From Gemmatimonadota bacterium (GTDB lineage: Bacteria > Gemmatimonadota > Gemmatimonadetes > Palauibacterales > Palauibacteraceae), in assembly GCA_963666735.1 (NCBI GenBank), contig OY762926.1, positions 672,001 to 736,000 on the forward strand: a stretch of DNA of 64,000 nucleotides, read 5' to 3'. A program made the position numbers and the translations under genes. Numbering within the stretch: position 1 is the stretch's first letter; each line of letters starts with the position of its first letter. Of this stretch, positions 1 to 64,000 are shown one piece after another. The notes under the pieces are model-generated. The model was not told the DNA's origin, ran no database searches, and worked only from the letters and a program-made list of their open reading frames with translations.

Positions 1-1
1 C

Positions 2-496
2 TGCCCGGGCCTCATCGTTCCCGGCCGCTGCAAGGTCGGGATTCTCCCCGGCCAGATCGTGTGCGAGGGACCGGTCGGAATCGTGAGCCGTTCCGGCACC
101 CTTACCTACGAGGTCATCTTCCAGCTCACGCGGGCCGGGATCGGACAATCCGCCTGCGTCGGGATCGGGGGGGACCCGCTCATCGGCACGGACTTCGTCG
201 ATTGCCTGGCGGCGTTCGAGGCGGATTCGGAGACCGAGGCGGTCGCGGTGATCGGGGAAATCGGCGGCACGGACGAGCAGGTGGCGGCAGAATACGTGTC
301 GCGAGAGATGAGCAAGCCCGTCGTGGGGTTTATCGCGGGCCAGACCGCGCCTCCCGGCCGGCGCATGGGGCACGCCGGCGCGATCATCTCGGGCTCCGAG
401 GGGACGGCGGACGAGAAGATCCGCGCCTTCGAGAGCCACGGGGTCCGGGTCGCCCGGAGGCCCGCCGACCTGGTCGGGCTTATAGGCGGCCGCTAG
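2..496 (+). CDS. sucD: Succinyl-CoA synthetase alpha subunit, 5' truncated by window edge
   Basis: Frame open from position 2 ([14 protein letters not shown]); motifs [30 protein letters not shown]. Confidence 0.97.
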
Positions 497-2141
497 GAGC
501 CTGCGCCGTAGAAACCGATGGTGCGGCGCGTTTCGGGTGGTTATGGTGATGGCGTGCTGTGACGGGTTCAAGTTCGGCGCGGGGAGTTGGCGATGAGTGC
601 GAGGTCTCTACCGTACGATCCGGAGAGGATGCGGACGAGGTTCCGCCCGTACGATCCGGACCAGCGGTTGCTGCTGCCGCAGGATCTTCGCGAGTGGGTG
701 CCGGCGGGGCATCTGGCGCACCACGTGAGCGATCTGGTGGACGCGCTGGACCTGTCGGCGTTCTACGCGCGGTACGAGGGGGACGGACGCCGTCGGAGCC
801 CGTACGATCCGCGGATGATGGTGAAGGTTCTGCTGTACGGTTACGCGACGGGGGTGTTCTCGTCTCGGAAGCTGGCGCGGAAGCTGGAGGAGGACGTGCC
901 GCTCAGGATGCTGGCGGCGGGGAACTTTCCGGCGCACCGGACGCTGTGCGAGTTCCGGAAGAAGAACCTGAGGGCGTTCGGTGCGTTGTTCGCCGAGGCG
1001 GTGCTTCTGGCGCGGGAGCTGGGTCTGGCGGGGCTGGGCCGGGTGGCGGTGGACGGGACGAAGGTTCGGGCGAACGCGAGCAAGCGGAAGGCGATGAGCT
1101 ACGGGCGGATGGGTCCGGAGGAGGCGCGCCTGGAGGCGGAGATCGCGGAGTTGCTGGCGCGTGCGGAGGCGGCCGACGCGGAGGAGGACGAGCGGCACGG
1201 GGAGGACGTTCGGGGCGACGAGCTGCCGGAGGAGCTGAAGCGGCGGGAGGACCGGCTGGCGGCGATCCGGGCGGCGCGGGCTCGTCTGGAGGCGGAGGCG
1301 CGGGAGCGCGACGACGCGCGGGGCCGGGAGCCGGAGTGGGACCGCAACCCGAAGGGGGGGTCGCCGTACAAGCTGGCCTACGGGGAGCCGGAGGCGGACT
1401 CGCAGACGAACTTCACGGATCCGGAGAGCCGGATCATGCGGACGAGCACGGAGGGCTACCAGCAGTGCTACAACGCGCAGGCGGTGGTCGACGGCGAGAG
1501 CCAGCTGGTGCTGGGGGCGGAGGTGACCGACAACGCGAGCGACCAGGGGCAGCTGGTGGAGCGGGTGGACGAGGTGTCCGGGCGGTTGGGGGAGACGCCG
1601 GGCGAGGTGCTGGCCGACGCGGGCTACTCGAACGAGGAGGATCTGGCGGCTCTGGATGCGCGGGGGATCGACGGCTACGTGGCGCTGGGCCGGGAGGGCA
1701 AGGGGGCCGGCAAGCCCGACCCGAAGAAGCTCCCGGCGACGGCGCGCATGGCGAAGAAGCTGGAGACTCCCCAAGGCCGGGCGGTGTATGCCAAGCGCAA
1801 GTGGATCGCCGAAGCGCCCATCGGGTGGGTCAAGGAGGCGATGGGGTTCAGGAGGTTCAGCCTCAGGGGCTTGGAGAACGTGCGCGGCGAGTGGGATCTG
1901 GTGTGTCTGGCGCTCAACGCGCGGCGCCTCCACGTCCTTCGGGCCGCGTGAGGGGCGAAATCTTCGCGCCGGAGGGCCTCCGGGGCCCGAAACGCGGCCG
2001 GATCCACCCGGAAACGGCGCCGGCGCGGCGGCTTCGCCCGCGCGACGGCGGCTCCCGCCGACAACCGGCGCCCCTCAGCCTCCGGGCGGCCGCGCTTCCC
2101 GGGATCCGCCGCCCTTCGCGACCGTTCTACCGCGCAAGCTC
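497..2141 (+). mobile_element. IS1182-family insertion sequence (1645 bp)
   Basis: 17-bp imperfect terminal inverted repeats: 497-513 GAGCCTGCGCCGTAGAA versus reverse complement of 2125-2141 GAGCTTGCGCGGTAGAA; 4-bp CTAG direct repeat at 493-496 and 2142-2145; single DDE transposase. Confidence 0.93.
593..1951 (+). CDS. IS1182-family DDE transposase
   Basis: DUF772-like N-terminus (YDPRMMVKVLLYGYATGVFSSRKL), VAVDGTK, TNFTDPESRIM, YNAQ, LADAGY, RKWIAE; GGGGAG RBS upstream of ATG 593 (alternative start 629). Confidence 0.93.
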   Translation: MSARSLPYDPERMRTRFRPYDPDQRLLLPQDLREWVPAGHLAHHVSDLVDALDLSAFYARYEGDGRRRSPYDPRMMVKVLLYGYATGVFSSRKLARKLEEDVPLRMLAAGNFPAHRTLCEFRKKNLRAFGALFAEAVLLARELGLAGLGRVAVDGTKVRANASKRKAMSYGRMGPEEARLEAEIAELLARAEAADAEEDERHGEDVRGDELPEELKRREDRLAAIRAARARLEAEARERDDARGREPEWDRNPKGGSPYKLAYGEPEADSQTNFTDPESRIMRTSTEGYQQCYNAQAVVDGESQLVLGAEVTDNASDQGQLVERVDEVSGRLGETPGEVLADAGYSNEEDLAALDARGIDGYVALGREGKGAGKPDPKKLPATARMAKKLETPQGRAVYAKRKWIAEAPIGWVKEAMGFRRFSLRGLENVRGEWDLVCLALNARRLHVLRAA

Positions 2142-2192
2142 CTAGCGGGCCGTGACGGAAACGCTGCGATGCGGAACCGGCGGGAGGCGGCG

Positions 2193-2645
2193 ATGAAAGT
2201 ACGGGAGATCATGACCCGCGACGTGACCACGGCCGCTCCCGGGATGGCGCTGGAGGAGGCGGCGGAGATGCTCGCGCGGAGGCGGCTGCGCGCCATGCCG
2301 GTCATCGATGACGAGGGCCATGTCCTGGGGATGCTCACGGACCGCCTGCTGATCAGTCGTCTTTTGCCGGAGCTCGAGCGGGCGGATGCTGGCCGGCCGG
2401 CGGCGGGAGGCGCTCACGTCGGCGAGGTGCGCGACATCATGGAACGAGCCGTGATGTGCGTGAAGGAGGACGAACCGCTGGCCAACGTGGTCCGTCTGAT
2501 GCTGGACAGGGAAATCGAACGTTTGCCGGTCGTCCGGGAGGGCCAGCTCGTCGGGTTTCTGACGCGCGGCGACATCATCCGAAGGCTCCTTGTTCAGGAC
2601 GCGGCGGGCAGAGCGGAAGAAACAAGTGACACGAAAGGGGAGTGA
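2193..2645 (+). CDS. CBS-domain pair protein
   Basis: MKVREIMTRDV, MPVIDD..LGMLT, VRDIM, LPVV..LVGFLTRGDI; GGAGG RBS before ATG 2193. Confidence 0.88.
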   Translation: MKVREIMTRDVTTAAPGMALEEAAEMLARRRLRAMPVIDDEGHVLGMLTDRLLISRLLPELERADAGRPAAGGAHVGEVRDIMERAVMCVKEDEPLANVVRLMLDREIERLPVVREGQLVGFLTRGDIIRRLLVQDAAGRAEETSDTKGE

Positions 2646-2649
2646 AGCC

Positions 2650-3075
2650 GTGCAGAGGATGACGCTCGCGATCATCAAGCCCGATGCGTTCGGGTCCGGG
2701 AAGGCCGGCAGGGTACTCGCCGCGCTCGAGGACGCGGGCTTTCGCATACGGGGGACACGCGTCCTGCGCCTCGGGCGCGCCGGAGCCGAGGAGTTCTACG
2801 CGGTGCACCGGGAACGCCCCTTCTTCGGGGCGCTGGTGGAGTTCATGACATCGGGGCCCTGCATGGCGCTCGCGCTTGAACACGACCGGGCGGTGCCCTA
2901 TCTGCGCGAGGTCATCGGCGCCACGGATCCGGCGGAAGCGGCGCCGGGCACCGTGCGCGCGCTGTACGCGGAGAGCAAGGAGCGTAACGCGATCCACGGT
3001 TCCGATTCCGACGAGAACGCGAGGGGGGAACTCGGCTTTTTCTTCGGACGGATCGACCTTATCGGCAGCGCGTGA
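2650..3075 (+). CDS. ndk: Nucleoside diphosphate kinase
   Basis: TLAIIKPDA, FMTSGP, IGATDP, NAIHGSDS. Confidence 0.97.
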   Translation: MQRMTLAIIKPDAFGSGKAGRVLAALEDAGFRIRGTRVLRLGRAGAEEFYAVHRERPFFGALVEFMTSGPCMALALEHDRAVPYLREVIGATDPAEAAPGTVRALYAESKERNAIHGSDSDENARGELGFFFGRIDLIGSA

Positions 3076-3647
3076 GTCCGCGTCGCGCGTCGCGGTCACC
3101 GGACTCGGCGGAACCCGCCCGCATCGGACTCGCGGGCCTCGACGCCGGACCCCTCGAGCGGGCGTTTCGCGTCGAGACGCCGGGCGAATCGCTCGGCGCG
3201 CTGCCGCTGCCCTTCGAGTATGTCGATGTCGAGGTCGAAGTCCGGCGTGCGGATGGGGCCGCGGTTCGCGCCCGGGGCACGCTCGGCGCGCGGGCGACCG
3301 TCGAGTGTCGCCGCTGCCTCGAGCCGACCCGGGTCGGCGTGCGCGCGAAATGGGCCGCACTGTACCGTCCGCCAGGTCGCGTCACCCCCGGGGAAGAGGG
3401 GGTCTGGTCGCTCGACGCGGGGTCGGGCGAACTGGATCTGGCCGGGCCGATCCGTGAGGAGTTGTGGGTCAACGCGCCCGCCTTCGTGGAGTGCTCGCGC
3501 GACTGCGCGGGGCTCTGCCCGACGTGCGGCGTGCGGCTCGCGGAGCAGGCCTGTCGCTGCCCGGCGGCGGAACCCGACGCGCGCTGGGCCGCGCTGGAGG
3601 GATCGGGCGGAGGTTCGGCGCGCGTTTCGGAGGGTGACATTCCTTGA
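3072..3647 (+). CDS. yceD: DUF177/YceD-family protein
   Basis: ECRRCL and CSRDCAGLCPTCG..C.C..DARWAAL motifs; usual position upstream of rpmF. Confidence 0.88.
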   Translation: MSPRRASRSPDSAEPARIGLAGLDAGPLERAFRVETPGESLGALPLPFEYVDVEVEVRRADGAAVRARGTLGARATVECRRCLEPTRVGVRAKWAALYRPPGRVTPGEEGVWSLDAGSGELDLAGPIREELWVNAPAFVECSRDCAGLCPTCGVRLAEQACRCPAAEPDARWAALEGSGGGSARVSEGDIP

Positions 3648-3731
3648 CATTCCAGAGCGGAAAGCGCCAGTTGCCGTGTTCCGCTCGAACGCGGCACACT
3701 AGCCAATGGCTGCCAGGAGTGAGTTGACGAT

Positions 3732-3914
3732 ATGGCTGTTCCCAAGAGACGGACGTCGAAGCAGCGCAAGCGCAAGCGGCGTACGCATTACAAGGCGCGG
3801 GACGACGCGCGCCAGGCATGCCCCAAGTGCGGGGATCCGAAACGTCCGCATCGCGTCTGTCCGACCTGCGGCCACTACGCGGATCGCGAGGTCGTTCAGA
3901 TCGACGACTTTTGA
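3732..3914 (+). CDS. rpmF: 50S ribosomal protein L32 (Zn-ribbon type)
   Basis: [27 protein letters not shown]. Confidence 0.98.
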
Positions 3915-3961
3915 AGCCCCCGAGCGCGGCCGCCGCCGTCCGGCGGCCGGGCCGGGGGGTT
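3915..3961 (+). terminator. GC-rich stem-loop between rpmF and plsX (terminator or stability hairpin)
   Basis: CCCCCG...CGGCCGCCG loop CGGCGGCCG...CGGGGG; only a short T run follows. Confidence 0.4.
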
Positions 3962-3969
3962 GATCGGAC

Positions 3970-4953
3970 ATGATTCGGGTTGCACTCGACCTTGTGGGCG
4001 GAGACGCCGCGCCGGAGGCCGCTCTGGAGGCCGCCGCGGGAGCTCTCGACGCGTGGCCGGACGACCTTTCCCTCCTCCTTGTGGGGCCCGGCGATCTCTT
4101 GCGTGCGGAACGGGCCCGGTTCCCGCGCGACCGGGTGGCATGGCTCGCGGCGGAGGAGTTCATCGCGCCGGCCGATCCGCCCGCTCTGGCGGCGCGGCGG
4201 AAGGCGGACAGCACCGTGGTTCGCGGGCTGGAGGCCGTCCGCGATGGACAGGCGGATGCCTTCGTGTCGGCGGGACCGACGGGGGCGACGGTCGTCGCTT
4301 CGGTGCTCACGCTCGGCTTGCTCCCCGGAGTGGACCGGCCGCCGGTGGGCGCCCTTTTCCCGACCGGGACCGGGCGGGTCCTCGTCATGGACGTGGGGGC
4401 GAACGTGGACGTCCGCCCGCGGCAACTGCACCAGTTTGCCCACCTGGGATCGACCTATCTGCGCCGGACGCTCTCCATCGGGCGACCGCGCGTCGGGCTT
4501 CTCAACATCGGGGCGGAGGGAGAGAAGGGAGGAGGCGTCATGGCGACGGCCCACGGCCACCTCTCGGCCGACCGCGATCTCCATTTCATCGGGAACGTGG
4601 AGGGACACCAGATCGTGAGCGGAGTGTGCGACGTGCTCGTGTGCGGCGGCTTCGTCGGTAACGTGCTGCTCAAGTTCTACGAGTCGATCGCGGAATTCGT
4701 GCTCGAGATCTTCCGTGACGCCGGCGTCGGCGAGGGAGGCCAACTCGGTGAGGCGCTGCGTTTTCTCGACTATGCGGAGTACGGCGGCGCCCCCCTGTTC
4801 GGCGTGGACGGGGTCACGATCATCTGTCACGGCACTTCCCCCCCGCGCGCCATCATGAACGGAATTCGCACGGCGGCCGACTGTGCCGCCTCGGGCTTCA
4901 CGTCCGTCACTCGCACCTCGCTTGCCCGGATGCGGCAGGAGAGCGGCGCGTGA
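3970..4953 (+). CDS. plsX: Phosphate acyltransferase PlsX
   Basis: IRVALDLVGGDAAP, VSAGPTGA, GVDRP, DVGANVD, LLNIGAE..KG, GFVGNVLLK, YGGAPLFGV..IICHG. Confidence 0.96.
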   Translation: MIRVALDLVGGDAAPEAALEAAAGALDAWPDDLSLLLVGPGDLLRAERARFPRDRVAWLAAEEFIAPADPPALAARRKADSTVVRGLEAVRDGQADAFVSAGPTGATVVASVLTLGLLPGVDRPPVGALFPTGTGRVLVMDVGANVDVRPRQLHQFAHLGSTYLRRTLSIGRPRVGLLNIGAEGEKGGGVMATAHGHLSADRDLHFIGNVEGHQIVSGVCDVLVCGGFVGNVLLKFYESIAEFVLEIFRDAGVGEGGQLGEALRFLDYAEYGGAPLFGVDGVTIICHGTSPPRAIMNGIRTAADCAASGFTSVTRTSLARMRQESGA

Positions 4954-5885
4954 GCGGGGTCGCCCTCCTCTTCCCGGGACAGGGCGCCCAGTACGTGGGC
5001 ATGGGCCGGGATCTGGCGGAAGATGATGCGTCGGTGCGGGAACTCTACGAGCGGGCCGACGATACGCTCGGCATGCCGTTGAGCCGGATCTGCTGGGAGG
5101 GACCCGAGGAAGAACTTCGGGCCACGGAGAACGCGCAACCGGCGATCATGCTGCACTCCTTCGCCATCTGGCATCTCATCGCCGCGCGCGCCGGGAAGAT
5201 CGGCATCGGGGCGGGGCATTCGCTCGGCGAGCTGTCCGCGTACCTCGTGTCCGGCGCCTTCGGCTTCGAGGACGGTCTCCGGATCGTGCGGGAACGCGGA
5301 CGCCTCATGGGAGCCTCCGGTGCGGACCGGCCGGGCACGATGGCCGCCATACTCGGGTTGGACGCAGAGTCCGTCGCCGACGCGTGTGAGCGTGCGGCGG
5401 AGGCCGGGCGGGTTGCCGTGCCCGCGAATCTCAACGCTCCGGGCCAGGTCGTCATCAGCGGCGATGCCGAGGCCGTGGCCGCGGCGGTCCGGCTCGCTTC
5501 GGAGGCCGGCGCGCGCCGCGTCCTCCCGCTCAACGTGAGCGGCGCGTTCCATTCTCCCCTCATGGCGACGGCGGCCGGCGGGCTGGCGGCGGCGCTCGAG
5601 GGGACGAACTGGGGGGAGCCGTCGTTCCCCATCGTCTCCAACGCCACGGCGACACTCGTGACCGACTCGGAGGAGGCGCGGCGCACGCTCATCCTGCAAC
5701 TCACGTCGCCGGTTCGGTGGATGGAGGGGATCGAGCGCATCCGCGAGAGCGGGACCGCGCGCTGGCTCGAAGTCGGACCCGGCAACGTGCTCTCGGGCCT
5801 CGCCCGTCGCATCGATCGAAGCTTGCGCGTGATTGCGGTCGGAGATTCGCCGTCCGTGGACGCCTACCTGGGATCCTCGGACTGA
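4950..5885 (+). CDS. fabD: Malonyl-CoA-ACP transacylase
   Basis: FPGQGAQ, GHSLGE, LNVSGAFHS, QLTSPVRW. Confidence 0.97.
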   Translation: MSGVALLFPGQGAQYVGMGRDLAEDDASVRELYERADDTLGMPLSRICWEGPEEELRATENAQPAIMLHSFAIWHLIAARAGKIGIGAGHSLGELSAYLVSGAFGFEDGLRIVRERGRLMGASGADRPGTMAAILGLDAESVADACERAAEAGRVAVPANLNAPGQVVISGDAEAVAAAVRLASEAGARRVLPLNVSGAFHSPLMATAAGGLAAALEGTNWGEPSFPIVSNATATLVTDSEEARRTLILQLTSPVRWMEGIERIRESGTARWLEVGPGNVLSGLARRIDRSLRVIAVGDSPSVDAYLGSSD

Positions 5886-5896
5886 GGGGCGCCTGA

Positions 5897-6640
5897 ATGA
5901 GCGAACTGACGGGAGAGATCGCCATCGTCACGGGAGCGACGCGCGGCATCGGGACCGCGATCGCAACGGAACTGGCCCTGGCGGGCGCACGGGTGGCTGT
6001 CGTCGGCACCGGGGCGGACCGCGCGCGGGCCGTCGCCGAGCGCCTGCCCGGAGACGGTCATGCGGGCTTCGGTTGCGACGTCTCCGACCCCGCGGCGTGC
6101 GGGGGACTGGTCTCGGACGTCTTCGAGAGGCTCGGCAGTGCGACGATCCTCGTGAACAACGCGGGCATCACGCGCGACAGCCTCCTGCTCCGCCTCAAGG
6201 ACGAGGACTGGCAGTCCGTGCTCGACACGAATCTGTCGGGGGCTTTCTATCTGATGCGGGCCGTCGCCCGCGGCATGATGAAGCGGCGCGCCGGAAACAT
6301 CGTGAACATCTCCAGCGTTGTGGGCTTGACGGGAAACCGCGGCCAGTCCAACTATGCGGCGGCCAAAGCCGCCCTGATCTCGCTCACCCGAAGCGTCGCT
6401 CAGGAGCTTGCGAGTCGCGGTGTGCGGGCCAACGCTGTCGCACCGGGGTTCATCTCGACCGACATGACCTCGGGACTGCCCGAAAGCGTTCAAAAAGCCA
6501 TGTCGGAGAGGATTCCCCTCGGCCGGCCCGGGTCCCCGGAAGATGTCGCCACGGTGGTGCGATTTCTCGTGGGTCCCGGGGCTTCGTACGTTACCGGGCA
6601 GGTGATCGTCGTCGACGGCGGGATGGTCATGCAGTCGTAG
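5897..6640 (+). CDS. fabG: 3-oxoacyl-ACP reductase
   Basis: TGATRGIG, NNAGITRD, NYAAAK, NAVAPGFI. Confidence 0.96.
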   Translation: MSELTGEIAIVTGATRGIGTAIATELALAGARVAVVGTGADRARAVAERLPGDGHAGFGCDVSDPAACGGLVSDVFERLGSATILVNNAGITRDSLLLRLKDEDWQSVLDTNLSGAFYLMRAVARGMMKRRAGNIVNISSVVGLTGNRGQSNYAAAKAALISLTRSVAQELASRGVRANAVAPGFISTDMTSGLPESVQKAMSERIPLGRPGSPEDVATVVRFLVGPGASYVTGQVIVVDGGMVMQS

Positions 6641-6739
6641 CGGCGCCGCCGCATATTCGGTCAGCGGATCAGCGAAGAAGGGATCGGGAAACGGCGGGGC
6701 CGCGGGTCGGTCCCCTTCATACAAGGAGAACACGCAATC

Positions 6740-6970
6740 ATGGACAACGCGGCACGCGTGCGGGAGATCATCGCGCAGGAACTCGGCGTGGAGCAGGAGA
6801 AGGTGGTGGACGACGCGAACTTCGTCGATGATCTGGGCGCCGACTCGCTCGATACCGTCGAACTCGTGATGGCTTTCGAGGAAGAGTTCGGGATCGAGAT
6901 CCCGGATGAGGACGCGGAGAGGATGCAGACGGTCCAGGAGGCCATCGCGTATCTGAACGAGAAGGCCTAG
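6740..6970 (+). CDS. acpP: Acyl carrier protein
   Basis: [29 protein letters not shown]. Confidence 0.98.
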
Positions 6971-6999
6971 CGCCTGGCTGCCTCTCATTTCATGAGAAC

Positions 7000-8250
7000 A
7001 TGAGAAGACGTGTAGCGATCACGGGGGTCGGCCTCGTCACTCCGGTCGGGCTCGACACCGACTCGACCTGGAACGCGCTCCTCCGCGGCGACAGCGGCGC
7101 GGGACCCATCACCCGGTTCGATGCATCCGACCAGTCGGTTCGCTTCGCCTGCGAGGTGAAGGACTTCGACCCGGCGAGATACATGGACCGGAAGGATGCC
7201 CGCCGGGCGGACCGTTTCCTCCACCTTGCGATGGCCGCGGCGGACCAGGCCGTGACCGAAGCGGGTTTCTCGGAGGGGTTCGGAGAGCTTCCGCCGGATC
7301 GGGTCGGTGTTCTCATCGGCGTCGGGATCGGCGGGCTTCCGCTCCTCGAGGCCCAGCACGAGAAGCTGCTTGCCGGCGGGCCTCGGCGCGTCTCCCCGTT
7401 CTTCATCCCCATGTTTATCCCGGACATGGCGTCGGGGATGGTGTCGATGCGATACGGAGCGCAGGGCCCCAACTATGCGACGGTATCGGCCTGCGCCTCC
7501 AGCGGCCATTCCGTCGGGCTGGCCTTCCGTTCGATCCGCAACGGCGAAGCCGATGTGATGATCACGGGGGGCAGCGAGTCCACGATCACGCCACTCGCGG
7601 TCGCCGGCTTCGCGAACATGCGGGCGATGTCGACGCGCAACGACGACCCGGAGAGGGCCTCGCGCCCCTTCGACGCGCACCGTGACGGGTTCGTGCTCGG
7701 GGAAGGCGCCGGGATGTTCATACTTGAGGAACTGGAACACGCGAAGGCGCGCGGTGCGGCGATCCTCGGGGAATTGGCGGGCTTCGGGCAGAGCGCCGAC
7801 GCCTACCACATGACGGCGCCGGCGCCGGATGGTTCGGGGGCGCGGCTCGCCATGGAGCAGGCCCTCGACGACGCGGGACTCGATCCGGCCGACATCGGGT
7901 ACATCAACGCACACGGCACGTCGACGCCCGCGAACGATGTCTCCGAGACGAAAGCGATCAAGGATGTTCTGGGCGACCATGCCTACTCGATCGTCGTGGG
8001 TTCGACGAAATCGATGACGGGACACACGCTGGGCGCGGCCGGGGCCATAGAAGGGGCGATCTCCGCGCTTGTCTGCCGGCACGGGATCATCCCGCCCACG
8101 ATCAACTTCGAGCAGGCGGATCCCGAGTGCGATCTCGAATACGCCCATGGAGGGGTCCTGGAACGTGAAGTCGAGGTCGCCCTCTCGAATTCTTTCGGGT
8201 TCGGCGGCCACAACGTCTGTCTGGCCGTCCGGCGCTGGAACGGCGACTAG
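7000..8250 (+). CDS. fabF: Beta-ketoacyl-ACP synthase II
   Basis: TVSACAS, RPFD..RDGFV, AHGTST, KSMTGH, SNSFGFGGHN. Confidence 0.97.
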   Translation: MRRRVAITGVGLVTPVGLDTDSTWNALLRGDSGAGPITRFDASDQSVRFACEVKDFDPARYMDRKDARRADRFLHLAMAAADQAVTEAGFSEGFGELPPDRVGVLIGVGIGGLPLLEAQHEKLLAGGPRRVSPFFIPMFIPDMASGMVSMRYGAQGPNYATVSACASSGHSVGLAFRSIRNGEADVMITGGSESTITPLAVAGFANMRAMSTRNDDPERASRPFDAHRDGFVLGEGAGMFILEELEHAKARGAAILGELAGFGQSADAYHMTAPAPDGSGARLAMEQALDDAGLDPADIGYINAHGTSTPANDVSETKAIKDVLGDHAYSIVVGSTKSMTGHTLGAAGAIEGAISALVCRHGIIPPTINFEQADPECDLEYAHGGVLEREVEVALSNSFGFGGHNVCLAVRRWNGD

Positions 8251-8299
8251 CGGTCTTCCGGGCGGGCAGCGCCCGCGGCGGATCGGCCGGGAGGAAGCG

Positions 8300-8704
8300 A
8301 TGAGTTCGGTACTGGTGATGATGGGGTCGGAATCGGACATGCCCACCATGGAAAAGGGCGTGGCGATCCTGCGCGAGCACGGGGTCGACGTGCAGGTCGA
8401 GGTGAGTTCGGCCCACCGGCAGCCGAAGCGGACCGCGGAGCTGGCCGAGGGCGCGGAAGCCGCCGGCCATGCCGTCGTGATCTGCGGGGCGGGACTGTCG
8501 GCGGCGCTCCCCGGCGTCGTGGCGGCGCACACCGCGCTGCCGGTGATCGGGGTTCCCGTCTCCGCGGGTACGCTCGGAGGGCTCGATGCGCTCCTGTCGT
8601 GTGCGCAGATGCCGCCGGGCGTCCCCGTCGCCGCCGTGGGCATCGACAACGCGAAGAACGCGGCTCACCTCGCTCTCCGCATCCTGCGCGCGGTTCGGGG
8701 CTAG
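8300..8704 (+). CDS. purE: AIR carboxylase / N5-CAIR mutase PurE (short, 134 aa)
   Basis: MGSESD, SAHR, GAGLSAALPG, PVIGVP, QMPPGVPVA; GGAGG RBS. Confidence 0.92.
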   Translation: MSSVLVMMGSESDMPTMEKGVAILREHGVDVQVEVSSAHRQPKRTAELAEGAEAAGHAVVICGAGLSAALPGVVAAHTALPVIGVPVSAGTLGGLDALLSCAQMPPGVPVAAVGIDNAKNAAHLALRILRAVRG

Positions 8705-8721
8705 CCCGGGACGTTCGTCCA

Positions 8722-9210
8722 GTGCGAACCGGCGTCGGATACGATTCCCACCGTTTCGATGAGGCGCGGCCTCTCGTGCTGGGGGGAGTAGCGATCCCCG
8801 ATGCCCCCGGACTGAAGGGACACTCCGACGGAGATGCGGTCGCGCACGCAATCACGGATGCGATCCTGGGCGCGGCGGGACTGGGGGACATCGGCGCGCT
8901 CTTCCCGGATACGGATCCCGCGCACGCGGGCGCCGACTCCGTCGAACTCCTCGCCTCGGCCGTGCGCCGACTGAGCGAGGAGGGATTCCGGGTGGTGAAC
9001 GTCGACGCGACGGTCATCGCCGAACGGCCCCGTATCTCCCCGCACGCGCGGGCCATGCGGGAACGGCTCGGTGAAGCTCTGCGCACGGGGCCGGCCGGCG
9101 TGTCGATAAAGGGGAAATCGAACGAGGGGATGGGATGGATCGGACGAGGCGAGGGCCTTGCCGCCATCGCGGTCGCGACGGTGGCCGCGGCCGCGAGGGA
9201 CGGTGCCTGA
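8722..9210 (+). CDS. ispF: 2-C-methyl-D-erythritol 2,4-cyclodiphosphate synthase
   Basis: GVGYDSHRF, GHSDGD, DIGALFPDTD, SIKGKSNEGMG. Confidence 0.96.
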   Translation: MRTGVGYDSHRFDEARPLVLGGVAIPDAPGLKGHSDGDAVAHAITDAILGAAGLGDIGALFPDTDPAHAGADSVELLASAVRRLSEEGFRVVNVDATVIAERPRISPHARAMRERLGEALRTGPAGVSIKGKSNEGMGWIGRGEGLAAIAVATVAAAARDGA

Positions 9211-9892
9211 GGTCCCCGGCGTTCAACCCCTCCTCGATTTTCTCCTCGCCCTCCCGGCGGTCACGGCCTATGCGCTGATCACTGCCGGGTCCGCCCTTGA
9301 GAACGTCTTTCCGCCCGTCCCATCCGACACCTTTGTCGTACTCGGCGCCGTGCTTGCGGACAGGGGATCGTTGCAGCCCCTCCCCGTCCTGCTGTGCGCG
9401 TGGATCGCGAACTCCGGCGGCGCCATGGTCGTCTTCGGGCTCGCGCGCCGGCGGGGCCGCGGCGTGTTCGAGACCCGCTGGGGACGGCGCCTCCTGCGCC
9501 CGCACCAGTTCCGGCGTCTGACCCGCTTCTACGAGCGGCACGGGTTGTGGGCCATCTTCTTCGCGCGCTGTCTGCCGGTACTGCGCGTGATCGTGCCTAC
9601 GTTCGCGGGATTCACGGGTTTGGGCGCGATGCGGGCGATGGCCCCGGTCGTGGCCGCATCGCTGCTCTGGAACGGGCTCATGCTTGCGGGGGGGATGTTC
9701 GCCTCGCGAAACGTGGACCGCGTCATGGAGCTTCTCGGCCAGGTCAACGCGTGGCTTCTCCTCGTGGCCGCCATCCTGATCGGCGTCATCATCGGCTGGT
9801 GGGTCCGAAGCCGGCGCGACGAAGCCCCACGGGCGTCCTCGGAATCCGGTGACGACTCGGAGGGCGACGGCGGACTGCGGCCGTCGCCGTGA
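9203..9892 (+). CDS. DedA-family membrane protein
   Basis: ENVFPPVPSD, FYERHG..AIFFARCLPVLR; hydrophobic helices. Confidence 0.88.
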   Translation: MPEVPGVQPLLDFLLALPAVTAYALITAGSALENVFPPVPSDTFVVLGAVLADRGSLQPLPVLLCAWIANSGGAMVVFGLARRRGRGVFETRWGRRLLRPHQFRRLTRFYERHGLWAIFFARCLPVLRVIVPTFAGFTGLGAMRAMAPVVAASLLWNGLMLAGGMFASRNVDRVMELLGQVNAWLLLVAAILIGVIIGWWVRSRRDEAPRASSESGDDSEGDGGLRPSP

Positions 9893-10803
9893 CGGGTGAA
9901 GGCCCCGGCATCGAGCGTGCCTTCCACCTCGAGTCTTTCCGGGACCATCTCGGCTTCGAGCGGGGGCTCTCTCCGCGCACCATCGACGCGTACCTCCGCG
10001 AAGCCCGGCGCTTCGCGGCGTTCGCGGTCTCGGAGGAGGCCGCCGGGCCGGGCGGGGTCACGTATCAACTGCTTCGCGACCATGTCGCGCGGCTGGCCGG
10101 CGAGGGGCGGGCGGCTTCGACTGTCGCGCGGAGCGTCTACGCGCTGCGCGGCTACTTCCGCTTCCTTATCGTCGAGGGCGCGATCGAGTCCGACCCGAGC
10201 GAACGCCTCGAAGCGCCGCGCGCGGGCCGCTCTCTCCCGGATGTGCTTTCCGTCTCCGAGATCGAGGCGCTGATCGGGGCGGTGGATCCGGCAAGCCGCA
10301 CGGCGGCGCGGGACGAGGCGATGCTCGAAATGCTCTACGGGTGCGGGCTTCGCGTGTCGGAACTCCTCGCGCTGAAGGGGCGCGACCTCGACCTCGATGA
10401 AGCCCTCGTGCGCGTGCGGGGGAAGGGGGGAAAGGAGAGGTTCGTGCCGGTCGGGGCGGCTGCGCGCTCGGCGGTGCGCCGATACCTTCGAACCACGAGA
10501 CCGGCGCTCGACCGGGGGCGATCCGCCGGACATATCTTTCTCAATGCCCGGGGGCTTTCGTTGAGCCGCATGGGCGTCTGGAAGATTCTTCGCCGCCACG
10601 TCGAGCGCGCCGGCATCCTGAAGCGCGTGACGCCCCATACGCTGCGCCACAGCTTCGCGACGCACCTGCTCCAGGGAGGCGCCGACCTCGCGTCGGTTCA
10701 GGAGATGCTCGGACATGCAGACATCTCGACGACCGAGATCTACACGCACGTGGACCGGTCGCACCTGCGCCAGGTGCACCGCAGCCATCATCCGCGTGGG
10801 TGA
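9889..10803 (+). CDS. xerD: Site-specific tyrosine recombinase XerD
   Basis: ERGLSPRTIDAY, LEMLYGCGLRVSEL, GKGGKER.VP, TPHTLRHSFATHLL.GGADL..VQEMLGHADISTTEIYTHV, HHPRG end. Confidence 0.92.
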   Translation: MTGEGPGIERAFHLESFRDHLGFERGLSPRTIDAYLREARRFAAFAVSEEAAGPGGVTYQLLRDHVARLAGEGRAASTVARSVYALRGYFRFLIVEGAIESDPSERLEAPRAGRSLPDVLSVSEIEALIGAVDPASRTAARDEAMLEMLYGCGLRVSELLALKGRDLDLDEALVRVRGKGGKERFVPVGAAARSAVRRYLRTTRPALDRGRSAGHIFLNARGLSLSRMGVWKILRRHVERAGILKRVTPHTLRHSFATHLLQGGADLASVQEMLGHADISTTEIYTHVDRSHLRQVHRSHHPRG

Positions 10804-10812
10804 GCGACGTCG

Positions 10813-11355
10813 ATGAGGTTGACCCGCCTCCTCCACCTGTCGCGCAACCGGCGTCCGGTCCGGCGTTTCCGTGATCGGCTCGTCGAGCCCGAGGTTGTCG
10901 ACGCGGTGCTGGAGGCGGCGCGCTACGCATCGTCCGCACGGGAGGCGCAACCCTGGCGCCTCGTCGTCGTGCAGGCGGCGCTGGCGCGCCACAGGATCGC
11001 GGCGGCCGCCTTCAACCATCCCCATGTGAAGACGGCGCCCGTCGTCGTCGCCTGCTGCGCGCGCATCCACTCGCACGTGAGCGGCACGGGCCGTCCGAGC
11101 TTCGCCATGGACCTCGCGTCCGCGACCCAGACGATGATGCTGACGGCGGCGGACCTCGGCGTGCAGTCGAGCTGGGTGTACGGCTTCCGGGAGGGCGACG
11201 TGCGCTCGATCCTGGGCGTTCCGGAGCACATCCCGGTCGTGGCCCTCTTCTGCCTCGGCTATCACGATGGGCTGGCGGAACTGCCGGAGCGGCTGCCGCG
11301 CGAGGAGGTCATCGCCTGGGACCGCTGGCGGACGGCGGCGAGGGTCGCCGAGTGA
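10813..11355 (+). CDS. Nitroreductase-family protein
   Basis: RRPVRRF, LEAARYASSA..AQPWRLVVV, MMLTAADLGV.S.WV. Confidence 0.85.
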   Translation: MRLTRLLHLSRNRRPVRRFRDRLVEPEVVDAVLEAARYASSAREAQPWRLVVVQAALARHRIAAAAFNHPHVKTAPVVVACCARIHSHVSGTGRPSFAMDLASATQTMMLTAADLGVQSSWVYGFREGDVRSILGVPEHIPVVALFCLGYHDGLAELPERLPREEVIAWDRWRTAARVAE

Positions 11356-12968
11356 GGCGCCCCGGGCTTGTCATGGCGGCGGCCGCGGGGCTGGCCGCCG
11401 GGGCGCCGGCCGCGCTGCACGGGCAGGATGTGCGACTGGCGGGGGAGCCTCGCTCGGACGCGCAGGCGGCGCTCGCGGCCGTTCTCGAAGTTGGCGGTTT
11501 CACGGTGTGGGCGACGGACACGGTGCTGGCCCGGGGAGACACGGTGCGGGGACCCGTCCTCCTGCTCGAGGGCACCGCGCGCATCGCCGGGCGGATCGAG
11601 GGCGACCTCTACGTCGTGGACGGCGACCTTTTCCTCCGCTCCGGCGCCTCCATCACCGGCAACGTGCTGGTGCTGGCGGGCGGGTTCTACGACTCGGACC
11701 TGGCGGAAGTCGGGGGCACCCTCACCTATCGTCCGAACGAACCGCTGCGCGTCCGGCCCACGCGGGGCGGTTTCGAGATCATCTCCGAAGTCGAACCGGA
11801 GCCCGCCTTCGAACTCGACGGCACGTACGGCTTCCACCTCCCGAGCTACGACCGCGTGAACGGCCTTTCGCTTCCGGTCGGCGCGCTGGCCCGCCTTTCG
11901 GGCATCCCGGGGCGGCCCGAACTCGCGGGCGGCGTCACCTGGATTCCGGCCGGCGGGGAAGTGGACTACCGCCTCCACAACTCCTGGCGCCTCGCCGAAC
12001 GCGTCCGGCTGGGTCTGTTCGCGACCCGTGCCGCGGTCAGCAACGAGGAATGGATCCGCCCGGCGTGGTACAACAGCCTGGCCCATTTCGTAGCCGGCGA
12101 CGATGTCCGCGGCCACTACGATTCCGAACAGTTCGGGGTCGAACTGGAGCTGATGTCGGCGGAGCCGCCGGTGTGGGAGGAAGCTCCGCGCTGGCGGCTC
12201 GTGATCTCGGGCGGCCGCGAGGAGGCGGAGAGCCTTCGCTTCCGCGACGTGACCGTCCTCTTCGGCGGGGAAGAGCCGTCCTCCCTTCCGTCGCTGCCGG
12301 CGTACGATCCCCAGCTCCGGGTCAACGAAGGAAGCCTCTGGTTCACGCGCCTCGGCTTCGAGTGGACGTCGCAGACCCGGGAGGGGCGAACCGCGATCGG
12401 CCTCGGTGTCGAGGCCGGATTCGAGGATGATATTCGGCGATTGGAGGTTGGGTTCCCGCCCTCGGGGGCTCCGAACCGTCCCGTCAGTTCGTACGACTTT
12501 CTCCTCGCGGAGGGGCGTGTTGCCGCTCGTCGCGTGACGGCATCGGGGCATGCCGTTGAGGCGTTCGCGATCGGGCGCCTCGACGTGAGCGGCCGTCTGC
12601 CCATGCAGCGCTACTCGATGATCGGGGGCATCGGGACGCTGCCGACGATGCCCCTGCGCGGCCTGCGCGGCCCCCGCTTGCTATATGCCGAGACTGCCTA
12701 CGCGATCCCGCTTCTCGGCGATGCGGCGTTCGGAGGACTGGACGCGTTCGCGCGAGGGAGCGCCGGGGGGATCGGGTCGGAAGGGGACGGTTTCGATCTG
12801 TACGGGTCGGTGCAGGGCGGCCTGGCGCTGCGGATGTGGGATTTCCGGTTCGAGTTCGGGGCCGCCGCCGGCTCCACCGCCGAGCCCGGCGATCCCGGCC
12901 TCATCGCCTTCGTCGACATCCGAACGCGCAAGGCGCACACGCCCACGCGCATGACGCCACGCAGGTAA
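11352..12968 (+). CDS. Hypothetical exported protein; bactofilin-like beta repeats at the N-terminus plus a probable beta-barrel
   Basis: Signal-like N-terminus (AAAAGLAAGAPAALHG-Q); G-D/N-V/L repeats; amphipathic beta-strand pattern; GTGA overlap with the upstream gene. Confidence 0.6.
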   Translation: MRRPGLVMAAAAGLAAGAPAALHGQDVRLAGEPRSDAQAALAAVLEVGGFTVWATDTVLARGDTVRGPVLLLEGTARIAGRIEGDLYVVDGDLFLRSGASITGNVLVLAGGFYDSDLAEVGGTLTYRPNEPLRVRPTRGGFEIISEVEPEPAFELDGTYGFHLPSYDRVNGLSLPVGALARLSGIPGRPELAGGVTWIPAGGEVDYRLHNSWRLAERVRLGLFATRAAVSNEEWIRPAWYNSLAHFVAGDDVRGHYDSEQFGVELELMSAEPPVWEEAPRWRLVISGGREEAESLRFRDVTVLFGGEEPSSLPSLPAYDPQLRVNEGSLWFTRLGFEWTSQTREGRTAIGLGVEAGFEDDIRRLEVGFPPSGAPNRPVSSYDFLLAEGRVAARRVTASGHAVEAFAIGRLDVSGRLPMQRYSMIGGIGTLPTMPLRGLRGPRLLYAETAYAIPLLGDAAFGGLDAFARGSAGGIGSEGDGFDLYGSVQGGLALRMWDFRFEFGAAAGSTAEPGDPGLIAFVDIRTRKAHTPTRMTPRR

Positions 12969-12971
12969 GGC

Positions 12972-13982
12972 CTACCCGGATGTCCGATGGCCGACTCGAC
13001 GCGCGATTTCGCCGGCCAGTTCCCTGAAGTCCTTGAAGGCCGCTGCCGCCGCCACCGCGTGGCTGCCAATGGCGCCGTCGGCCGGCGAGAGCTTGAAGAT
13101 CGGCTTCCGTGCGTCCTGCCCCAGCGGGACGAGACTACGATAGTGCTTGATGGTCGCGATACAGTTTTCATCCGACTCGGCATTCGGAGCGACATCGGCC
13201 GGCGACTCTTCCAATACGCTACGAGCGTATTCGGCGGGCATCCGCTTGGCCCAGCGATCGTAGGCCCGCACGGGGCGACGGAGCCGCACTCCATGTTGCT
13301 GAATCAGGTAGCCCAACGGCTCCATTCTACCCTTCGGCAACGGAAATCCCGGCTTGTCCCAATTCCTCACGCGCTGGTTCCACTCGTCTCTCCAGCGTCG
13401 CAGCGTCGGCCCAAGGTTGCGGAGTCCCTGGCGCGAGAACAAATCGGCCCCCAGAGGGACGACCACGAAGTCCGTGGCGATGAGGGCGGATCGGTTGATC
13501 GCCCCCAGGCTTGGCCCCACATCGACGAGGACGATATCCGCCCCGCAGCGCTCGGCCCCCCGCTGCAGCACCTGCCAGAAGGCTGTTACAACTCTGAACG
13601 GACGGTACATGTTCCGGCTTCCGAGGCAATTCGGCCATTCCGCGGAGAGAAGGTCCTCGAAGCCGGAGAGCGCGAGGTCCCCTGGTATGAGGCTCAGGGT
13701 GTCGGAAAGGTGCTGCAGGTTGGGCCGCCGGATGTCGCCGACTTGTGCGAGCGGAGCGATGCACTGGGCCATCGTGTCGGTCTTCTCACCCGAGTCGTCG
13801 CGCCACAGTCGCTCCACGATCTCCTCCGACAGGAAGGCCGCCGTGAGGTTGGCCTGCGGATCCAGGTCGACGGCGAGAACGCGGCGATCGAGTTCCGAGA
13901 ACATCCACGCGAGGTGATAGACCAGCGACGTCTTCCCAACCCCCCCCTTGTTGTTGAAGAAGGTGAGCACAGGCACCGTCAT
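12972..13982 (-). CDS. Orphan ParA/Soj-like ATPase (AAA_31)
   Basis: FFNNKGGVGKT deviant Walker A, VDLDPQANLT, PGDLAL, DVGPSLGAINR; ATG overlaps the stop of the upstream gene (ATGA). Confidence 0.9.
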   Translation of the reverse strand: MTVPVLTFFNNKGGVGKTSLVYHLAWMFSELDRRVLAVDLDPQANLTAAFLSEEIVERLWRDDSGEKTDTMAQCIAPLAQVGDIRRPNLQHLSDTLSLIPGDLALSGFEDLLSAEWPNCLGSRNMYRPFRVVTAFWQVLQRGAERCGADIVLVDVGPSLGAINRSALIATDFVVVPLGADLFSRQGLRNLGPTLRRWRDEWNQRVRNWDKPGFPLPKGRMEPLGYLIQQHGVRLRRPVRAYDRWAKRMPAEYARSVLEESPADVAPNAESDENCIATIKHYRSLVPLGQDARKPIFKLSPADGAIGSHAVAAAAAFKDFRELAGEIARRVGHRTSG

Positions 13983-14882
13983 GGCCGAACTCTCACCGTA
14001 CAATTCACCCAGTGTGCGTCGACGTCGAATACCGGCTCGGATTGCCCGTTCTCGATCAGTTTCCGGCGCGCAAGTGGAATGCCGACGCCGTATCGCTGGA
14101 CCAGTCCCAGAGCGCGCATCGCCTCCGCCAGATTGGGATTACGATATGAAACGATACCAGGTCGACCGAAGTTGTCGGTGGTCACACCGCCGTACGGCCC
14201 TCCTGGATTGGTTATCTCGATGCGATCGTCGAACCAGTACACATGGACAGGTGCGTTGACGCCTTCGTAAGTCCGATGCATCACGGCGTTCCGCACCAGT
14301 TGTTGCAATGCCGTCAAGGGGTACGTCCGGCGACGTCGATCTGTATGCCCGGACGCGATGTCGACCGCCGTGCGATTGTTGGCCATCAACTTCTCGTCCA
14401 GGCGGCGCATCATGTGAACGATCGGCCCATCGCACCGAGCTTCGTCCACAATATCGTCGGCCAATGTCGTTCCCGCGATGCGCAGAAACTGGATGTAGGC
14501 GTCCGGAAGGAAGTCCTGGGGGCGCGTGCCGATCACGAGCATGCCGGTGACCGTGGGCAGGGGATCGTCCGCGGTGGCGACCATCTTCGTCGCCGCCAGG
14601 CGCTCCGGAAGGCTGCGCTCGTTACTCTCAAGTACCTCGCGACTCACGGCCTGCGGGAGGTATTCCTCCTCAAACCGCCGCAGGTCGAGATCGCCATCGG
14701 CAGTGGCCGTTGCGAGAGGCTGTGCATCGAACGGCGCATCGCCGTATCGCCGTTTCTCATTGAGAATGCGCTCGTCCTGAGCGGTGGCGATGTCCCGGCG
14801 TGGCCCCACGCGGATCCAGATCCGTGGAGTTGCCCCGCTTTGACGGACACCTATCCATTGGGGTCAAGCAAGGAGGTGTTCC

Positions 14883-15197
14883 ATGGCGGGCCGGAAGGGG
14901 CGGTATCCATCCGAGTACAGGGAGCGGCTGGTGGAACTGGTGAGGGGCGGGCGTAGTGCCGCGTCACTCGCCCGGAAGTTCGAGCCGTCGGAGCAGACGA
15001 TCCGGAACTGGGTCCGGCAGGCGGATGTGGACGAGGGGTTCCGTAGCGACGGGCTGACAACGGAGGCGCGCAGCGAGTTGCGGCGCCTGGAGCGGGAGAA
15101 CAAGCGGCTCAGGATGGAGCGCGACATCCTAAAAAAAGCCGCGGCCTGGTTCGCGAGGGAGAGCGGATCGATCCCCGGCGGGGGTATGCGTTCATGA
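14883..15197 (+). CDS. IS3 transposase OrfA (HTH + leucine zipper)
   Basis: YPSEYRERLV..SEQTIRNWVRQ, ELRRLERENKRLRMERDILKKAAAWFA; AAGGAGG RBS. Confidence 0.94.
   Translation: MAGRKGRYPSEYRERLVELVRGGRSAASLARKFEPSEQTIRNWVRQADVDEGFRSDGLTTEARSELRRLERENKRLRMERDILKKAAAWFARESGSIPGGGMRS
15131..15138 (+). other. Programmed -1 frameshift slippery site AAAAAAAG (OrfAB fusion)
   Basis: A7G run in ILKKA; the -1 frame is open into OrfB (in frame with ATG 15194). Confidence 0.8.
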
Positions 15198-16042
15198 GGG
15201 CGCACCGGGCCGAGTTCCCGCTTCGGGCCATGTGCCGGGTGCTGGGTCTCTCCCCCAGCGGCTACTACGACTGGTTGAGGCGTCCTCCCTCGGACCGCGC
15301 GCGTCGGGACGCGGAACTGGAGGCCCGGATCGCGAAGATATGGACCGGCAGCGGCGAGACGTACGGCCGTCCGCGGATCCACGCGGCGCTCAGGGCCGAG
15401 GGCGAGCGGGTGGGGCAGAAGCGCGTGGGGCGGCTGATGAGGGGGCTGGAGATCGAGGGCGCGACCAGGCGGCGCTTCAAGACGGCGACGACGAAGAGGG
15501 ATACCGAGGCCCGCCCCGCGCCGGACCTGGTGGACCGTGACTTCTCGGCCTCGGGGCCCGACGAGCTGTGGGTGGCCGACATCACCTACGTCCCCACGTG
15601 GGCTGGCTGGCTGTATCTGGCCGTCGTGCTCGACGTCTGGAGCCGCCGCGTCGTCGGCTGGGCCATGGCGACGCACATGCGGACCGAGCTCGTCGAGACC
15701 GCGCTGGCGATGGCTCTCGCAAGGCGTCGTCCCGAGGGTCGTGTCGTGCATCATTCCGACAGGGGCTCGCAGTACACCTCGCTCGCCTTCGGGGAGCGCT
15801 GCCGCGAGTCGGGCATCGCCCAGTCCATGGGCTCGGCGGGCGATGCGTACGACAACGCCATGTGCGAGAGCTTCTTCGCCACCCTCGAGTGCGAGCTGAT
15901 CTGGAAGCGCTCGTTCCGCACGGCGGATGAGGCGCGACGGGAGGTCTTCGGCTTCATCGAGGGCTTCTACAACACCCGGCGGCTGCACTCGGCACTCGGC
16001 TACGAGTCGCCGGCCGACTACGAGAGCAACCATGCGGCCTGA
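15194..16042 (+). CDS. IS3 transposase OrfB (integrase core, DDE)
   Basis: YGRPRI, WVADITY, HHSDRGSQY, DNAMCESFF, YNTRRLHSALGY.SP. Confidence 0.95.
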   Translation: MRAHRAEFPLRAMCRVLGLSPSGYYDWLRRPPSDRARRDAELEARIAKIWTGSGETYGRPRIHAALRAEGERVGQKRVGRLMRGLEIEGATRRRFKTATTKRDTEARPAPDLVDRDFSASGPDELWVADITYVPTWAGWLYLAVVLDVWSRRVVGWAMATHMRTELVETALAMALARRRPEGRVVHHSDRGSQYTSLAFGERCRESGIAQSMGSAGDAYDNAMCESFFATLECELIWKRSFRTADEARREVFGFIEGFYNTRRLHSALGYESPADYESNHAA

Positions 16043-16643
16043 GGCGCACCCGCGGCGCGCACCGACATCCTCTCCCGAGCGCCTGAGGGAGGCTGAAAGG
16101 AGAAGAACCGGAGGCGATCAACCACAGAAACTAACCGTCCGTGAAAGCGGGACAGCTCCACCGCCCTTTGAAGCGAACGGGAGGGGAATCGGATGGCTGG
16201 ACGGTGATCACTGCGATATCGGCACCGTGTAAATTGCATCGCTGGACAGAAAGTGACGGTGGTGGAACCGTGTTCCCGTCGGTCTTGATGTCGGACAGCT
16301 GCCGAAGCAGTTCATCCGTGATCTCCAGTCCCGTTGGGGTTCCTTTGTCGGTTGCCCCTACGAAGACGACCCTCGGTTGACCGTGGCCGGGGAGATCGTT
16401 CGCCATCGCGCATACGGCCTGCCTGATCGTCTTCCGTGCGTCTCCCGCGAGCGATTCCTTTCTTTCGACGAGGTCGGACTCGATGTCTGCCAGCATGATT
16501 TCGAGTTCATCGTCGGAATAGGCCAAGTTCATCGCTCGGGATCGAAAGGTTGTCATCGCGGGGCGGCCCCGGCCGCCATACCGATGCATCATATGCCAAC
16601 GAGCTGGCCAGACGCGAGTTTCGGGGACGCGCCGGGCACCGTT

Positions 16644-16672
16644 TTGACAACCCCGGAGCGCGGGCCTAGCTT
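16644..16672 (+). promoter_or_regulatory. Sigma70-type promoter for the kdsB operon
   Basis: TTGACA (16644-16649), 17-bp spacer, TAGCTT (16667-16672), about 40 bp upstream of kdsB. Confidence 0.65.
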
Positions 16673-16713
16673 CTTGCGATGCCGCTTCGGACCGACTCCC
16701 GGCCTCCCCAGCG

Positions 16714-20017
<3,304 letters not shown>

Positions 20018-20030
20018 GAGCCCGCTCCCA

Positions 20031-20603
20031 ATGAATCCGAGACCGCCGATGGATCGCCGATTAGCGGAGTCCGTTCGCTTCGTGTCCCTCGATGTGGACG
20101 GCGTGCTCACGGACGGTTCGATCTGGGTCGGCGCGGACTCGGCCCTCGGCGCACCGCGGGATCTGCGTCGCTTTCACGCCCTCGATGGCCTGGCGATCCG
20201 GATGATGCAGCGGGCGGGCCTCGTGATCGCGTTCCTCAGTGGCAAGCGCTCGGCCGCCGTTCGCCTGCGGGCGCGCGAGCTGGACATTGCGGAGGTTTCG
20301 CTCGGTTCCCGAGAGGGAAAGCTTTCGGCCCTTCGGGGTATGCTGGCGCGATGCGGTTGCACCTGGGACCAGGCTGCGCACCTTGGCGACGACCTCACGG
20401 ACCTGGCCGTCATGGAACGGGTGGGGTTGCCGGCCGCCGTCGTCGGCGCCGTGCCCGAAGTCCGGGCCGGCGCGACGTGGGTGGGGACGGTGCCCGGCGG
20501 GGAAGGGGCCGTGCGCGAATTTGCGGAAGCCCTGCTCGTCGCCCGAGGGGAGTGGGATGGGCTGGTTACGGAGTTCCGGGAAGGAGGACGGTTTGCGGGT
20601 TGA
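20031..20603 (+). CDS. kdsC: KDO-8-phosphate phosphatase (HAD)
   Basis: LDVDGVLTDG, F...DG.AI, GDDLTD, GGEGAVRE. Confidence 0.93.
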   Translation: MNPRPPMDRRLAESVRFVSLDVDGVLTDGSIWVGADSALGAPRDLRRFHALDGLAIRMMQRAGLVIAFLSGKRSAAVRLRARELDIAEVSLGSREGKLSALRGMLARCGCTWDQAAHLGDDLTDLAVMERVGLPAAVVGAVPEVRAGATWVGTVPGGEGAVREFAEALLVARGEWDGLVTEFREGGRFAG

Positions 20604-21558
20604 GGGGGTTGAAAGGCGGGAGCGTGCGGGCAGCGCGCGCGCGCGAAAGAGTGGGACCGACACGCTGGGGGGACCGGCGCGCCTCAGCCTGTTCGCCTGG
20701 GTTTCGCTGCTGCCCTTATTCGCCGCGTGCGGGTCCGGCGATGCGCCTCCGACCGCGAGCGAGCCCCTGCCCGAAGGGGTGGATACCGCCGTTCGAGGGA
20801 TGCGGACGTTCGTTACGCGCGACGGAATCCGGCGCGCGGTCGTGGACGCCAATACGGCGGAGTGGCACGCGGAGAACGAGATTCACCTGCGGGAGATGAC
20901 GCTGACCTTCTTCGATCCGCGCGGAATGGAATCGACGGAGGTGACCGCGGAGTTCGGGATCTTCCATCAACTCACCGGCGACCTCGAGGCCGAGGGGCAG
21001 GTGGTCGTGGAGGACCGTCTGGACGACCAGCGTCTCGAGACGGAGCGTCTCCGATATCAGAATCTCGATGGTCGTCTGTACGGCGATACCGCGTTTCGTC
21101 TCCTGCGGGGGGTGGAGGGTCTGACCCTCGACGGGACGGCGTTCGAGTCGGATCCGTCGCTCGACTCGGTCGTCGTCCTGAATCAGGCAGGAGAGATGCT
21201 ACCCCAGGTCGTCTACTCGGAGGCGATTCCCCTGCCGGCGGATCCGGTCGGGGATACCGCGGGAGTCGCCGAGGAGCCCGTTGCCGAGGCGCGGGGCGCG
21301 GACGAACCGGCGCCGGTGGACTCGACGGCGGCGGAGATCGATCCGGCGGCGCTCCCGGCGCAGGATTCCGCGGCGGCGGCGGCGGACAGTACGGGGATAT
21401 TGCCCGACAGCGTGACGGCGCGCGCGGACAGTGCGACCGTGCTGCCCGACACGACGGAAGCCCCGGCGGACAGCCTGGCGGCGCCCCCCGACACGACGGG
21501 AGCCCTGCCGGACAGCCTGGCGGCGCCCCCCGATACCACCGCGGCGACGCGCCCGTGA
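20593..21558 (+). CDS. lptC: LPS export protein LptC-like lipoprotein with a low-complexity D-S/T-rich tail
   Basis: Position kdsC-X-X-lptB; lipobox-like LFAA-C; LTFFD...VTAEFG...GQVVV...LETERLRY; TTG 20593 after GGAGG (start uncertain). Confidence 0.75.
   Translation: MRVEGVERRERAGSARARKSGTDTLGGPARLSLFAWVSLLPLFAACGSGDAPPTASEPLPEGVDTAVRGMRTFVTRDGIRRAVVDANTAEWHAENEIHLREMTLTFFDPRGMESTEVTAEFGIFHQLTGDLEAEGQVVVEDRLDDQRLETERLRYQNLDGRLYGDTAFRLLRGVEGLTLDGTAFESDPSLDSVVVLNQAGEMLPQVVYSEAIPLPADPVGDTAGVAEEPVAEARGADEPAPVDSTAAEIDPAALPAQDSAAAAADSTGILPDSVTARADSATVLPDTTEAPADSLAAPPDTTGALPDSLAAPPDTTAATRP
21445..21539 (+). repeat. 42-bp tandem repeat (about 2.3 copies) encoding PDTT.A..DSLAAP
   Basis: CGGACAGCCTGGCGGCGCCCCCCGA identical at 21467 and 21509. 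Confidence 0.85.
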
Positions 21559-23441
21559 GTCGCGGACGCATCAGGTTGTTGAGCTGTCTGGCGCTGGCGA
21601 CATGGCTCGCCGGCCCGCTCGTCGCGCAGGAGCCCGAGGCGGGCGTCGGGTCGGCGCTCAACCGGTGCAATCTCCGATGGAGCCCGCTTGAAGCCGACAC
21701 GAGGAGCGTCACGAACCGGGATGTAGCGGGGGCGCACGTCACCCATCTCAGCGGCCGATACCTGTGGACCTGCGGAACCGCCACGATGGAGGCGGACAGC
21801 GCGATAAAGCGCGACGGTCCCCGGCAGGTCGAGCTGCTGGGCGCGGTCGTCTACGCAGATTCGATACGGACGCTGAAGTCGGAGCGGCTCCTGTACTTTC
21901 AACTCTCCGATTTCATCATCGCCGAGGAAACCGTCGAACTCGTCCGTCTGACGGATCGCTCCACCCTCATCGGCCCCCGCGTGGAGTTTCTGCGAGCCGT
22001 CGCCGGCATCGACGCCGTCACGACCGCGCCCGGGCGGCCGACCGTTACGTTCTATCCGACAAACACCGAGTCGCCCGAGCCGTTCACGGTCGAGTCGGAG
22101 CTGGCCATCTTCGCCGGGGAGGACGAGGCCCGCTTCTACGGGGACGCGGTGATCGTCCGGAGCGATCTCAACGCCCAGGCCGACAGCGCCATGCTCACTC
22201 GCGCCGATGGTCTCGGCGTCCTGTGGGGCGAGCCGTGGATCGAGGCCGAAGGAATCCGGCTGGAGGGCGATTCGATACGGTTCGTTTCCCAAAACGAGGA
22301 ACTCGAGGAAATTCACGCTGTCGGAGACGGGTATGCGGCGGGGGAGAGATTCGAGGTGGCGGCGGAGTTGATCGACATCGATCTGGAGAATCGCGAGGTG
22401 GAGCAGGTGCAGGCTCACGGAGAGGGTGTGAGCCGGGCGCTCTCCGGCAGCCACGAGCTGCGGGGCGACTCGATTCATTTCGTGATGTACGGGAGCCGGA
22501 TCGACACGGCATATGCGGTCGGCGGTGCGGTCGCGGTCCAGCGTGACTCGTCCTGGATCGTGCCGCCCGCGCAGGAGTCGGCGATGGCCGATTCGACGGC
22601 CACCGACTCGACCGTCGCCGATTCCACCGTCGCCGATTCGACCGCCAGCGCCAGCGACTCGACCGCCACGGACTCGACGGCTGCCGCGCAGCAGGCGCCC
22701 GACGCTCCCGCCCCGACGGACTCCGCCGGAGTCAGCGCGGACACCACGGCGGGCACAGCGGCGGACGCAACGGCAGACACCGCGGAAGCGGAGGCGGAGG
22801 ACGATGGGCCCTCGGAGATCGAGCTGGCGACCGATGGCTCCGCGAACTGGGCGCGCGGCGATACGCTCATCGCGGTCTTCGAGCGCTCCGCCGCACCGGT
22901 CGCGGACTCGGCTCCGGCGTCCGACCCCTTCATGCGGCAACTCGTGCTCGGCGGAAACGCCAGCGCCCTCTACCGGATGGTACGGGATTCGACGACGAGC
23001 GCACGACCTTCGCTGAACTATCTCGTGGCGCGGCGCATTCAGGTGGATTTCGAGGCGGGAGAACCCACGGCGGTCGAGGGCGAACACGCCATCGGCGCCT
23101 TTCTGGAGCCGCGGGAGGCGTTCGGGATTCCGTCGCCGGCGGATAGCGCGGCGGCGGCCGACAGCGCGACAGTGGCGGATAGCGCGGCGGCCGTGGCCGA
23201 TAGCGCGGAGGCTGCGGCCGCGGGCGACTCGCTGGGTGCGCTTCCGGACACGTCGGACGTCCGGCCCGACAGCACAACGACGCCACCCGACACGGTCGGC
23301 GCGCCTCCGGACACCGCGCGCCGGCGCGGACACCACCGGAGCGGGGATGTGCGGCTTGCCCTGCGTGCTCGCCAACCGGGGCGGGAGCGGCGCGTGGTGT
23401 CCGGCGCGTCTCCCGTCCTCAGACCCGGGAGATCGTGTTGA
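21555..23441 (+). CDS. lptA: Extended LptA/OstA-like periplasmic beta-jellyroll protein with two D-S/T-rich inserts
   Basis: Signal peptide ([18 protein letters not shown]); repeated ADSA/GDSI/GDTL jellyroll-like segments; lies between lptC and lptB. Confidence 0.65.
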
Positions 23442-24163
23442 GCAGTGTACTTCGGGCCGACGGCCTCGTCCGCTCCTTCAAGCGGCGCTGCGTCGTGAAC
23501 CAGGTGGAGATCGAGGTGCGGCAGGGGGAGGTCGTCGGGCTGCTCGGCCCCAACGGCGCGGGGAAGACGACGACCTTCTACATGATCGTCGGCCTGCTCA
23601 AGGCGGATGAGGGTCGCGTCTACCTCGATGACGACGAACTCACGAGTTGGCCCATGTACCGGCGGGCGCGCGCCGGCATCGGGTATCTCCCCCAGGAGGC
23701 GTCGGTCTTCCAGAAGCTCACGGTCGAACAGAACGTGATGGCGATCCTCGAGACCATCAAGATGACGCGGCAGGAGCGGCGCGACCGCCTCGAGGAGTTG
23801 CTCGACGAATTGTCCATCAAGCACCTTCGGGCGAACAAGGCCTATTCGCTCTCCGGGGGAGAGCGGCGGCGGCTCGAGATCACGCGGGCGCTGGCGACCC
23901 GCCCCAAGTTCCTGCTGCTCGATGAACCCTTCACCGGGGTCGACCCGATTGCGATCGATGACATTCAGCGCATCGTGCGGGGCCTGAGGGACAAGGGTCT
24001 GGGGGTTCTCATCACCGACCACAACGTGCGCGAGACGCTGTCGATCACGGACCGCGCGTACCTCCTGTTCGAAGGCAGGATCCTGGTGCAGGGCGAGGCG
24101 GACCACCTCGTGAACGACCCGGAAGCCCGGCAACTGTACCTCGGGGAGGACTTCAGGCTCTGA
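23435..24163 (+). CDS. lptB: LPS export ABC ATPase
   Basis: [60 protein letters not shown]. Confidence 0.97.
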
Positions 24164-24165
24164 AC

Positions 24166-25614
24166 ATGGCATCGGGACGGCCGAATCTCTCCGCGGGTCC
24201 CCACCTGCGGCAGGAACAGAAGGCGCAGCCTCGCCTCTACCAGGCGATGGACCTTCTGCACATGCCGCTGCTCGATCTTCAGGGCCACCTGAGACAGGCA
24301 CTCGTCGACAACCCGTTCCTCGACCTCGTGGAACCCGGAGATGAGCCGGACGGCCCCGATGGCCCGCGTGACTCCCCGGCCGATGAGGCGGCCGACGACC
24401 CCGCGGAGGAAGTGGACTGGGAGGATGTTCTCCTCGACGACTTCGATGCGGGCGGGCGGCCCGAGGAATACGGCGACCGGGAGTACTACACGCCCGTGCC
24501 GGCCGCCACGCAGAGTCTCTGGGATCATCTCCACGAGCAGTTGAACCTGCTCCGCCTCGGCGAGCGTCAGCTGCTGGTCGGCGAAGAGATCATCGGGAAC
24601 GTGGACCGCGACGGGTTCCTCTCATGTTCGCTCGACCGGATTCTGGAGGCCCTGAAGGCACGGCTGGAGGGTCGGCCGGATGCGGCGTGGACCATCTCGC
24701 GGGACGACGTCGAGGAGATGCTTGCCCGAGTCCAGTCCTTCGAACCGAGCGGAATCGCGGCCCGGGACCTGCGCGAGACGCTCCTGCTGCAATTGAGAGA
24801 CCGGCGGCGGGAGGCGTCGCTGGCCTACCGTATCGTCGACGGGCACTTCGACGACCTCGCGAACCATCGGTGGACCGAGTTGGCGGAGGAATACGGAGTC
24901 ACGCCGCGCGAAGTGCAGGCGGCGGCGGATGAGATCGCGAAGCTCGACCCCAAGCCCGGTCTCAGGTATGCGGACACGTCGGAATCCTACGTGATCCCGG
25001 ACCTGACGGTGCAGAAGGTCGAGGGGCGGTACCGCGTCTCACACGCGGACACGTCGCTGCCGCGACTGAAGATCTCGCCGGTCTACCGGGACGTGGCCGC
25101 GGATCGCGCCCGGTTCCAGGGGGAAAACAGGGTGTTCATCTCGGAGAGGCTGAACAGTGCCCGGTGGTTGATCCAGGCGATCGAGCAGCGTCGCCGGACG
25201 ATGCTGAGGGTGATGGATTTCATCGTCGAACGGCAGCGCGACTTCTTCGAGCAGGGTGTCGAACACCTGCGGCCGCTCACGCTTCGGGATGTGGCCAAAC
25301 ACATCGAAATGCACGAATCCACCGTCTCTCGCGTGACGAACGGAAAGTACGTGCAGACGCCGCGCGGACTCTATCCGCTCAAGTTCTTCTTTTCGGGCGG
25401 CTATTCGATGCGCGGGGGTGAAGACGTGTCGTCGGAGGGAGTGCGGGCCCGGATCCGCAAGCTGGTGGCGGAGGAGGACCGCACGGCGCCGCTCAGCGAC
25501 CACGAGATCACCGCCCGCCTGCAGAAGACGGGGGTCCGGATCGCGCGCCGCACGGTGGCGAAGTACCGGGACCGGCTCGGGATCCTCCCGGCGCGGCTGC
25601 GGAGGCGCGTATGA
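24166..25614 (+). CDS. rpoN: RNA polymerase sigma-54 factor
   Basis: LRPLTLRDVA..IEMHESTVSRV, RpoN box ARRTVAKYR. Confidence 0.97.
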   Translation: MASGRPNLSAGPHLRQEQKAQPRLYQAMDLLHMPLLDLQGHLRQALVDNPFLDLVEPGDEPDGPDGPRDSPADEAADDPAEEVDWEDVLLDDFDAGGRPEEYGDREYYTPVPAATQSLWDHLHEQLNLLRLGERQLLVGEEIIGNVDRDGFLSCSLDRILEALKARLEGRPDAAWTISRDDVEEMLARVQSFEPSGIAARDLRETLLLQLRDRRREASLAYRIVDGHFDDLANHRWTELAEEYGVTPREVQAAADEIAKLDPKPGLRYADTSESYVIPDLTVQKVEGRYRVSHADTSLPRLKISPVYRDVAADRARFQGENRVFISERLNSARWLIQAIEQRRRTMLRVMDFIVERQRDFFEQGVEHLRPLTLRDVAKHIEMHESTVSRVTNGKYVQTPRGLYPLKFFFSGGYSMRGGEDVSSEGVRARIRKLVAEEDRTAPLSDHEITARLQKTGVRIARRTVAKYRDRLGILPARLRRRV

Positions 25615-26549
25615 GGGGCGAGGTGCGGGACCCGGGGATCTCGGTCATCGTCCCCGCCTACGACGAAGCCGAGAACATGCCCGAGTTGTTCGCGGAACTC
25701 GCGGCGACGTTCGCGGAGCACGATCTCGCGGCCGAGGTCGTTTTGGTCGACGATGGTTCCGGCGACGGGACGGCCGAGGCCGCCGAGGAGGCGGCGGCGC
25801 GGGTGGGGCTGGGCGGCGGGGCCGTCGTGCTTCGGCATCGCGCGAACCGGGGGAAGACGGAGGCGATGCTCACGGCCGCGGCGGCCGCCCGCGGCGAGTA
25901 CCTCGTCCTCTTCGACGCAGACCTGCAGCATTCCACGGAGGAGATCCCGCGCTTCGCGGCGATGCTGGACGAGGGTTACGACCTCGTCGCGGGCCGCAAG
26001 GTGGGGCGCTACGAGAAGCGCTTCATCTCGTCCATCTACAACCGGCTCGCGCGTGCGATCTTCAAGGTGCCGGTTCGCGACCTCAACTCCATGAAGGCGT
26101 TTCGGGCCGATGTCCTCACGGGCCTCAGGCTGCGGCACGACTGGCACCGCTATTTAGTCGTGCTCGCCCATGCCCGCGGATACCGGCTCGGCGAGCTGGA
26201 CATCGACCTCCTGCCGAGACGGCACGGCGAGCCCAAGTTCTCCGGGCGCCGGCGAATCCTGATCGGGATGCTGGATCTGGTCTCCGTGTGGTTCCAGCTC
26301 GTGTTCGGACGCAAGCCGCTGCTCTTCTTCGGCACGAGCGGCCTCGCGATGATCGCGGCCGGCTGCGTCACGGGGCTCGCGGCCCTCGCGCTGCGCTTCG
26401 GGTTCGGCCTCGGGTATCGTCCGCTGCTCACGCTCGTACTTCTTCTGGTCGTGGGAGGCCTCCTCCTCTTTGTGCTGGGGTTCCTCGCGGAGACGATGGC
26501 GCAGCTGCGGGACGAGATCGAGGAGCTCAAGCGCGGCGGAATCCGGTGA
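25611..26549 (+). CDS. GT2 glycosyltransferase (polyprenol-phosphate glycosyltransferase-like, C-terminal TM helices)
   Basis: SVIVPAYDE, VDDGS.DGT, DADLQH, RRHGEPKF. Confidence 0.92.
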   Translation: MRGEVRDPGISVIVPAYDEAENMPELFAELAATFAEHDLAAEVVLVDDGSGDGTAEAAEEAAARVGLGGGAVVLRHRANRGKTEAMLTAAAAARGEYLVLFDADLQHSTEEIPRFAAMLDEGYDLVAGRKVGRYEKRFISSIYNRLARAIFKVPVRDLNSMKAFRADVLTGLRLRHDWHRYLVVLAHARGYRLGELDIDLLPRRHGEPKFSGRRRILIGMLDLVSVWFQLVFGRKPLLFFGTSGLAMIAAGCVTGLAALALRFGFGLGYRPLLTLVLLLVVGGLLLFVLGFLAETMAQLRDEIEELKRGGIR

Positions 26550-27781
26550 GGGTCGTTCATGTCGTCACGGCCTTCCCCCGCCATGACGACGACGTGATCA
26601 CCCCGTGGCTCGGAAGATTGTTGCTCGGCCTGTGTGAACGGGGCGTGGACGTCGAGGTACTGGCGCCCGCCTACCGGGGTGGGGGCGCGACGGAGTGGCG
26701 AGACATTCCCGTGCGCCGCTTCCGGTACGCCCCGGCCCGGCTCGAAACCCTCACGCACGAGGAGACCGCACCGGACCGTCTTCGCCGCCGGCCGGCCTAC
26801 GCCGCGCTTCTGCCGGGGTACATGCTGGGCGGCAGCCTGGCGTCGATCGGTCTCGGGACGTCGCCGCCCCCGGACGTGGTCCATGTGCACTGGCCGGTTC
26901 CACACGGCTGGTTCGGGGCCCTGGCGCGCGCCTCATCGGAACGGACGGCCGTGGTTTCGAGCTTCTATTCCGTCGAAATCCGCTGGATCGAACGTCGTCT
27001 CCGGTGGGCCGTACCGTTCCTGAGCTGGTCGATCGAGAGTGCCGACGCCGTGACGGCCATCTCGACCGCCACGGCCGCGGCCGTGGCTCGGTACACGTCG
27101 CGGGAGGTGCCCGTGATTCCCTTCAGCGCGGCCATCTCCGATCGATCGCTACCCGGGAGCATGACCGCCGAGGCCCGGCCGCTGGAGCGCGGGGGACGGG
27201 TGCGACTTCTCTTTGTGGGCCGCCTTGTGGAGCGGAAGGGCGTGCATATCCTGATACGTGCGCTGGCTCGCGTCCGTGAGCGCGTCGACGCGACGCTCAC
27301 GGTGATCGGCGATGGGCCCCAGGCCGCCCCGCTGGAAGCGGAGGCCCGCCGCGTCGGCGCCGACGCCTTCGTCCGCTTCGAGGGCCGAGTCGGTGAAGAA
27401 GCGCTCGCAGAGGCGTACCGGACGAGCGATCTCTTCATCCTTCCGGCGGTCGTCGACGGGAAGGGCGACACGGAGGGGCTCGGCGTGGTTCTCCTCGAAG
27501 CGCTCGAATTCGGGTTGCCGCTGATCGCGTCCGATGTGGGAGGAATCCCGGACATCGTGAGGCATGGCCAGACGGGGCTGCTGGTACCGCCCGGCGAGGT
27601 CGGCGCGCTGGCGCGCGCCATCGTGCAGGTGATCGAAGACCCCGCCGCGGCACGGGAACGGGTCGAGAGGGGAAGGGCGCACATGCGCGAACACTTCGGG
27701 CTGCCGCAGGTGGTGGATCGGCTCGTGCGCCACTACGAGCGCGCCGTGGCCGTCCGGCGCGGATTCAAGACGGGCGCATGA
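26546..27781 (+). CDS. GT4 glycosyltransferase
   Basis: HVHWP, LFVGRLVERKG, EGLGVVLLEA, SDVGGIPDIV. Confidence 0.92.
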   Translation: MRVVHVVTAFPRHDDDVITPWLGRLLLGLCERGVDVEVLAPAYRGGGATEWRDIPVRRFRYAPARLETLTHEETAPDRLRRRPAYAALLPGYMLGGSLASIGLGTSPPPDVVHVHWPVPHGWFGALARASSERTAVVSSFYSVEIRWIERRLRWAVPFLSWSIESADAVTAISTATAAAVARYTSREVPVIPFSAAISDRSLPGSMTAEARPLERGGRVRLLFVGRLVERKGVHILIRALARVRERVDATLTVIGDGPQAAPLEAEARRVGADAFVRFEGRVGEEALAEAYRTSDLFILPAVVDGKGDTEGLGVVLLEALEFGLPLIASDVGGIPDIVRHGQTGLLVPPGEVGALARAIVQVIEDPAAARERVERGRAHMREHFGLPQVVDRLVRHYERAVAVRRGFKTGA

Positions 27782-28704
27782 TGCGGTTGGCGGTCGTCCG
27801 CTGGTATCTCTACGCCCTGTATCTGCGTTGCGTCAGGCTCAGAGACCGGTTGCTGCGTCCGCGGGCGCTCGCGGAGGTCGATGCCAATCTCGCTCACCTG
27901 CTGCTCGCGGAATATGGGGAGGCGGTCGGGGATCCCGACGGGCGCGGATACAGGGAATTCCTCCGACGGCGCGAATTCAAGGTGTCCTCCCAGAACGGAG
28001 AGGACGGCCTCCTGGCTTTCATCTTCTCCGAGATCGGCGTGACGAACCGAAGATTCGTGGAATTCGGCGTGGGCGACGGCCGCGAGTGCAACTGTGCCAA
28101 TCTGGCGACCTGGTTCGGATGGAGCGGCCTGATGCTCGAGTCCGATGCCGCGGACGCGCGGCGAGCCCGCGAACGCTATGCCCGGTTGGAGAGGCGCGAT
28201 GGGACCGTCGTAGAGGTCCAACGAGCGCATGTGACCGTCGAGAATATCAACGAGACGATCTCGGGCGCCGGGGCGCACGGCGAGATCGATCTTCTTTCGA
28301 TCGACGTAGACGGGAACGACTACTGGCTCTGGGAAGCGCTCGATGTCATCGAGCCGAGAGTTGTCGTGATCGAGTACAACGCGTCCTTCGGGCAGCGACC
28401 GGTCAGTGTCCCCTACGACCCCGGTTTTGTCCGTTTTCGCAAGCACCGAAGCGGCTGGTATCACGGCGCGTCGCTGGCTGCTCTGGCGAGACTGGGGGAG
28501 CGGAAGGGTTACGACCTGGTCGGGACGGACAGCCGGGGCGTCAATGCCTTCTTCGTTCGCGCGGACGCGCGGCGCGGATGCCTCAGAGCCGTGAATGCGG
28601 AAGAGGCATATTATCCGCAGAAGAAACGTCTCGCGGTTGCAACGGTCGAACAGCAGTTCGAGGCTATTCGGCACCTTGATTTCGTCGAGATCCGAACGCC
28701 ATGA
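27778..28704 (+). CDS. FkbM-like methyltransferase-fold protein
   Basis: SQNGEDG, FVEFGVGDG, LLSIDVDGNDYW, VVVIEYN, GVNAFFVR. Confidence 0.75.
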   Translation: MMRLAVVRWYLYALYLRCVRLRDRLLRPRALAEVDANLAHLLLAEYGEAVGDPDGRGYREFLRRREFKVSSQNGEDGLLAFIFSEIGVTNRRFVEFGVGDGRECNCANLATWFGWSGLMLESDAADARRARERYARLERRDGTVVEVQRAHVTVENINETISGAGAHGEIDLLSIDVDGNDYWLWEALDVIEPRVVVIEYNASFGQRPVSVPYDPGFVRFRKHRSGWYHGASLAALARLGERKGYDLVGTDSRGVNAFFVRADARRGCLRAVNAEEAYYPQKKRLAVATVEQQFEAIRHLDFVEIRTP

Positions 28705-28869
28705 CGACGGACGCGCGATACTGGAGCGAACGGCATTTCGCATCTCTCACAGTCTGGGCCACCGCGCACTTCGGGCGCCGATGGGTCGGGGTGGGGCCGG
28801 GTCCGGCTGCGTCGGGGCGGAAGCAACCCGGGTCGATTGTCGTGAGAATGCCAACGGGAGAGACCTGAA

Positions 28870-29856
28870 TTGTCCAGCAGCCCGATGCCCGCCGAACCCT
28901 CAACCCCGAAGGCGGCGGTGGAAGTTTGCGAGTTCTGTGGCGGGATGTCCGTTGCGGTCAGATACGATTTCGGGCCGCAACGGATTCTGCGGTGCAGGAA
29001 CTGCACGTTCATGTGGCTGACACCGAGACCCTCCGAAGCTGAACTGAAGGAAATCTACGGCGTCGACTATTTCCGTAACCGAGACTTCTTCGATGCGGAC
29101 AACGACACGCTGTATGGATACTACGATTATTTTTCCGAACGCTTCATCAAACAAATGGACCACCAGCGGATCGTGGATCGACTCGCCGGTCCGAGGCCGG
29201 TTTCGGGTGCTCCACGTCGCAGGTTCCTCGACATCGGATGCGGTCTTGGATACTTGCTCGATGTCGCGCACGACCGCGGATTCGACGTCGAAGGGGTTGA
29301 GTACAACCCCGCTGCCGCAGACTGGATAGCCTCCAAGTACCAGTTCCGGGTCTTCTGTGGGGACTTCATGGCGCACGAAGGAGGGCCCTTTGACGTGGTT
29401 GCGATGCTCGACGTGATAGAACACCTGCCGCAACCCTTCGACGCCCTCGACAAGGTCGCCGCCGTTACCAAACCCGGTGGAGTGTTCGTCGTTTCCACGA
29501 TGGACTCCGATTCGCTCGTGTCCCGTTTGATCGGTAAGCGACTCGAGGATTTTCGGAGGACGAGGGAGCACTTGTACTTCTTCAACCGGCGGTCGCTCGG
29601 CGCCGCCCTGGAACGTGCCGGCTTCGATGTCCTGCGAATCGAATCCTACGGACTCACGATTCAGTTGGATTTTCTGGCGGCCAGGATGCGACTGGCTTTT
29701 CCGGTGGTCGGTGCCCTGTTTGAGAAATTTGTGCGCTGGCTTCGCTTGTCCAATCGTCGCTTCCGATTCGATCCGCGCACGAAGATGATCGTATTTGCGC
29801 GGCGCCGCGAAATCGCCGGCGAAAGAGCCCCGGACGCCTCACCGGCCGTGCGATGA
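28870..29856 (+). CDS. Class I SAM-dependent methyltransferase with N-terminal Zn ribbon
   Basis: CEFCG..CRNC, LDIGCGLG, DVIEHLP.P, EHLYFF. Confidence 0.88.
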   Translation: MSSSPMPAEPSTPKAAVEVCEFCGGMSVAVRYDFGPQRILRCRNCTFMWLTPRPSEAELKEIYGVDYFRNRDFFDADNDTLYGYYDYFSERFIKQMDHQRIVDRLAGPRPVSGAPRRRFLDIGCGLGYLLDVAHDRGFDVEGVEYNPAAADWIASKYQFRVFCGDFMAHEGGPFDVVAMLDVIEHLPQPFDALDKVAAVTKPGGVFVVSTMDSDSLVSRLIGKRLEDFRRTREHLYFFNRRSLGAALERAGFDVLRIESYGLTIQLDFLAARMRLAFPVVGALFEKFVRWLRLSNRRFRFDPRTKMIVFARRREIAGERAPDASPAVR

Positions 29857-31433
29857 CCGATCCGGCGGGCGAACGGCTCCGGTCCGCAGGCTTGTTCCGA
29901 AGCCGGAAAGGGCGAGCGATGGCGATGCTCGCGGCATTGCACCTTGTCCTTTGCGTAGCGCTGTTCGACCCCAAGATCCATACAGGCGGCGACAGCGCCA
30001 CGTACGTCCTTCTGGCCGAGAGCGTGCTGGAGCGGGGGGACGGCTATGCGCTGTCGATCGAGCCGGGCCCGCCTGACGCCCACACCCACTACCCGCCCGG
30101 CTACCCCGTTCTGCTTGCACCGGCGGTGGCCCTGTTCGGGCGAAATTTTGTGGCGCTGAAGTTCCTGTCGGTGCTGTTTACGGCGGCTACCGTGTTGATC
30201 TTCTGCCTCTACGTTCGGCAACGAGATGAATCCGTTCCGTGGTTCTGCCTCGCTTTGCCGTTCGCGGTGAGCCCAGTGCTCATCGACTACTCCCGCTGGT
30301 TGCTGAGCGAGGCGCCGTTCGTGCTGTTCACGTTGCTGGCCCTCTGGCAGCTAAGGGAGGATGGCGAGGGCGAGCGGGTCGGACGGCCCTTTGTGCTCGG
30401 ACTGCTGGCTTCGGTCGCATGTTTCTACGTGCGTTCCATCGGGGCGCTCCTGCTTGTGGCGGCGTCGCTGTCATACCTGACCCGCGGGGAGTGGCGGCGG
30501 TTTCTGATCTACGGGGCCGCAGGGAGTGGGTTAACGGTCCCGTGGCTCCTGCGCAACCAGTTCGCCGCCGGCAGTGCAAGCCCCTATTTTGAACAGTTCC
30601 GCCAGGTGAGCGTCTACGTGCCGGAAGCCGGATATCTGGACCTGGCGGGGTTCGCGGGCCGCTTTCTCACGAACGTCTGGCTCTACGCGTCACGGGAAAT
30701 GCCGCGAGCGCTGGTGGGCTCCGACAGCACTTGGGCCGCCCATGCCCTGGTCGCCGCCGCAAGTCTGATCCTGTGCGGTCTCGCGCTCGTCGGTATCGTT
30801 CGAGCCTTCCGGCGCCCCACGGCTGCGGAGTTCTACTTCGTCCTTTATTGTCTGGCCATCCTGCTCTTCCAGGAGAGCGTGAGCGACGTGCGCTACCTGT
30901 TGCCGATTCTGCCCCTGGTCCTGATCTACGGGATGGATGCGGCCGCCTGGCTCGCGCGACGCGTGGGCCGCCCGACCCGGCCAGCCGTCGCTCCAATCTC
31001 CGTAGCCGCCGTCCTCGCGACCGTGGCGTTGGTGTCGGCGGCCGCCCGCGCTCCGGCCAACGTCGACATGATGCGCCGCTATTCCGCCGGAGACCGCTAC
31101 GCCGGCTATCACCCGGCATGGAGCACCTTCTTCGAGGCCACGGCCTGGGTCCGGGACAGCACCCCGGCCGACGCCATCGTAACCGTACGCAAACCGCGTC
31201 TCTTCAGCACACTGTCTCACCGCCGCGTGCGGCTGTATCCGTACAGCGATCCCGATTCCGTGCTTCGTGTCGTGCGGTCGACCGATTACGTAGTCGTCGA
31301 TCCGATTCACGGGACGACAGCCCGATACCTCCTCCCGGCGATCCAGCGGGAGCCAGATTCATTCATCGTCGCACATCAAACGCGGGAACCCGTAACGTGG
31401 GTGCTCGGCGTACGGAATCCCGACGATCCGTGA
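29853..31433 (+). CDS. GT-C fold (ArnT/PMT-like) membrane glycosyltransferase
   Basis: GGDSATY..LAES, HYPPGYP, LLSEAPF, RYLLP; many TM segments. Confidence 0.78.
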   Translation: MTDPAGERLRSAGLFRSRKGRAMAMLAALHLVLCVALFDPKIHTGGDSATYVLLAESVLERGDGYALSIEPGPPDAHTHYPPGYPVLLAPAVALFGRNFVALKFLSVLFTAATVLIFCLYVRQRDESVPWFCLALPFAVSPVLIDYSRWLLSEAPFVLFTLLALWQLREDGEGERVGRPFVLGLLASVACFYVRSIGALLLVAASLSYLTRGEWRRFLIYGAAGSGLTVPWLLRNQFAAGSASPYFEQFRQVSVYVPEAGYLDLAGFAGRFLTNVWLYASREMPRALVGSDSTWAAHALVAAASLILCGLALVGIVRAFRRPTAAEFYFVLYCLAILLFQESVSDVRYLLPILPLVLIYGMDAAAWLARRVGRPTRPAVAPISVAAVLATVALVSAAARAPANVDMMRRYSAGDRYAGYHPAWSTFFEATAWVRDSTPADAIVTVRKPRLFSTLSHRRVRLYPYSDPDSVLRVVRSTDYVVVDPIHGTTARYLLPAIQREPDSFIVAHQTREPVTWVLGVRNPDDP

Positions 31434-33820
31434 TCCCGAATCATCGTTCGCATATCGTCTGGTGGTTTCTGGGAGCGGCCGCGCTCGTCACGGTGCTCTT
31501 CTACCGCGATTTCATCTTCCACCCGGAGCGGCTCCTCTTCGGGTCGGACATGCTGTTCGAGGGGATCTCGCTGCGGCGGTTCTACGTGGACGAGGTTCTG
31601 GCGGGCCGCGGCGTGCCGCTCTGGGTTCCGCACGTCTACGGAGGCATGCCGTTCGTCGCGATCCTTCCGGGGCCCATCTTCTATCCGTCGACGATCCTCT
31701 ACTTCCTGTTGCCGCTGCACCGGGCCATCGGCTGGACCTTCGTTCTACACACATTTCTGAGCGGGGCGTTCGGCTACTTCCTCGGGCGTTCGTTCCGGCT
31801 CCGGCCGGCCTCCGCCGCAGTCTGCGGAGCCTCCTTCCTCCTGGCCGGCTACGTGACGTCCCACCTGTTCGGAGGACAGGATGGGCGGATGTTCACGATG
31901 ACGCTCATCCCGCTTGCGCTCGGCCTGCTCAACCGCGGGCTGGAGAGGAACGAGTTCCGGTGGTTCGCCGGCCTGGCGTTCGTCATCGCGGCGCAGACGT
32001 TTTCGGCACACGTACAGATGATGTACTTCTCCAGCCTCGCCCTGGCAGCCTTCCTCGTGTATCACGTGGCCTTCCGGCTCCCCCGGCCGGCGTCGGCCGA
32101 GGTGCCCCGGAGGGCCCACCTCCGCCCGCTCGCGTGGTTCGCGCTCGCGAACGTGGCCGCGGTCCTGGTCGCCGCGCCCCAGTTCTTCGCGACACTGACG
32201 GTCCTCGATGACGTCACGCGCGCGGCGGGGGAGCGGGGCTACGAATTCGCGGCCTCCTGGGCTTTGCCGCCACAGGAGCTCACGGCGTTTTTCCTGCCGG
32301 ATCTCGTCGGTTCGCTTCCGGGGTCCTATTGGGGACAGAACCCGATCAAGCTGCACACGGAATACCTCGGCGCCGTCCCGCTCGCGCTCGCGATTCTCGG
32401 CTTATCGGCGGGCTTCGGCCGCTCGCTGGATCGCGATCACAAGAAGGTCGTATGGTTTCTTGGCGGCGCCGGCCTGCTGGGCGTCCTGTTCGCGCTCGGA
32501 GCCGCGACGCCCGTGCATCGCATTGCGTATACGCTGCTGCCCATGATGTCGAGCCTGCGAGCTCCGTCGATGATGTTGGGTCCCGTGACCGTGTTCGTTG
32601 CCCTGCTCGCCGCCTTTGGATGGGAGGCGGCGCTGAACCGTCGTGCCGCCGCCGGTACGGCATCGGACGATGGGACCAGTCGGAATGCCGCCTCGCGTCG
32701 TTGGTCCTGGCCCGTGCTCCTGCTCGGGGGGCCGATTCTTGTGCTTGGCGCGGCGGCGGTGCTCAACCCACGGGGGCTGGCCAACTTCGCGTTGCTCTCG
32801 TGGTATCCCGAGGGTTGGCCGCGCCAGCCGTCGGCGGTCTCGATCGATGCGCTGCGTCTCAACGGCCTGTTTCTCCTTGCGGGTTTCGGTCTCGCGTGGG
32901 GCGCCGCCCGGGGAGTGGCGCGCCACAAGTTCGGCGTCTGGACGCTGGTTGTCGTGCTCGCGTTCGGGATCATGGACCTGTGGCGCGTGGACGCGCGCTA
33001 CCTGAGGGTGCAGGCCGCCGGCGCCACGCTCGCGACCGACCCCGTCATCGAAGCCCTGTACGAGAACGCGGAGCCGGGGCAGCGCGTGTGGGCGCCGAAT
33101 CTGCCCGGCCGTGCACCCAACTACCGCCCGAACCAGCTTGCCTACTACGGCGTGTCATCCGCGGGCGGACTTCAAAAGTTTATCCTGCGCCCGTACGCGA
33201 GACTCGTCGGCGGAATCACGCCGGACGAGGGGCTGCTCCGGCATCCGGTCGTTCGTCAGTTGCTGAACGTCCACCATCTTATTACGCCCGGCGTGCAGGA
33301 GGGTGTCGAATCGATGGCGGAGGCGGACGGGCGCCATCTCTACGAACTGTCTGCGGAGCTTCCGTACGCCTACTTCCCGGTCGGTATCGAGATGGTTGAT
33401 GATACCGTCGCCGCCGTTGCGCGCACGCTCGAGGTGTCGGATCCCGCGCGGTTGACGATCGTCGAAGCCCGGGCAGACGGCGAAGCTCCGGCGGCGGGGC
33501 AGGGGAGGGCGTCGCTCGTTCAGCACGAGCCCGATCGCGTGGTGCTGGAGGTCGCGGCGGACCGCGGGGGCCTGCTCGCGGTGAGCGAAATCCATCACCG
33601 GCGTTGGAAGGCCTTTCTCGATGGGGAAGAGGCAGGGGTGTGGCGGGTGAATACGGCGTTCCGCGGCGTTGAAGTGCCCGCCGGGAGGCATGAACTCGTC
33701 TTCGAGTACCGGAGCCCTCCGTTCAGCCTCGGTGTCTGGGTCAGTCTCCTGACGATCGCGGGTCTCCTGGTGAGCATCCTGATCTCCTGGCGGCGTCGGC
33801 CCCGAGGATCGGAAGCGTGA
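31430..33820 (+). CDS. YfhO-family GT-C membrane protein
   Basis: PLW.P..YGGMPF, FYP, YLGAVPL; C-terminal WKAFLDG..VNTAFRGVEVPAGRHELVFEY. Confidence 0.85.
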   Translation: MIPNHRSHIVWWFLGAAALVTVLFYRDFIFHPERLLFGSDMLFEGISLRRFYVDEVLAGRGVPLWVPHVYGGMPFVAILPGPIFYPSTILYFLLPLHRAIGWTFVLHTFLSGAFGYFLGRSFRLRPASAAVCGASFLLAGYVTSHLFGGQDGRMFTMTLIPLALGLLNRGLERNEFRWFAGLAFVIAAQTFSAHVQMMYFSSLALAAFLVYHVAFRLPRPASAEVPRRAHLRPLAWFALANVAAVLVAAPQFFATLTVLDDVTRAAGERGYEFAASWALPPQELTAFFLPDLVGSLPGSYWGQNPIKLHTEYLGAVPLALAILGLSAGFGRSLDRDHKKVVWFLGGAGLLGVLFALGAATPVHRIAYTLLPMMSSLRAPSMMLGPVTVFVALLAAFGWEAALNRRAAAGTASDDGTSRNAASRRWSWPVLLLGGPILVLGAAAVLNPRGLANFALLSWYPEGWPRQPSAVSIDALRLNGLFLLAGFGLAWGAARGVARHKFGVWTLVVVLAFGIMDLWRVDARYLRVQAAGATLATDPVIEALYENAEPGQRVWAPNLPGRAPNYRPNQLAYYGVSSAGGLQKFILRPYARLVGGITPDEGLLRHPVVRQLLNVHHLITPGVQEGVESMAEADGRHLYELSAELPYAYFPVGIEMVDDTVAAVARTLEVSDPARLTIVEARADGEAPAAGQGRASLVQHEPDRVVLEVAADRGGLLAVSEIHHRRWKAFLDGEEAGVWRVNTAFRGVEVPAGRHELVFEYRSPPFSLGVWVSLLTIAGLLVSILISWRRRPRGSEA

Positions 33821-34818
33821 CCGCGGGCCGCGCCGGCGCCACGCCGGGGCGCCGGTGGGTCGCGTTTGGAACCGCCGTCTTTCTCCTCGCCGCCCTGGCC
33901 GCGGTCGGCTTGGCGTTTTCCGGCAGTTGGGCCGCGTGGGGGGACCTCGAGGCATCGGGCATGTCCCGCTGGCGAGTGCGGCCTCTTTGGCTGGCCGCTG
34001 CGGTCGGTTGCGAAGTGGCGGCCCTCTGCGCGAGCGGTATGATCTGGGCCTGGCTGTTCCGGAGGGCGGGCGGCAGGGCGGGGGTTCCGGAAGCGGCCGC
34101 GGCGTGGCTCGGTTCCAATCTCGGCCGTTATCTGCCGGGAAAGATCTGGCAGGTCACCGGGTTGGTGGCCTACGTCCGGGGCCGGGGGGATTCCGGCGCG
34201 ACGGCCTTCACCACGCTCATCGCCTTCCAGGCCGCCGTTGTAGCTACGGGTGTCTCCCTGGCCCTCGCAGTGCTCGGCGCCGGCGCGTTCGAGGGAGTAG
34301 GCAGGTGGCCGCTGGTCGCGGGCGGCCTGGCCCTCGCCGCCGCGCTTACGCCGCCCGTCCTGCGCTTCGTCATGCGAATGGGGCGTCGCCTGCTGCGCGA
34401 GACAACAGCGCACGGCGATGCCGAGCTGGACGGGGGACTCCTGTGCCGCGCGGTGCTGGGAAGCCTGTTGATCTGGCTCCTCCACGGGCTCGGTTTCCTG
34501 GCGTTGCTCGAAGGGTTGGTGCTCGAAAACACGATCGGTTTCGCGATGGCCCTGGGCGTCTTTTCGGGATCCTACGTGGTGGGCTACGCGGCTCTGGTGG
34601 CACCCGGAGGGCTGGTCGTGCGTGAGGGCGCGATCATCGGCCTGCTGACCGCGATGACCGCGATTCCGGCCGGACCTGCGGCCGCGCTCGCGTTGGCGGC
34701 CCGCCTCTGGACGACGGCCGCGGAGTTGACCTCCTTCGGCCTGGCCGTGGCCTTCCGGCGATCCGCGGGGGCACAACAGGATGATTCGCGGATGCGGGAT
34801 TCGCCCGGGAGTCGATAA
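33817..34818 (+). CDS. Lysylphosphatidylglycerol-synthase-TM / flippase-like membrane protein
   Basis: NLGRYLPGKIW, APGGLVVREG, ARLWTT. Confidence 0.8.
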   Translation: MTAGRAGATPGRRWVAFGTAVFLLAALAAVGLAFSGSWAAWGDLEASGMSRWRVRPLWLAAAVGCEVAALCASGMIWAWLFRRAGGRAGVPEAAAAWLGSNLGRYLPGKIWQVTGLVAYVRGRGDSGATAFTTLIAFQAAVVATGVSLALAVLGAGAFEGVGRWPLVAGGLALAAALTPPVLRFVMRMGRRLLRETTAHGDAELDGGLLCRAVLGSLLIWLLHGLGFLALLEGLVLENTIGFAMALGVFSGSYVVGYAALVAPGGLVVREGAIIGLLTAMTAIPAGPAAALALAARLWTTAAELTSFGLAVAFRRSAGAQQDDSRMRDSPGSR

Positions 34819-34830
34819 GTTGTCGGCCTA

Positions 34831-35622
34831 ATGAGCCCCGACAGATCCGCTGCCTCGCCCCCGGATTCCGACCGGGATCGCATCTCCGCTTCCGCTGCCA
34901 CAGGCAGCGGGCGCGGGCTCGTCATCCTTCCCACGTACAACGAGATCGATTCGATCGCCGGGATCGTAGAGCGCGTGCTGGCGCGGGACGGCCGGCTCTC
35001 GGTCCTCGTCGTCGACGACGCATCTCCCGATGGCACGGGCGCCCTCGTTGACTCGCTTGCCGCCGCGGAACCGCGCGTGAACGTTCTGCACAGGGAAGGG
35101 AAGTCGGGGCTCGGGACCGCCTACATCGCGGGTTTCCGCTGGGCGCTCGAGCGGGATTTTGAGTGGATCTTCGAGATGGACGCCGATGGATCGCACGACG
35201 CGCGGTATCTTTCCGACATGATCGCGGCGACCGCCCGCTTCGATGTCGTCGTCGGATCTCGTTATACTGCGGGGGTGAACGTCATCAACTGGCCGATGTC
35301 GCGTCTGCTCCTCAGCTACTACGCGAACAAGTACGCGCGCATCGCCACGGGACTGCGCCTCGCCGACTCCACGAGCGGCTTCAAGTGCTTCGCGCGCCGC
35401 GTGCTGGAGACGATCGACCTCGACCGCGTGGGGTCGACCGGGTACACGTTCCAGATTGAAATGAACTTCCGCGCCTGGAAGAAAGGGTTCCGCGTAGGGG
35501 AAGTGCCCATCGTGTTCACCGACCGCCGCCTCGGACAGAGCAAGATGTCGGGGGCGATCGTGCGTGAGGCGGTGTGGCGGGTGTGGGCGCTGCGCCTGCG
35601 GTCCCTCATCGGGAGGCTGTGA
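34831..35622 (+). CDS. Polyprenol monophosphomannose synthase (DPM1-like GT2)
   Basis: ILPTYNE, VVDDASPDGTG, GLGTAY..GF, EMDADGSH, DSTSGFKCF, GY.FQIEM, F.DRR.G.SKMS. Confidence 0.92.
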   Translation: MSPDRSAASPPDSDRDRISASAATGSGRGLVILPTYNEIDSIAGIVERVLARDGRLSVLVVDDASPDGTGALVDSLAAAEPRVNVLHREGKSGLGTAYIAGFRWALERDFEWIFEMDADGSHDARYLSDMIAATARFDVVVGSRYTAGVNVINWPMSRLLLSYYANKYARIATGLRLADSTSGFKCFARRVLETIDLDRVGSTGYTFQIEMNFRAWKKGFRVGEVPIVFTDRRLGQSKMSGAIVREAVWRVWALRLRSLIGRL

Positions 35623-36527
35623 TGGCCAAGAACCGGACGATGTCGTACGTCCCATCCCGGCGGGAGCCCGAGCGTCCGGCGATCGACTACGAGAATCATC
35701 CGGTCTTCTCGACGCGGCCGCGGTGGAGGTGCGAGGCCCACCGCATCATCTTCGGCAACCTGACCCGGGCCGGCCGGCTGTTCGACCTCATCCTCATCGG
35801 CGCCATCCTCGCCAGCGTCGTCGTCGTGATGCTGGAGAGCGTGCAGGACTTCGATGTGCGCGCGCGAGGCCTGCTGTGGACGCTCGAATGGGTGTTCACC
35901 GTGCTGTTCACGATCGAGTATGCGTTCCGCCTCATCTCCGCGGAGCGCTCCGGCGGATACGCTCGTTCGTTCTTCGGGATCGTCGACCTGCTGGCCGTCC
36001 TGCCCAACTTCGTGGGGTTGCTGATCCCCGGAGGGCAGGCGCTCGCCGTCATCCGCGTGCTGCGGGTGCTGCGGGTGTTCAGGGTTCTGAAGCTCGCCCA
36101 GTTCGTGGGCGGAGAACGGCTCCTGATCAGCGCCCTGCGTTCGAGCGCCTACAAGATCGCCGTCTTCATCGTCGCGGTGCTCGTCGTGGTGACGGTCGTG
36201 GGCGCGGCGATGTACGTGATCGAGGGAGCGGCGGCGGGCTTCAGCAGCATCCCCCGCGGCGTCTACTGGGCCATCGTGACCGTGACGACGGTGGGTTTCG
36301 GCGACATCACGCCCCAGACCCCGGCGGGGCAGATGCTCGCGGCGCTTCTCATGATCCTGGGGTACGGCGTGATCGCCGTCCCGACGGGCATCGTGACGGC
36401 CGAGATCACGGGTCGTGGAGCGGACCTGCGCGCCGCCATGGAGCGGATGTGCCTGCGCTGCGCCTCGCCGGGCCATGACGAGGATGCCAGCCACTGCAAG
36501 CACTGCGGTACCGAACTTCTTGAATGA
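35622..36527 (+). CDS. Voltage-gated K+ channel-like ion transporter with C-terminal Zn ribbon
   Basis: S4-like RVLRVLRVFRVLK; selectivity filter TTVGFGD; CLRC..CKHCG. Confidence 0.92.
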   Translation: MAKNRTMSYVPSRREPERPAIDYENHPVFSTRPRWRCEAHRIIFGNLTRAGRLFDLILIGAILASVVVVMLESVQDFDVRARGLLWTLEWVFTVLFTIEYAFRLISAERSGGYARSFFGIVDLLAVLPNFVGLLIPGGQALAVIRVLRVLRVFRVLKLAQFVGGERLLISALRSSAYKIAVFIVAVLVVVTVVGAAMYVIEGAAAGFSSIPRGVYWAIVTVTTVGFGDITPQTPAGQMLAALLMILGYGVIAVPTGIVTAEITGRGADLRAAMERMCLRCASPGHDEDASHCKHCGTELLE

Positions 36528-36546
36528 CCCGGCAGGATTGAAGGGC

Positions 36547-38859
36547 ATGTCCTTCCTGCGCACGCGGCGTGGACCGCCGCGGCGTGCCGGCCGACTCGTG
36601 CGAGCTGTGTTCGGCGGCGGCGTGGCGGCCGTGAGTGCGGTCTCGGGGCTCGCGGCCCAGGCGGCAGGGGGCGGGGAGGTGGACGTCGAGGCGCTCCGCT
36701 CGCCCGTTCCCGTGGCCATCCCGCGCATCTCGGAGGAGATCGAACTCGACGGGGTCGTGGACGAGCCCATCTGGGACACCATCGAACCCCTCCCGCTGTT
36801 CAACCTCTCCCCTACCCACGGGAGCGAACTGACGGAACGGACCGAGCTTCGGCTCGCGCACGACGACCGGTATCTCTACGCCTCGGGGCGAATGTACGAC
36901 TCGAATCCGGGCGGGATCCGCGTAAACACCTTCTACCGGGACATCTACAGCGGGGACGACCTGCTGTCGTTCGTGGTCGACAGCTACAACGATTACGAGA
37001 CGGCGCTCTGGTTCGCCACCACGCCGGCGGGCGTCCGCCACGACCGCTCCATATCGAATGACGCCCAGTTCTCCGGCGACCTGCCTCCGTTCAACCAGGA
37101 CTGGAACGCCCACTGGGACGTGGTCACCACGCGGACCGGCGAGGGCTGGTTCGCCGAGTTCCGCATCCCGTTTTCGACGCTGGGCTTCCAGGCCGAGGGC
37201 GACGAAGTCACGATGGGGATCACCATCTATCGCTATATCGGCCGCAAGAACGAACGTCAGGTATATCCGGCCATCGCGCGGGAGTGGGGCCGGCTGGCGT
37301 TCATGAAACCGTCGCAGACCCAGCGCGTGACGCTGCGCGACGTGCGGCCCACGGCGCCGGTCTACCTGACCCCTTACATCCTCGGCGGCCTCAACCAGAC
37401 GCCGGTGCTTCGGGAACCCTCCGGGGCGGCGGCCTTCTGGGCCACGGACCGCGATCCGACGACGGAGCCCGGCATCGACCTCAAGTACTCGCCGTCCTCC
37501 AACCTGGCCATCGACCTCACGGTGAACACCGACTTCGCCCAGGTCGAGGCGGACGACCAGCAGATCAACCTCACGCGCTTCTCCCTTTTCTTTCCCGAGA
37601 AGCGGCAGTTTTTCCAGGAGCGTTCCTCGACGTTCGACTTCGGGACGGGCGGGTTCACGGATCGCGTGTTCTTCAGTCGGAGGGTCGGACTCGAGAGGGG
37701 GGAACTCGTCCGGATCTACGGGGGCGCGAGACTCGTGGGCCGCGTCGGAGGCCTCGACTACGGCGTCCTGAACATGCAGACAGCTCCCGCCGGTGGCCGC
37801 TCGGGGGAGAATGTGGGCGTGATGCGGCTCAAGCAGCAGATCCTCAACCCGTATTCCTACGTGGGCGGCATCGTCGCGACGCGCCTCGGGGCGAACGGCC
37901 AGGACAACGTCGCTTACGGTCTGGATACCCAGGTGCGCCCGTTCGGCAACGAGTACTTCACCCTGACGTGGGCCCAGACCTTCGACGAGGAGGTGCGTGA
38001 ACGGAACGTTCTCGACCAGGCGCTCTTCCGCGCCCGCTGGGAACGGCGAACGGATCGCGGGCTGTGGTACAACCTCTACTATCGCCGGGTGGGGCCCGAC
38101 TACACGCCGCGCCTCGGGTTCCAGCTACGGAGCGATTTCACGCTCTTCGGGGGGCAGCTCGCCCACACGTGGCTCCAGGGCCCGAGCGCGTCGCTCAACA
38201 CGATCACCCCCTCGGTGACGACCGAGAGCTACTACCGCAACGCCGGTCTCACGCCCGAGTCGCGCTCGATCCGCCCCGAGGTTGAGTTTTCCTTCAAGTC
38301 GGGTTCGACGATCACCCCGTACTCGAACACGCAGTTCGAGGACATACGGATCCCGTTCGACATCGGGGAGCTGTCGATCCCGCCGGGCGAATACCGGTTC
38401 ACGGAAGCGGGCATCGATTGGATGCTGCCGCGCACCGCGATCTTCCGGGGCGACATTCGGACGACCGTGGGACGCTTCTACGACGGGCGCCGCGTCGGCC
38501 TGATCTTCAACCCGACCTGGAGCGCATCCCGCTACCTGGAGATCGGAGGCGGCTACGAGGTGAACCGGATCGAGTTCCCCGGCCGCGGCGAGACGGCGAC
38601 GACCCACCTCGGCCGGGTGAAGCTCTCCTTCGCCCTGAACCGCAGCCTCTCCCTCAGTACCTTCGCGCAGTACAACAACCTCGACGAACGGACCAGCATC
38701 AACGCGCGCTTCCGCTACCACTTCCGGGAGGGCACGGACCTCTGGGTCGTCTATAATGAAGGGGTGAACTTCGAGCGCGACCGGGGCTTCGATCCGAGGC
38801 TGCCCTGGTCGGCGGGACGGACCATCATGGTCAAGTACTCCCACACATTCAGCTGGTAG
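36547..38859 (+). CDS. CBM9-like/DUF5916 outer-membrane protein, paralogue 1
   Basis: LDGVVDEP.W, W.AEFRIPFSTL, NTDFAQVEADD, NLTRFSLFFPEKRQFFQE; C-terminal W. Confidence 0.85.
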   Translation: MSFLRTRRGPPRRAGRLVRAVFGGGVAAVSAVSGLAAQAAGGGEVDVEALRSPVPVAIPRISEEIELDGVVDEPIWDTIEPLPLFNLSPTHGSELTERTELRLAHDDRYLYASGRMYDSNPGGIRVNTFYRDIYSGDDLLSFVVDSYNDYETALWFATTPAGVRHDRSISNDAQFSGDLPPFNQDWNAHWDVVTTRTGEGWFAEFRIPFSTLGFQAEGDEVTMGITIYRYIGRKNERQVYPAIAREWGRLAFMKPSQTQRVTLRDVRPTAPVYLTPYILGGLNQTPVLREPSGAAAFWATDRDPTTEPGIDLKYSPSSNLAIDLTVNTDFAQVEADDQQINLTRFSLFFPEKRQFFQERSSTFDFGTGGFTDRVFFSRRVGLERGELVRIYGGARLVGRVGGLDYGVLNMQTAPAGGRSGENVGVMRLKQQILNPYSYVGGIVATRLGANGQDNVAYGLDTQVRPFGNEYFTLTWAQTFDEEVRERNVLDQALFRARWERRTDRGLWYNLYYRRVGPDYTPRLGFQLRSDFTLFGGQLAHTWLQGPSASLNTITPSVTTESYYRNAGLTPESRSIRPEVEFSFKSGSTITPYSNTQFEDIRIPFDIGELSIPPGEYRFTEAGIDWMLPRTAIFRGDIRTTVGRFYDGRRVGLIFNPTWSASRYLEIGGGYEVNRIEFPGRGETATTHLGRVKLSFALNRSLSLSTFAQYNNLDERTSINARFRYHFREGTDLWVVYNEGVNFERDRGFDPRLPWSAGRTIMVKYSHTFSW

Positions 38860-38960
38860 GAGGGGGCGGGCGCCCTCCGCTGCCCGGATTGAACTCTCGA
38901 GCTCGGCGGAGTGTTCTCTTGGCGAGCAAACCTCCCGGTTTCACTCCCGACCCTGGATGC

Positions 38961-41258
38961 ATGCCGTTGACCCACATCGGCCGTCGATGTCAGCGACTCG
39001 CGGCTCCGTGCGCGTGGATCGTGCCGGTCTTTCTGCTCGCGGCTCCCGGGCTCTCCGCACAGGCTGGAGGCTCGGAAACCGACAGTGCGGCGCGCCGGTC
39101 GTCCGTGCCGGTGCCGATCCCCAGGTTCACGGGCGAGATCGACGTCGACGGCGTGGTGGACGAGCCGGCATGGGACGCGATCGAGCCGCTGCCGATGTTC
39201 ATGTGGGCTCCCACCCACGGCGGGGCGATGACGGAGCGGACCGAGGTCCGGCTCGCGCACGACGACGAGTTCCTCTACCTGTCCGGGCGGATGTACGACT
39301 CGAATCCGGAAGGGATCCGCTCGAACACCTTCCTGCGGGACGCGTTCAGCGGCGACGATCTCCTCTCGGTCGTGATCGACAGCTACAACGACTACGAGAC
39401 CGGGGTCTGGCTCGGGACCACGCCCGCCGGCATCCGCCAGGATCGCTCCCTTTCCAACGACGGCGATTTCACGGGCGACGTGATGCCGTTCAACGTCGAC
39501 TGGAACGCCCACTGGCACGTCCTCACCTCTCGGAACGAGGAGGGGTGGTCCGCCGAATACCGGATTCCGTTCTCCACGCTGGGATTCCAGGCGGAAGGGG
39601 ACGAAGTGACGATGGGGATCATCGTCTACCGCTTCATCGCCCGGAAGAACGAGCGCCACGTCTTCCCGTTCATCGGCCGCGAATGGGGGCAGGGGGGGTT
39701 CCTCAAGCCGTCGCAGGGCCAGCGGATGACCCTTCGGGAGGTCCGGCCCGCGACACCGGTGTACGTGACCCCTTACGCGCTCGCCGGACTCAGCCGGACG
39801 CCGGTCCTCAGGGAGCCGTCCGGCGCCGCTTCCTTCTGGGGGACCGCGCAGGACCAGGTGACGGAGCCCGGCATCGACCTCAAGTACTCCCCTTCGTCGA
39901 ACCTGGCCATCGATCTCACCGTCAACACCGATTTCGCCCAGGTGGAGGCGGACGACCAGCAGGTGAACCTGACCCGCTTCTCTCTCTTCTTCCCCGAGAA
40001 ACGCCAGTTCTTCCAGGAGCGCTCATCGACCTTCGACTTCGGGACGGGAGGCTTCACCGACCGCGTGTTCTTCAGCCGGCGGATCGGTCTCGAACGGGGA
40101 GAAATCGTCCGCATCTACGGGGGCGCGAGGCTGGTGGGCCGGCTCGGGGGCCTGGACTTCGGGCTCCTCAACATGCAGACGGCCCCCGCCGCCGGCCGGC
40201 CGGGCGAGAACATGGGCGTCATGCGCCTCAAGCAGCAGGTGCTCAATCCGTATTCGTTCGTCGGGGGGATCCTCGCGACGCGCTACGGTTCCAACGGCGA
40301 GGACAACGTCGCCTACGGGCTGGACACGCAGGTGCGTCCCTTCGGAGATGAGTACCTCACGCTGACGTGGGCGCAGACCCGGGACGAGGTGGTCCGGGAG
40401 CGCAACGCGCTCGACGCGAGTCTCATCCGTGCCCGCTGGGAGCGGCGGACGGACCGCGGCATGTGGTACAACCTCTACTACCGCCGCGTGGGTCCGGATT
40501 ACGTGCCGCGCCTCGGCTTCCAGCTGCGGAGGGACTTCACGCTGTACGGCGGCCAGCTCGCGCATACCTGGCTCGGGGGCCCGAGCGCCACGGTGAACGC
40601 CGTCACTCTCCTGGTGATGGGCGAAAACTATCACCGCAACACGGACCTCACGGTGGAGTCCCGCTCGATCCGCCCATCGGTGTCGTTCGATTTCAAGTCG
40701 ACCGCGAACATCACGGCCTATGCGAACGCGCAGTTCGAGGACATCGAGGTCCCGTTCCGAATCGGGGAGGTGTCGATCCCGCCCGGCGGGTACGACTTCA
40801 CCGAGGCCGGGATCGACTGGATGCTGCCGCGGAGCACAATCTTCCGGGGCGGTATCAGGACGACGGTCGGGAGCTTCTATGACGGGCGGCGCGTGGGCCT
40901 CATCTTCAACCCCACCTGGACCGTGTCCCGTTACCTTGAGGTCGTGGGCGGCTACGAGGTGAACCGGATCGAGTTCCCCGGCCGGGGCGAGGCTGCGACG
41001 ACCCAACTCGGCCGGCTGCGGCTCAACTTCGCGTTCAACACGCACCTTTCGTTCAGCACTTTCGCGCAGTACAACAACCTCGACAACCGGACGAGCATCA
41101 ATGCGCGCTTCCGTTATCACTTCAGGGAGGGCACGGATCTCTGGATTGTGTATAATGAGGGGTTGAATTTCGAACGGGACCGGGGGTTCGATCCGAGGCT
41201 GCCGTGGTCCGCGGGACGAAACATCATGATCAAGTACTCCCACACCTTCATCTGGTGA
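38961..41258 (+). CDS. CBM9-like/DUF5916 outer-membrane protein, paralogue 2
   Basis: Same motifs as paralogue 1; signal peptide LLAAPGLSA-Q; C-terminal W. Confidence 0.85.
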   Translation: MPLTHIGRRCQRLAAPCAWIVPVFLLAAPGLSAQAGGSETDSAARRSSVPVPIPRFTGEIDVDGVVDEPAWDAIEPLPMFMWAPTHGGAMTERTEVRLAHDDEFLYLSGRMYDSNPEGIRSNTFLRDAFSGDDLLSVVIDSYNDYETGVWLGTTPAGIRQDRSLSNDGDFTGDVMPFNVDWNAHWHVLTSRNEEGWSAEYRIPFSTLGFQAEGDEVTMGIIVYRFIARKNERHVFPFIGREWGQGGFLKPSQGQRMTLREVRPATPVYVTPYALAGLSRTPVLREPSGAASFWGTAQDQVTEPGIDLKYSPSSNLAIDLTVNTDFAQVEADDQQVNLTRFSLFFPEKRQFFQERSSTFDFGTGGFTDRVFFSRRIGLERGEIVRIYGGARLVGRLGGLDFGLLNMQTAPAAGRPGENMGVMRLKQQVLNPYSFVGGILATRYGSNGEDNVAYGLDTQVRPFGDEYLTLTWAQTRDEVVRERNALDASLIRARWERRTDRGMWYNLYYRRVGPDYVPRLGFQLRRDFTLYGGQLAHTWLGGPSATVNAVTLLVMGENYHRNTDLTVESRSIRPSVSFDFKSTANITAYANAQFEDIEVPFRIGEVSIPPGGYDFTEAGIDWMLPRSTIFRGGIRTTVGSFYDGRRVGLIFNPTWTVSRYLEVVGGYEVNRIEFPGRGEAATTQLGRLRLNFAFNTHLSFSTFAQYNNLDNRTSINARFRYHFREGTDLWIVYNEGLNFERDRGFDPRLPWSAGRNIMIKYSHTFIW

Positions 41259-43540
41259 ACCCGCGCGCGCGGGGCGGGGAAGCGGCGTCGCGGGCCCGGG
41301 CGGCCCTGTGGCTGTGCGCAACGCTCGCGGCGGCGGCGCCCGGGGTTGCGGCGGCGCAGGACGGCGGGCGAGGGAAGCCGCCGGTGCCTCTCCATCGCCT
41401 GGAGGGCCACGGCCACGTTCACCTCGACGGCTTCGTCGACGAGCCGGCGTGGGCGGACATCGATCCCGTGCCGCTCGTGATGTATTCGCCCACCTACGGC
41501 GGGACCCTCACCGAAGAGACGAGGATCCGGATCGCCTACGACGACCGGTACCTGTACGTCTCGGGACAGTTGTTCGATTCCGACCTCGGCGGGATCCGGG
41601 CGAACAGCTTCACGCGCGACGGGTTCAGCGGCGACGACCAGTTCTCGGTTGTGATCGACAGCTACAACGACCACGAGACGGCCGTGGCCTTCGTGGTGAA
41701 CCCCAACGGAGCGCGATCCGACCGCGCGGTCTGGGGCGACGCCGAGTGGACCGCGGGCACGCGACCCTTCAACAGCGACTGGAACGCGCACTGGGATGCC
41801 GCCGTCCAGCGGACGAACGACGGATGGTCGGCGGAGATGCGGATCCCGTTCTCGACGCTCGGATTCCAGAACGCGGGCGGGGAAGTGACGATGGGGCTCT
41901 CCGTCTACCGCTCGATTTCGCGCAAGAACGAGCGCCACGTCTACCCGGATATCTCCCCCGAGTACGGCTTCTTCGGCTTCGGCAAGCCATCGCTGGCGCA
42001 ACGGGTCACCTTCCGGGGCGTGAATCGCGCGAACCCGATCTACGTGACGCCGTACGTCCTCGGCGGGATGACGCAGATCCCGACCCTGCGGGAACCGCCG
42101 GATGTGCAGGCCGCGTACTGGGAGACGACGGACGACCCCACGGGGGAGCCGGGTCTCGACTTCAAGTATTCGCCGTCGTCGAACCTGTCGATCGACCTCA
42201 CCGCCAATACGGACTTCGCCCAGGTGGAGGCGGACGACCAGCAAATCAATCTCACGCGGTTCCCCCTCTTCTTCCCGGAGAAGCGGCAGTTCTTCCAGGA
42301 ACGCTCGGCGACCTTCGACTTCGCCACCGGCGGAATCACCGACCGGGTCTTCTTCAGCCGCCGGATCGGGCTCGACCGCGGCGAACTGGTGCGCATCTAC
42401 GGCGGGGCGCGCGTGGTGGGGCGGGCCGGCGGGCTCGACTTCGGGATGCTGAACATGCAGACGGCCCCCAACGCCGGGCGGCCGGGCGAGAACATGGGCG
42501 TCCTGCGGCTCAAGCAGCAGGTCTTCAATCAGAATTCGTCGGTCGGCGGGATCGTCACCACGCGCGTCGATGCGTACGGCAAGACGAACGTGGCCTACGG
42601 TGCGGACGGCGAGGTGCGGCTGTTCGGGGACGAGTACCTCACGCTACGGTGGGCCCAGTCCTTTGACGACGACGTCGCGGAGCGCAACCCGCTCGACGCG
42701 GGGACGTTCTTCGCGCAGTTCGAACGGAGGAGGCAGGAGGGGTTCGCCTACGGCGCGCAGTATCGGCGGGTGGGGGCGGACTACCTGCCGAGGCTGGGCT
42801 TCCAGCTGCGAAACGAGTTCACGCTCTTCGGCGGATCGGCCGGTTATTCCTGGTTCATGGGCGCCGACTCGAAGCTGCGCGCCGTAACGGTCAGCGGCGA
42901 GACGCAGCACTACTACAGGAACGTGGATCTCACGCCCGAATCTCGGGTTATCGCCCCTCAGGTGATGATCGGCATGAAGTCCGGGACCTTCATGACCCTC
43001 ACGTCCCGTTCGAGCTTCGAGAGCATCCGAGATCCGTTCACGATCGCGGGACTGACGGTCGATCCGGGGGAATACTGGTTCCACGAGGCCGAGGCGTCGC
43101 TCCGGCTCTCCCGCGGCGGCCTCGTGCGCGGGGAGATCGGAGGGTCGGCCGGGAGCTTCTACGACGGTCGCCGGGTGAGCCTTCGCCTGAGTCCGGCGCT
43201 GAACCTGTCGCGGCACTTCGAGATCCGGCCGAGCTACGATATCAACCGCTTCGAGTTACCGGGCCGCGACTTCCTGACGACCCACCTCGCGAGACTCAAT
43301 CTGGACTTCGCTCTCGACACGCACCTCTCGCTGAGCACGCTCGCGCAGTACAACTCCACCACGGACCAGGTGAGCGTGAACGCCCGCTTCCGCTATCACT
43401 TCCGCGAGGGCGTGGATCTGTGGGTGGTCTACAACGAGGGCTACTTCATGGACCGCACGAACGGCGGCGTGGACCCGCGCCTGCCGTTCTCTTCGGGCCG
43501 CGCGCTCATGGTGAAGTACTCCCACACCTTCACGTTCTGA
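41255..43540 (+). CDS. CBM9-like/DUF5916 outer-membrane protein, paralogue 3
   Basis: Same motifs; signal peptide LAAAAPGVAAA-Q; GTGA overlap with paralogue 2; C-terminal F. Confidence 0.85.
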   Translation: MNPRARGGEAASRARAALWLCATLAAAAPGVAAAQDGGRGKPPVPLHRLEGHGHVHLDGFVDEPAWADIDPVPLVMYSPTYGGTLTEETRIRIAYDDRYLYVSGQLFDSDLGGIRANSFTRDGFSGDDQFSVVIDSYNDHETAVAFVVNPNGARSDRAVWGDAEWTAGTRPFNSDWNAHWDAAVQRTNDGWSAEMRIPFSTLGFQNAGGEVTMGLSVYRSISRKNERHVYPDISPEYGFFGFGKPSLAQRVTFRGVNRANPIYVTPYVLGGMTQIPTLREPPDVQAAYWETTDDPTGEPGLDFKYSPSSNLSIDLTANTDFAQVEADDQQINLTRFPLFFPEKRQFFQERSATFDFATGGITDRVFFSRRIGLDRGELVRIYGGARVVGRAGGLDFGMLNMQTAPNAGRPGENMGVLRLKQQVFNQNSSVGGIVTTRVDAYGKTNVAYGADGEVRLFGDEYLTLRWAQSFDDDVAERNPLDAGTFFAQFERRRQEGFAYGAQYRRVGADYLPRLGFQLRNEFTLFGGSAGYSWFMGADSKLRAVTVSGETQHYYRNVDLTPESRVIAPQVMIGMKSGTFMTLTSRSSFESIRDPFTIAGLTVDPGEYWFHEAEASLRLSRGGLVRGEIGGSAGSFYDGRRVSLRLSPALNLSRHFEIRPSYDINRFELPGRDFLTTHLARLNLDFALDTHLSLSTLAQYNSTTDQVSVNARFRYHFREGVDLWVVYNEGYFMDRTNGGVDPRLPFSSGRALMVKYSHTFTF

Positions 43541-43590
43541 GTCGCCTGGGGAAGCCCTACGCTACGAACGGGAACGGCGCAACAAGTAGA

Positions 43591-43618
43591 AGTTTACATA
43601 ATATATGTTATGCGCCAC
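43591..43618 (-). other. dif: dif site (XerC/XerD chromosome dimer resolution site)
   Basis: Minus strand GTGGCGCATAA CATATA TTATGTAAACT versus E. coli dif GGTGCGCATAA TGTATA TTATGTTAAAT; AT-rich intergenic spot where gene orientation flips. Confidence 0.9.
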
Positions 43619-43685
43619 TACGGGGAATGTTGGATGCATACGGGGATGCCCTCGCTTCACGAGTCCCGGCCGGAGCGTGTCGGGA

Positions 43686-44381
43686 TCAGCCGCTGCCCGC
43701 GCGCTGAGCCTTGAGCTCTCCGAGTCGGAGGCGGTAGACGCCTGCTTCCACCGGGTCCTCCCCGGCGGCTTCCTCGGCGATGGCGGCGAAGATCGTCTCG
43801 GCTTCCTCGAGACGGCCGAGGGCGGCGAGGATTCTCGCGGCGGAAGCGCGCGCCTCGCGACGCTGGAAGGCGAAGCGCGCCGTCTCTCCCAGGCCTTGCC
43901 ACGTAGCGAGGGCCGTCTCCGCGTCCCCGGACGCTTCCTGGGCCGCCGCGAGTAGCGTGCGCGCGGCGAGTCCCACCGGGCGATCCGGCGCCTCTGAAAT
44001 CGTGCTCGCGACCTCCGCAGCCTCCACGGAGCGCCCCGTGTCGAGATAGGTCCGCGCCAGGAGGAGCCGGCCTTCGTTTGCCGCCGCGACGCCATCGAAG
44101 CGCTCGACGTAGGCCTCCAGATCGGCGATGAGGAGTTCGGGATCGGTCGTGGTCATGCGCAGCGTCGCGAGTTCGTTCGCCGCCTGCTCGCGCACCGAAG
44201 CCTGGAAGTTCGTGTAGTACACGACGCCTACGACGACCATCGCGATGCCGGCAGCCCCGACCAGCACCGCCCGCATGTTGTTGTTGACCCAGGTGGCCAG
44301 ACGGAACGTGGACCGGACGAAGGCATCCTGTCGGCCGTCCCGTCCGTCCGGCGGCTTTCCGCTGGCGAGCGCGTCCGCCAT
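43686..44381 (-). CDS. YfgM-like membrane-anchored TPR protein
   Basis: Single N-terminal TM (AVLVGAAGIAMVVVGVVYY) followed by Ala-rich TPR-like helices. Confidence 0.7.
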   Translation of the reverse strand: MADALASGKPPDGRDGRQDAFVRSTFRLATWVNNNMRAVLVGAAGIAMVVVGVVYYTNFQASVREQAANELATLRMTTTDPELLIADLEAYVERFDGVAAANEGRLLLARTYLDTGRSVEAAEVASTISEAPDRPVGLAARTLLAAAQEASGDAETALATWQGLGETARFAFQRREARASAARILAALGRLEEAETIFAAIAEEAAGEDPVEAGVYRLRLGELKAQRAGSG

Positions 44382-44427
44382 CTGCCGTCCCCCTCGTTTC
44401 TTGCTCGGTTGTCGAACGGCGTGGAAG

Positions 44428-45384
44428 CTACCGGGACCGGCGGATCGCCGCTACTTGGGTCTCGTCACGGGTGCCCGGGCCCGCGCCCGCGGCGATGCGA
44501 TCGATGGCAAGGACGGCCCCCGCCCCGAGGAGTGCGAGAGCCGCCGCCGGCCAGATCTCCCCGGCGCCCGAGGGCCAGCGGTTACCCAGCAGCCACTCGA
44601 TGCGGCCGTCGCTGTGCGTGTACAGCTCGCGGAGTTGCGCCTTCCAGGGCCACAGGGCGTTGAGTGAGCCGACGAGAAACCCCGTAAGCACGGCCAGCGT
44701 GGGTGTCCGGTGACGAGCGAGGAGGCGCCGCAGGACGCGACTGAACGCGAGCAGGCCGGCGACGATTCCGAGGCTCACGGCCGCCAGCCGGACGAAGTCC
44801 AGGTTGTTCAGGGCTGCGATCACGGGCGCGTATGCACCCAGGATGAGCAGGATGAAGCTGCCGGAGATGCCGGGCAGAACCATGGCGCAAGCCGCCACGG
44901 CCGCGGCCGCCGTGAGAAAGAGGGGCGCGTCGGACCGGATGAGCGGGGGCAGCGACGTGATGGCGGCGGCCAGGGCCGCCCCGGCGGCGGCGAGGGCCCA
45001 GATGCCGGCCCGGCGATCGGTGACGCTTCGGCCGACGAGCAGGACCGACGCCGCCACAAGGCCGAAGAAGAAGGCCCACAGCTCCGCGGGCCGGTTCGCG
45101 AGCAGCCAGTGGAGCAACCCGGCGAACGCGAACACGCTCGTGCCGATGCCGGCGAGCAGGACGGCGAGGAAGCTCAGGTTGCCCGCCTGCCATACGCCCC
45201 GCACCCCCCGTTCCCGGAACGCCCCGAGCAGGCGGCCGTCGAGACCCGCGAGCGTGGCGACAAGCTCGTCGTAGATTCCGGAGATGAGGGCGATCGTCCC
45301 TCCCGAAACCCCGGGGACGAGATCCGCCAGCCCCATGGCGAGGCCCTTCGCGTACACCCCGGCCCAGGCTCCGACGGGCTTCAC
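44428..45384 (-). CDS. DUF368 membrane protein (putative undecaprenyl-phosphate translocase)
   Basis: KGLAMGLADLVPGVSGGTIA.ISGIY, MVLPGISGSFILLILG.Y, LWPWK. Confidence 0.92.
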   Translation of the reverse strand: MKPVGAWAGVYAKGLAMGLADLVPGVSGGTIALISGIYDELVATLAGLDGRLLGAFRERGVRGVWQAGNLSFLAVLLAGIGTSVFAFAGLLHWLLANRPAELWAFFFGLVAASVLLVGRSVTDRRAGIWALAAAGAALAAAITSLPPLIRSDAPLFLTAAAAVAACAMVLPGISGSFILLILGAYAPVIAALNNLDFVRLAAVSLGIVAGLLAFSRVLRRLLARHRTPTLAVLTGFLVGSLNALWPWKAQLRELYTHSDGRIEWLLGNRWPSGAGEIWPAAALALLGAGAVLAIDRIAAGAGPGTRDETQVAAIRRSR

Positions 45385-46043
45385 CGCGGGCCCTCGCCCC
45401 TCGGTTCATCTTGGATGAGCGGGACGAAGCGGGCCCCGGTGATCGTCTCTCGCGCGAAATCGTCGCCCCGTCGCGTGTAGCGCCGCAGTTCCTGCCGCCG
45501 GGTACCGACGGGCACGATGAGGCGCCCCCCATCGGCGAGCTGATTGAAGAGCGCCTCGGGCGGGCGGGCGGCGGCCGCACCCACGATGATCGCCCGGAAG
45601 GGAGCGTATTCCGGCCAGCCCAGGCTCCCGTCCCCGTGCATGAGACGCACTTCCACGCCGAGGCGGCCCAGCGTGCGGGCCGCGGTCTCGTACAGGGGCG
45701 CGATCCGCTCGACCGAGTACACCACCGCTCCGAGCGCCGCGAGGAGCGCCGTCTGGAATCCCGCCCCCGTCCCCACCTCGAGGACGCGATGGCCGGAGCG
45801 GATTTCGGCGTATTCGAGACTGAGGGCGTGGATCGTGGGGCTCGAAATCGTCTGCCCCCGGCCGATGGGGAGCGGCACGTCCTCGTATGCGCGCGCCCGC
45901 ATCACTTCGGGTACGAACGCGTGCCGCGGGACGCTGTCGAACGCGTGCAGGACGGCCAGGTCGCTCACCCCCCCGTCCCGGAGCCGCTCCACGAGCCGGC
46001 GGCGGTCGCGCCGGTAGTCCGCGGCCGGGTCCCGTCCCGTCAA
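45381..46043 (-). CDS. pcm: Protein-L-isoaspartate O-methyltransferase
   Basis: VPRHAFV, LPIGRGQTISSP, LEVGTGAG, GDGSLGWPEYAPF, FVPL; start approximate (TTG overlapping the surE stop). Confidence 0.93.
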   Translation of the reverse strand: MTGRDPAADYRRDRRRLVERLRDGGVSDLAVLHAFDSVPRHAFVPEVMRARAYEDVPLPIGRGQTISSPTIHALSLEYAEIRSGHRVLEVGTGAGFQTALLAALGAVVYSVERIAPLYETAARTLGRLGVEVRLMHGDGSLGWPEYAPFRAIIVGAAAARPPEALFNQLADGGRLIVPVGTRRQELRRYTRRGDDFARETITGARFVPLIQDEPRGEGPR

Positions 46044-46807
46044 CTTCCCAGCCGCCACGACCTCACCTCGTTCAGCAGTTCGAAATTCGTCAGATCGAGG
46101 TGGAGCGGCGTGACCGAAACGAAGCCGGCGCGCACGGCGCGGAAATCCGAATCTCCCCGGCCGCTCCACGCCGAACGTCCCCCTCCGATCTTGAAGTACT
46201 CGTTCCCTTCCTCATCGTGCATCCGGCGGAGCGAGTCGTGGTACACCCGGCGCCCGAGCGCCGTCACCGTGATCCCCTTCACCTCCTCGGCCGGCCGGTC
46301 CGGAAGGTTGACGTTGAAGAACGTCTCATCGGGAAGGGAATCCCGGGCGAGACAGGCTGCGATGAGCCGGCCGAGCAACTCCTCGTAACTTTCGAGGACA
46401 CGGTCGTCGCTCCCGGTGAACGAGAAGGCGATCGCGGGCACACCGAGGATCGTCGCCTCCATCGCCGCCGCCACCGTGCCGGAGTAGAGGACGTCTTCCC
46501 CCATGTTGGGACCGTGGTTGACCCCTGACAGGACAAACCGGGGCCGTACCTCGAGGATCTCCTTCAGAGCCAGAAGAACGCAATCGGTCGGCGTCCCGTC
46601 CACCATGTAGCGTCGCGGTCCGAGCCGCGTCAGACGGAGGGGGCGGAACAGCGAGAGCGCATGGCTCGTGGCGCTCTGCTCGCGATCCGGCGCCACCGTC
46701 CACACGTCACCGAACGCGTCGGCCACGCGGGCGAGCAGCGTGAGCCCGACCGACTTCACGCCATCGTCGTTGGTGCACAGGAGGACGGGATGCTCCGCTT
46801 CGGTCAC
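46040..46807 (-). CDS. surE: 5'/3'-nucleotidase SurE
   Basis: TNDDG, VAPDREQSA, DGTPTDCV, SGVNHGPN, YSGTVAAA.EA, VSVTPL. Confidence 0.96.
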   Translation of the reverse strand: MTEAEHPVLLCTNDDGVKSVGLTLLARVADAFGDVWTVAPDREQSATSHALSLFRPLRLTRLGPRRYMVDGTPTDCVLLALKEILEVRPRFVLSGVNHGPNMGEDVLYSGTVAAAMEATILGVPAIAFSFTGSDDRVLESYEELLGRLIAACLARDSLPDETFFNVNLPDRPAEEVKGITVTALGRRVYHDSLRRMHDEEGNEYFKIGGGRSAWSGRGDSDFRAVRAGFVSVTPLHLDLTNFELLNEVRSWRLGS

Positions 46808-47166
46808 CCGGCTTCGCCGTCCTCCAGGAGCTGTACCAGCTCGTCGGCCTCCCTCCGGAGGTCGCGGATCGTCTCGCGGTCCCAGGCCACGCGCGCCTCC
46901 GCCGCCAGTTCCCCGCCCGCGCGCAGCTGATCGAGTTTCCGCTTCGCTCCCTCGATCGTGTACCGCTCGGTGTAAAGGAGGTGCCGCAGGAGCTGCACGA
47001 GCTGAATCTGCTTCGGGCGGTATACCCGGTTGCCCGCCCGGTTCTTCGTCGGGCGAAGCGTCGAGAACTGCGTTTCCCAGTAACGGAGGACGTGCGGCTT
47101 GAGATCCGCGATCTCGCACACGTCTCCGATCGAGTAGTATTCCTTCGGGGCGATGCGGTCGGACAC
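46804..47166 (-). CDS. MerR-family HTH regulator
   Basis: YYSIGDV, PHVLRYWE.QF, NRVY, YTIEGAK. Confidence 0.9.
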   Translation of the reverse strand: MSDRIAPKEYYSIGDVCEIADLKPHVLRYWETQFSTLRPTKNRAGNRVYRPKQIQLVQLLRHLLYTERYTIEGAKRKLDQLRAGGELAAEARVAWDRETIRDLRREADELVQLLEDGEAG

Positions 47167-47201
47167 GCTTTCCCCTTCCCTTGCTTCCCGGCGGTTCGCG
47201 A

Positions 47202-48212
47202 CTAGCCCCAGCGCTCGGGTTTCGGCTCTCGGGCCATCAGCCGGGCCAGCGCCTCCCGGGGCGCAACATCTTCGTACAGGATCGAATATACACCGCTCGC
47301 GATCGGCATCTCCACGCCCAGATCCCGGCTCAGCTCGTACGCGGCGCGCGCCGTCCGCACGCCTTCCACGACCTGGTCCATCTCCCGTACGGCTTCCGAG
47401 GGTCGGCGGCCCGCTCCAATGGCGAGTCCGGCGGATCGATTCCGGCTCAGCCGCCCGGTGCACGTGAGGACGAGGTCTCCGAGCCCGGCGAGGCCTCCGA
47501 GCGTTGTCTCCCGCGCTCCGAAGTGCCGCGCGAGCCGAACCATCTCCGCCAGGCCGCGGTTGATGAGCGCCGCGCGCGCGTTCGACCCCAGTTCCAGCCC
47601 GTCCGAGATCCCGGCCGCGAGCGCGATCACATTCTTGAGGGCGCCGCCCAGTTCCGCGCCATCCACATCCGGCTGCGTATACACTCGAAGGTACCCGTTC
47701 CGGAACAGGCTCTGCACGGCGAGCGCATGCGCTTCGCTCCGGCTCGCGGCGACCACCGCCGTGGGGAGTCCGCGGAGAAGCTCCTCCGCGAAGCTGGGTC
47801 CTGCGAGCACAACCGTGCGCGGCCCCGCGGCCTCGCCCAGCGTCTCCACGATGACCTCCGACATCCTCCGGTGCGTCCCGATCTCGATCCCCTTCGAGGC
47901 CGAGACCAGAACCTGGTCGCCGAGGTGGGACGCGGCCTGTCGCAGCACTTCGCGAACCGCGTGCGAGGGGCACACGGAGAGGACGAAACCGGTGTCGGCC
48001 AACGCCGCCTCGAGTTCGGAGGTCACGGTGAGCGGGCGAGCCAGTTCGATTCCGGGCAGATAGCGTTCGTTCGTGCCGGACTCGCGCATCGCGGCGGCGT
48101 GTGTGGCGTCCCGCGCCCACAGCCGGACGTCGTGGCCGTTCCGCACGAGGACATCCGCCAGTGCCGTGCCCCAACTGCCCGCGCCCAGTACGGCGACCTT
48201 CTGCTCGCTCAC
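47202..48212 (-). CDS. gpsA: NAD(P)H-dependent glycerol-3-phosphate dehydrogenase
   Basis: GAGSWGTALA, SKGIE, GPSFA, GGALKNVIA, GLGDLVLTC...SRN. Confidence 0.97.
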   Translation of the reverse strand: MSEQKVAVLGAGSWGTALADVLVRNGHDVRLWARDATHAAAMRESGTNERYLPGIELARPLTVTSELEAALADTGFVLSVCPSHAVREVLRQAASHLGDQVLVSASKGIEIGTHRRMSEVIVETLGEAAGPRTVVLAGPSFAEELLRGLPTAVVAASRSEAHALAVQSLFRNGYLRVYTQPDVDGAELGGALKNVIALAAGISDGLELGSNARAALINRGLAEMVRLARHFGARETTLGGLAGLGDLVLTCTGRLSRNRSAGLAIGAGRRPSEAVREMDQVVEGVRTARAAYELSRDLGVEMPIASGVYSILYEDVAPREALARLMAREPKPERWG

Positions 48213-48853
48213 GCCTCGTCCTCCCTCGATTCCTGCGCCGTTCTCTCTCGGCGCGGGAGCCGGCCGCGGCGCCAATCCACCTGGAACTCCTCACGTTTCA
48301 CGATCCGCGCGAGGTTCGAACGATGCGTCCACCAGACGGTGATGGCGAGGAGGAGCGCATAGAACACGACGGAGCGCGGAGCCGCCGAACCGCGCGCCAT
48401 GATGGGCACGAGCGCCGCGGAGAGGAGGGACGCCATGGAGGCCGTCCGCGTGAGGATCACCGTCACGATCCACACGAAGAAGGCGACGATCACGGCCACC
48501 GGAACCAGCGCGGCCATCGTTCCGGCGGCGGTCGCGACCCCCTTCCCTCCCCTGAATCTCGTATACACGGGCCACACATGTCCGGAAATGGCCGCGAGCC
48601 CGTAGGCGAGCGCCCAGGCGCCGGTGCGCCCATCCCACATCGGAAAGAGCCACACAGGCACGAACCCCTTCAGCAGATCCACGATGAGCACGCCCACCGC
48701 CGGGAAGAACCCGAGCACCCGGTAGGCGTTCGTGGACCCGAGGTTGCCGCTCCCCTCCCGCCGGAGGTCGTACCCGTAGGCTCGTCCCACGAGGTAGCTC
48801 GTGGGGAAGGCCCCGATGAGATAGGCGGCAAGCGTCAGGAGCGGCGCCGTCAT
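48209..48853 (-). CDS. plsY: Glycerol-3-phosphate acyltransferase PlsY
   Basis: YLIGAFP, GSGNLGSTN, D.LKG, GH.WP...FRGGKGVAT, HRSN. Confidence 0.96.
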   Translation of the reverse strand: MTAPLLTLAAYLIGAFPTSYLVGRAYGYDLRREGSGNLGSTNAYRVLGFFPAVGVLIVDLLKGFVPVWLFPMWDGRTGAWALAYGLAAISGHVWPVYTRFRGGKGVATAAGTMAALVPVAVIVAFFVWIVTVILTRTASMASLLSAALVPIMARGSAAPRSVVFYALLLAITVWWTHRSNLARIVKREEFQVDWRRGRLPRRERTAQESREDEA

Positions 48854-50175
48854 TCGCGCCCCGACCGCTTCTTCAGCTTGATCCGAATGGGAGATCCCTC
48901 GAATCCCCAGGCCTCCCGGAAGCCGGCGACGAGGTATCTCACATAGTGCTCCTTGAGGTCGTGTGGCCGGTTGGACCAGAGTACGAACTGCGGCGGGGAC
49001 GCCGCCACCTGGCTGCCGTACAGCAGCCGCACGTCCCCCCGGCCGCCCTGGGGGGGTTGCCGCCGCGCGACCAACCGTTGGAGGACTTCGTTCACCTCCG
49101 GGGTGGGCACGCGCCGCGCCCGCGCTTCCCGCACCTCGAACGCGAGGTCGATGACCTTCCGCACCCGCTTCCCCGTCAGCGCCGAGCAGGTGATGATCGG
49201 CACCCAGCGAAGATAGTGCGCGCGCTCGCGGAGTTCGCGCTCGAAGCCGGCCAGCGCGGAGGGTCCGCGGTCCTCGATCAGATCCCACTTGTTGGCCACG
49301 AACACGAGGCCCTTCCCCTCATCCCACGCCTCGTGTCCGATCCGGAAGTCCTGGTTCGCCGCGCCGGCCTGCGTGTCGACGAGGATGAGGCAGACATCGG
49401 CCCGGTCGATGGCCGAGGCGGCCCGCAGCCGGCCGAGGAACTCGAGGTCATCCACGATCCTGGCCCGGCGCCGGAGGCCTGCGGTGTCGATGAGACGGAC
49501 GCGCCGTTCTCCCAGGGCGAGGTCCGTGTCGATCGCGTCGCGGGTCGTTCCCGCCTCCTCGTGGACGATGACGCGATCTTCTCCGAGGAGGCGGTTCACG
49601 AAGCTGGACTTGCCGACGTTGGGACGCCCTATGACGGCGATGCGAATGTCGGCGTCGCCCCCTTCGGGCTCCGCCGACTTCGGGAGGACCGCGACCACGC
49701 GGTCCAGCAGGTCGCCCGACCCCTTGCCGCTGAGGGCCGCGAGGGGGATAGGGTCGCCGAGGCCGAGTTCGTAGAAGTCGACGTGCTCGATCGCGTCCGC
49801 GAGTTCGTCGAGTTTGTTCGCCGCGACGATCACGGGCAGGGCCGAGCGGCGCAGGAGTTCGGCGACGTGGCGGTCCACGGGCTGGACGCCGTCGCGGGCG
49901 TCCACGACGAAGACGACGACGTCCGCGTGGCCGATCGCGGTCTCGGCCTGCCGGCGCACTTCGAGGTCGATGTGCTCATCCGGCCGGACGACGAGGCCTC
50001 CCGTGTCGACGAGGAGGAAGCGCCGCCCCGCCCATTCCGCCTCGGCGAATTGCCGGTCCCGCGTCACGCCGGGTTGCTCGGCGACGATCGCGGCGCGCCG
50101 CCCCAGGATCCGGTTGAAGAGGGTCGATTTGCCGACGTTGGGGCGGCCCACGATGGCGACCGTGCGGAGAGCCAT
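48850..50175 (-). CDS. der: Ribosome biogenesis GTPase Der
   Basis: Two GRPNVGKS P-loops, DTGG/DTAG, NKLD/NKWD, KH-like C-terminus. Confidence 0.97.
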   Translation of the reverse strand: MALRTVAIVGRPNVGKSTLFNRILGRRAAIVAEQPGVTRDRQFAEAEWAGRRFLLVDTGGLVVRPDEHIDLEVRRQAETAIGHADVVVFVVDARDGVQPVDRHVAELLRRSALPVIVAANKLDELADAIEHVDFYELGLGDPIPLAALSGKGSGDLLDRVVAVLPKSAEPEGGDADIRIAVIGRPNVGKSSFVNRLLGEDRVIVHEEAGTTRDAIDTDLALGERRVRLIDTAGLRRRARIVDDLEFLGRLRAASAIDRADVCLILVDTQAGAANQDFRIGHEAWDEGKGLVFVANKWDLIEDRGPSALAGFERELRERAHYLRWVPIITCSALTGKRVRKVIDLAFEVREARARRVPTPEVNEVLQRLVARRQPPQGGRGDVRLLYGSQVAASPPQFVLWSNRPHDLKEHYVRYLVAGFREAWGFEGSPIRIKLKKRSGRE

Positions 50176-50180
50176 CGCTG

Positions 50181-51458
50181 TTAGAGCCGCGAAAGGACGT
50201 CGACGAGGTCGTGGGAAGGCTCGACGCGGCGGCCGGGAAAACCGGCCTGCAGCTCGGAGAGGCTCAAGTCGTCGAGGAAGACGTCCCCGTCGTTCAGTGC
50301 CTGCGCCGAAAAGAGGGCCACATCGAAGTCGCCCGCGTCGAGGAGAGCGCTCCGGTGATCCGCGCCCGGCAGCAGGCCGGCCGTCGTGACCGTCGGCCCG
50401 TACAGCGTGTTCTCGACCGCCACCGTCGACACTTCGGCGCCGGTGCGCCGCGCGATGCGGCCGGCGAGACGGGTCATCGTCGGGCCCATCGAGGCGCCCG
50501 TGACCGCAACGACCCTGCGCCCCTCCAGCGGGCGGAGCGCCCCCAGCTGGCCCGTCACGCGATCCGTCAGGGTGGAAATCGCTCCGACGCCGTTGCTCTC
50601 GAGTTCATGATCGTCGAAATACGCGGCGCCGGGTGGCTCGAGTCCCGCCTGCAGGTACATCTCGTCGGCGGCGTAGCACCACCCCTGTCCCCGCTCCGCG
50701 AGCGCCCGCTTCCGGATCGTTTCGATGGCGTCGAGCGCCGCGCGACATTCGCCCGGTTCAAGGGTGCGACCGCCCAGCGCCGCGTTCCACGACGTCAGGC
50801 CCACGGGTACGACGGAAAGCGACCGGATCGCGTTCCCGCGGCGATAGAGGTCGTCGATCGTTCGCGTCAGGTGTTCGCCGTCGTTCACCTCCGGACAGAG
50901 CACGACCTGCGCGTGCACCACGATGCGGCCCTCCGCCAGCCGGTCGAGATCCGGCTCGATATTCGCGCTCCGAGGGTTCTTCAGCATTTCGAGCCGGACG
51001 GCGGGGTCCGTCGAGTGGACGCTCACGTAGAGTGGAGACAGGCGCTGTTCGAATATGCGGTCCCAGTCATCCGGACGCAGGTTCGTCAGCGTGATGTAGT
51101 GGCCGTGAAGGAAGGACAGTCGATAGTCGTCATCCTTCACATACAGAGGCGCCCGAAGCTTGTCGAGTTTCGGGTTGCCCTTCACAAAGCAGAACGTGCA
51201 CGCGTTCGTACAGCGGCGGATCTTGTCGGGTTCCGGGACGATCCCGAGCGGTTCATCCGCGGGTTTCTCGATCTCGAACAGGAGCCGCTCGCCCGTCCGC
51301 TGCTCGGTGAGCACCCGGAGCGCCGGCTCCGCCTGATGGAAGAGAAGGTCGAGGCTGTCCCGAATGGGCTTGCCGTTGATCTCGAGCACGGCGAGGCCCG
51401 CCGGCAGTTCGAGGTCTGCGGCGATCGACCCCGGCTCGACGCTGGCGATTCGAATCAT
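50181..51458 (-). CDS. DUF512 PDZ/radical-SAM-like protein
   Basis: CTNACTFCF, KDDDYRLSFL.G.YITLTN, VVLCP..NDG, VVPVGLT, TTAGLL, FLDD. Confidence 0.9.
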   Translation of the reverse strand: MIRIASVEPGSIAADLELPAGLAVLEINGKPIRDSLDLLFHQAEPALRVLTEQRTGERLLFEIEKPADEPLGIVPEPDKIRRCTNACTFCFVKGNPKLDKLRAPLYVKDDDYRLSFLHGHYITLTNLRPDDWDRIFEQRLSPLYVSVHSTDPAVRLEMLKNPRSANIEPDLDRLAEGRIVVHAQVVLCPEVNDGEHLTRTIDDLYRRGNAIRSLSVVPVGLTSWNAALGGRTLEPGECRAALDAIETIRKRALAERGQGWCYAADEMYLQAGLEPPGAAYFDDHELESNGVGAISTLTDRVTGQLGALRPLEGRRVVAVTGASMGPTMTRLAGRIARRTGAEVSTVAVENTLYGPTVTTAGLLPGADHRSALLDAGDFDVALFSAQALNDGDVFLDDLSLSELQAGFPGRRVEPSHDLVDVLSRL

Positions 51459-51493
51459 GGTCTGGCGCGCGGGGCTACCGCGGGCGGGCCGCT

Positions 51494-51530
51494 CCGACTT
51501 CCCGGGAGCGGCCCGCGCCCGGGAAGTCGG
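51494..51530 (-). terminator. Strong hairpin directly after the TPR gene stop
   Basis: Perfect 13-bp inverted repeat CCGACTTCCCGGG / CCCGGGAAGTCGG; no U tract. Confidence 0.5.
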
Positions 51531-52865
51531 TCAGCCTTCGATCGTCCCGTACCGGAATCCGGCCAAGGGTACGTCCGACTGGATCTCGAACGAAAAGCTG
51601 CCGGAGTCGGCCTCGAAGGCGTGCGTCTGCTCCGTGACGACCTGCCCGGCGGCATCGAGGAACTCGAAGGTGACCTGCAGCGTGCCGGCGGCCGTGCGGT
51701 TCGTGAAGGAGACCTGCACGATGTACCGGCCGTTCGCGGCCGCGGCCATCTGAGCGAACGTGACGGAGATGGGCAACTGCTGCTCCTCCCCCATGACCTC
51801 CATCGCCCGCTCGTTCATGTTGGCCCGGCCGAGCGCCTGGAAGTGCAACTGATGGGAGAGCGCATCGTAGGGATACCACTGGGTGAGCGAGTCCGCGAGC
51901 GCGAGGACGGGTCCGGGACGGCCCGATTGGATGGAAGCGTTGACGTAGTTCTCCCTCGCTTCCTTGTTGTAGGGGTTCCCCTGGCGCGCGTTCGCGAACG
52001 CGGTGGCCGCATCCTCGAAGTTCTGCGCGTTGTAGAACCCCACTCCGACCTCGAGCCATTGCTGGTAGCTCAGATCCGTGCGCTGGAGCGTCGTGGCGTA
52101 GATCGCCCCGGATTCCTCGGTCTGCCCCCGGTCGGCCAAAACTCCGGCATACCGGATCTGGATGACGACATCATCCGGATACATGGCGAGATAGTCGCTG
52201 TAGGTCTGGACGGCCTCATCGCCCCGGTCTTCCATCATCAGCATGTCGCCGAGGCCGCGAACGGTGCTCCGCAACGCCTCGGGGTCCGCGTCCGGAATAT
52301 CGGCGGCGAGCGCCGCCTGATACGTCTCGATGGCGCCTGCGTTGTCTCCCATCTGTGACTGCAGGAGCGCCGCGTTGCTGTACGTGCGGAGGTCGGGCTT
52401 GAAGTCGTTCGCAAGCATGAAGGCGTCGAGCGCGGCCTCGTTCTCGGACGCGCTGTACGCCGTCACGCCCTGGTTGTAGAGCCGGACCCAGCCGTTGTAG
52501 CGCTGCGCGTCACCGTGCATCAGGCACTCGGGAGACGCGGTTGCGTCGTAGCGGTCGAGAAACTCCACGGCATCCGGGAAACTGCCGAGGCCCATCTGGA
52601 TTTGAGCGCCAAGCAGGGCGACCACCGGATTGTTACTGTCCAGATCCGCCTCGAGCGCCTCCCACGCCTCCATGAAGATCGCGAGGCTGTCTGCGGCGGT
52701 TGCGGCTTCAGCGAGTTGCTGAATCGCTTCGGAAGCTGTGGCGGCCGCGCTGTTCGGCTCGAACTGGCATTCCTGTTCCTGCCCGACGAGTCCCGCGGAC
52801 GTGAAGATCGACGCCAGAGCCGCGGCGGTCGCCGTCCTCGCGCCAGTACGCACCATGTTCGACAT
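51531..52865 (-). CDS. Exported tetratricopeptide-repeat protein
   Basis: Signal-like N-terminus; TPR-type helices (YNQGV.AY, AIETYQAALAAD, VGFYNAQNFEDA); beta-rich C-terminal domain. Confidence 0.75.
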   Translation of the reverse strand: MSNMVRTGARTATAAALASIFTSAGLVGQEQECQFEPNSAAATASEAIQQLAEAATAADSLAIFMEAWEALEADLDSNNPVVALLGAQIQMGLGSFPDAVEFLDRYDATASPECLMHGDAQRYNGWVRLYNQGVTAYSASENEAALDAFMLANDFKPDLRTYSNAALLQSQMGDNAGAIETYQAALAADIPDADPEALRSTVRGLGDMLMMEDRGDEAVQTYSDYLAMYPDDVVIQIRYAGVLADRGQTEESGAIYATTLQRTDLSYQQWLEVGVGFYNAQNFEDAATAFANARQGNPYNKEARENYVNASIQSGRPGPVLALADSLTQWYPYDALSHQLHFQALGRANMNERAMEVMGEEQQLPISVTFAQMAAAANGRYIVQVSFTNRTAAGTLQVTFEFLDAAGQVVTEQTHAFEADSGSFSFEIQSDVPLAGFRYGTIEG

Positions 52866-52972
52866 CGCTCTGAACCCCTGTTTCTGTTTAGAGTCGTAAA
52901 CCCCGTCAAGATAGCCGGAACGCTGCCCCGGCGCACGGAGACTCGGCGAAGAGTCTGCGCAGGAAAACCGGC

Positions 52973-54106
52973 CTAGTACGTGAGAAGGTGTGCGGTGTTG
53001 AAGAGGACGACCGTCTCGCCATCGCGCAGCTCTCCGGATCGCCGAAGTTCGCGTGCCCCGGCGAGTGTGGCTCCGCCCTCGATCGCGGCCCCCACGCCGG
53101 CCGCGCCCAGTTCGAGGGCCCCTTCCCTCATCGCCGCGTCGGAAACGGCGACTCCGCCTCCGCCCGATTCGCGGATGGCTTCGAGCATCAGGAAATCGCC
53201 GAGCGCCCCCGGGACCCGGAGTCCCCAGGCTTCGGTCGAGGCTTTCCGCCACGGCTCGGCGTACGTCTCGCCCGCCGCGTGCGCGCGCACGATGGGCGCG
53301 CAACCGGTGCCCTGCACGGCGTAGAGCCGCGTGTCGCCGTCGACCAACCCCAGTTCTCGCAGTTCCGCGAGCGTCTTCGCGCTGCCGATGAGTCCGGTGC
53401 CGCCGCCGGTGGGGTAGACGATGGCGTCGGGCGCCCGCCACCCGAGCGCTTCGACGATCTCCAGCATCATCGTCTTCTTCCCTTCGATCCGGTATGGCTC
53501 CTTGAGCGTGGAGATATTGAACGCTCCCGTGTCCGCCCCGTATTCGGCGGAGAGACGGCCGCATTCGTCGATGAGTCCGTCGACCCGGACGATGTCGGCG
53601 CCGTAGTGCTCGCAGCGCCGGGCGACGCCTTCCGGCGTGTCCTCGGGGATGAACAGCCTGCAGGGTACCCCCGCGCGCGCCGCGTACGCCGCGAGGGCGG
53701 CTCCGGCGTTCCCGGCGCTCGGGATGACGAGGTCCGTCGCCCCCTCGTGCACCGCCCGCGTGACGGCGGCGCACAGGCCTCGGTCCTTGAAGCTCCCGGT
53801 GGGATTGAGGCCCTCGTCCTTGACGAGGAGCGTGAGGCCCTCGAAGTCTCCTCCGATCTCGATCTCGAGCAGGGGCGTGCCGCCCTCCCCCAGCGTCACC
53901 GGGGCCTCGTCCGGCTCGACCGGCATGATCTCCCGGAAGCGCCACATCCCGCCCTGGCGTCCGGCCCACGCCCGCCGCAGCGCTTCGCCGTCCAGGGCGC
54001 CGAGGTCGTACCGGGCCAGCAGAGGCTTCCCGCAGTCCGGGCACACGGTGGCCAGCCCGCGCGCGACGGTCCGCCCGCAGAGACCGCATTCGAGACGCCA
54101 ACTCAT
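52973..54106 (-). CDS. thrC: Threonine synthase-like PLP enzyme
   Basis: TLGEGGTPL, NPTGSFKDRG, SAGNAG, YRIEGKKT, PTGGGTG. Confidence 0.88.
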   Translation of the reverse strand: MSWRLECGLCGRTVARGLATVCPDCGKPLLARYDLGALDGEALRRAWAGRQGGMWRFREIMPVEPDEAPVTLGEGGTPLLEIEIGGDFEGLTLLVKDEGLNPTGSFKDRGLCAAVTRAVHEGATDLVIPSAGNAGAALAAYAARAGVPCRLFIPEDTPEGVARRCEHYGADIVRVDGLIDECGRLSAEYGADTGAFNISTLKEPYRIEGKKTMMLEIVEALGWRAPDAIVYPTGGGTGLIGSAKTLAELRELGLVDGDTRLYAVQGTGCAPIVRAHAAGETYAEPWRKASTEAWGLRVPGALGDFLMLEAIRESGGGGVAVSDAAMREGALELGAAGVGAAIEGGATLAGARELRRSGELRDGETVVLFNTAHLLTY

Positions 54107-55572
54107 ACGCTTCGCTCCTCTACCATCGCTTCCATCGCCGCCGCGAGCCGCGCGAGGGTGCGCTCTCGTCCGAGCGCGTAGGCGACCTCGCCGAGGTCGG
54201 GACCGTGAAGCTGCCCGGTCAGGGCGACCCGAACGGGCGGAAAGAAGGCACGCCCCGCAAGCCCGGCGTCGCCCATCGCTCCGCGAAGCGCCCGGGCGAG
54301 GGGTTCGGGTCGCCAGTCCGTGTCCGCCCACGCCGCGCGGGCAAAGTGGATCGCGGTCCGGGCCGCGGGGACGGAGAGCAACTCCCGCGCGGCGGATCCG
54401 CCGGTCTCCGGCGCGCGGTAGATCGGCTCGACTTCGGACGTGACGTCGGAGAGGAGCCGCGTGCGCTTCGCGAACACCTCCGCCGCGCGGCGAAGATCGG
54501 CGTCGTTCAGCCCCAGCTCCTCCGCATCGAGCCGCGTCGCCCAGTCGCGGGCCAGCCGCTCGGCCGGTTCCGCCCGCAGGTGCCGTCCGGAAAGCCAGGC
54601 CATCTTCTCCTCATCGACCTCCGTATCGGCCGCTCCCAGCCGTTCGAGGTCGATGCTCTCCACGAGCGCCTCCCGGCTCAGGAACTCCTCGCCGTCCTCC
54701 GCCGACCACGAGAGGAGCGACAGGTAGTTGAGCACGGCGTCCGGATGGAACCCACGCTCCCGGTAGTCGAGGATCCCGGTCGCCCCCCGTCGCTTGGAGA
54801 GCTTCCCTCCCCCCGGGGCGAGGACGGTCGGGATGTGCACGAACTCCGGCGGCCGGACCCCGAATGCCCGGTACAGGAGAACCTGCTTGGGTGTGTTCGA
54901 AAGATGGCCCACGCCCCGGATCACATGGCTGATCTCCATCTCGATGTCGTCCACCGCGACCGCGAAGTTGTATGTGGGCCGGCCGTCGCTCCGCACGAGG
55001 ACGAGGTCCCCCAGGTCGTCGCCGTCGATCGAAAGCGTGCCCTTCAGGAGATCGGTGAATTCGACGGGCCCGGATTCCACACGAAGCCGGATGGCGGCTT
55101 CGCGTCCCTCCGCCTCACCGGGGTGCGCCCGCTCGGCGGGAAGGTTGCGGCAGAGCGCATCGCGGCCGGTGGGCTCCCCCGCGGCGATCGCCGCCTGCCG
55201 CCTCGCCTCGAGTTCGTCCGGCCGGCAGTAGCAGCGGAAGGCTCTCCCCGACTCCAGCAACACCGCCGCACGGGCCCGATGCCGCTCGGCGCGCGCCAAC
55301 TGGCGGTACGGCGGGAACGCCCCCCCCTCCCGCGGTCCCTCGTCCGGGGCGATGCCGAGCCAGTCCAGCGCCTCGTAGATCATCTCCTCTCCCCCCGGGA
55401 CCGCGCGCTCCGTGTCCGTATCCTCGAGGCGGAGCACGAAGGCGCCGCCGTGTCGCCGGGCGAAGAGCCAATTCAGGATCGCCGTGCGCGCGTTGCCCAG
55501 GTGGAGGGCCCCGGTCGGGCTCGGGGCGAAGCGGGTACGGACCCGCGCGGCGGAAGCGGCCGGAGAGGTCAT
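54103..55572 (-). CDS. gltX: Glutamate--tRNA ligase
   Basis: RTRFAPSPTG.LHLGN, LRLEDTD, HVIRG, KLSKR, anticodon-domain RVALTG..GP. Confidence 0.95.
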   Translation of the reverse strand: MTSPAASAARVRTRFAPSPTGALHLGNARTAILNWLFARRHGGAFVLRLEDTDTERAVPGGEEMIYEALDWLGIAPDEGPREGGAFPPYRQLARAERHRARAAVLLESGRAFRCYCRPDELEARRQAAIAAGEPTGRDALCRNLPAERAHPGEAEGREAAIRLRVESGPVEFTDLLKGTLSIDGDDLGDLVLVRSDGRPTYNFAVAVDDIEMEISHVIRGVGHLSNTPKQVLLYRAFGVRPPEFVHIPTVLAPGGGKLSKRRGATGILDYRERGFHPDAVLNYLSLLSWSAEDGEEFLSREALVESIDLERLGAADTEVDEEKMAWLSGRHLRAEPAERLARDWATRLDAEELGLNDADLRRAAEVFAKRTRLLSDVTSEVEPIYRAPETGGSAARELLSVPAARTAIHFARAAWADTDWRPEPLARALRGAMGDAGLAGRAFFPPVRVALTGQLHGPDLGEVAYALGRERTLARLAAAMEAMVEERSV

Positions 55573-55757
55573 GGAGCCTCTTCCTCCACCCGGAAGCCGG
55601 CGCAACGCAGGACCGGCAGAGTTGGATAGCGCCGAAAGCGTGCGTCCCGGCGTGAGAGCCGGCACAGGAGGAAGGCGGACCCGCGGTCGCTCCTCACCCA
55701 GCGGCGGTGACGGCAGCGCGCGCACAGACCCGCGGAGGGAGTTCCGCCACGGCTCAT
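55569..55757 (-). CDS. Small Cys-containing hypothetical protein (62 aa)
   Basis: ATGA overlaps with both uvrC and gltX; CARC...C...RYP.LPV..C.GF. Confidence 0.7.
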   Translation of the reverse strand: MSRGGTPSAGLCARCRHRRWVRSDRGSAFLLCRLSRRDARFRRYPTLPVLRCAGFRVEEEAP

Positions 55758-57658
55758 GAGACGGCTCCCCGGGCCGGATCCTCTTCGTGGAGCGCGGCGA
55801 GGATCGACGTGGCGGTCGCGTGGCCGATCCCCGGCGTGCGGGCAAGCTGCGCGGGCGTGGCCCGCCGGATGAGGTCGAGGCTGCCGAACCGCTCCAGCAG
55901 GCGCTGCTCGCGCTCCGGTCCCACCCCCGGGATCTCGCTCAGCCTCGACCTGAGGGCGCGGCGGCGGCGCAGCGTCCGGTTGTATCTGAGCGCGAACCGA
56001 TGGGCCTCATCGCGCGCCCGCTGCAGCCAGTGCAAGCCCGGGTCCGTGCGCGGAAGCCGCAGCGGGATCGTGGTCCCGGGTCGGAATACCTCCTCTTCGC
56101 GCTTCGCGAGGGCCACCGTGGGCAGGTCCGAAACCCCGGCGCCATCCATGGCCTGGCGCGCGGCCGAAAGCTGTCCCCTGCCGCCGTCCACGACCACGAG
56201 ATCCGGCAGCGCGCCTCCCTCCCGGACGCGACGGTCGAAGTAGCGCGAGACGATCTCCTGCATCATGGCGTAGTCATCCGTTCGACCCTCCTCCGAATCC
56301 CGGATTCGGAACCTGCGGTATTCATCCTTGTGCGGCCGTCCGTCCCGGAGCCACACGCAACTCCCGACCGACTCCCGGCCCGCGAGCGTCGACACGTCGA
56401 AGCAGACGAGGTCCCGCGCGGGCGCGTCCAGCGCGAGCGCTTCGGCGAGGCGCACTCCGGCGGGCGAGGGGCCCGACGCTTCGACATCGGACTCCGCCTC
56501 GTCCCCCCGCTCCAGTCGGTCCCGCTCCAGCACGTGCGCCGCGTTTCGGCTCGCGGCCCGCGTCAGTTCCAGCTTCGGGCCGCGCGCCGGCACCCGGATG
56601 CGAAAGCGGTGGTTGGCGACGCCCGAAAGGTACTCTTCCACGAGATCCCGCTCGTCGAACGGCTCCGGAACGAGCAGTTCCGAGGGCACATCGTCCGGCT
56701 GGCGCAGATAGTACCCCTTCACGAGGGCCCCGAGCACGGCTTCGTCCGGTTCCTCCCCGACGTTCGCGAGATAGTGGATCCGGCGACCGACGAGCCTCCC
56801 CTCCCGCACCCTCAGCACGATGCCGCACACCGTCCCGCCCGCCGGCTGGCGCGCGAACCCGATCACATCGTGGCTCCCGCCCCGGGGATCGATCGCGGCC
56901 TGCCGACTCTCCAGTTGATCGAGGCCGCGCAGGACATCCCTCAACTCCGCCGCCCGTTCGTAGTCCAGCGCCTCGGCGGCCTCGGCCATCCGGCGCTCCA
57001 CCGAGCGTCTGACTGCCCCCGTCCGCCCTCCCAGAATCTCGAGGATTTCGTCGATCATCGTCCGATAGTCCGCTTCGGACTGGAGGCCCGCGCACGGCGC
57101 CTTGCACCGGCCGATGTGATAGTCGAGACAGGGCCGCGGCGGAAGCTCCGCCGGCATCCGGTAATGGCACGACCGCACGGTGTACATCTTCTTGATCGTG
57201 CGCAGGGCCCGGCGCATCGCCCCGACATCGGTGAAGGGGCCCAGGTACCGCGCGCCGTCATCCTTCAGTCGGCGCGTCACGAAGATACGCGGGAAGGGCT
57301 CCGGGGTCGTGACCTTGATGTACGGATAGCTCTTGTCGTCGCGGAGCTGGATGTTGAAGCGCGGACCGAACTCGCGGATGAGATTCCACTCGAGGAGGAG
57401 GGCTTCGGCTTCCGAACGCACCGGGAAGGTCTCGATGCTGTCGATCTCCCGCACGAGGCGGACGAGCTTCACGGACCGGCTCGCCTCGGCGCCGAAATAG
57501 GAGGCGACGCGCGACCGGAGCGATTTCGCCTTTCCCACGTAAAGGACTTCCCCCCCGGCATCGCGAAACAGGTACACGCCCGGCTCGTGGTCCAGCCCCC
57601 GCGCCTGCTCGCGAAGCGCTGCGGGATCCGTCCGCCGCAGTCCTCGCTCCCCGCTCAT
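55754..57658 (-). CDS. uvrC: Excinuclease ABC subunit C
   Basis: GIY-YIG (PGVY..LYVGKAK.LR.RV.SYF), DDKSYPY, VDGGRGQL, RDEAHRFA, HhH IPGVG. Confidence 0.97.
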   Translation of the reverse strand: MSGERGLRRTDPAALREQARGLDHEPGVYLFRDAGGEVLYVGKAKSLRSRVASYFGAEASRSVKLVRLVREIDSIETFPVRSEAEALLLEWNLIREFGPRFNIQLRDDKSYPYIKVTTPEPFPRIFVTRRLKDDGARYLGPFTDVGAMRRALRTIKKMYTVRSCHYRMPAELPPRPCLDYHIGRCKAPCAGLQSEADYRTMIDEILEILGGRTGAVRRSVERRMAEAAEALDYERAAELRDVLRGLDQLESRQAAIDPRGGSHDVIGFARQPAGGTVCGIVLRVREGRLVGRRIHYLANVGEEPDEAVLGALVKGYYLRQPDDVPSELLVPEPFDERDLVEEYLSGVANHRFRIRVPARGPKLELTRAASRNAAHVLERDRLERGDEAESDVEASGPSPAGVRLAEALALDAPARDLVCFDVSTLAGRESVGSCVWLRDGRPHKDEYRRFRIRDSEEGRTDDYAMMQEIVSRYFDRRVREGGALPDLVVVDGGRGQLSAARQAMDGAGVSDLPTVALAKREEEVFRPGTTIPLRLPRTDPGLHWLQRARDEAHRFALRYNRTLRRRRALRSRLSEIPGVGPEREQRLLERFGSLDLIRRATPAQLARTPGIGHATATSILAALHEEDPARGAVS

Positions 57659-59232
57659 CCTCTCCCCTCCGGCGGCGGTGGTGCCCCGACGGTGCGGAGC
57701 CCCGTCGGGAGGCCCGCGCAGGCGGCATAGCAGAGCCCGCCGGCGATGAGGGCGGCCGCGAGGAGGGCGGCGTCGCCGAGGAATCCGTCCGGCAGACGGC
57801 CACCGAGCAGCAGGCGAATCACGTAGAAGGCGATGCTCGCGAGGCCGGCGCCGACCGCCATGCGGGCGAGCGAACGCCGGACGGGGAGGAACCAACCTCC
57901 CGCCCCCCGCCGCATCAGCCCGCGCATGAGGAGGACGAGATTGACCCAGGCCCCGACCGAGCTGCCGAAGACGAGGCCGGCCGCCGCGCGCAGCCCGAAC
58001 CCGAGGTTCTCCATCCACAGCGCGGTCCCGGCCCCGATCAGGATGCCGGTCCCCACCCCGGCCATGGCGTATTTCACCGGTGTCCGCGTGTCCTGGAGGG
58101 CGTGGAACGCGCTCGCGAACAGCTTCGTGAGGCCCGTCGCGATGAGTCCCAGCGCGTAGGCGCCCAGACCCCACTGCACGACCGGTACGTGTTCGGCCTC
58201 GAAGGCCCCCCGCTCGTAAATGAGCGAGGTCACGAGGTCCCCGAGCAGGAGGAGCACGGCGACCGACGGGAGAATGAAGTAGGCGACGCGCCGCACGCCG
58301 GTGGAAAGATGGGACCGCAGGGCTTCGACCCCCTTATCGCGGGACATCTCCGGCAGCGCGGCTACGGCCACGGAGGCGCCGAACAGGGCCATCGGCACCA
58401 TTGCGATGCGCTGGGCGAAGTAGATTCCCGTGAGCGCGCCCTCGGCGAGGAGACTTGCGACGAACACATCGGTCAGGCTCGAAAGCTGGAAGATCCCCTG
58501 CCCCGCCGCGACCGGCATGGCGTTGCGCGCTACGCGGCGCGTGGGCTCGAAGCGGAAATCGATCCGGGGCCGGAGTGTCCCGAGAAGGCCGTACACGGCG
58601 GGAAGCTGGACCGCAACCTGCAGCACGCTTCCAACGAGGGTGGACCAGGTGAGCACGACGATGAGCGGCGCCCAACCCATCCGCGCCCCGGCCAGGAGGC
58701 CGGCGATCTGGGACAGGTTCCAGACCACGGGCGCGGCGAAGGGGAGGAGGAAACGGCGGTGGCTCGTCAGGATCCCGAGGCACCACGCACCAACGATCAT
58801 CACCCCGGACATGGGGAAGAGGATGCGGACCAGGCGCGTCGTAAGCTCGCTCAACTCCGCGTCGTAGCCCGGCGCGAGGATCCCGAGGAGCCAGGGAGCG
58901 GCGGCGACGACCGCGGCCACGACGAGGGCCGAGAGGAGGAGGAGGCCGCCCAGCACGCCCTGCGCGAGCCTCCGCGCCCCGGCGGTGTCGCCCCGTTCCA
59001 TCAACGAGGAAAAGACCGGCACGAAGGAGGCCGAGAGTGCGCCTTCGCTCAGGAGGTTGCGAAAGGCGTTCGGGATCTTCAGCGCGGCCGCGTAGGCGTC
59101 CGTGACCGGCCCGACCCCGAAGGTGGCGGCGATGATGACATCTCTCAGAAACCCGGTGATGCGGCTGGCCAGAATGCCGGCGGCGACGCGCGTCGCCGAA
59201 CGGCCCTGCCCCGGCGCCTTCCCCTCGGTCAG
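57655..59232 (-). CDS. murJ: Lipid II flippase MurJ (probable CTG start)
   Basis: SRITGFLRD, DAY.AA.KIPN..R.L.SEGALS, F.ALQDTRTPV; conserved N-terminus lies upstream of the first in-frame GTG (59022). Confidence 0.92.
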   Translation of the reverse strand: MTEGKAPGQGRSATRVAAGILASRITGFLRDVIIAATFGVGPVTDAYAAALKIPNAFRNLLSEGALSASFVPVFSSLMERGDTAGARRLAQGVLGGLLLLSALVVAAVVAAAPWLLGILAPGYDAELSELTTRLVRILFPMSGVMIVGAWCLGILTSHRRFLLPFAAPVVWNLSQIAGLLAGARMGWAPLIVVLTWSTLVGSVLQVAVQLPAVYGLLGTLRPRIDFRFEPTRRVARNAMPVAAGQGIFQLSSLTDVFVASLLAEGALTGIYFAQRIAMVPMALFGASVAVAALPEMSRDKGVEALRSHLSTGVRRVAYFILPSVAVLLLLGDLVTSLIYERGAFEAEHVPVVQWGLGAYALGLIATGLTKLFASAFHALQDTRTPVKYAMAGVGTGILIGAGTALWMENLGFGLRAAAGLVFGSSVGAWVNLVLLMRGLMRRGAGGWFLPVRRSLARMAVGAGLASIAFYVIRLLLGGRLPDGFLGDAALLAAALIAGGLCYAACAGLPTGLRTVGAPPPPEGRG

Positions 59233-59233
59233 G

Positions 59234-59533
59234 TCAACGCTCCCCGTTGTTTCCGGCCGGCCGCCGCGCCTCCCCGCCGGGGAGGGCCGGGAGCGCTTCG
59301 TCTCCCTCCACGAGCGCGCGCACGAAGGCGGTCTCCTCGCGGATGCCCTCGACCGTCTGCGTCAGGTACTGGACTTCCTGCTCCAGCGCGTCGATGCGCG
59401 CGGACTGGTTCGTTCCGGAGTCTCCGTTCCCGATCCGGCGCGCGAGGGCTTCGGAGAGGGGAGAGTCGATCACGATGGCGAGCACGGGAATGAGGACGAT
59501 AAGCCCGAGGACGACCATGAAGGCGAAGGTCAT
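59234..59533 (-). CDS. Small membrane-anchored coiled-coil hypothetical protein
   Basis: N-terminal TM then RIDALEQEVQYLTQTVEGIREE; GGGAG RBS. Confidence 0.75.
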   Translation of the reverse strand: MTFAFMVVLGLIVLIPVLAIVIDSPLSEALARRIGNGDSGTNQSARIDALEQEVQYLTQTVEGIREETAFVRALVEGDEALPALPGGEARRPAGNNGER

Positions 59534-59590
59534 CTCGGATCTCCCGTGCCGCTCATTGTCGCGCCCTCCGTGGAAGAACGTCCGCTCGCG

Positions 59591-59626
59591 GTGTGCCCGC
59601 CGATGTGCCCGCCGGCGTGCCCATCG
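59591..59626. repeat. Three tandem 12-bp imperfect repeats with a GTGCCC core, intergenic
   Basis: GTGTGCCCGCCG ATGTGCCCGCCG GCGTGCCCATCG. Confidence 0.6.
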
Positions 59627-59662
59627 CGTGCTCCGGGACGATGTACCCGCGAACGCCGCAAG

Positions 59663-61246
59663 CTATCCATCTCCCGCGCGGCCCGCCAAGAAGGACGCGA
59701 CCTGGCGGTCGGTCTCGCGTGCGAGCCGCTCCACGAGTCCGGGCCCGTAGCGGCAAAGGAAGGAGAGCGGGTTCAGCACGCGTTCCTGAGGGCGCCGCCG
59801 CGGAGAGAGGTTCGCCCCCGCGCGGCGCACCTGGCCCAGCCGGACGTCGAGTCGTTGCCGGGTCGCGCGGTCCACCTGGCGCGACAGTCCGGAGACGGCA
59901 TCGAGGACGCCTTTCCGCATCTTCCCCGCCGCCCCCCGCAGCCCCGGCACCTCTTGGGCCACGGCCTCCTCGATCGCGGCCATCCCGGTCTCGGCACCCT
60001 CCCGGAAACGCCCGAGCGCACGCTCCACCGCTTCCGGCCGCGCCTCCCGCGTGAGGCGTTCGACGACCGGCTCCGCTCCCCCGGCGAGATCCTGCGGCGA
60101 AAGCCCCGTCCGCTCGAGAACCCGTCGCGTGCGCGCCTCGACCAACGTCCACGCCGCGCGCGGATGGATGGACGGAAGGGGCACGTCGAGGTGGCCGAAC
60201 AGCGGCCCGAGTTGGCTCCAATACGCGATCTCGCCGGGTCCCAGCACCGTCGCGACCACGGGGAAGAGGTAGGACTCGAGCGCGGGGCGGGACGCGACGT
60301 TCGGCGAAAAGCTCTCGGGCGCGGCCTCCAGCCGTTCGTGCCAGCTTTCCGGCCGCGCCGTCCCGTCGCGCCGGACCCGATGTCTGCCGCCGCCGTCGTC
60401 GAAAAACAGCGGCAGCGCATCCTCGACGCGTGAGATCGGCGCCTCGAAACCCGACGCCAGCAGCGCGCGCCCGCCCGCCGCCTCGGCCTCCAGGGCTCCG
60501 TCCCAGTCGGCGAGAAGCCGGCGATACAGGGGGATCGCGGCGCGCCGGACGTCCGCCTTCGCGGAATCGATCCAGACGTACCCCCGATCGCCGAGGACGC
60601 CCGCGAGGAAGCGGGCGAAAGCCGCGGAGACCGAACGTCCCTCGGCATAGGCGTCCCGCACCAACTCCAGGTAGTGCGCCGTAAACTCCGATTGGGGAAC
60701 GACTTCCGGCAGCGTGTCGAGGACGTCCATTGCGGGACCGTCCAGCACGTGCGATCCGACGGAGCGGCGCTCGCCGCCAGCGGGGACGGGAAGGATGAGT
60801 GTCCGCGCGGCGTCGGACCGGTCGAGGATCGCCGCGCTTCCCACCTCGTCCCAGTCGTGGTCGTCCGAGGCGATCCAGAACAGCGGAACGACGGGCGCGC
60901 CGAGCGTCCGCTCGAGCCGGGCGGCGAGCGAGATGGCGGTGAGCGCCTTGTAGAGGACGTAGAGGGGCCCGAGGAGGAGGACGGGCTGGTGCCCCGCCGT
61001 GACGAAGGCTCCCCGCCCCCGGAGGACGGACTCGAGGCGTGTGCGGGCCCCGGCTCCGGAGACGCCGAAGGACTCGGGTCCGAGCCGGGAGGGGCGCGCG
61101 GGCGGACGAGTGGCGGCAAGACCGCTGGCGAGCGGGAGAAAGCCGGGGTCGTCGGCCCCCAGGACGGCGTGCGAGATGGAGCCGGCCACGCCCAGGGGGC
61201 GCGAGAGGATTTCCGGGTTCTCCGGCGGATTCACAGACGGATTCAC
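59663..61246 (-). CDS. bshC: Bacillithiol biosynthesis cysteine-adding enzyme BshC
   Basis: VTAGHQP.LLLGPLY.LYKA, PLFWIASDDHDWDE, FSPNV..RP, GPGEIAYW.QL, PQERVLN. Confidence 0.92.
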   Translation of the reverse strand: MNPSVNPPENPEILSRPLGVAGSISHAVLGADDPGFLPLASGLAATRPPARPSRLGPESFGVSGAGARTRLESVLRGRGAFVTAGHQPVLLLGPLYVLYKALTAISLAARLERTLGAPVVPLFWIASDDHDWDEVGSAAILDRSDAARTLILPVPAGGERRSVGSHVLDGPAMDVLDTLPEVVPQSEFTAHYLELVRDAYAEGRSVSAAFARFLAGVLGDRGYVWIDSAKADVRRAAIPLYRRLLADWDGALEAEAAGGRALLASGFEAPISRVEDALPLFFDDGGGRHRVRRDGTARPESWHERLEAAPESFSPNVASRPALESYLFPVVATVLGPGEIAYWSQLGPLFGHLDVPLPSIHPRAAWTLVEARTRRVLERTGLSPQDLAGGAEPVVERLTREARPEAVERALGRFREGAETGMAAIEEAVAQEVPGLRGAAGKMRKGVLDAVSGLSRQVDRATRQRLDVRLGQVRRAGANLSPRRRPQERVLNPLSFLCRYGPGLVERLARETDRQVASFLAGRAGDG

Positions 61247-61995
61247 AGTGTCCGTCCCATCAGCAGCAGGCGGGCCGAGTCGCCTCGAAACGGCGTCCCG
61301 TCGTAACCGCCGAAAGTGTTCGTCGCCTCGAGTCCCTGTTCACGGAGGAGCGTGCGCAGCGCATCCGGGGAATAGAGGCGCACGCGTTCGTGGTAGACCT
61401 CCGGTTCGCGGCCGGCGGTCCCTCCGATCTCGATCCGCTTGAAGACCTGGTCTCCTTCCACCCACCGCGTCTGCCTCACGGGGGTTCCGTTGATCTCGCC
61501 CGCGGACTCCGGGTCGAGGCGGTCGATGACCCATGCCGCGTGCAGATAGTCCATCAGGAAGGGGGCGCCGGGGCGCAGCACCCGCCGGATTTCCCGGAGA
61601 ACTTCGATGTCCTCTTCCGGCGTGAGAAAGTAGCCGAAGGAGGTGAAGAAATTCACCAGACCGTCGAACGTCCCGGCGGCGAAGGGGAGCCTGCGCATGT
61701 CCGCGCGGACGAGGGATCCGTCCACGCCCGGGCGCGCTCGGGCCGCATCGAGGAGCGGTGCGGAAAGGTCGATCCCGACCGCCTGCAGATCCGCCGCCCG
61801 GAGACGCTGCAGGTGCCGCCCGGCGCCACAGGCGAGGTCGAGGACGCGGGCGCCCGCCGCGAGCCCCGTGCGCTCGCGGTAGAGCGCGACCGCGCGGGCG
61901 GCCTCCTCCTCATCCCGATGCGGATACAGCTCGAGATAGGCTCGGCCGAACCAGTCCCTGAACCACTCGGCGGGGGCGTTCATCGATCCGCTCAC
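61243..61995 (-). CDS. Class I SAM-dependent methyltransferase (candidate bacillithiol N-methyltransferase)
   Basis: WF..WF...Y..LY.HRD..EA, LDLACGAGRH, NFFTSFGYF, ERVRLY; stop overlaps the bshC start. Confidence 0.88.
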   Translation of the reverse strand: MSGSMNAPAEWFRDWFGRAYLELYPHRDEEEAARAVALYRERTGLAAGARVLDLACGAGRHLQRLRAADLQAVGIDLSAPLLDAARARPGVDGSLVRADMRRLPFAAGTFDGLVNFFTSFGYFLTPEEDIEVLREIRRVLRPGAPFLMDYLHAAWVIDRLDPESAGEINGTPVRQTRWVEGDQVFKRIEIGGTAGREPEVYHERVRLYSPDALRTLLREQGLEATNTFGGYDGTPFRGDSARLLLMGRTL

Positions 61996-62002
61996 GGTTC
62001 GC

Positions 62003-62479
62003 TCAGGGCCCCTTGTGGTACGGCTCGCCGCGGAGGATCGTGGCTGCCCGGTAGAGTTGCTCCGTGAGAACGAGTCGCGCGACTTCGTGCGGAAGCGTCA
62101 TGCCCGAGAGCGCGAGCCGGGCCCGAGCCCGGTCGAGCAGCCGCGGGGCGAGGCCGTGCGCCCCTCCGATCGCGAACGCGGCTCCGGGCCGTCCGTAGGT
62201 GCGCATGTCGTCGATGTAGTCCGCGAGGGCCCGCGTGGTCCAGCGCTCACCGTCGCGCGTGAGCGCGATGAATTCCAGCTCGTCGGGGAGCCGCCGATCG
62301 AGGGCCGCCGCCTCCCGCTCCCGCGCTTCCGGGGCGCGCGCATCGGGAAGTCGCGCCGGAGCGACCACGACGGCCTCGAAGCGGATGTACCTCCGCAGGC
62401 GGTCTTCATATTCCTCCGTCGCCCTTCGAAGAGCGGTGGCCCGGTTCCGTCCGACCGAGGCCACGAGAATCCGAGTCAC
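62003..62479 (-). CDS. rlmH: 23S rRNA pseudouridine-1915 N3-methyltransferase
   Basis: FAIGGAHGL, LSGMTLPHE.ARLVL.EQLYRA.TI.RGEPYHK. Confidence 0.95.
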   Translation of the reverse strand: MTRILVASVGRNRATALRRATEEYEDRLRRYIRFEAVVVAPARLPDARAPEAREREAAALDRRLPDELEFIALTRDGERWTTRALADYIDDMRTYGRPGAAFAIGGAHGLAPRLLDRARARLALSGMTLPHEVARLVLTEQLYRAATILRGEPYHKGP

Positions 62480-63999
62480 TCTTCGGCCGGCGGACCAGCG
62501 TCTCTCCGGTCCGATGCCGTATCGCGAATCAGGCGTCTCACCTCTTCCCAGCCGGCCTTCCATGTGAGAGTCTCGGGGAGCACCCAGATCGGCAGGTCCG
62601 AGTCGAAGAGCGGGCCGAGCCGGGAGAGATCCTTGCGCGTGGTGAGCACGCCGCCCCGCCCCGCCGCCCGGGTCACGGCCGTCCGTTCTCTCGGCGATGG
62701 AACCCCATGATCGCTTAACGCGAGTTGCTCCCGAACCGACGCACACGCGGCGCCGGCCTGCGCGAAGAAAAGATTGGGCTTCATGATCCCGGTCAAGGCA
62801 ACGCGCGGCGCCGGCGATCCCGGCCAGCCGCGCGCCCCGGCGCTGGCGGCCTCGGGGGAGCCGTAGCCGAACACGGCCGTCGCCACGGGGACGCCGCGGG
62901 CCAGACGCTCGATGCGGGCCCGGAGTTCGCCGTCGAAGCGGGACAGTTCGGCCGTCCAGGGTTCCCGCCCCGTGGTGACGATCGCGTGGGCACGAACGAC
63001 GGCCCGTTCCCAGGACTCGCGAAACGGACCGGCGGGGAGTCGGGCCCGGTTCGTCCGGCGAAGCGCATCCCGGTCGAGGACGAGGAGGTTCAGATCGCGG
63101 AAGAGGCGGCGGTGCTGAAAGCCATCGTCGACGATGGCGACCGTCGCTCCCTCCGCGGCTGCCCGCCGCGCGGACCGCAGCCGGTCCGGGTGGCCGCGGA
63201 TCGATGTTCCCGGTGCTTCATGCGCGAGCAGCTCGAGCTCGTCGGTGTATCCCCGCGCGAGAAGGGCCGGGCGATGCCCGGCCTCCTGGAGCGTACGGGC
63301 AATGCAGGCGGCGAGCGGTGTCTTGCCGCTTCCTCCGATTGTGACGCCGCCGACCGATATCACGGGGATGCCGGCGGAGTGCGCGCCCAGAAGGCCGAGA
63401 TCGTAAAGGCGGTGCCGACCCTCGTGGACACCGCCGTAGATGCGGGCCAGCCCCCTCAGGGGCAGCGCCGCGCGCGGACGGCGCCACTGGTCGCGGAGAC
63501 GGCGTTCGAGCGAGCGCCGCACCGGAGTCCCGCGCCCCGGCCGCGGCATGCGATCCCCCTCGGACCCCTCGCCCTCGCGTCCCTCGCGCACGATGAGCGG
63601 CGGACGGGCGCGGCGCGCCTCCCGCGCCGCCTGCTCGCAGCGCGCCACCTCCCGCTGGAGTGCGGCCTGTATGTCCCCGGTGTCGGGAGCGCCATCCTGA
63701 AGGACCGGGGCGAGCGACACGAACACCGTGGCCCCGGGGGCGGGGATGAGGAAGCGATCCCAGCTCGGGAGCCGCGGGCCGGTCGAGGCCGCGACTCCGA
63801 CCACGGTCACGGAACTGTCCATCAGCATCGCGATGCGCGCCGTGCCTTCCTTCAACGACCGCCGCGGACCGCGGGGTCCGTCACCCGTGAGAATCACGCC
63901 GCGTCCCGCCGCGAAGGAGCGCGCCAACTGGCGGAAGCCGGCCGAACCGCCGCGTGTGCTCGAGCCCCTGGCCACCTCGTAACCGAGGCGCCGGAGGAT
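62476..63999 (-). CDS. lpxK: DUF374 acyltransferase-like domain fused in frame to tetraacyldisaccharide 4'-kinase; 5' truncated
   Basis: N-part RGSSTRGG..DGPRGP..SWDRFLIP; C-part PVISVGGVTIGGSGKTP, RGY, DDGFQH, LPAGPFRE, TTRKD; no stop codon between the two parts. Confidence 0.85.
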   Translation of the reverse strand: MLRRLGYEVARGSSTRGGSAGFRQLARSFAAGRGVILTGDGPRGPRRSLKEGTARIAMLMDSSVTVVGVAASTGPRLPSWDRFLIPAPGATVFVSLAPVLQDGAPDTGDIQAALQREVARCEQAAREARRARPPLIVREGREGEGSEGDRMPRPGRGTPVRRSLERRLRDQWRRPRAALPLRGLARIYGGVHEGRHRLYDLGLLGAHSAGIPVISVGGVTIGGSGKTPLAACIARTLQEAGHRPALLARGYTDELELLAHEAPGTSIRGHPDRLRSARRAAAEGATVAIVDDGFQHRRLFRDLNLLVLDRDALRRTNRARLPAGPFRESWERAVVRAHAIVTTGREPWTAELSRFDGELRARIERLARGVPVATAVFGYGSPEAASAGARGWPGSPAPRVALTGIMKPNLFFAQAGAACASVREQLALSDHGVPSPRERTAVTRAAGRGGVLTTRKDLSRLGPLFDSDLPIWVLPETLTWKAGWEEVRRLIRDTASDRRDAGPPAEE

Positions 64000-64000
64000 G

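Follow-up and report, generated by a model that had tools for sequence, protein, structure and literature searches.

The window, by which we mean the whole 64,000-nt stretch of Gemmatimonadota DNA that was analysed, carries the gene order kdsB-pyrG-kdsA-kdsC-lptC-lptA-lptB-rpoN (pyrG was named from sequence alone), followed by glycosyltransferase genes on the same strand. Its relevant features are the following.

20593..21558, + strand: lptC, 321 aa, above the cut-off for PF06835 and TIGR04409
20779..21180, + strand: beta-jellyroll domain of LptC (AlphaFold and Foldseek)
21181..21555, + strand: Ala/Pro-rich tail of LptC, predicted to be disordered; 21253-21540 holds 11 D-(S/T)-(A/V/L/T) triplets
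21555..23441, + strand: LptA/OstA-like protein of double length, placed by its position between lptC and lptB and a weak family match
23435..24163, + strand: lptB, cytoplasmic ATPase, 0 permitted triplets, serving as internal negative control
25611-26549, + strand: GT2, ArnC/GtrB-like, in the same-strand run
26546-27781, + strand: GT4, in the same-strand run
29853-31433, + strand: PMT_2 membrane GT-C-type gene, above cut-off, candidate alternative or accessory transferase
31430-33820, + strand: YfhO-like membrane GT-C-type gene, below cut-off, candidate alternative or accessory transferase
33817..34818, + strand: LPG_synthase_TM-like membrane protein, below cut-off
34831..35622, + strand: GT2, Dol-P-Man-synthase-like (best solved relative 5mlz, E 1.8e-24), candidate lipid-mannose donor synthase

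The stretch after rpoN (25611-35622) runs through the GT2, the GT4, two methyltransferase-like genes, PMT_2, the YfhO-like, the LPG_synthase_TM-like and the Dol-P-Man-synthase-like gene. Elsewhere in the window, ParA-like and ATPase-like ORFs (named from their appearance only) occupy the minus strand at 12972-16943, and a transposase-like gene pair at 14883-16042 is flanked by two ORF pieces of similar appearance, as if an insertion had split a gene.

The lptC frame probably starts at the TTG at 20593, with AGGAGG upstream at 20582-20587, and closes at the TGA at 21556-21558. A lipobox cysteine, Cys46 (20728-20730), invariant in 29 homologues, predicts a lipoprotein. The preliminary description had called the protein LptC, and the two family profiles, the fold, the structural matches and the lpt gene order all agree with that name. 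AlphaFold run on the single sequence was uninformative (mean pLDDT 42), and we used instead a model built on a 29-sequence alignment, in which the beta-jellyroll is confident and the tail has no secondary structure (pLDDT about 45-55); the top Foldseek matches of this model were LptC chains (6mjp_C, E 1.9e-7). Relatives with 81-98% LptC identity carry the names Ca. Palauibacter or Gemmatimonadota, and the host belongs to the Gemmatimonadota, not the Bacteroidota. The jellyroll domain itself has three additional permitted triplets (20782, 21085 and 21163). At LptC residues 87-90 (about 20851-20862 of the window), 28 of 30 homologues have A/G-D-T-A, and A-N-T-A is found here and in the nearest relative; because the alignment with E. 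coli LptC was not significant, we do not equate this site with the LptC site of Prevotella.

The tail triplets are DTA at 21253, DST at 21319, DSA at 21364, DST at 21385, DSV at 21406, DSA at 21427, DTT at 21448, DSL at 21469, DTT at 21490, DSL at 21511 and DTT at 21532, identical one by one to those listed in the preliminary description. The spacings are 22 and 15 residues and then seven residues eight times, giving nine 7-spaced copies and confirming that the motifs are mostly seven residues apart. Within the last 102 aa, which include 28 Ala and 14 Pro, 11 of 13 Asp precede Ser or Thr, and Lys and Arg are nearly absent. In 100,000 shuffled versions of the tail the mean was 1.26 triplets and the maximum six, none reaching 11. 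The third residue is permitted in 11/11 cases, as had also been claimed, though 51% of all tail residues are of a permitted kind; with this background, and with the last copies lying in a tandem repeat, the third-residue match is weaker evidence than it appears. The repeat at the end of the array is visible in the DNA (period 42, 2.6 copies, 83% matches), and the copies are therefore not independent of one another.

The lptC gene was located in 29 of the 31 genomes searched. A long tail was present at all 19 loci of the genus, ranging from 55 to 308 aa, and at no other locus seen; in the sister family the tail measures 16-22 aa (11/11 loci), and none of 28 wider Gemmatimonadota loci has a tail of more than 40 aa. 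LPS transport elsewhere thus does without this extension. A frameshift or assembly artefact was ruled out as the source of the tail, which is in frame at 19/19 genus loci. Across these 19 tails, which come from related genomes and are not independent counts, Ser or Thr follows 204 of 270 Asp versus 16 of 125 Glu, the third residue is permitted in 185 of the 204 triplets versus a background of 49%, and the spacing is seven in 101 cases and six in 24. Ser (100) and Thr (104) are used about equally, with Ser codons of both the TCN and the AGY type. Seventeen of the tails exceed at least 99% of their shuffles and two are not above them; some use Gly, Ser or Pro as third residue (3/12 permitted at locus L017), and in one lineage (L012 and L013) a D-K variant has been propagated. 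These counts support the view that the tail triplet is kept as a motif while its flanks drift, and that it is specific for Asp.

The tail of LptC is not the richest carrier in this genome. The highest triplet counts belong to the LptA-like protein (26), a Big_5 lipoprotein (26) and LptD (14), all of which exceed LptC and extend the preliminary description; LptC itself and a TonB_C lipoprotein (10) also stand at the top.

G000:C1:859576-861045: Big_5 lipoprotein, 26 triplets, elsewhere in the genome

The LptA-like protein has 29 D-S/T pairs, 26 of them with a permitted third residue; they lie in the fold, in a linker within the protein and in an array at the C-terminus. Its length is roughly three times that of E. 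coli LptA, with two more D-S/T arrays. Its profile match is weak (LptD_N, E 0.0075-0.039), OstA_2 had no match in the genome and weak, below-cut-off matches in 4 of 21 homologues, and gene position together with these profile matches hints weakly that it is a relative of the Prevotella OstA-like protein. Arrays occur in unrelated exported proteins, namely the LptA-like protein, LptD (PF19838) and the Big_5 and TonB_C lipoproteins, with unit lengths of 5, 6, 7 and 10-11; the clients are predicted to be non-cytoplasmic, LptC by lipobox and fold. The four densest D-S/T clusters lie in LptC, the LptA-like protein, LptD and the Big_5 protein, and a 5-site cluster falls in a protein predicted to be cytoplasmic. 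Other dipeptides form clusters just as often in this genome, so that the number of clusters is in itself no mark of D-S/T. The LptC, LptA-like and Big_5 arrays, in proteins that are otherwise unrelated, finish in similar Pro-Pro-Asp-Thr units followed by Arg. In the TonB_C lipoprotein (region G000:C1:2367015-2367629), ten Arg/Gln-Asp-Ser-Ile/Leu repeats spaced 10-16 residues apart sit in a likely helical stalk, and the gene lies 12 kb from the DUF2723 gene discussed below.

Phylum-wide, the same families were counted in the 30 loci that scored highest in each search. The LptA-like proteins hold 399 triplets versus 65 expected (above expectation in 30/30) and the Big_5 proteins 349 versus 48 (29/30), an enrichment of about 6-7-fold, and the reversed triplet taken as control occurs 34 and 27 times, respectively. 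Triplets with Glu in place of Asp number 17 versus 35 expected in the LptA-like family. LptD was above expectation in 30/30, with an N-terminal cluster in most, and LptC proteins without the tail hold 59 triplets versus 23 expected (above in 27/28). Nineteen LptC and LptA proteins of ten Proteobacteria contain 13 triplets versus 12.9 expected, which argues that the fold does not explain the enrichment.

Enrichment of the sequon in exported over cytoplasmic proteins was the check proposed in the preliminary description, and in this genome it came out negative. With 3,350 genes called by our own hexamer model and the exported class assigned by a heuristic signal-peptide rule, the observed/expected ratio (O/E) in this genome was 0.79 (0.70-0.87) for exported versus 0.90 for cytoplasmic proteins, a ratio of 0.88 (0.77-1.00) in which the LptA-like, LptD and Big_5 proteins are misclassed as cytoplasmic, the gene caller shortening some starts; leaving out the five array proteins gave 0.76 versus 0.85. 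The samples from other genomes span 200-400 kb with 22-85 exported proteins each. A Palauibacter sample (G010) gave 0.68 versus 0.90 (ratio 0.76) and a sister-family sample (G024) 1.04 versus 1.00 (ratio 1.04); three other Gemmatimonadota samples came to about 1.5 in this test, with exported/cytoplasmic ratios of 1.92 (G088), 1.75 (G125) and 1.47 (G164, interval spanning 1). The controls gave 1.05 and 0.71 for two Prevotella records, 0.82 for Azospirillum, 1.06 for Burkholderia and 1.18 for a Hymenobacter plasmid with 19 exported proteins (interval 0.35-3.02); exported O/E was 0.97 in Azospirillum and 0.90 in Burkholderia, on only 22 and 49 proteins. Since both Prevotella records are negative as well, the test is insensitive and neither supports nor refutes use of the sequon in this genome. 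Enrichment is described for nearly all Bacteroidota families, though not all species, in the accessible part of PMC12871550.

Within this genome, D-S/T was not enriched in the low-complexity segments of exported proteins (81 versus 83) or at protein ends. Exported proteins are poor in D-S/T-(A/T/S/V/M) (ratio 0.78, z -4.4, the lowest of 20 first residues), an avoidance that we treat as a lead only because this residue set was picked after earlier counts; when the published set is used instead, Asp comes third (0.90). Exported triplet O/E falls with family size, from 1.06 in 342 singletons to 0.73 in families of 2-4 and 0.60 in families of five or more. Among expanded secreted families that avoid the triplet, a 63-member family has an O/E of 0.47 and others 0.35-0.40, while a 21-member family, at 1.39, does not avoid it. 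In the window, a tandem of three exported proteins, each about 750 aa long (36607-43540), holds 0-1 triplets per protein; the first has DUF5916 and CBM9_1 matches.

Proteins with a homologue in the three other families had triplet counts of 134 versus 118 when exported (n=83) and 165 versus 219 when cytoplasmic (n=256). At aligned positions, the triplet was kept in 38 of 88 exported versus 33 of 143 cytoplasmic cases (Fisher p 0.002), the exported pairs being the less alike (46% versus 53% identity), and in 25/62 versus 31/142 when both partners were predicted to be exported (p 0.01). Pooled control triplets were kept in 38/211 cases in exported pairs, with no like contrast in cytoplasmic pairs, and Pro- and Gly-triplets were kept at 35% and 33% in exported pairs. 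The kept exported sites, which come from 24 proteins and are not independent (six lie in two array proteins), suggest that the triplet in exported orthologues is under apparent purifying selection.

A candidate for the enzyme that attaches the first sugar lies outside the window, 1.7 Mb from lptC and unlinked to it.

G000:C1:2380038-2382365: g2005, TMEM260/DUF2723-like GT-C (PF11028), 775 aa, single copy in the genome

TMEM260 is an O-mannosyltransferase. The intact, stop-free frame of g2005 scores 145 bits against PF11028 (cut-off 24.2) and matches human TMEM260 with E 1.1e-14 as a single sequence and 1.2e-47 as a profile; it also aligns with a Prevotella DUF2723 protein. PF11028 was found in 150 of 151 Gemmatimonadota genomes, often in 2-4 copies, in one of 14 control genomes (Bacteroides thetaiotaomicron) and in five of 72,556 plasmid records, all from Bacteroidota. 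Residues D41, H56 and D500 of g2005 align to human D52, H67 and D441, which are essential in the human enzyme (bioRxiv 10.64898/2026.03.17.711096), and are invariant in an alignment of 88 sequences that includes 87 near-full-length ones of the 150 matches. The human enzyme has further essential residues in R264, Y267 and R355; in the bacterial proteins R239 and R394 do not vary, but they fall outside the parts that could be aligned with the human protein. The accessible text of PMC10214176 merely mentions distant bacterial homologues; activity of a bacterial TMEM260-like protein was not reported in the accessible literature, and a search that excluded subscription papers and bioRxiv supplements returned no report of protein glycosylation in Gemmatimonadota or of a function for bacterial DUF2723. 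The initiating transferase of the Bacteroidota is described as undiscovered, with homologues of eukaryotic O-mannosylation enzymes suggested, in the part of PMC12871550 available to us, and likewise as unknown in that of PMC8729774. That g2005 starts the putative O-glycosylation is, on balance, slightly favoured by these comparisons. In at least 15 of 24 genomes of the same class a DUF2723 gene follows the Big_5 gene at a distance of 5-11 kb downstream, and five of five loci read in other families have the order valS-Big_5-selA-purN-purH-DUF2723; this genome retains the block valS-Big_5-selA-purN-purH with no DUF2723 gene at that spot, and the linkage may be ordinary housekeeping synteny.

A donor for such an enzyme could come from the lptC run. 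The Dol-P-Man-synthase-like gene, the only GT2 compared with dolichol-phosphate-mannose synthase, was present in 31/31 relatives. Linkage could be judged in 22 of these genomes (nine not judgeable): 20 have the gene 12-17 kb downstream of lptC, a range of distances indicating that the middle of the run is variable, and in two it is unlinked. NCBIfam gave no above-cut-off name to any GT2. The Bacteroidota core glycan, Man-Rha-GlcA, begins with mannose (PMC12871550, as far as accessible); towards such a core, the Dol-P-Man-synthase-like gene is the only one that turned up here. In the 94% complete genome, PMT- and STT3-type transferases had no match and were rejected, and Wzy_C (PglL-type) had none either, a search that divergent members could escape; PMT_2 had two matches, of which the one in the window was above cut-off. 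With lpt and kdo genes present, the lack of a Wzy_C (O-antigen ligase/PglL) match would fit rough LPS or a divergent ligase.

Taken together, it is quite probable from the sequence evidence that the triplets are acceptor sites of a Bacteroidota-type O-glycosylation, concentrated in mucin-like arrays. The sequon match, the Asp specificity, the exported carriers, the families shared with P. intermedia and the signs of selection lend partial support to the earlier claim that this system operates in the lineage; the proteome-wide test, negative in this genome, neither supports nor refutes it. The arrays could instead be unmodified low-complexity sequence, one D-S/T unit amplified by replication slippage as a neutral or plain acidic spacer. 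DNA tandem repeats of period 21/42, tail lengths of 55-308 aa within one genus, the D-K variant of one lineage and the missing proteome-wide enrichment in this genome all suit that account, which nevertheless seems unlikely to us, as the triplet prevails in unrelated proteins whose repeat units are 5, 6, 7 and 10-11 long, Asp-S/T stays while the flanks drift with no substitution by Glu, and enrichment and conservation extend to folded domains phylum-wide. More improbable still is that the triplet is favoured on structural grounds in exported, beta-rich proteins, at turns, helix caps and jellyroll strands, and that the tails have copied it: many conserved sites do lie in folded domains, and the TonB_C protein has D-S/T clusters in repeats predicted to be helical, but proteins of ten Proteobacteria with this same jellyroll show chance-level counts (13 versus 12.9), the LptC tail has no predicted structure, and exported O/E is 0.97 in Azospirillum and 0.90 in Burkholderia (22 and 49 proteins).

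Modification by another enzyme, be it the PMT_2 or the YfhO-like GT-C protein of the window, or by a non-sugar chemistry, with the likeness to Bacteroidota convergent or partial, we regard as a minor possibility. In its favour, the PMT_2 (above cut-off) and YfhO-like genes share a same-strand run with lptC and the synthase-like gene, and the TMEM260-like gene is 1.7 Mb distant. Against this stand the match of PF11028, but not PF13231, to B. thetaiotaomicron among the controls, the agreement of the client families with Prevotella and the missing Wzy_C/PglL-type, PMT and STT3 matches in a 94% complete genome.

Under the preferred reading of the triplets as glycosylation sites, the Dol-P-Man-synthase-like GT2 would make polyprenol-phosphate-mannose, which would be flipped outward, the LPG_synthase_TM-like protein being a possible lipid-sugar flippase. 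The g2005 protein would add mannose, as the first sugar, to the Ser or Thr that follows Asp while the exported chain is emerging, and other glycosyltransferases may lengthen the glycan. With eleven copies of the sequon in a predicted floppy tail, LptC is likely to be densely glycosylated there, and the glycans would turn this stretch into a mucin-like bottle-brush next to the LPS bridge. Palauibacter would have multiplied sites in tails and linkers by short tandem duplication, and its expanded paralogue families avoid the triplet; most speculatively, the glycan brush might keep the bridge proteins soluble and guard their free ends against periplasmic proteases. A broader and more tentative version, to which we give somewhat less than even credence, holds that sequon O-mannosylation started by TMEM260/DUF2723 enzymes is common to Gemmatimonadota and Bacteroidota, that its oldest clients are LPS-bridge and Big_5 proteins, and that in Palauibacter the LptC-LptA-LptD bridge is mucin-coated and the sequon purged from expanded secreted enzyme families; if so, the TMEM260/DUF2723 family would supply the transferase that the Bacteroidota system still lacks and would be a bacterial counterpart of a human glycosylation-disorder enzyme.

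The accessible part of the 2025 review PMC12871550 presents the Bacteroidota system as the only sequon-directed bacterial O-glycosylation, and Fibrobacterota is the one other phylum for which it mentions a similar enrichment. Its use by Gemmatimonadota would make the Bacteroidota-type system older and wider than thought, and the LPS bridge here would be a glycoprotein assembly, unlike the proteobacterial model. The TMEM260-like gene offers a directly testable candidate for the missing transferase, and the 11-site LptC tail a ready, high-signal reporter substrate.

PglL-type O-glycosylation, known from Neisseria, Acinetobacter and Burkholderia, acts on periplasmic, Ala/Pro/Ser-rich low-complexity targets and is not known to require Asp. 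The proteins described here resemble its targets in being predicted periplasmic, with sites in Ala/Pro-rich disordered stretches, and differ in their Asp-bound motif and in a genome without a Wzy_C match. The C-terminal edge of LptC contacts LptA, and in E. coli LptC has an uncleaved membrane anchor. The present LptC shares with those of E. coli and Vibrio (3my2, 6mjp) the beta-jellyroll and the order kdsC-lptC-lptA-lptB-rpoN; unlike them, it is a predicted lipoprotein with a C-terminal tail of about 125 aa and triplet enrichment. The g2005 protein matches human TMEM260 (PF11028; PDB 9rql/9rqm/9rqn) in profile and in the aligned Asp/His/Asp, whereas the human enzyme serves IPT domains via a long Pro/Gly signature, unlike the putative g2005 clients, and uses dolichol (accessible parts of PMC10214176 and bioRxiv 10.64898/2026.03.17.711096).

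In the accessible P. intermedia data (PMC10897501), glycosylation is heaviest on an OstA-like protein, with 10 sites, and on a Big_5 lipoprotein, with 7; OstA/LptA-like and Big_5 proteins also lead the triplet count here, at 26 each. LptC, a predicted lipoprotein in P. intermedia too, is glycosylated there at one DTA, and a DUF2723 protein is also glycosylated; in T. forsythia an OstA_2 and a DUF2723 protein have a single site apiece (PMC8550257, likewise seen in part). The putative client families OstA/LptA-like, Big_5 and LptC are shared with P. intermedia, as are, with the Bacteroidota system at large, the D-(S/T)-hydrophobic sequon, an Asp that is not exchanged for Glu and the predicted non-cytoplasmic clients. 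The LFG-type outer-glycan locus (metG-wzx-glycosyltransferases) is not conserved across the Bacteroidota according to the available part of PMC12871550. Unlike in the Bacteroidota, the third residue here is most often T, then L, A and V, and regular arrays in an Ala/Pro tail stand in place of the single LptC site of Prevotella. The putative system is, by sequence, one that resembles that of the Bacteroidota in its working, in a host from a different phylum.
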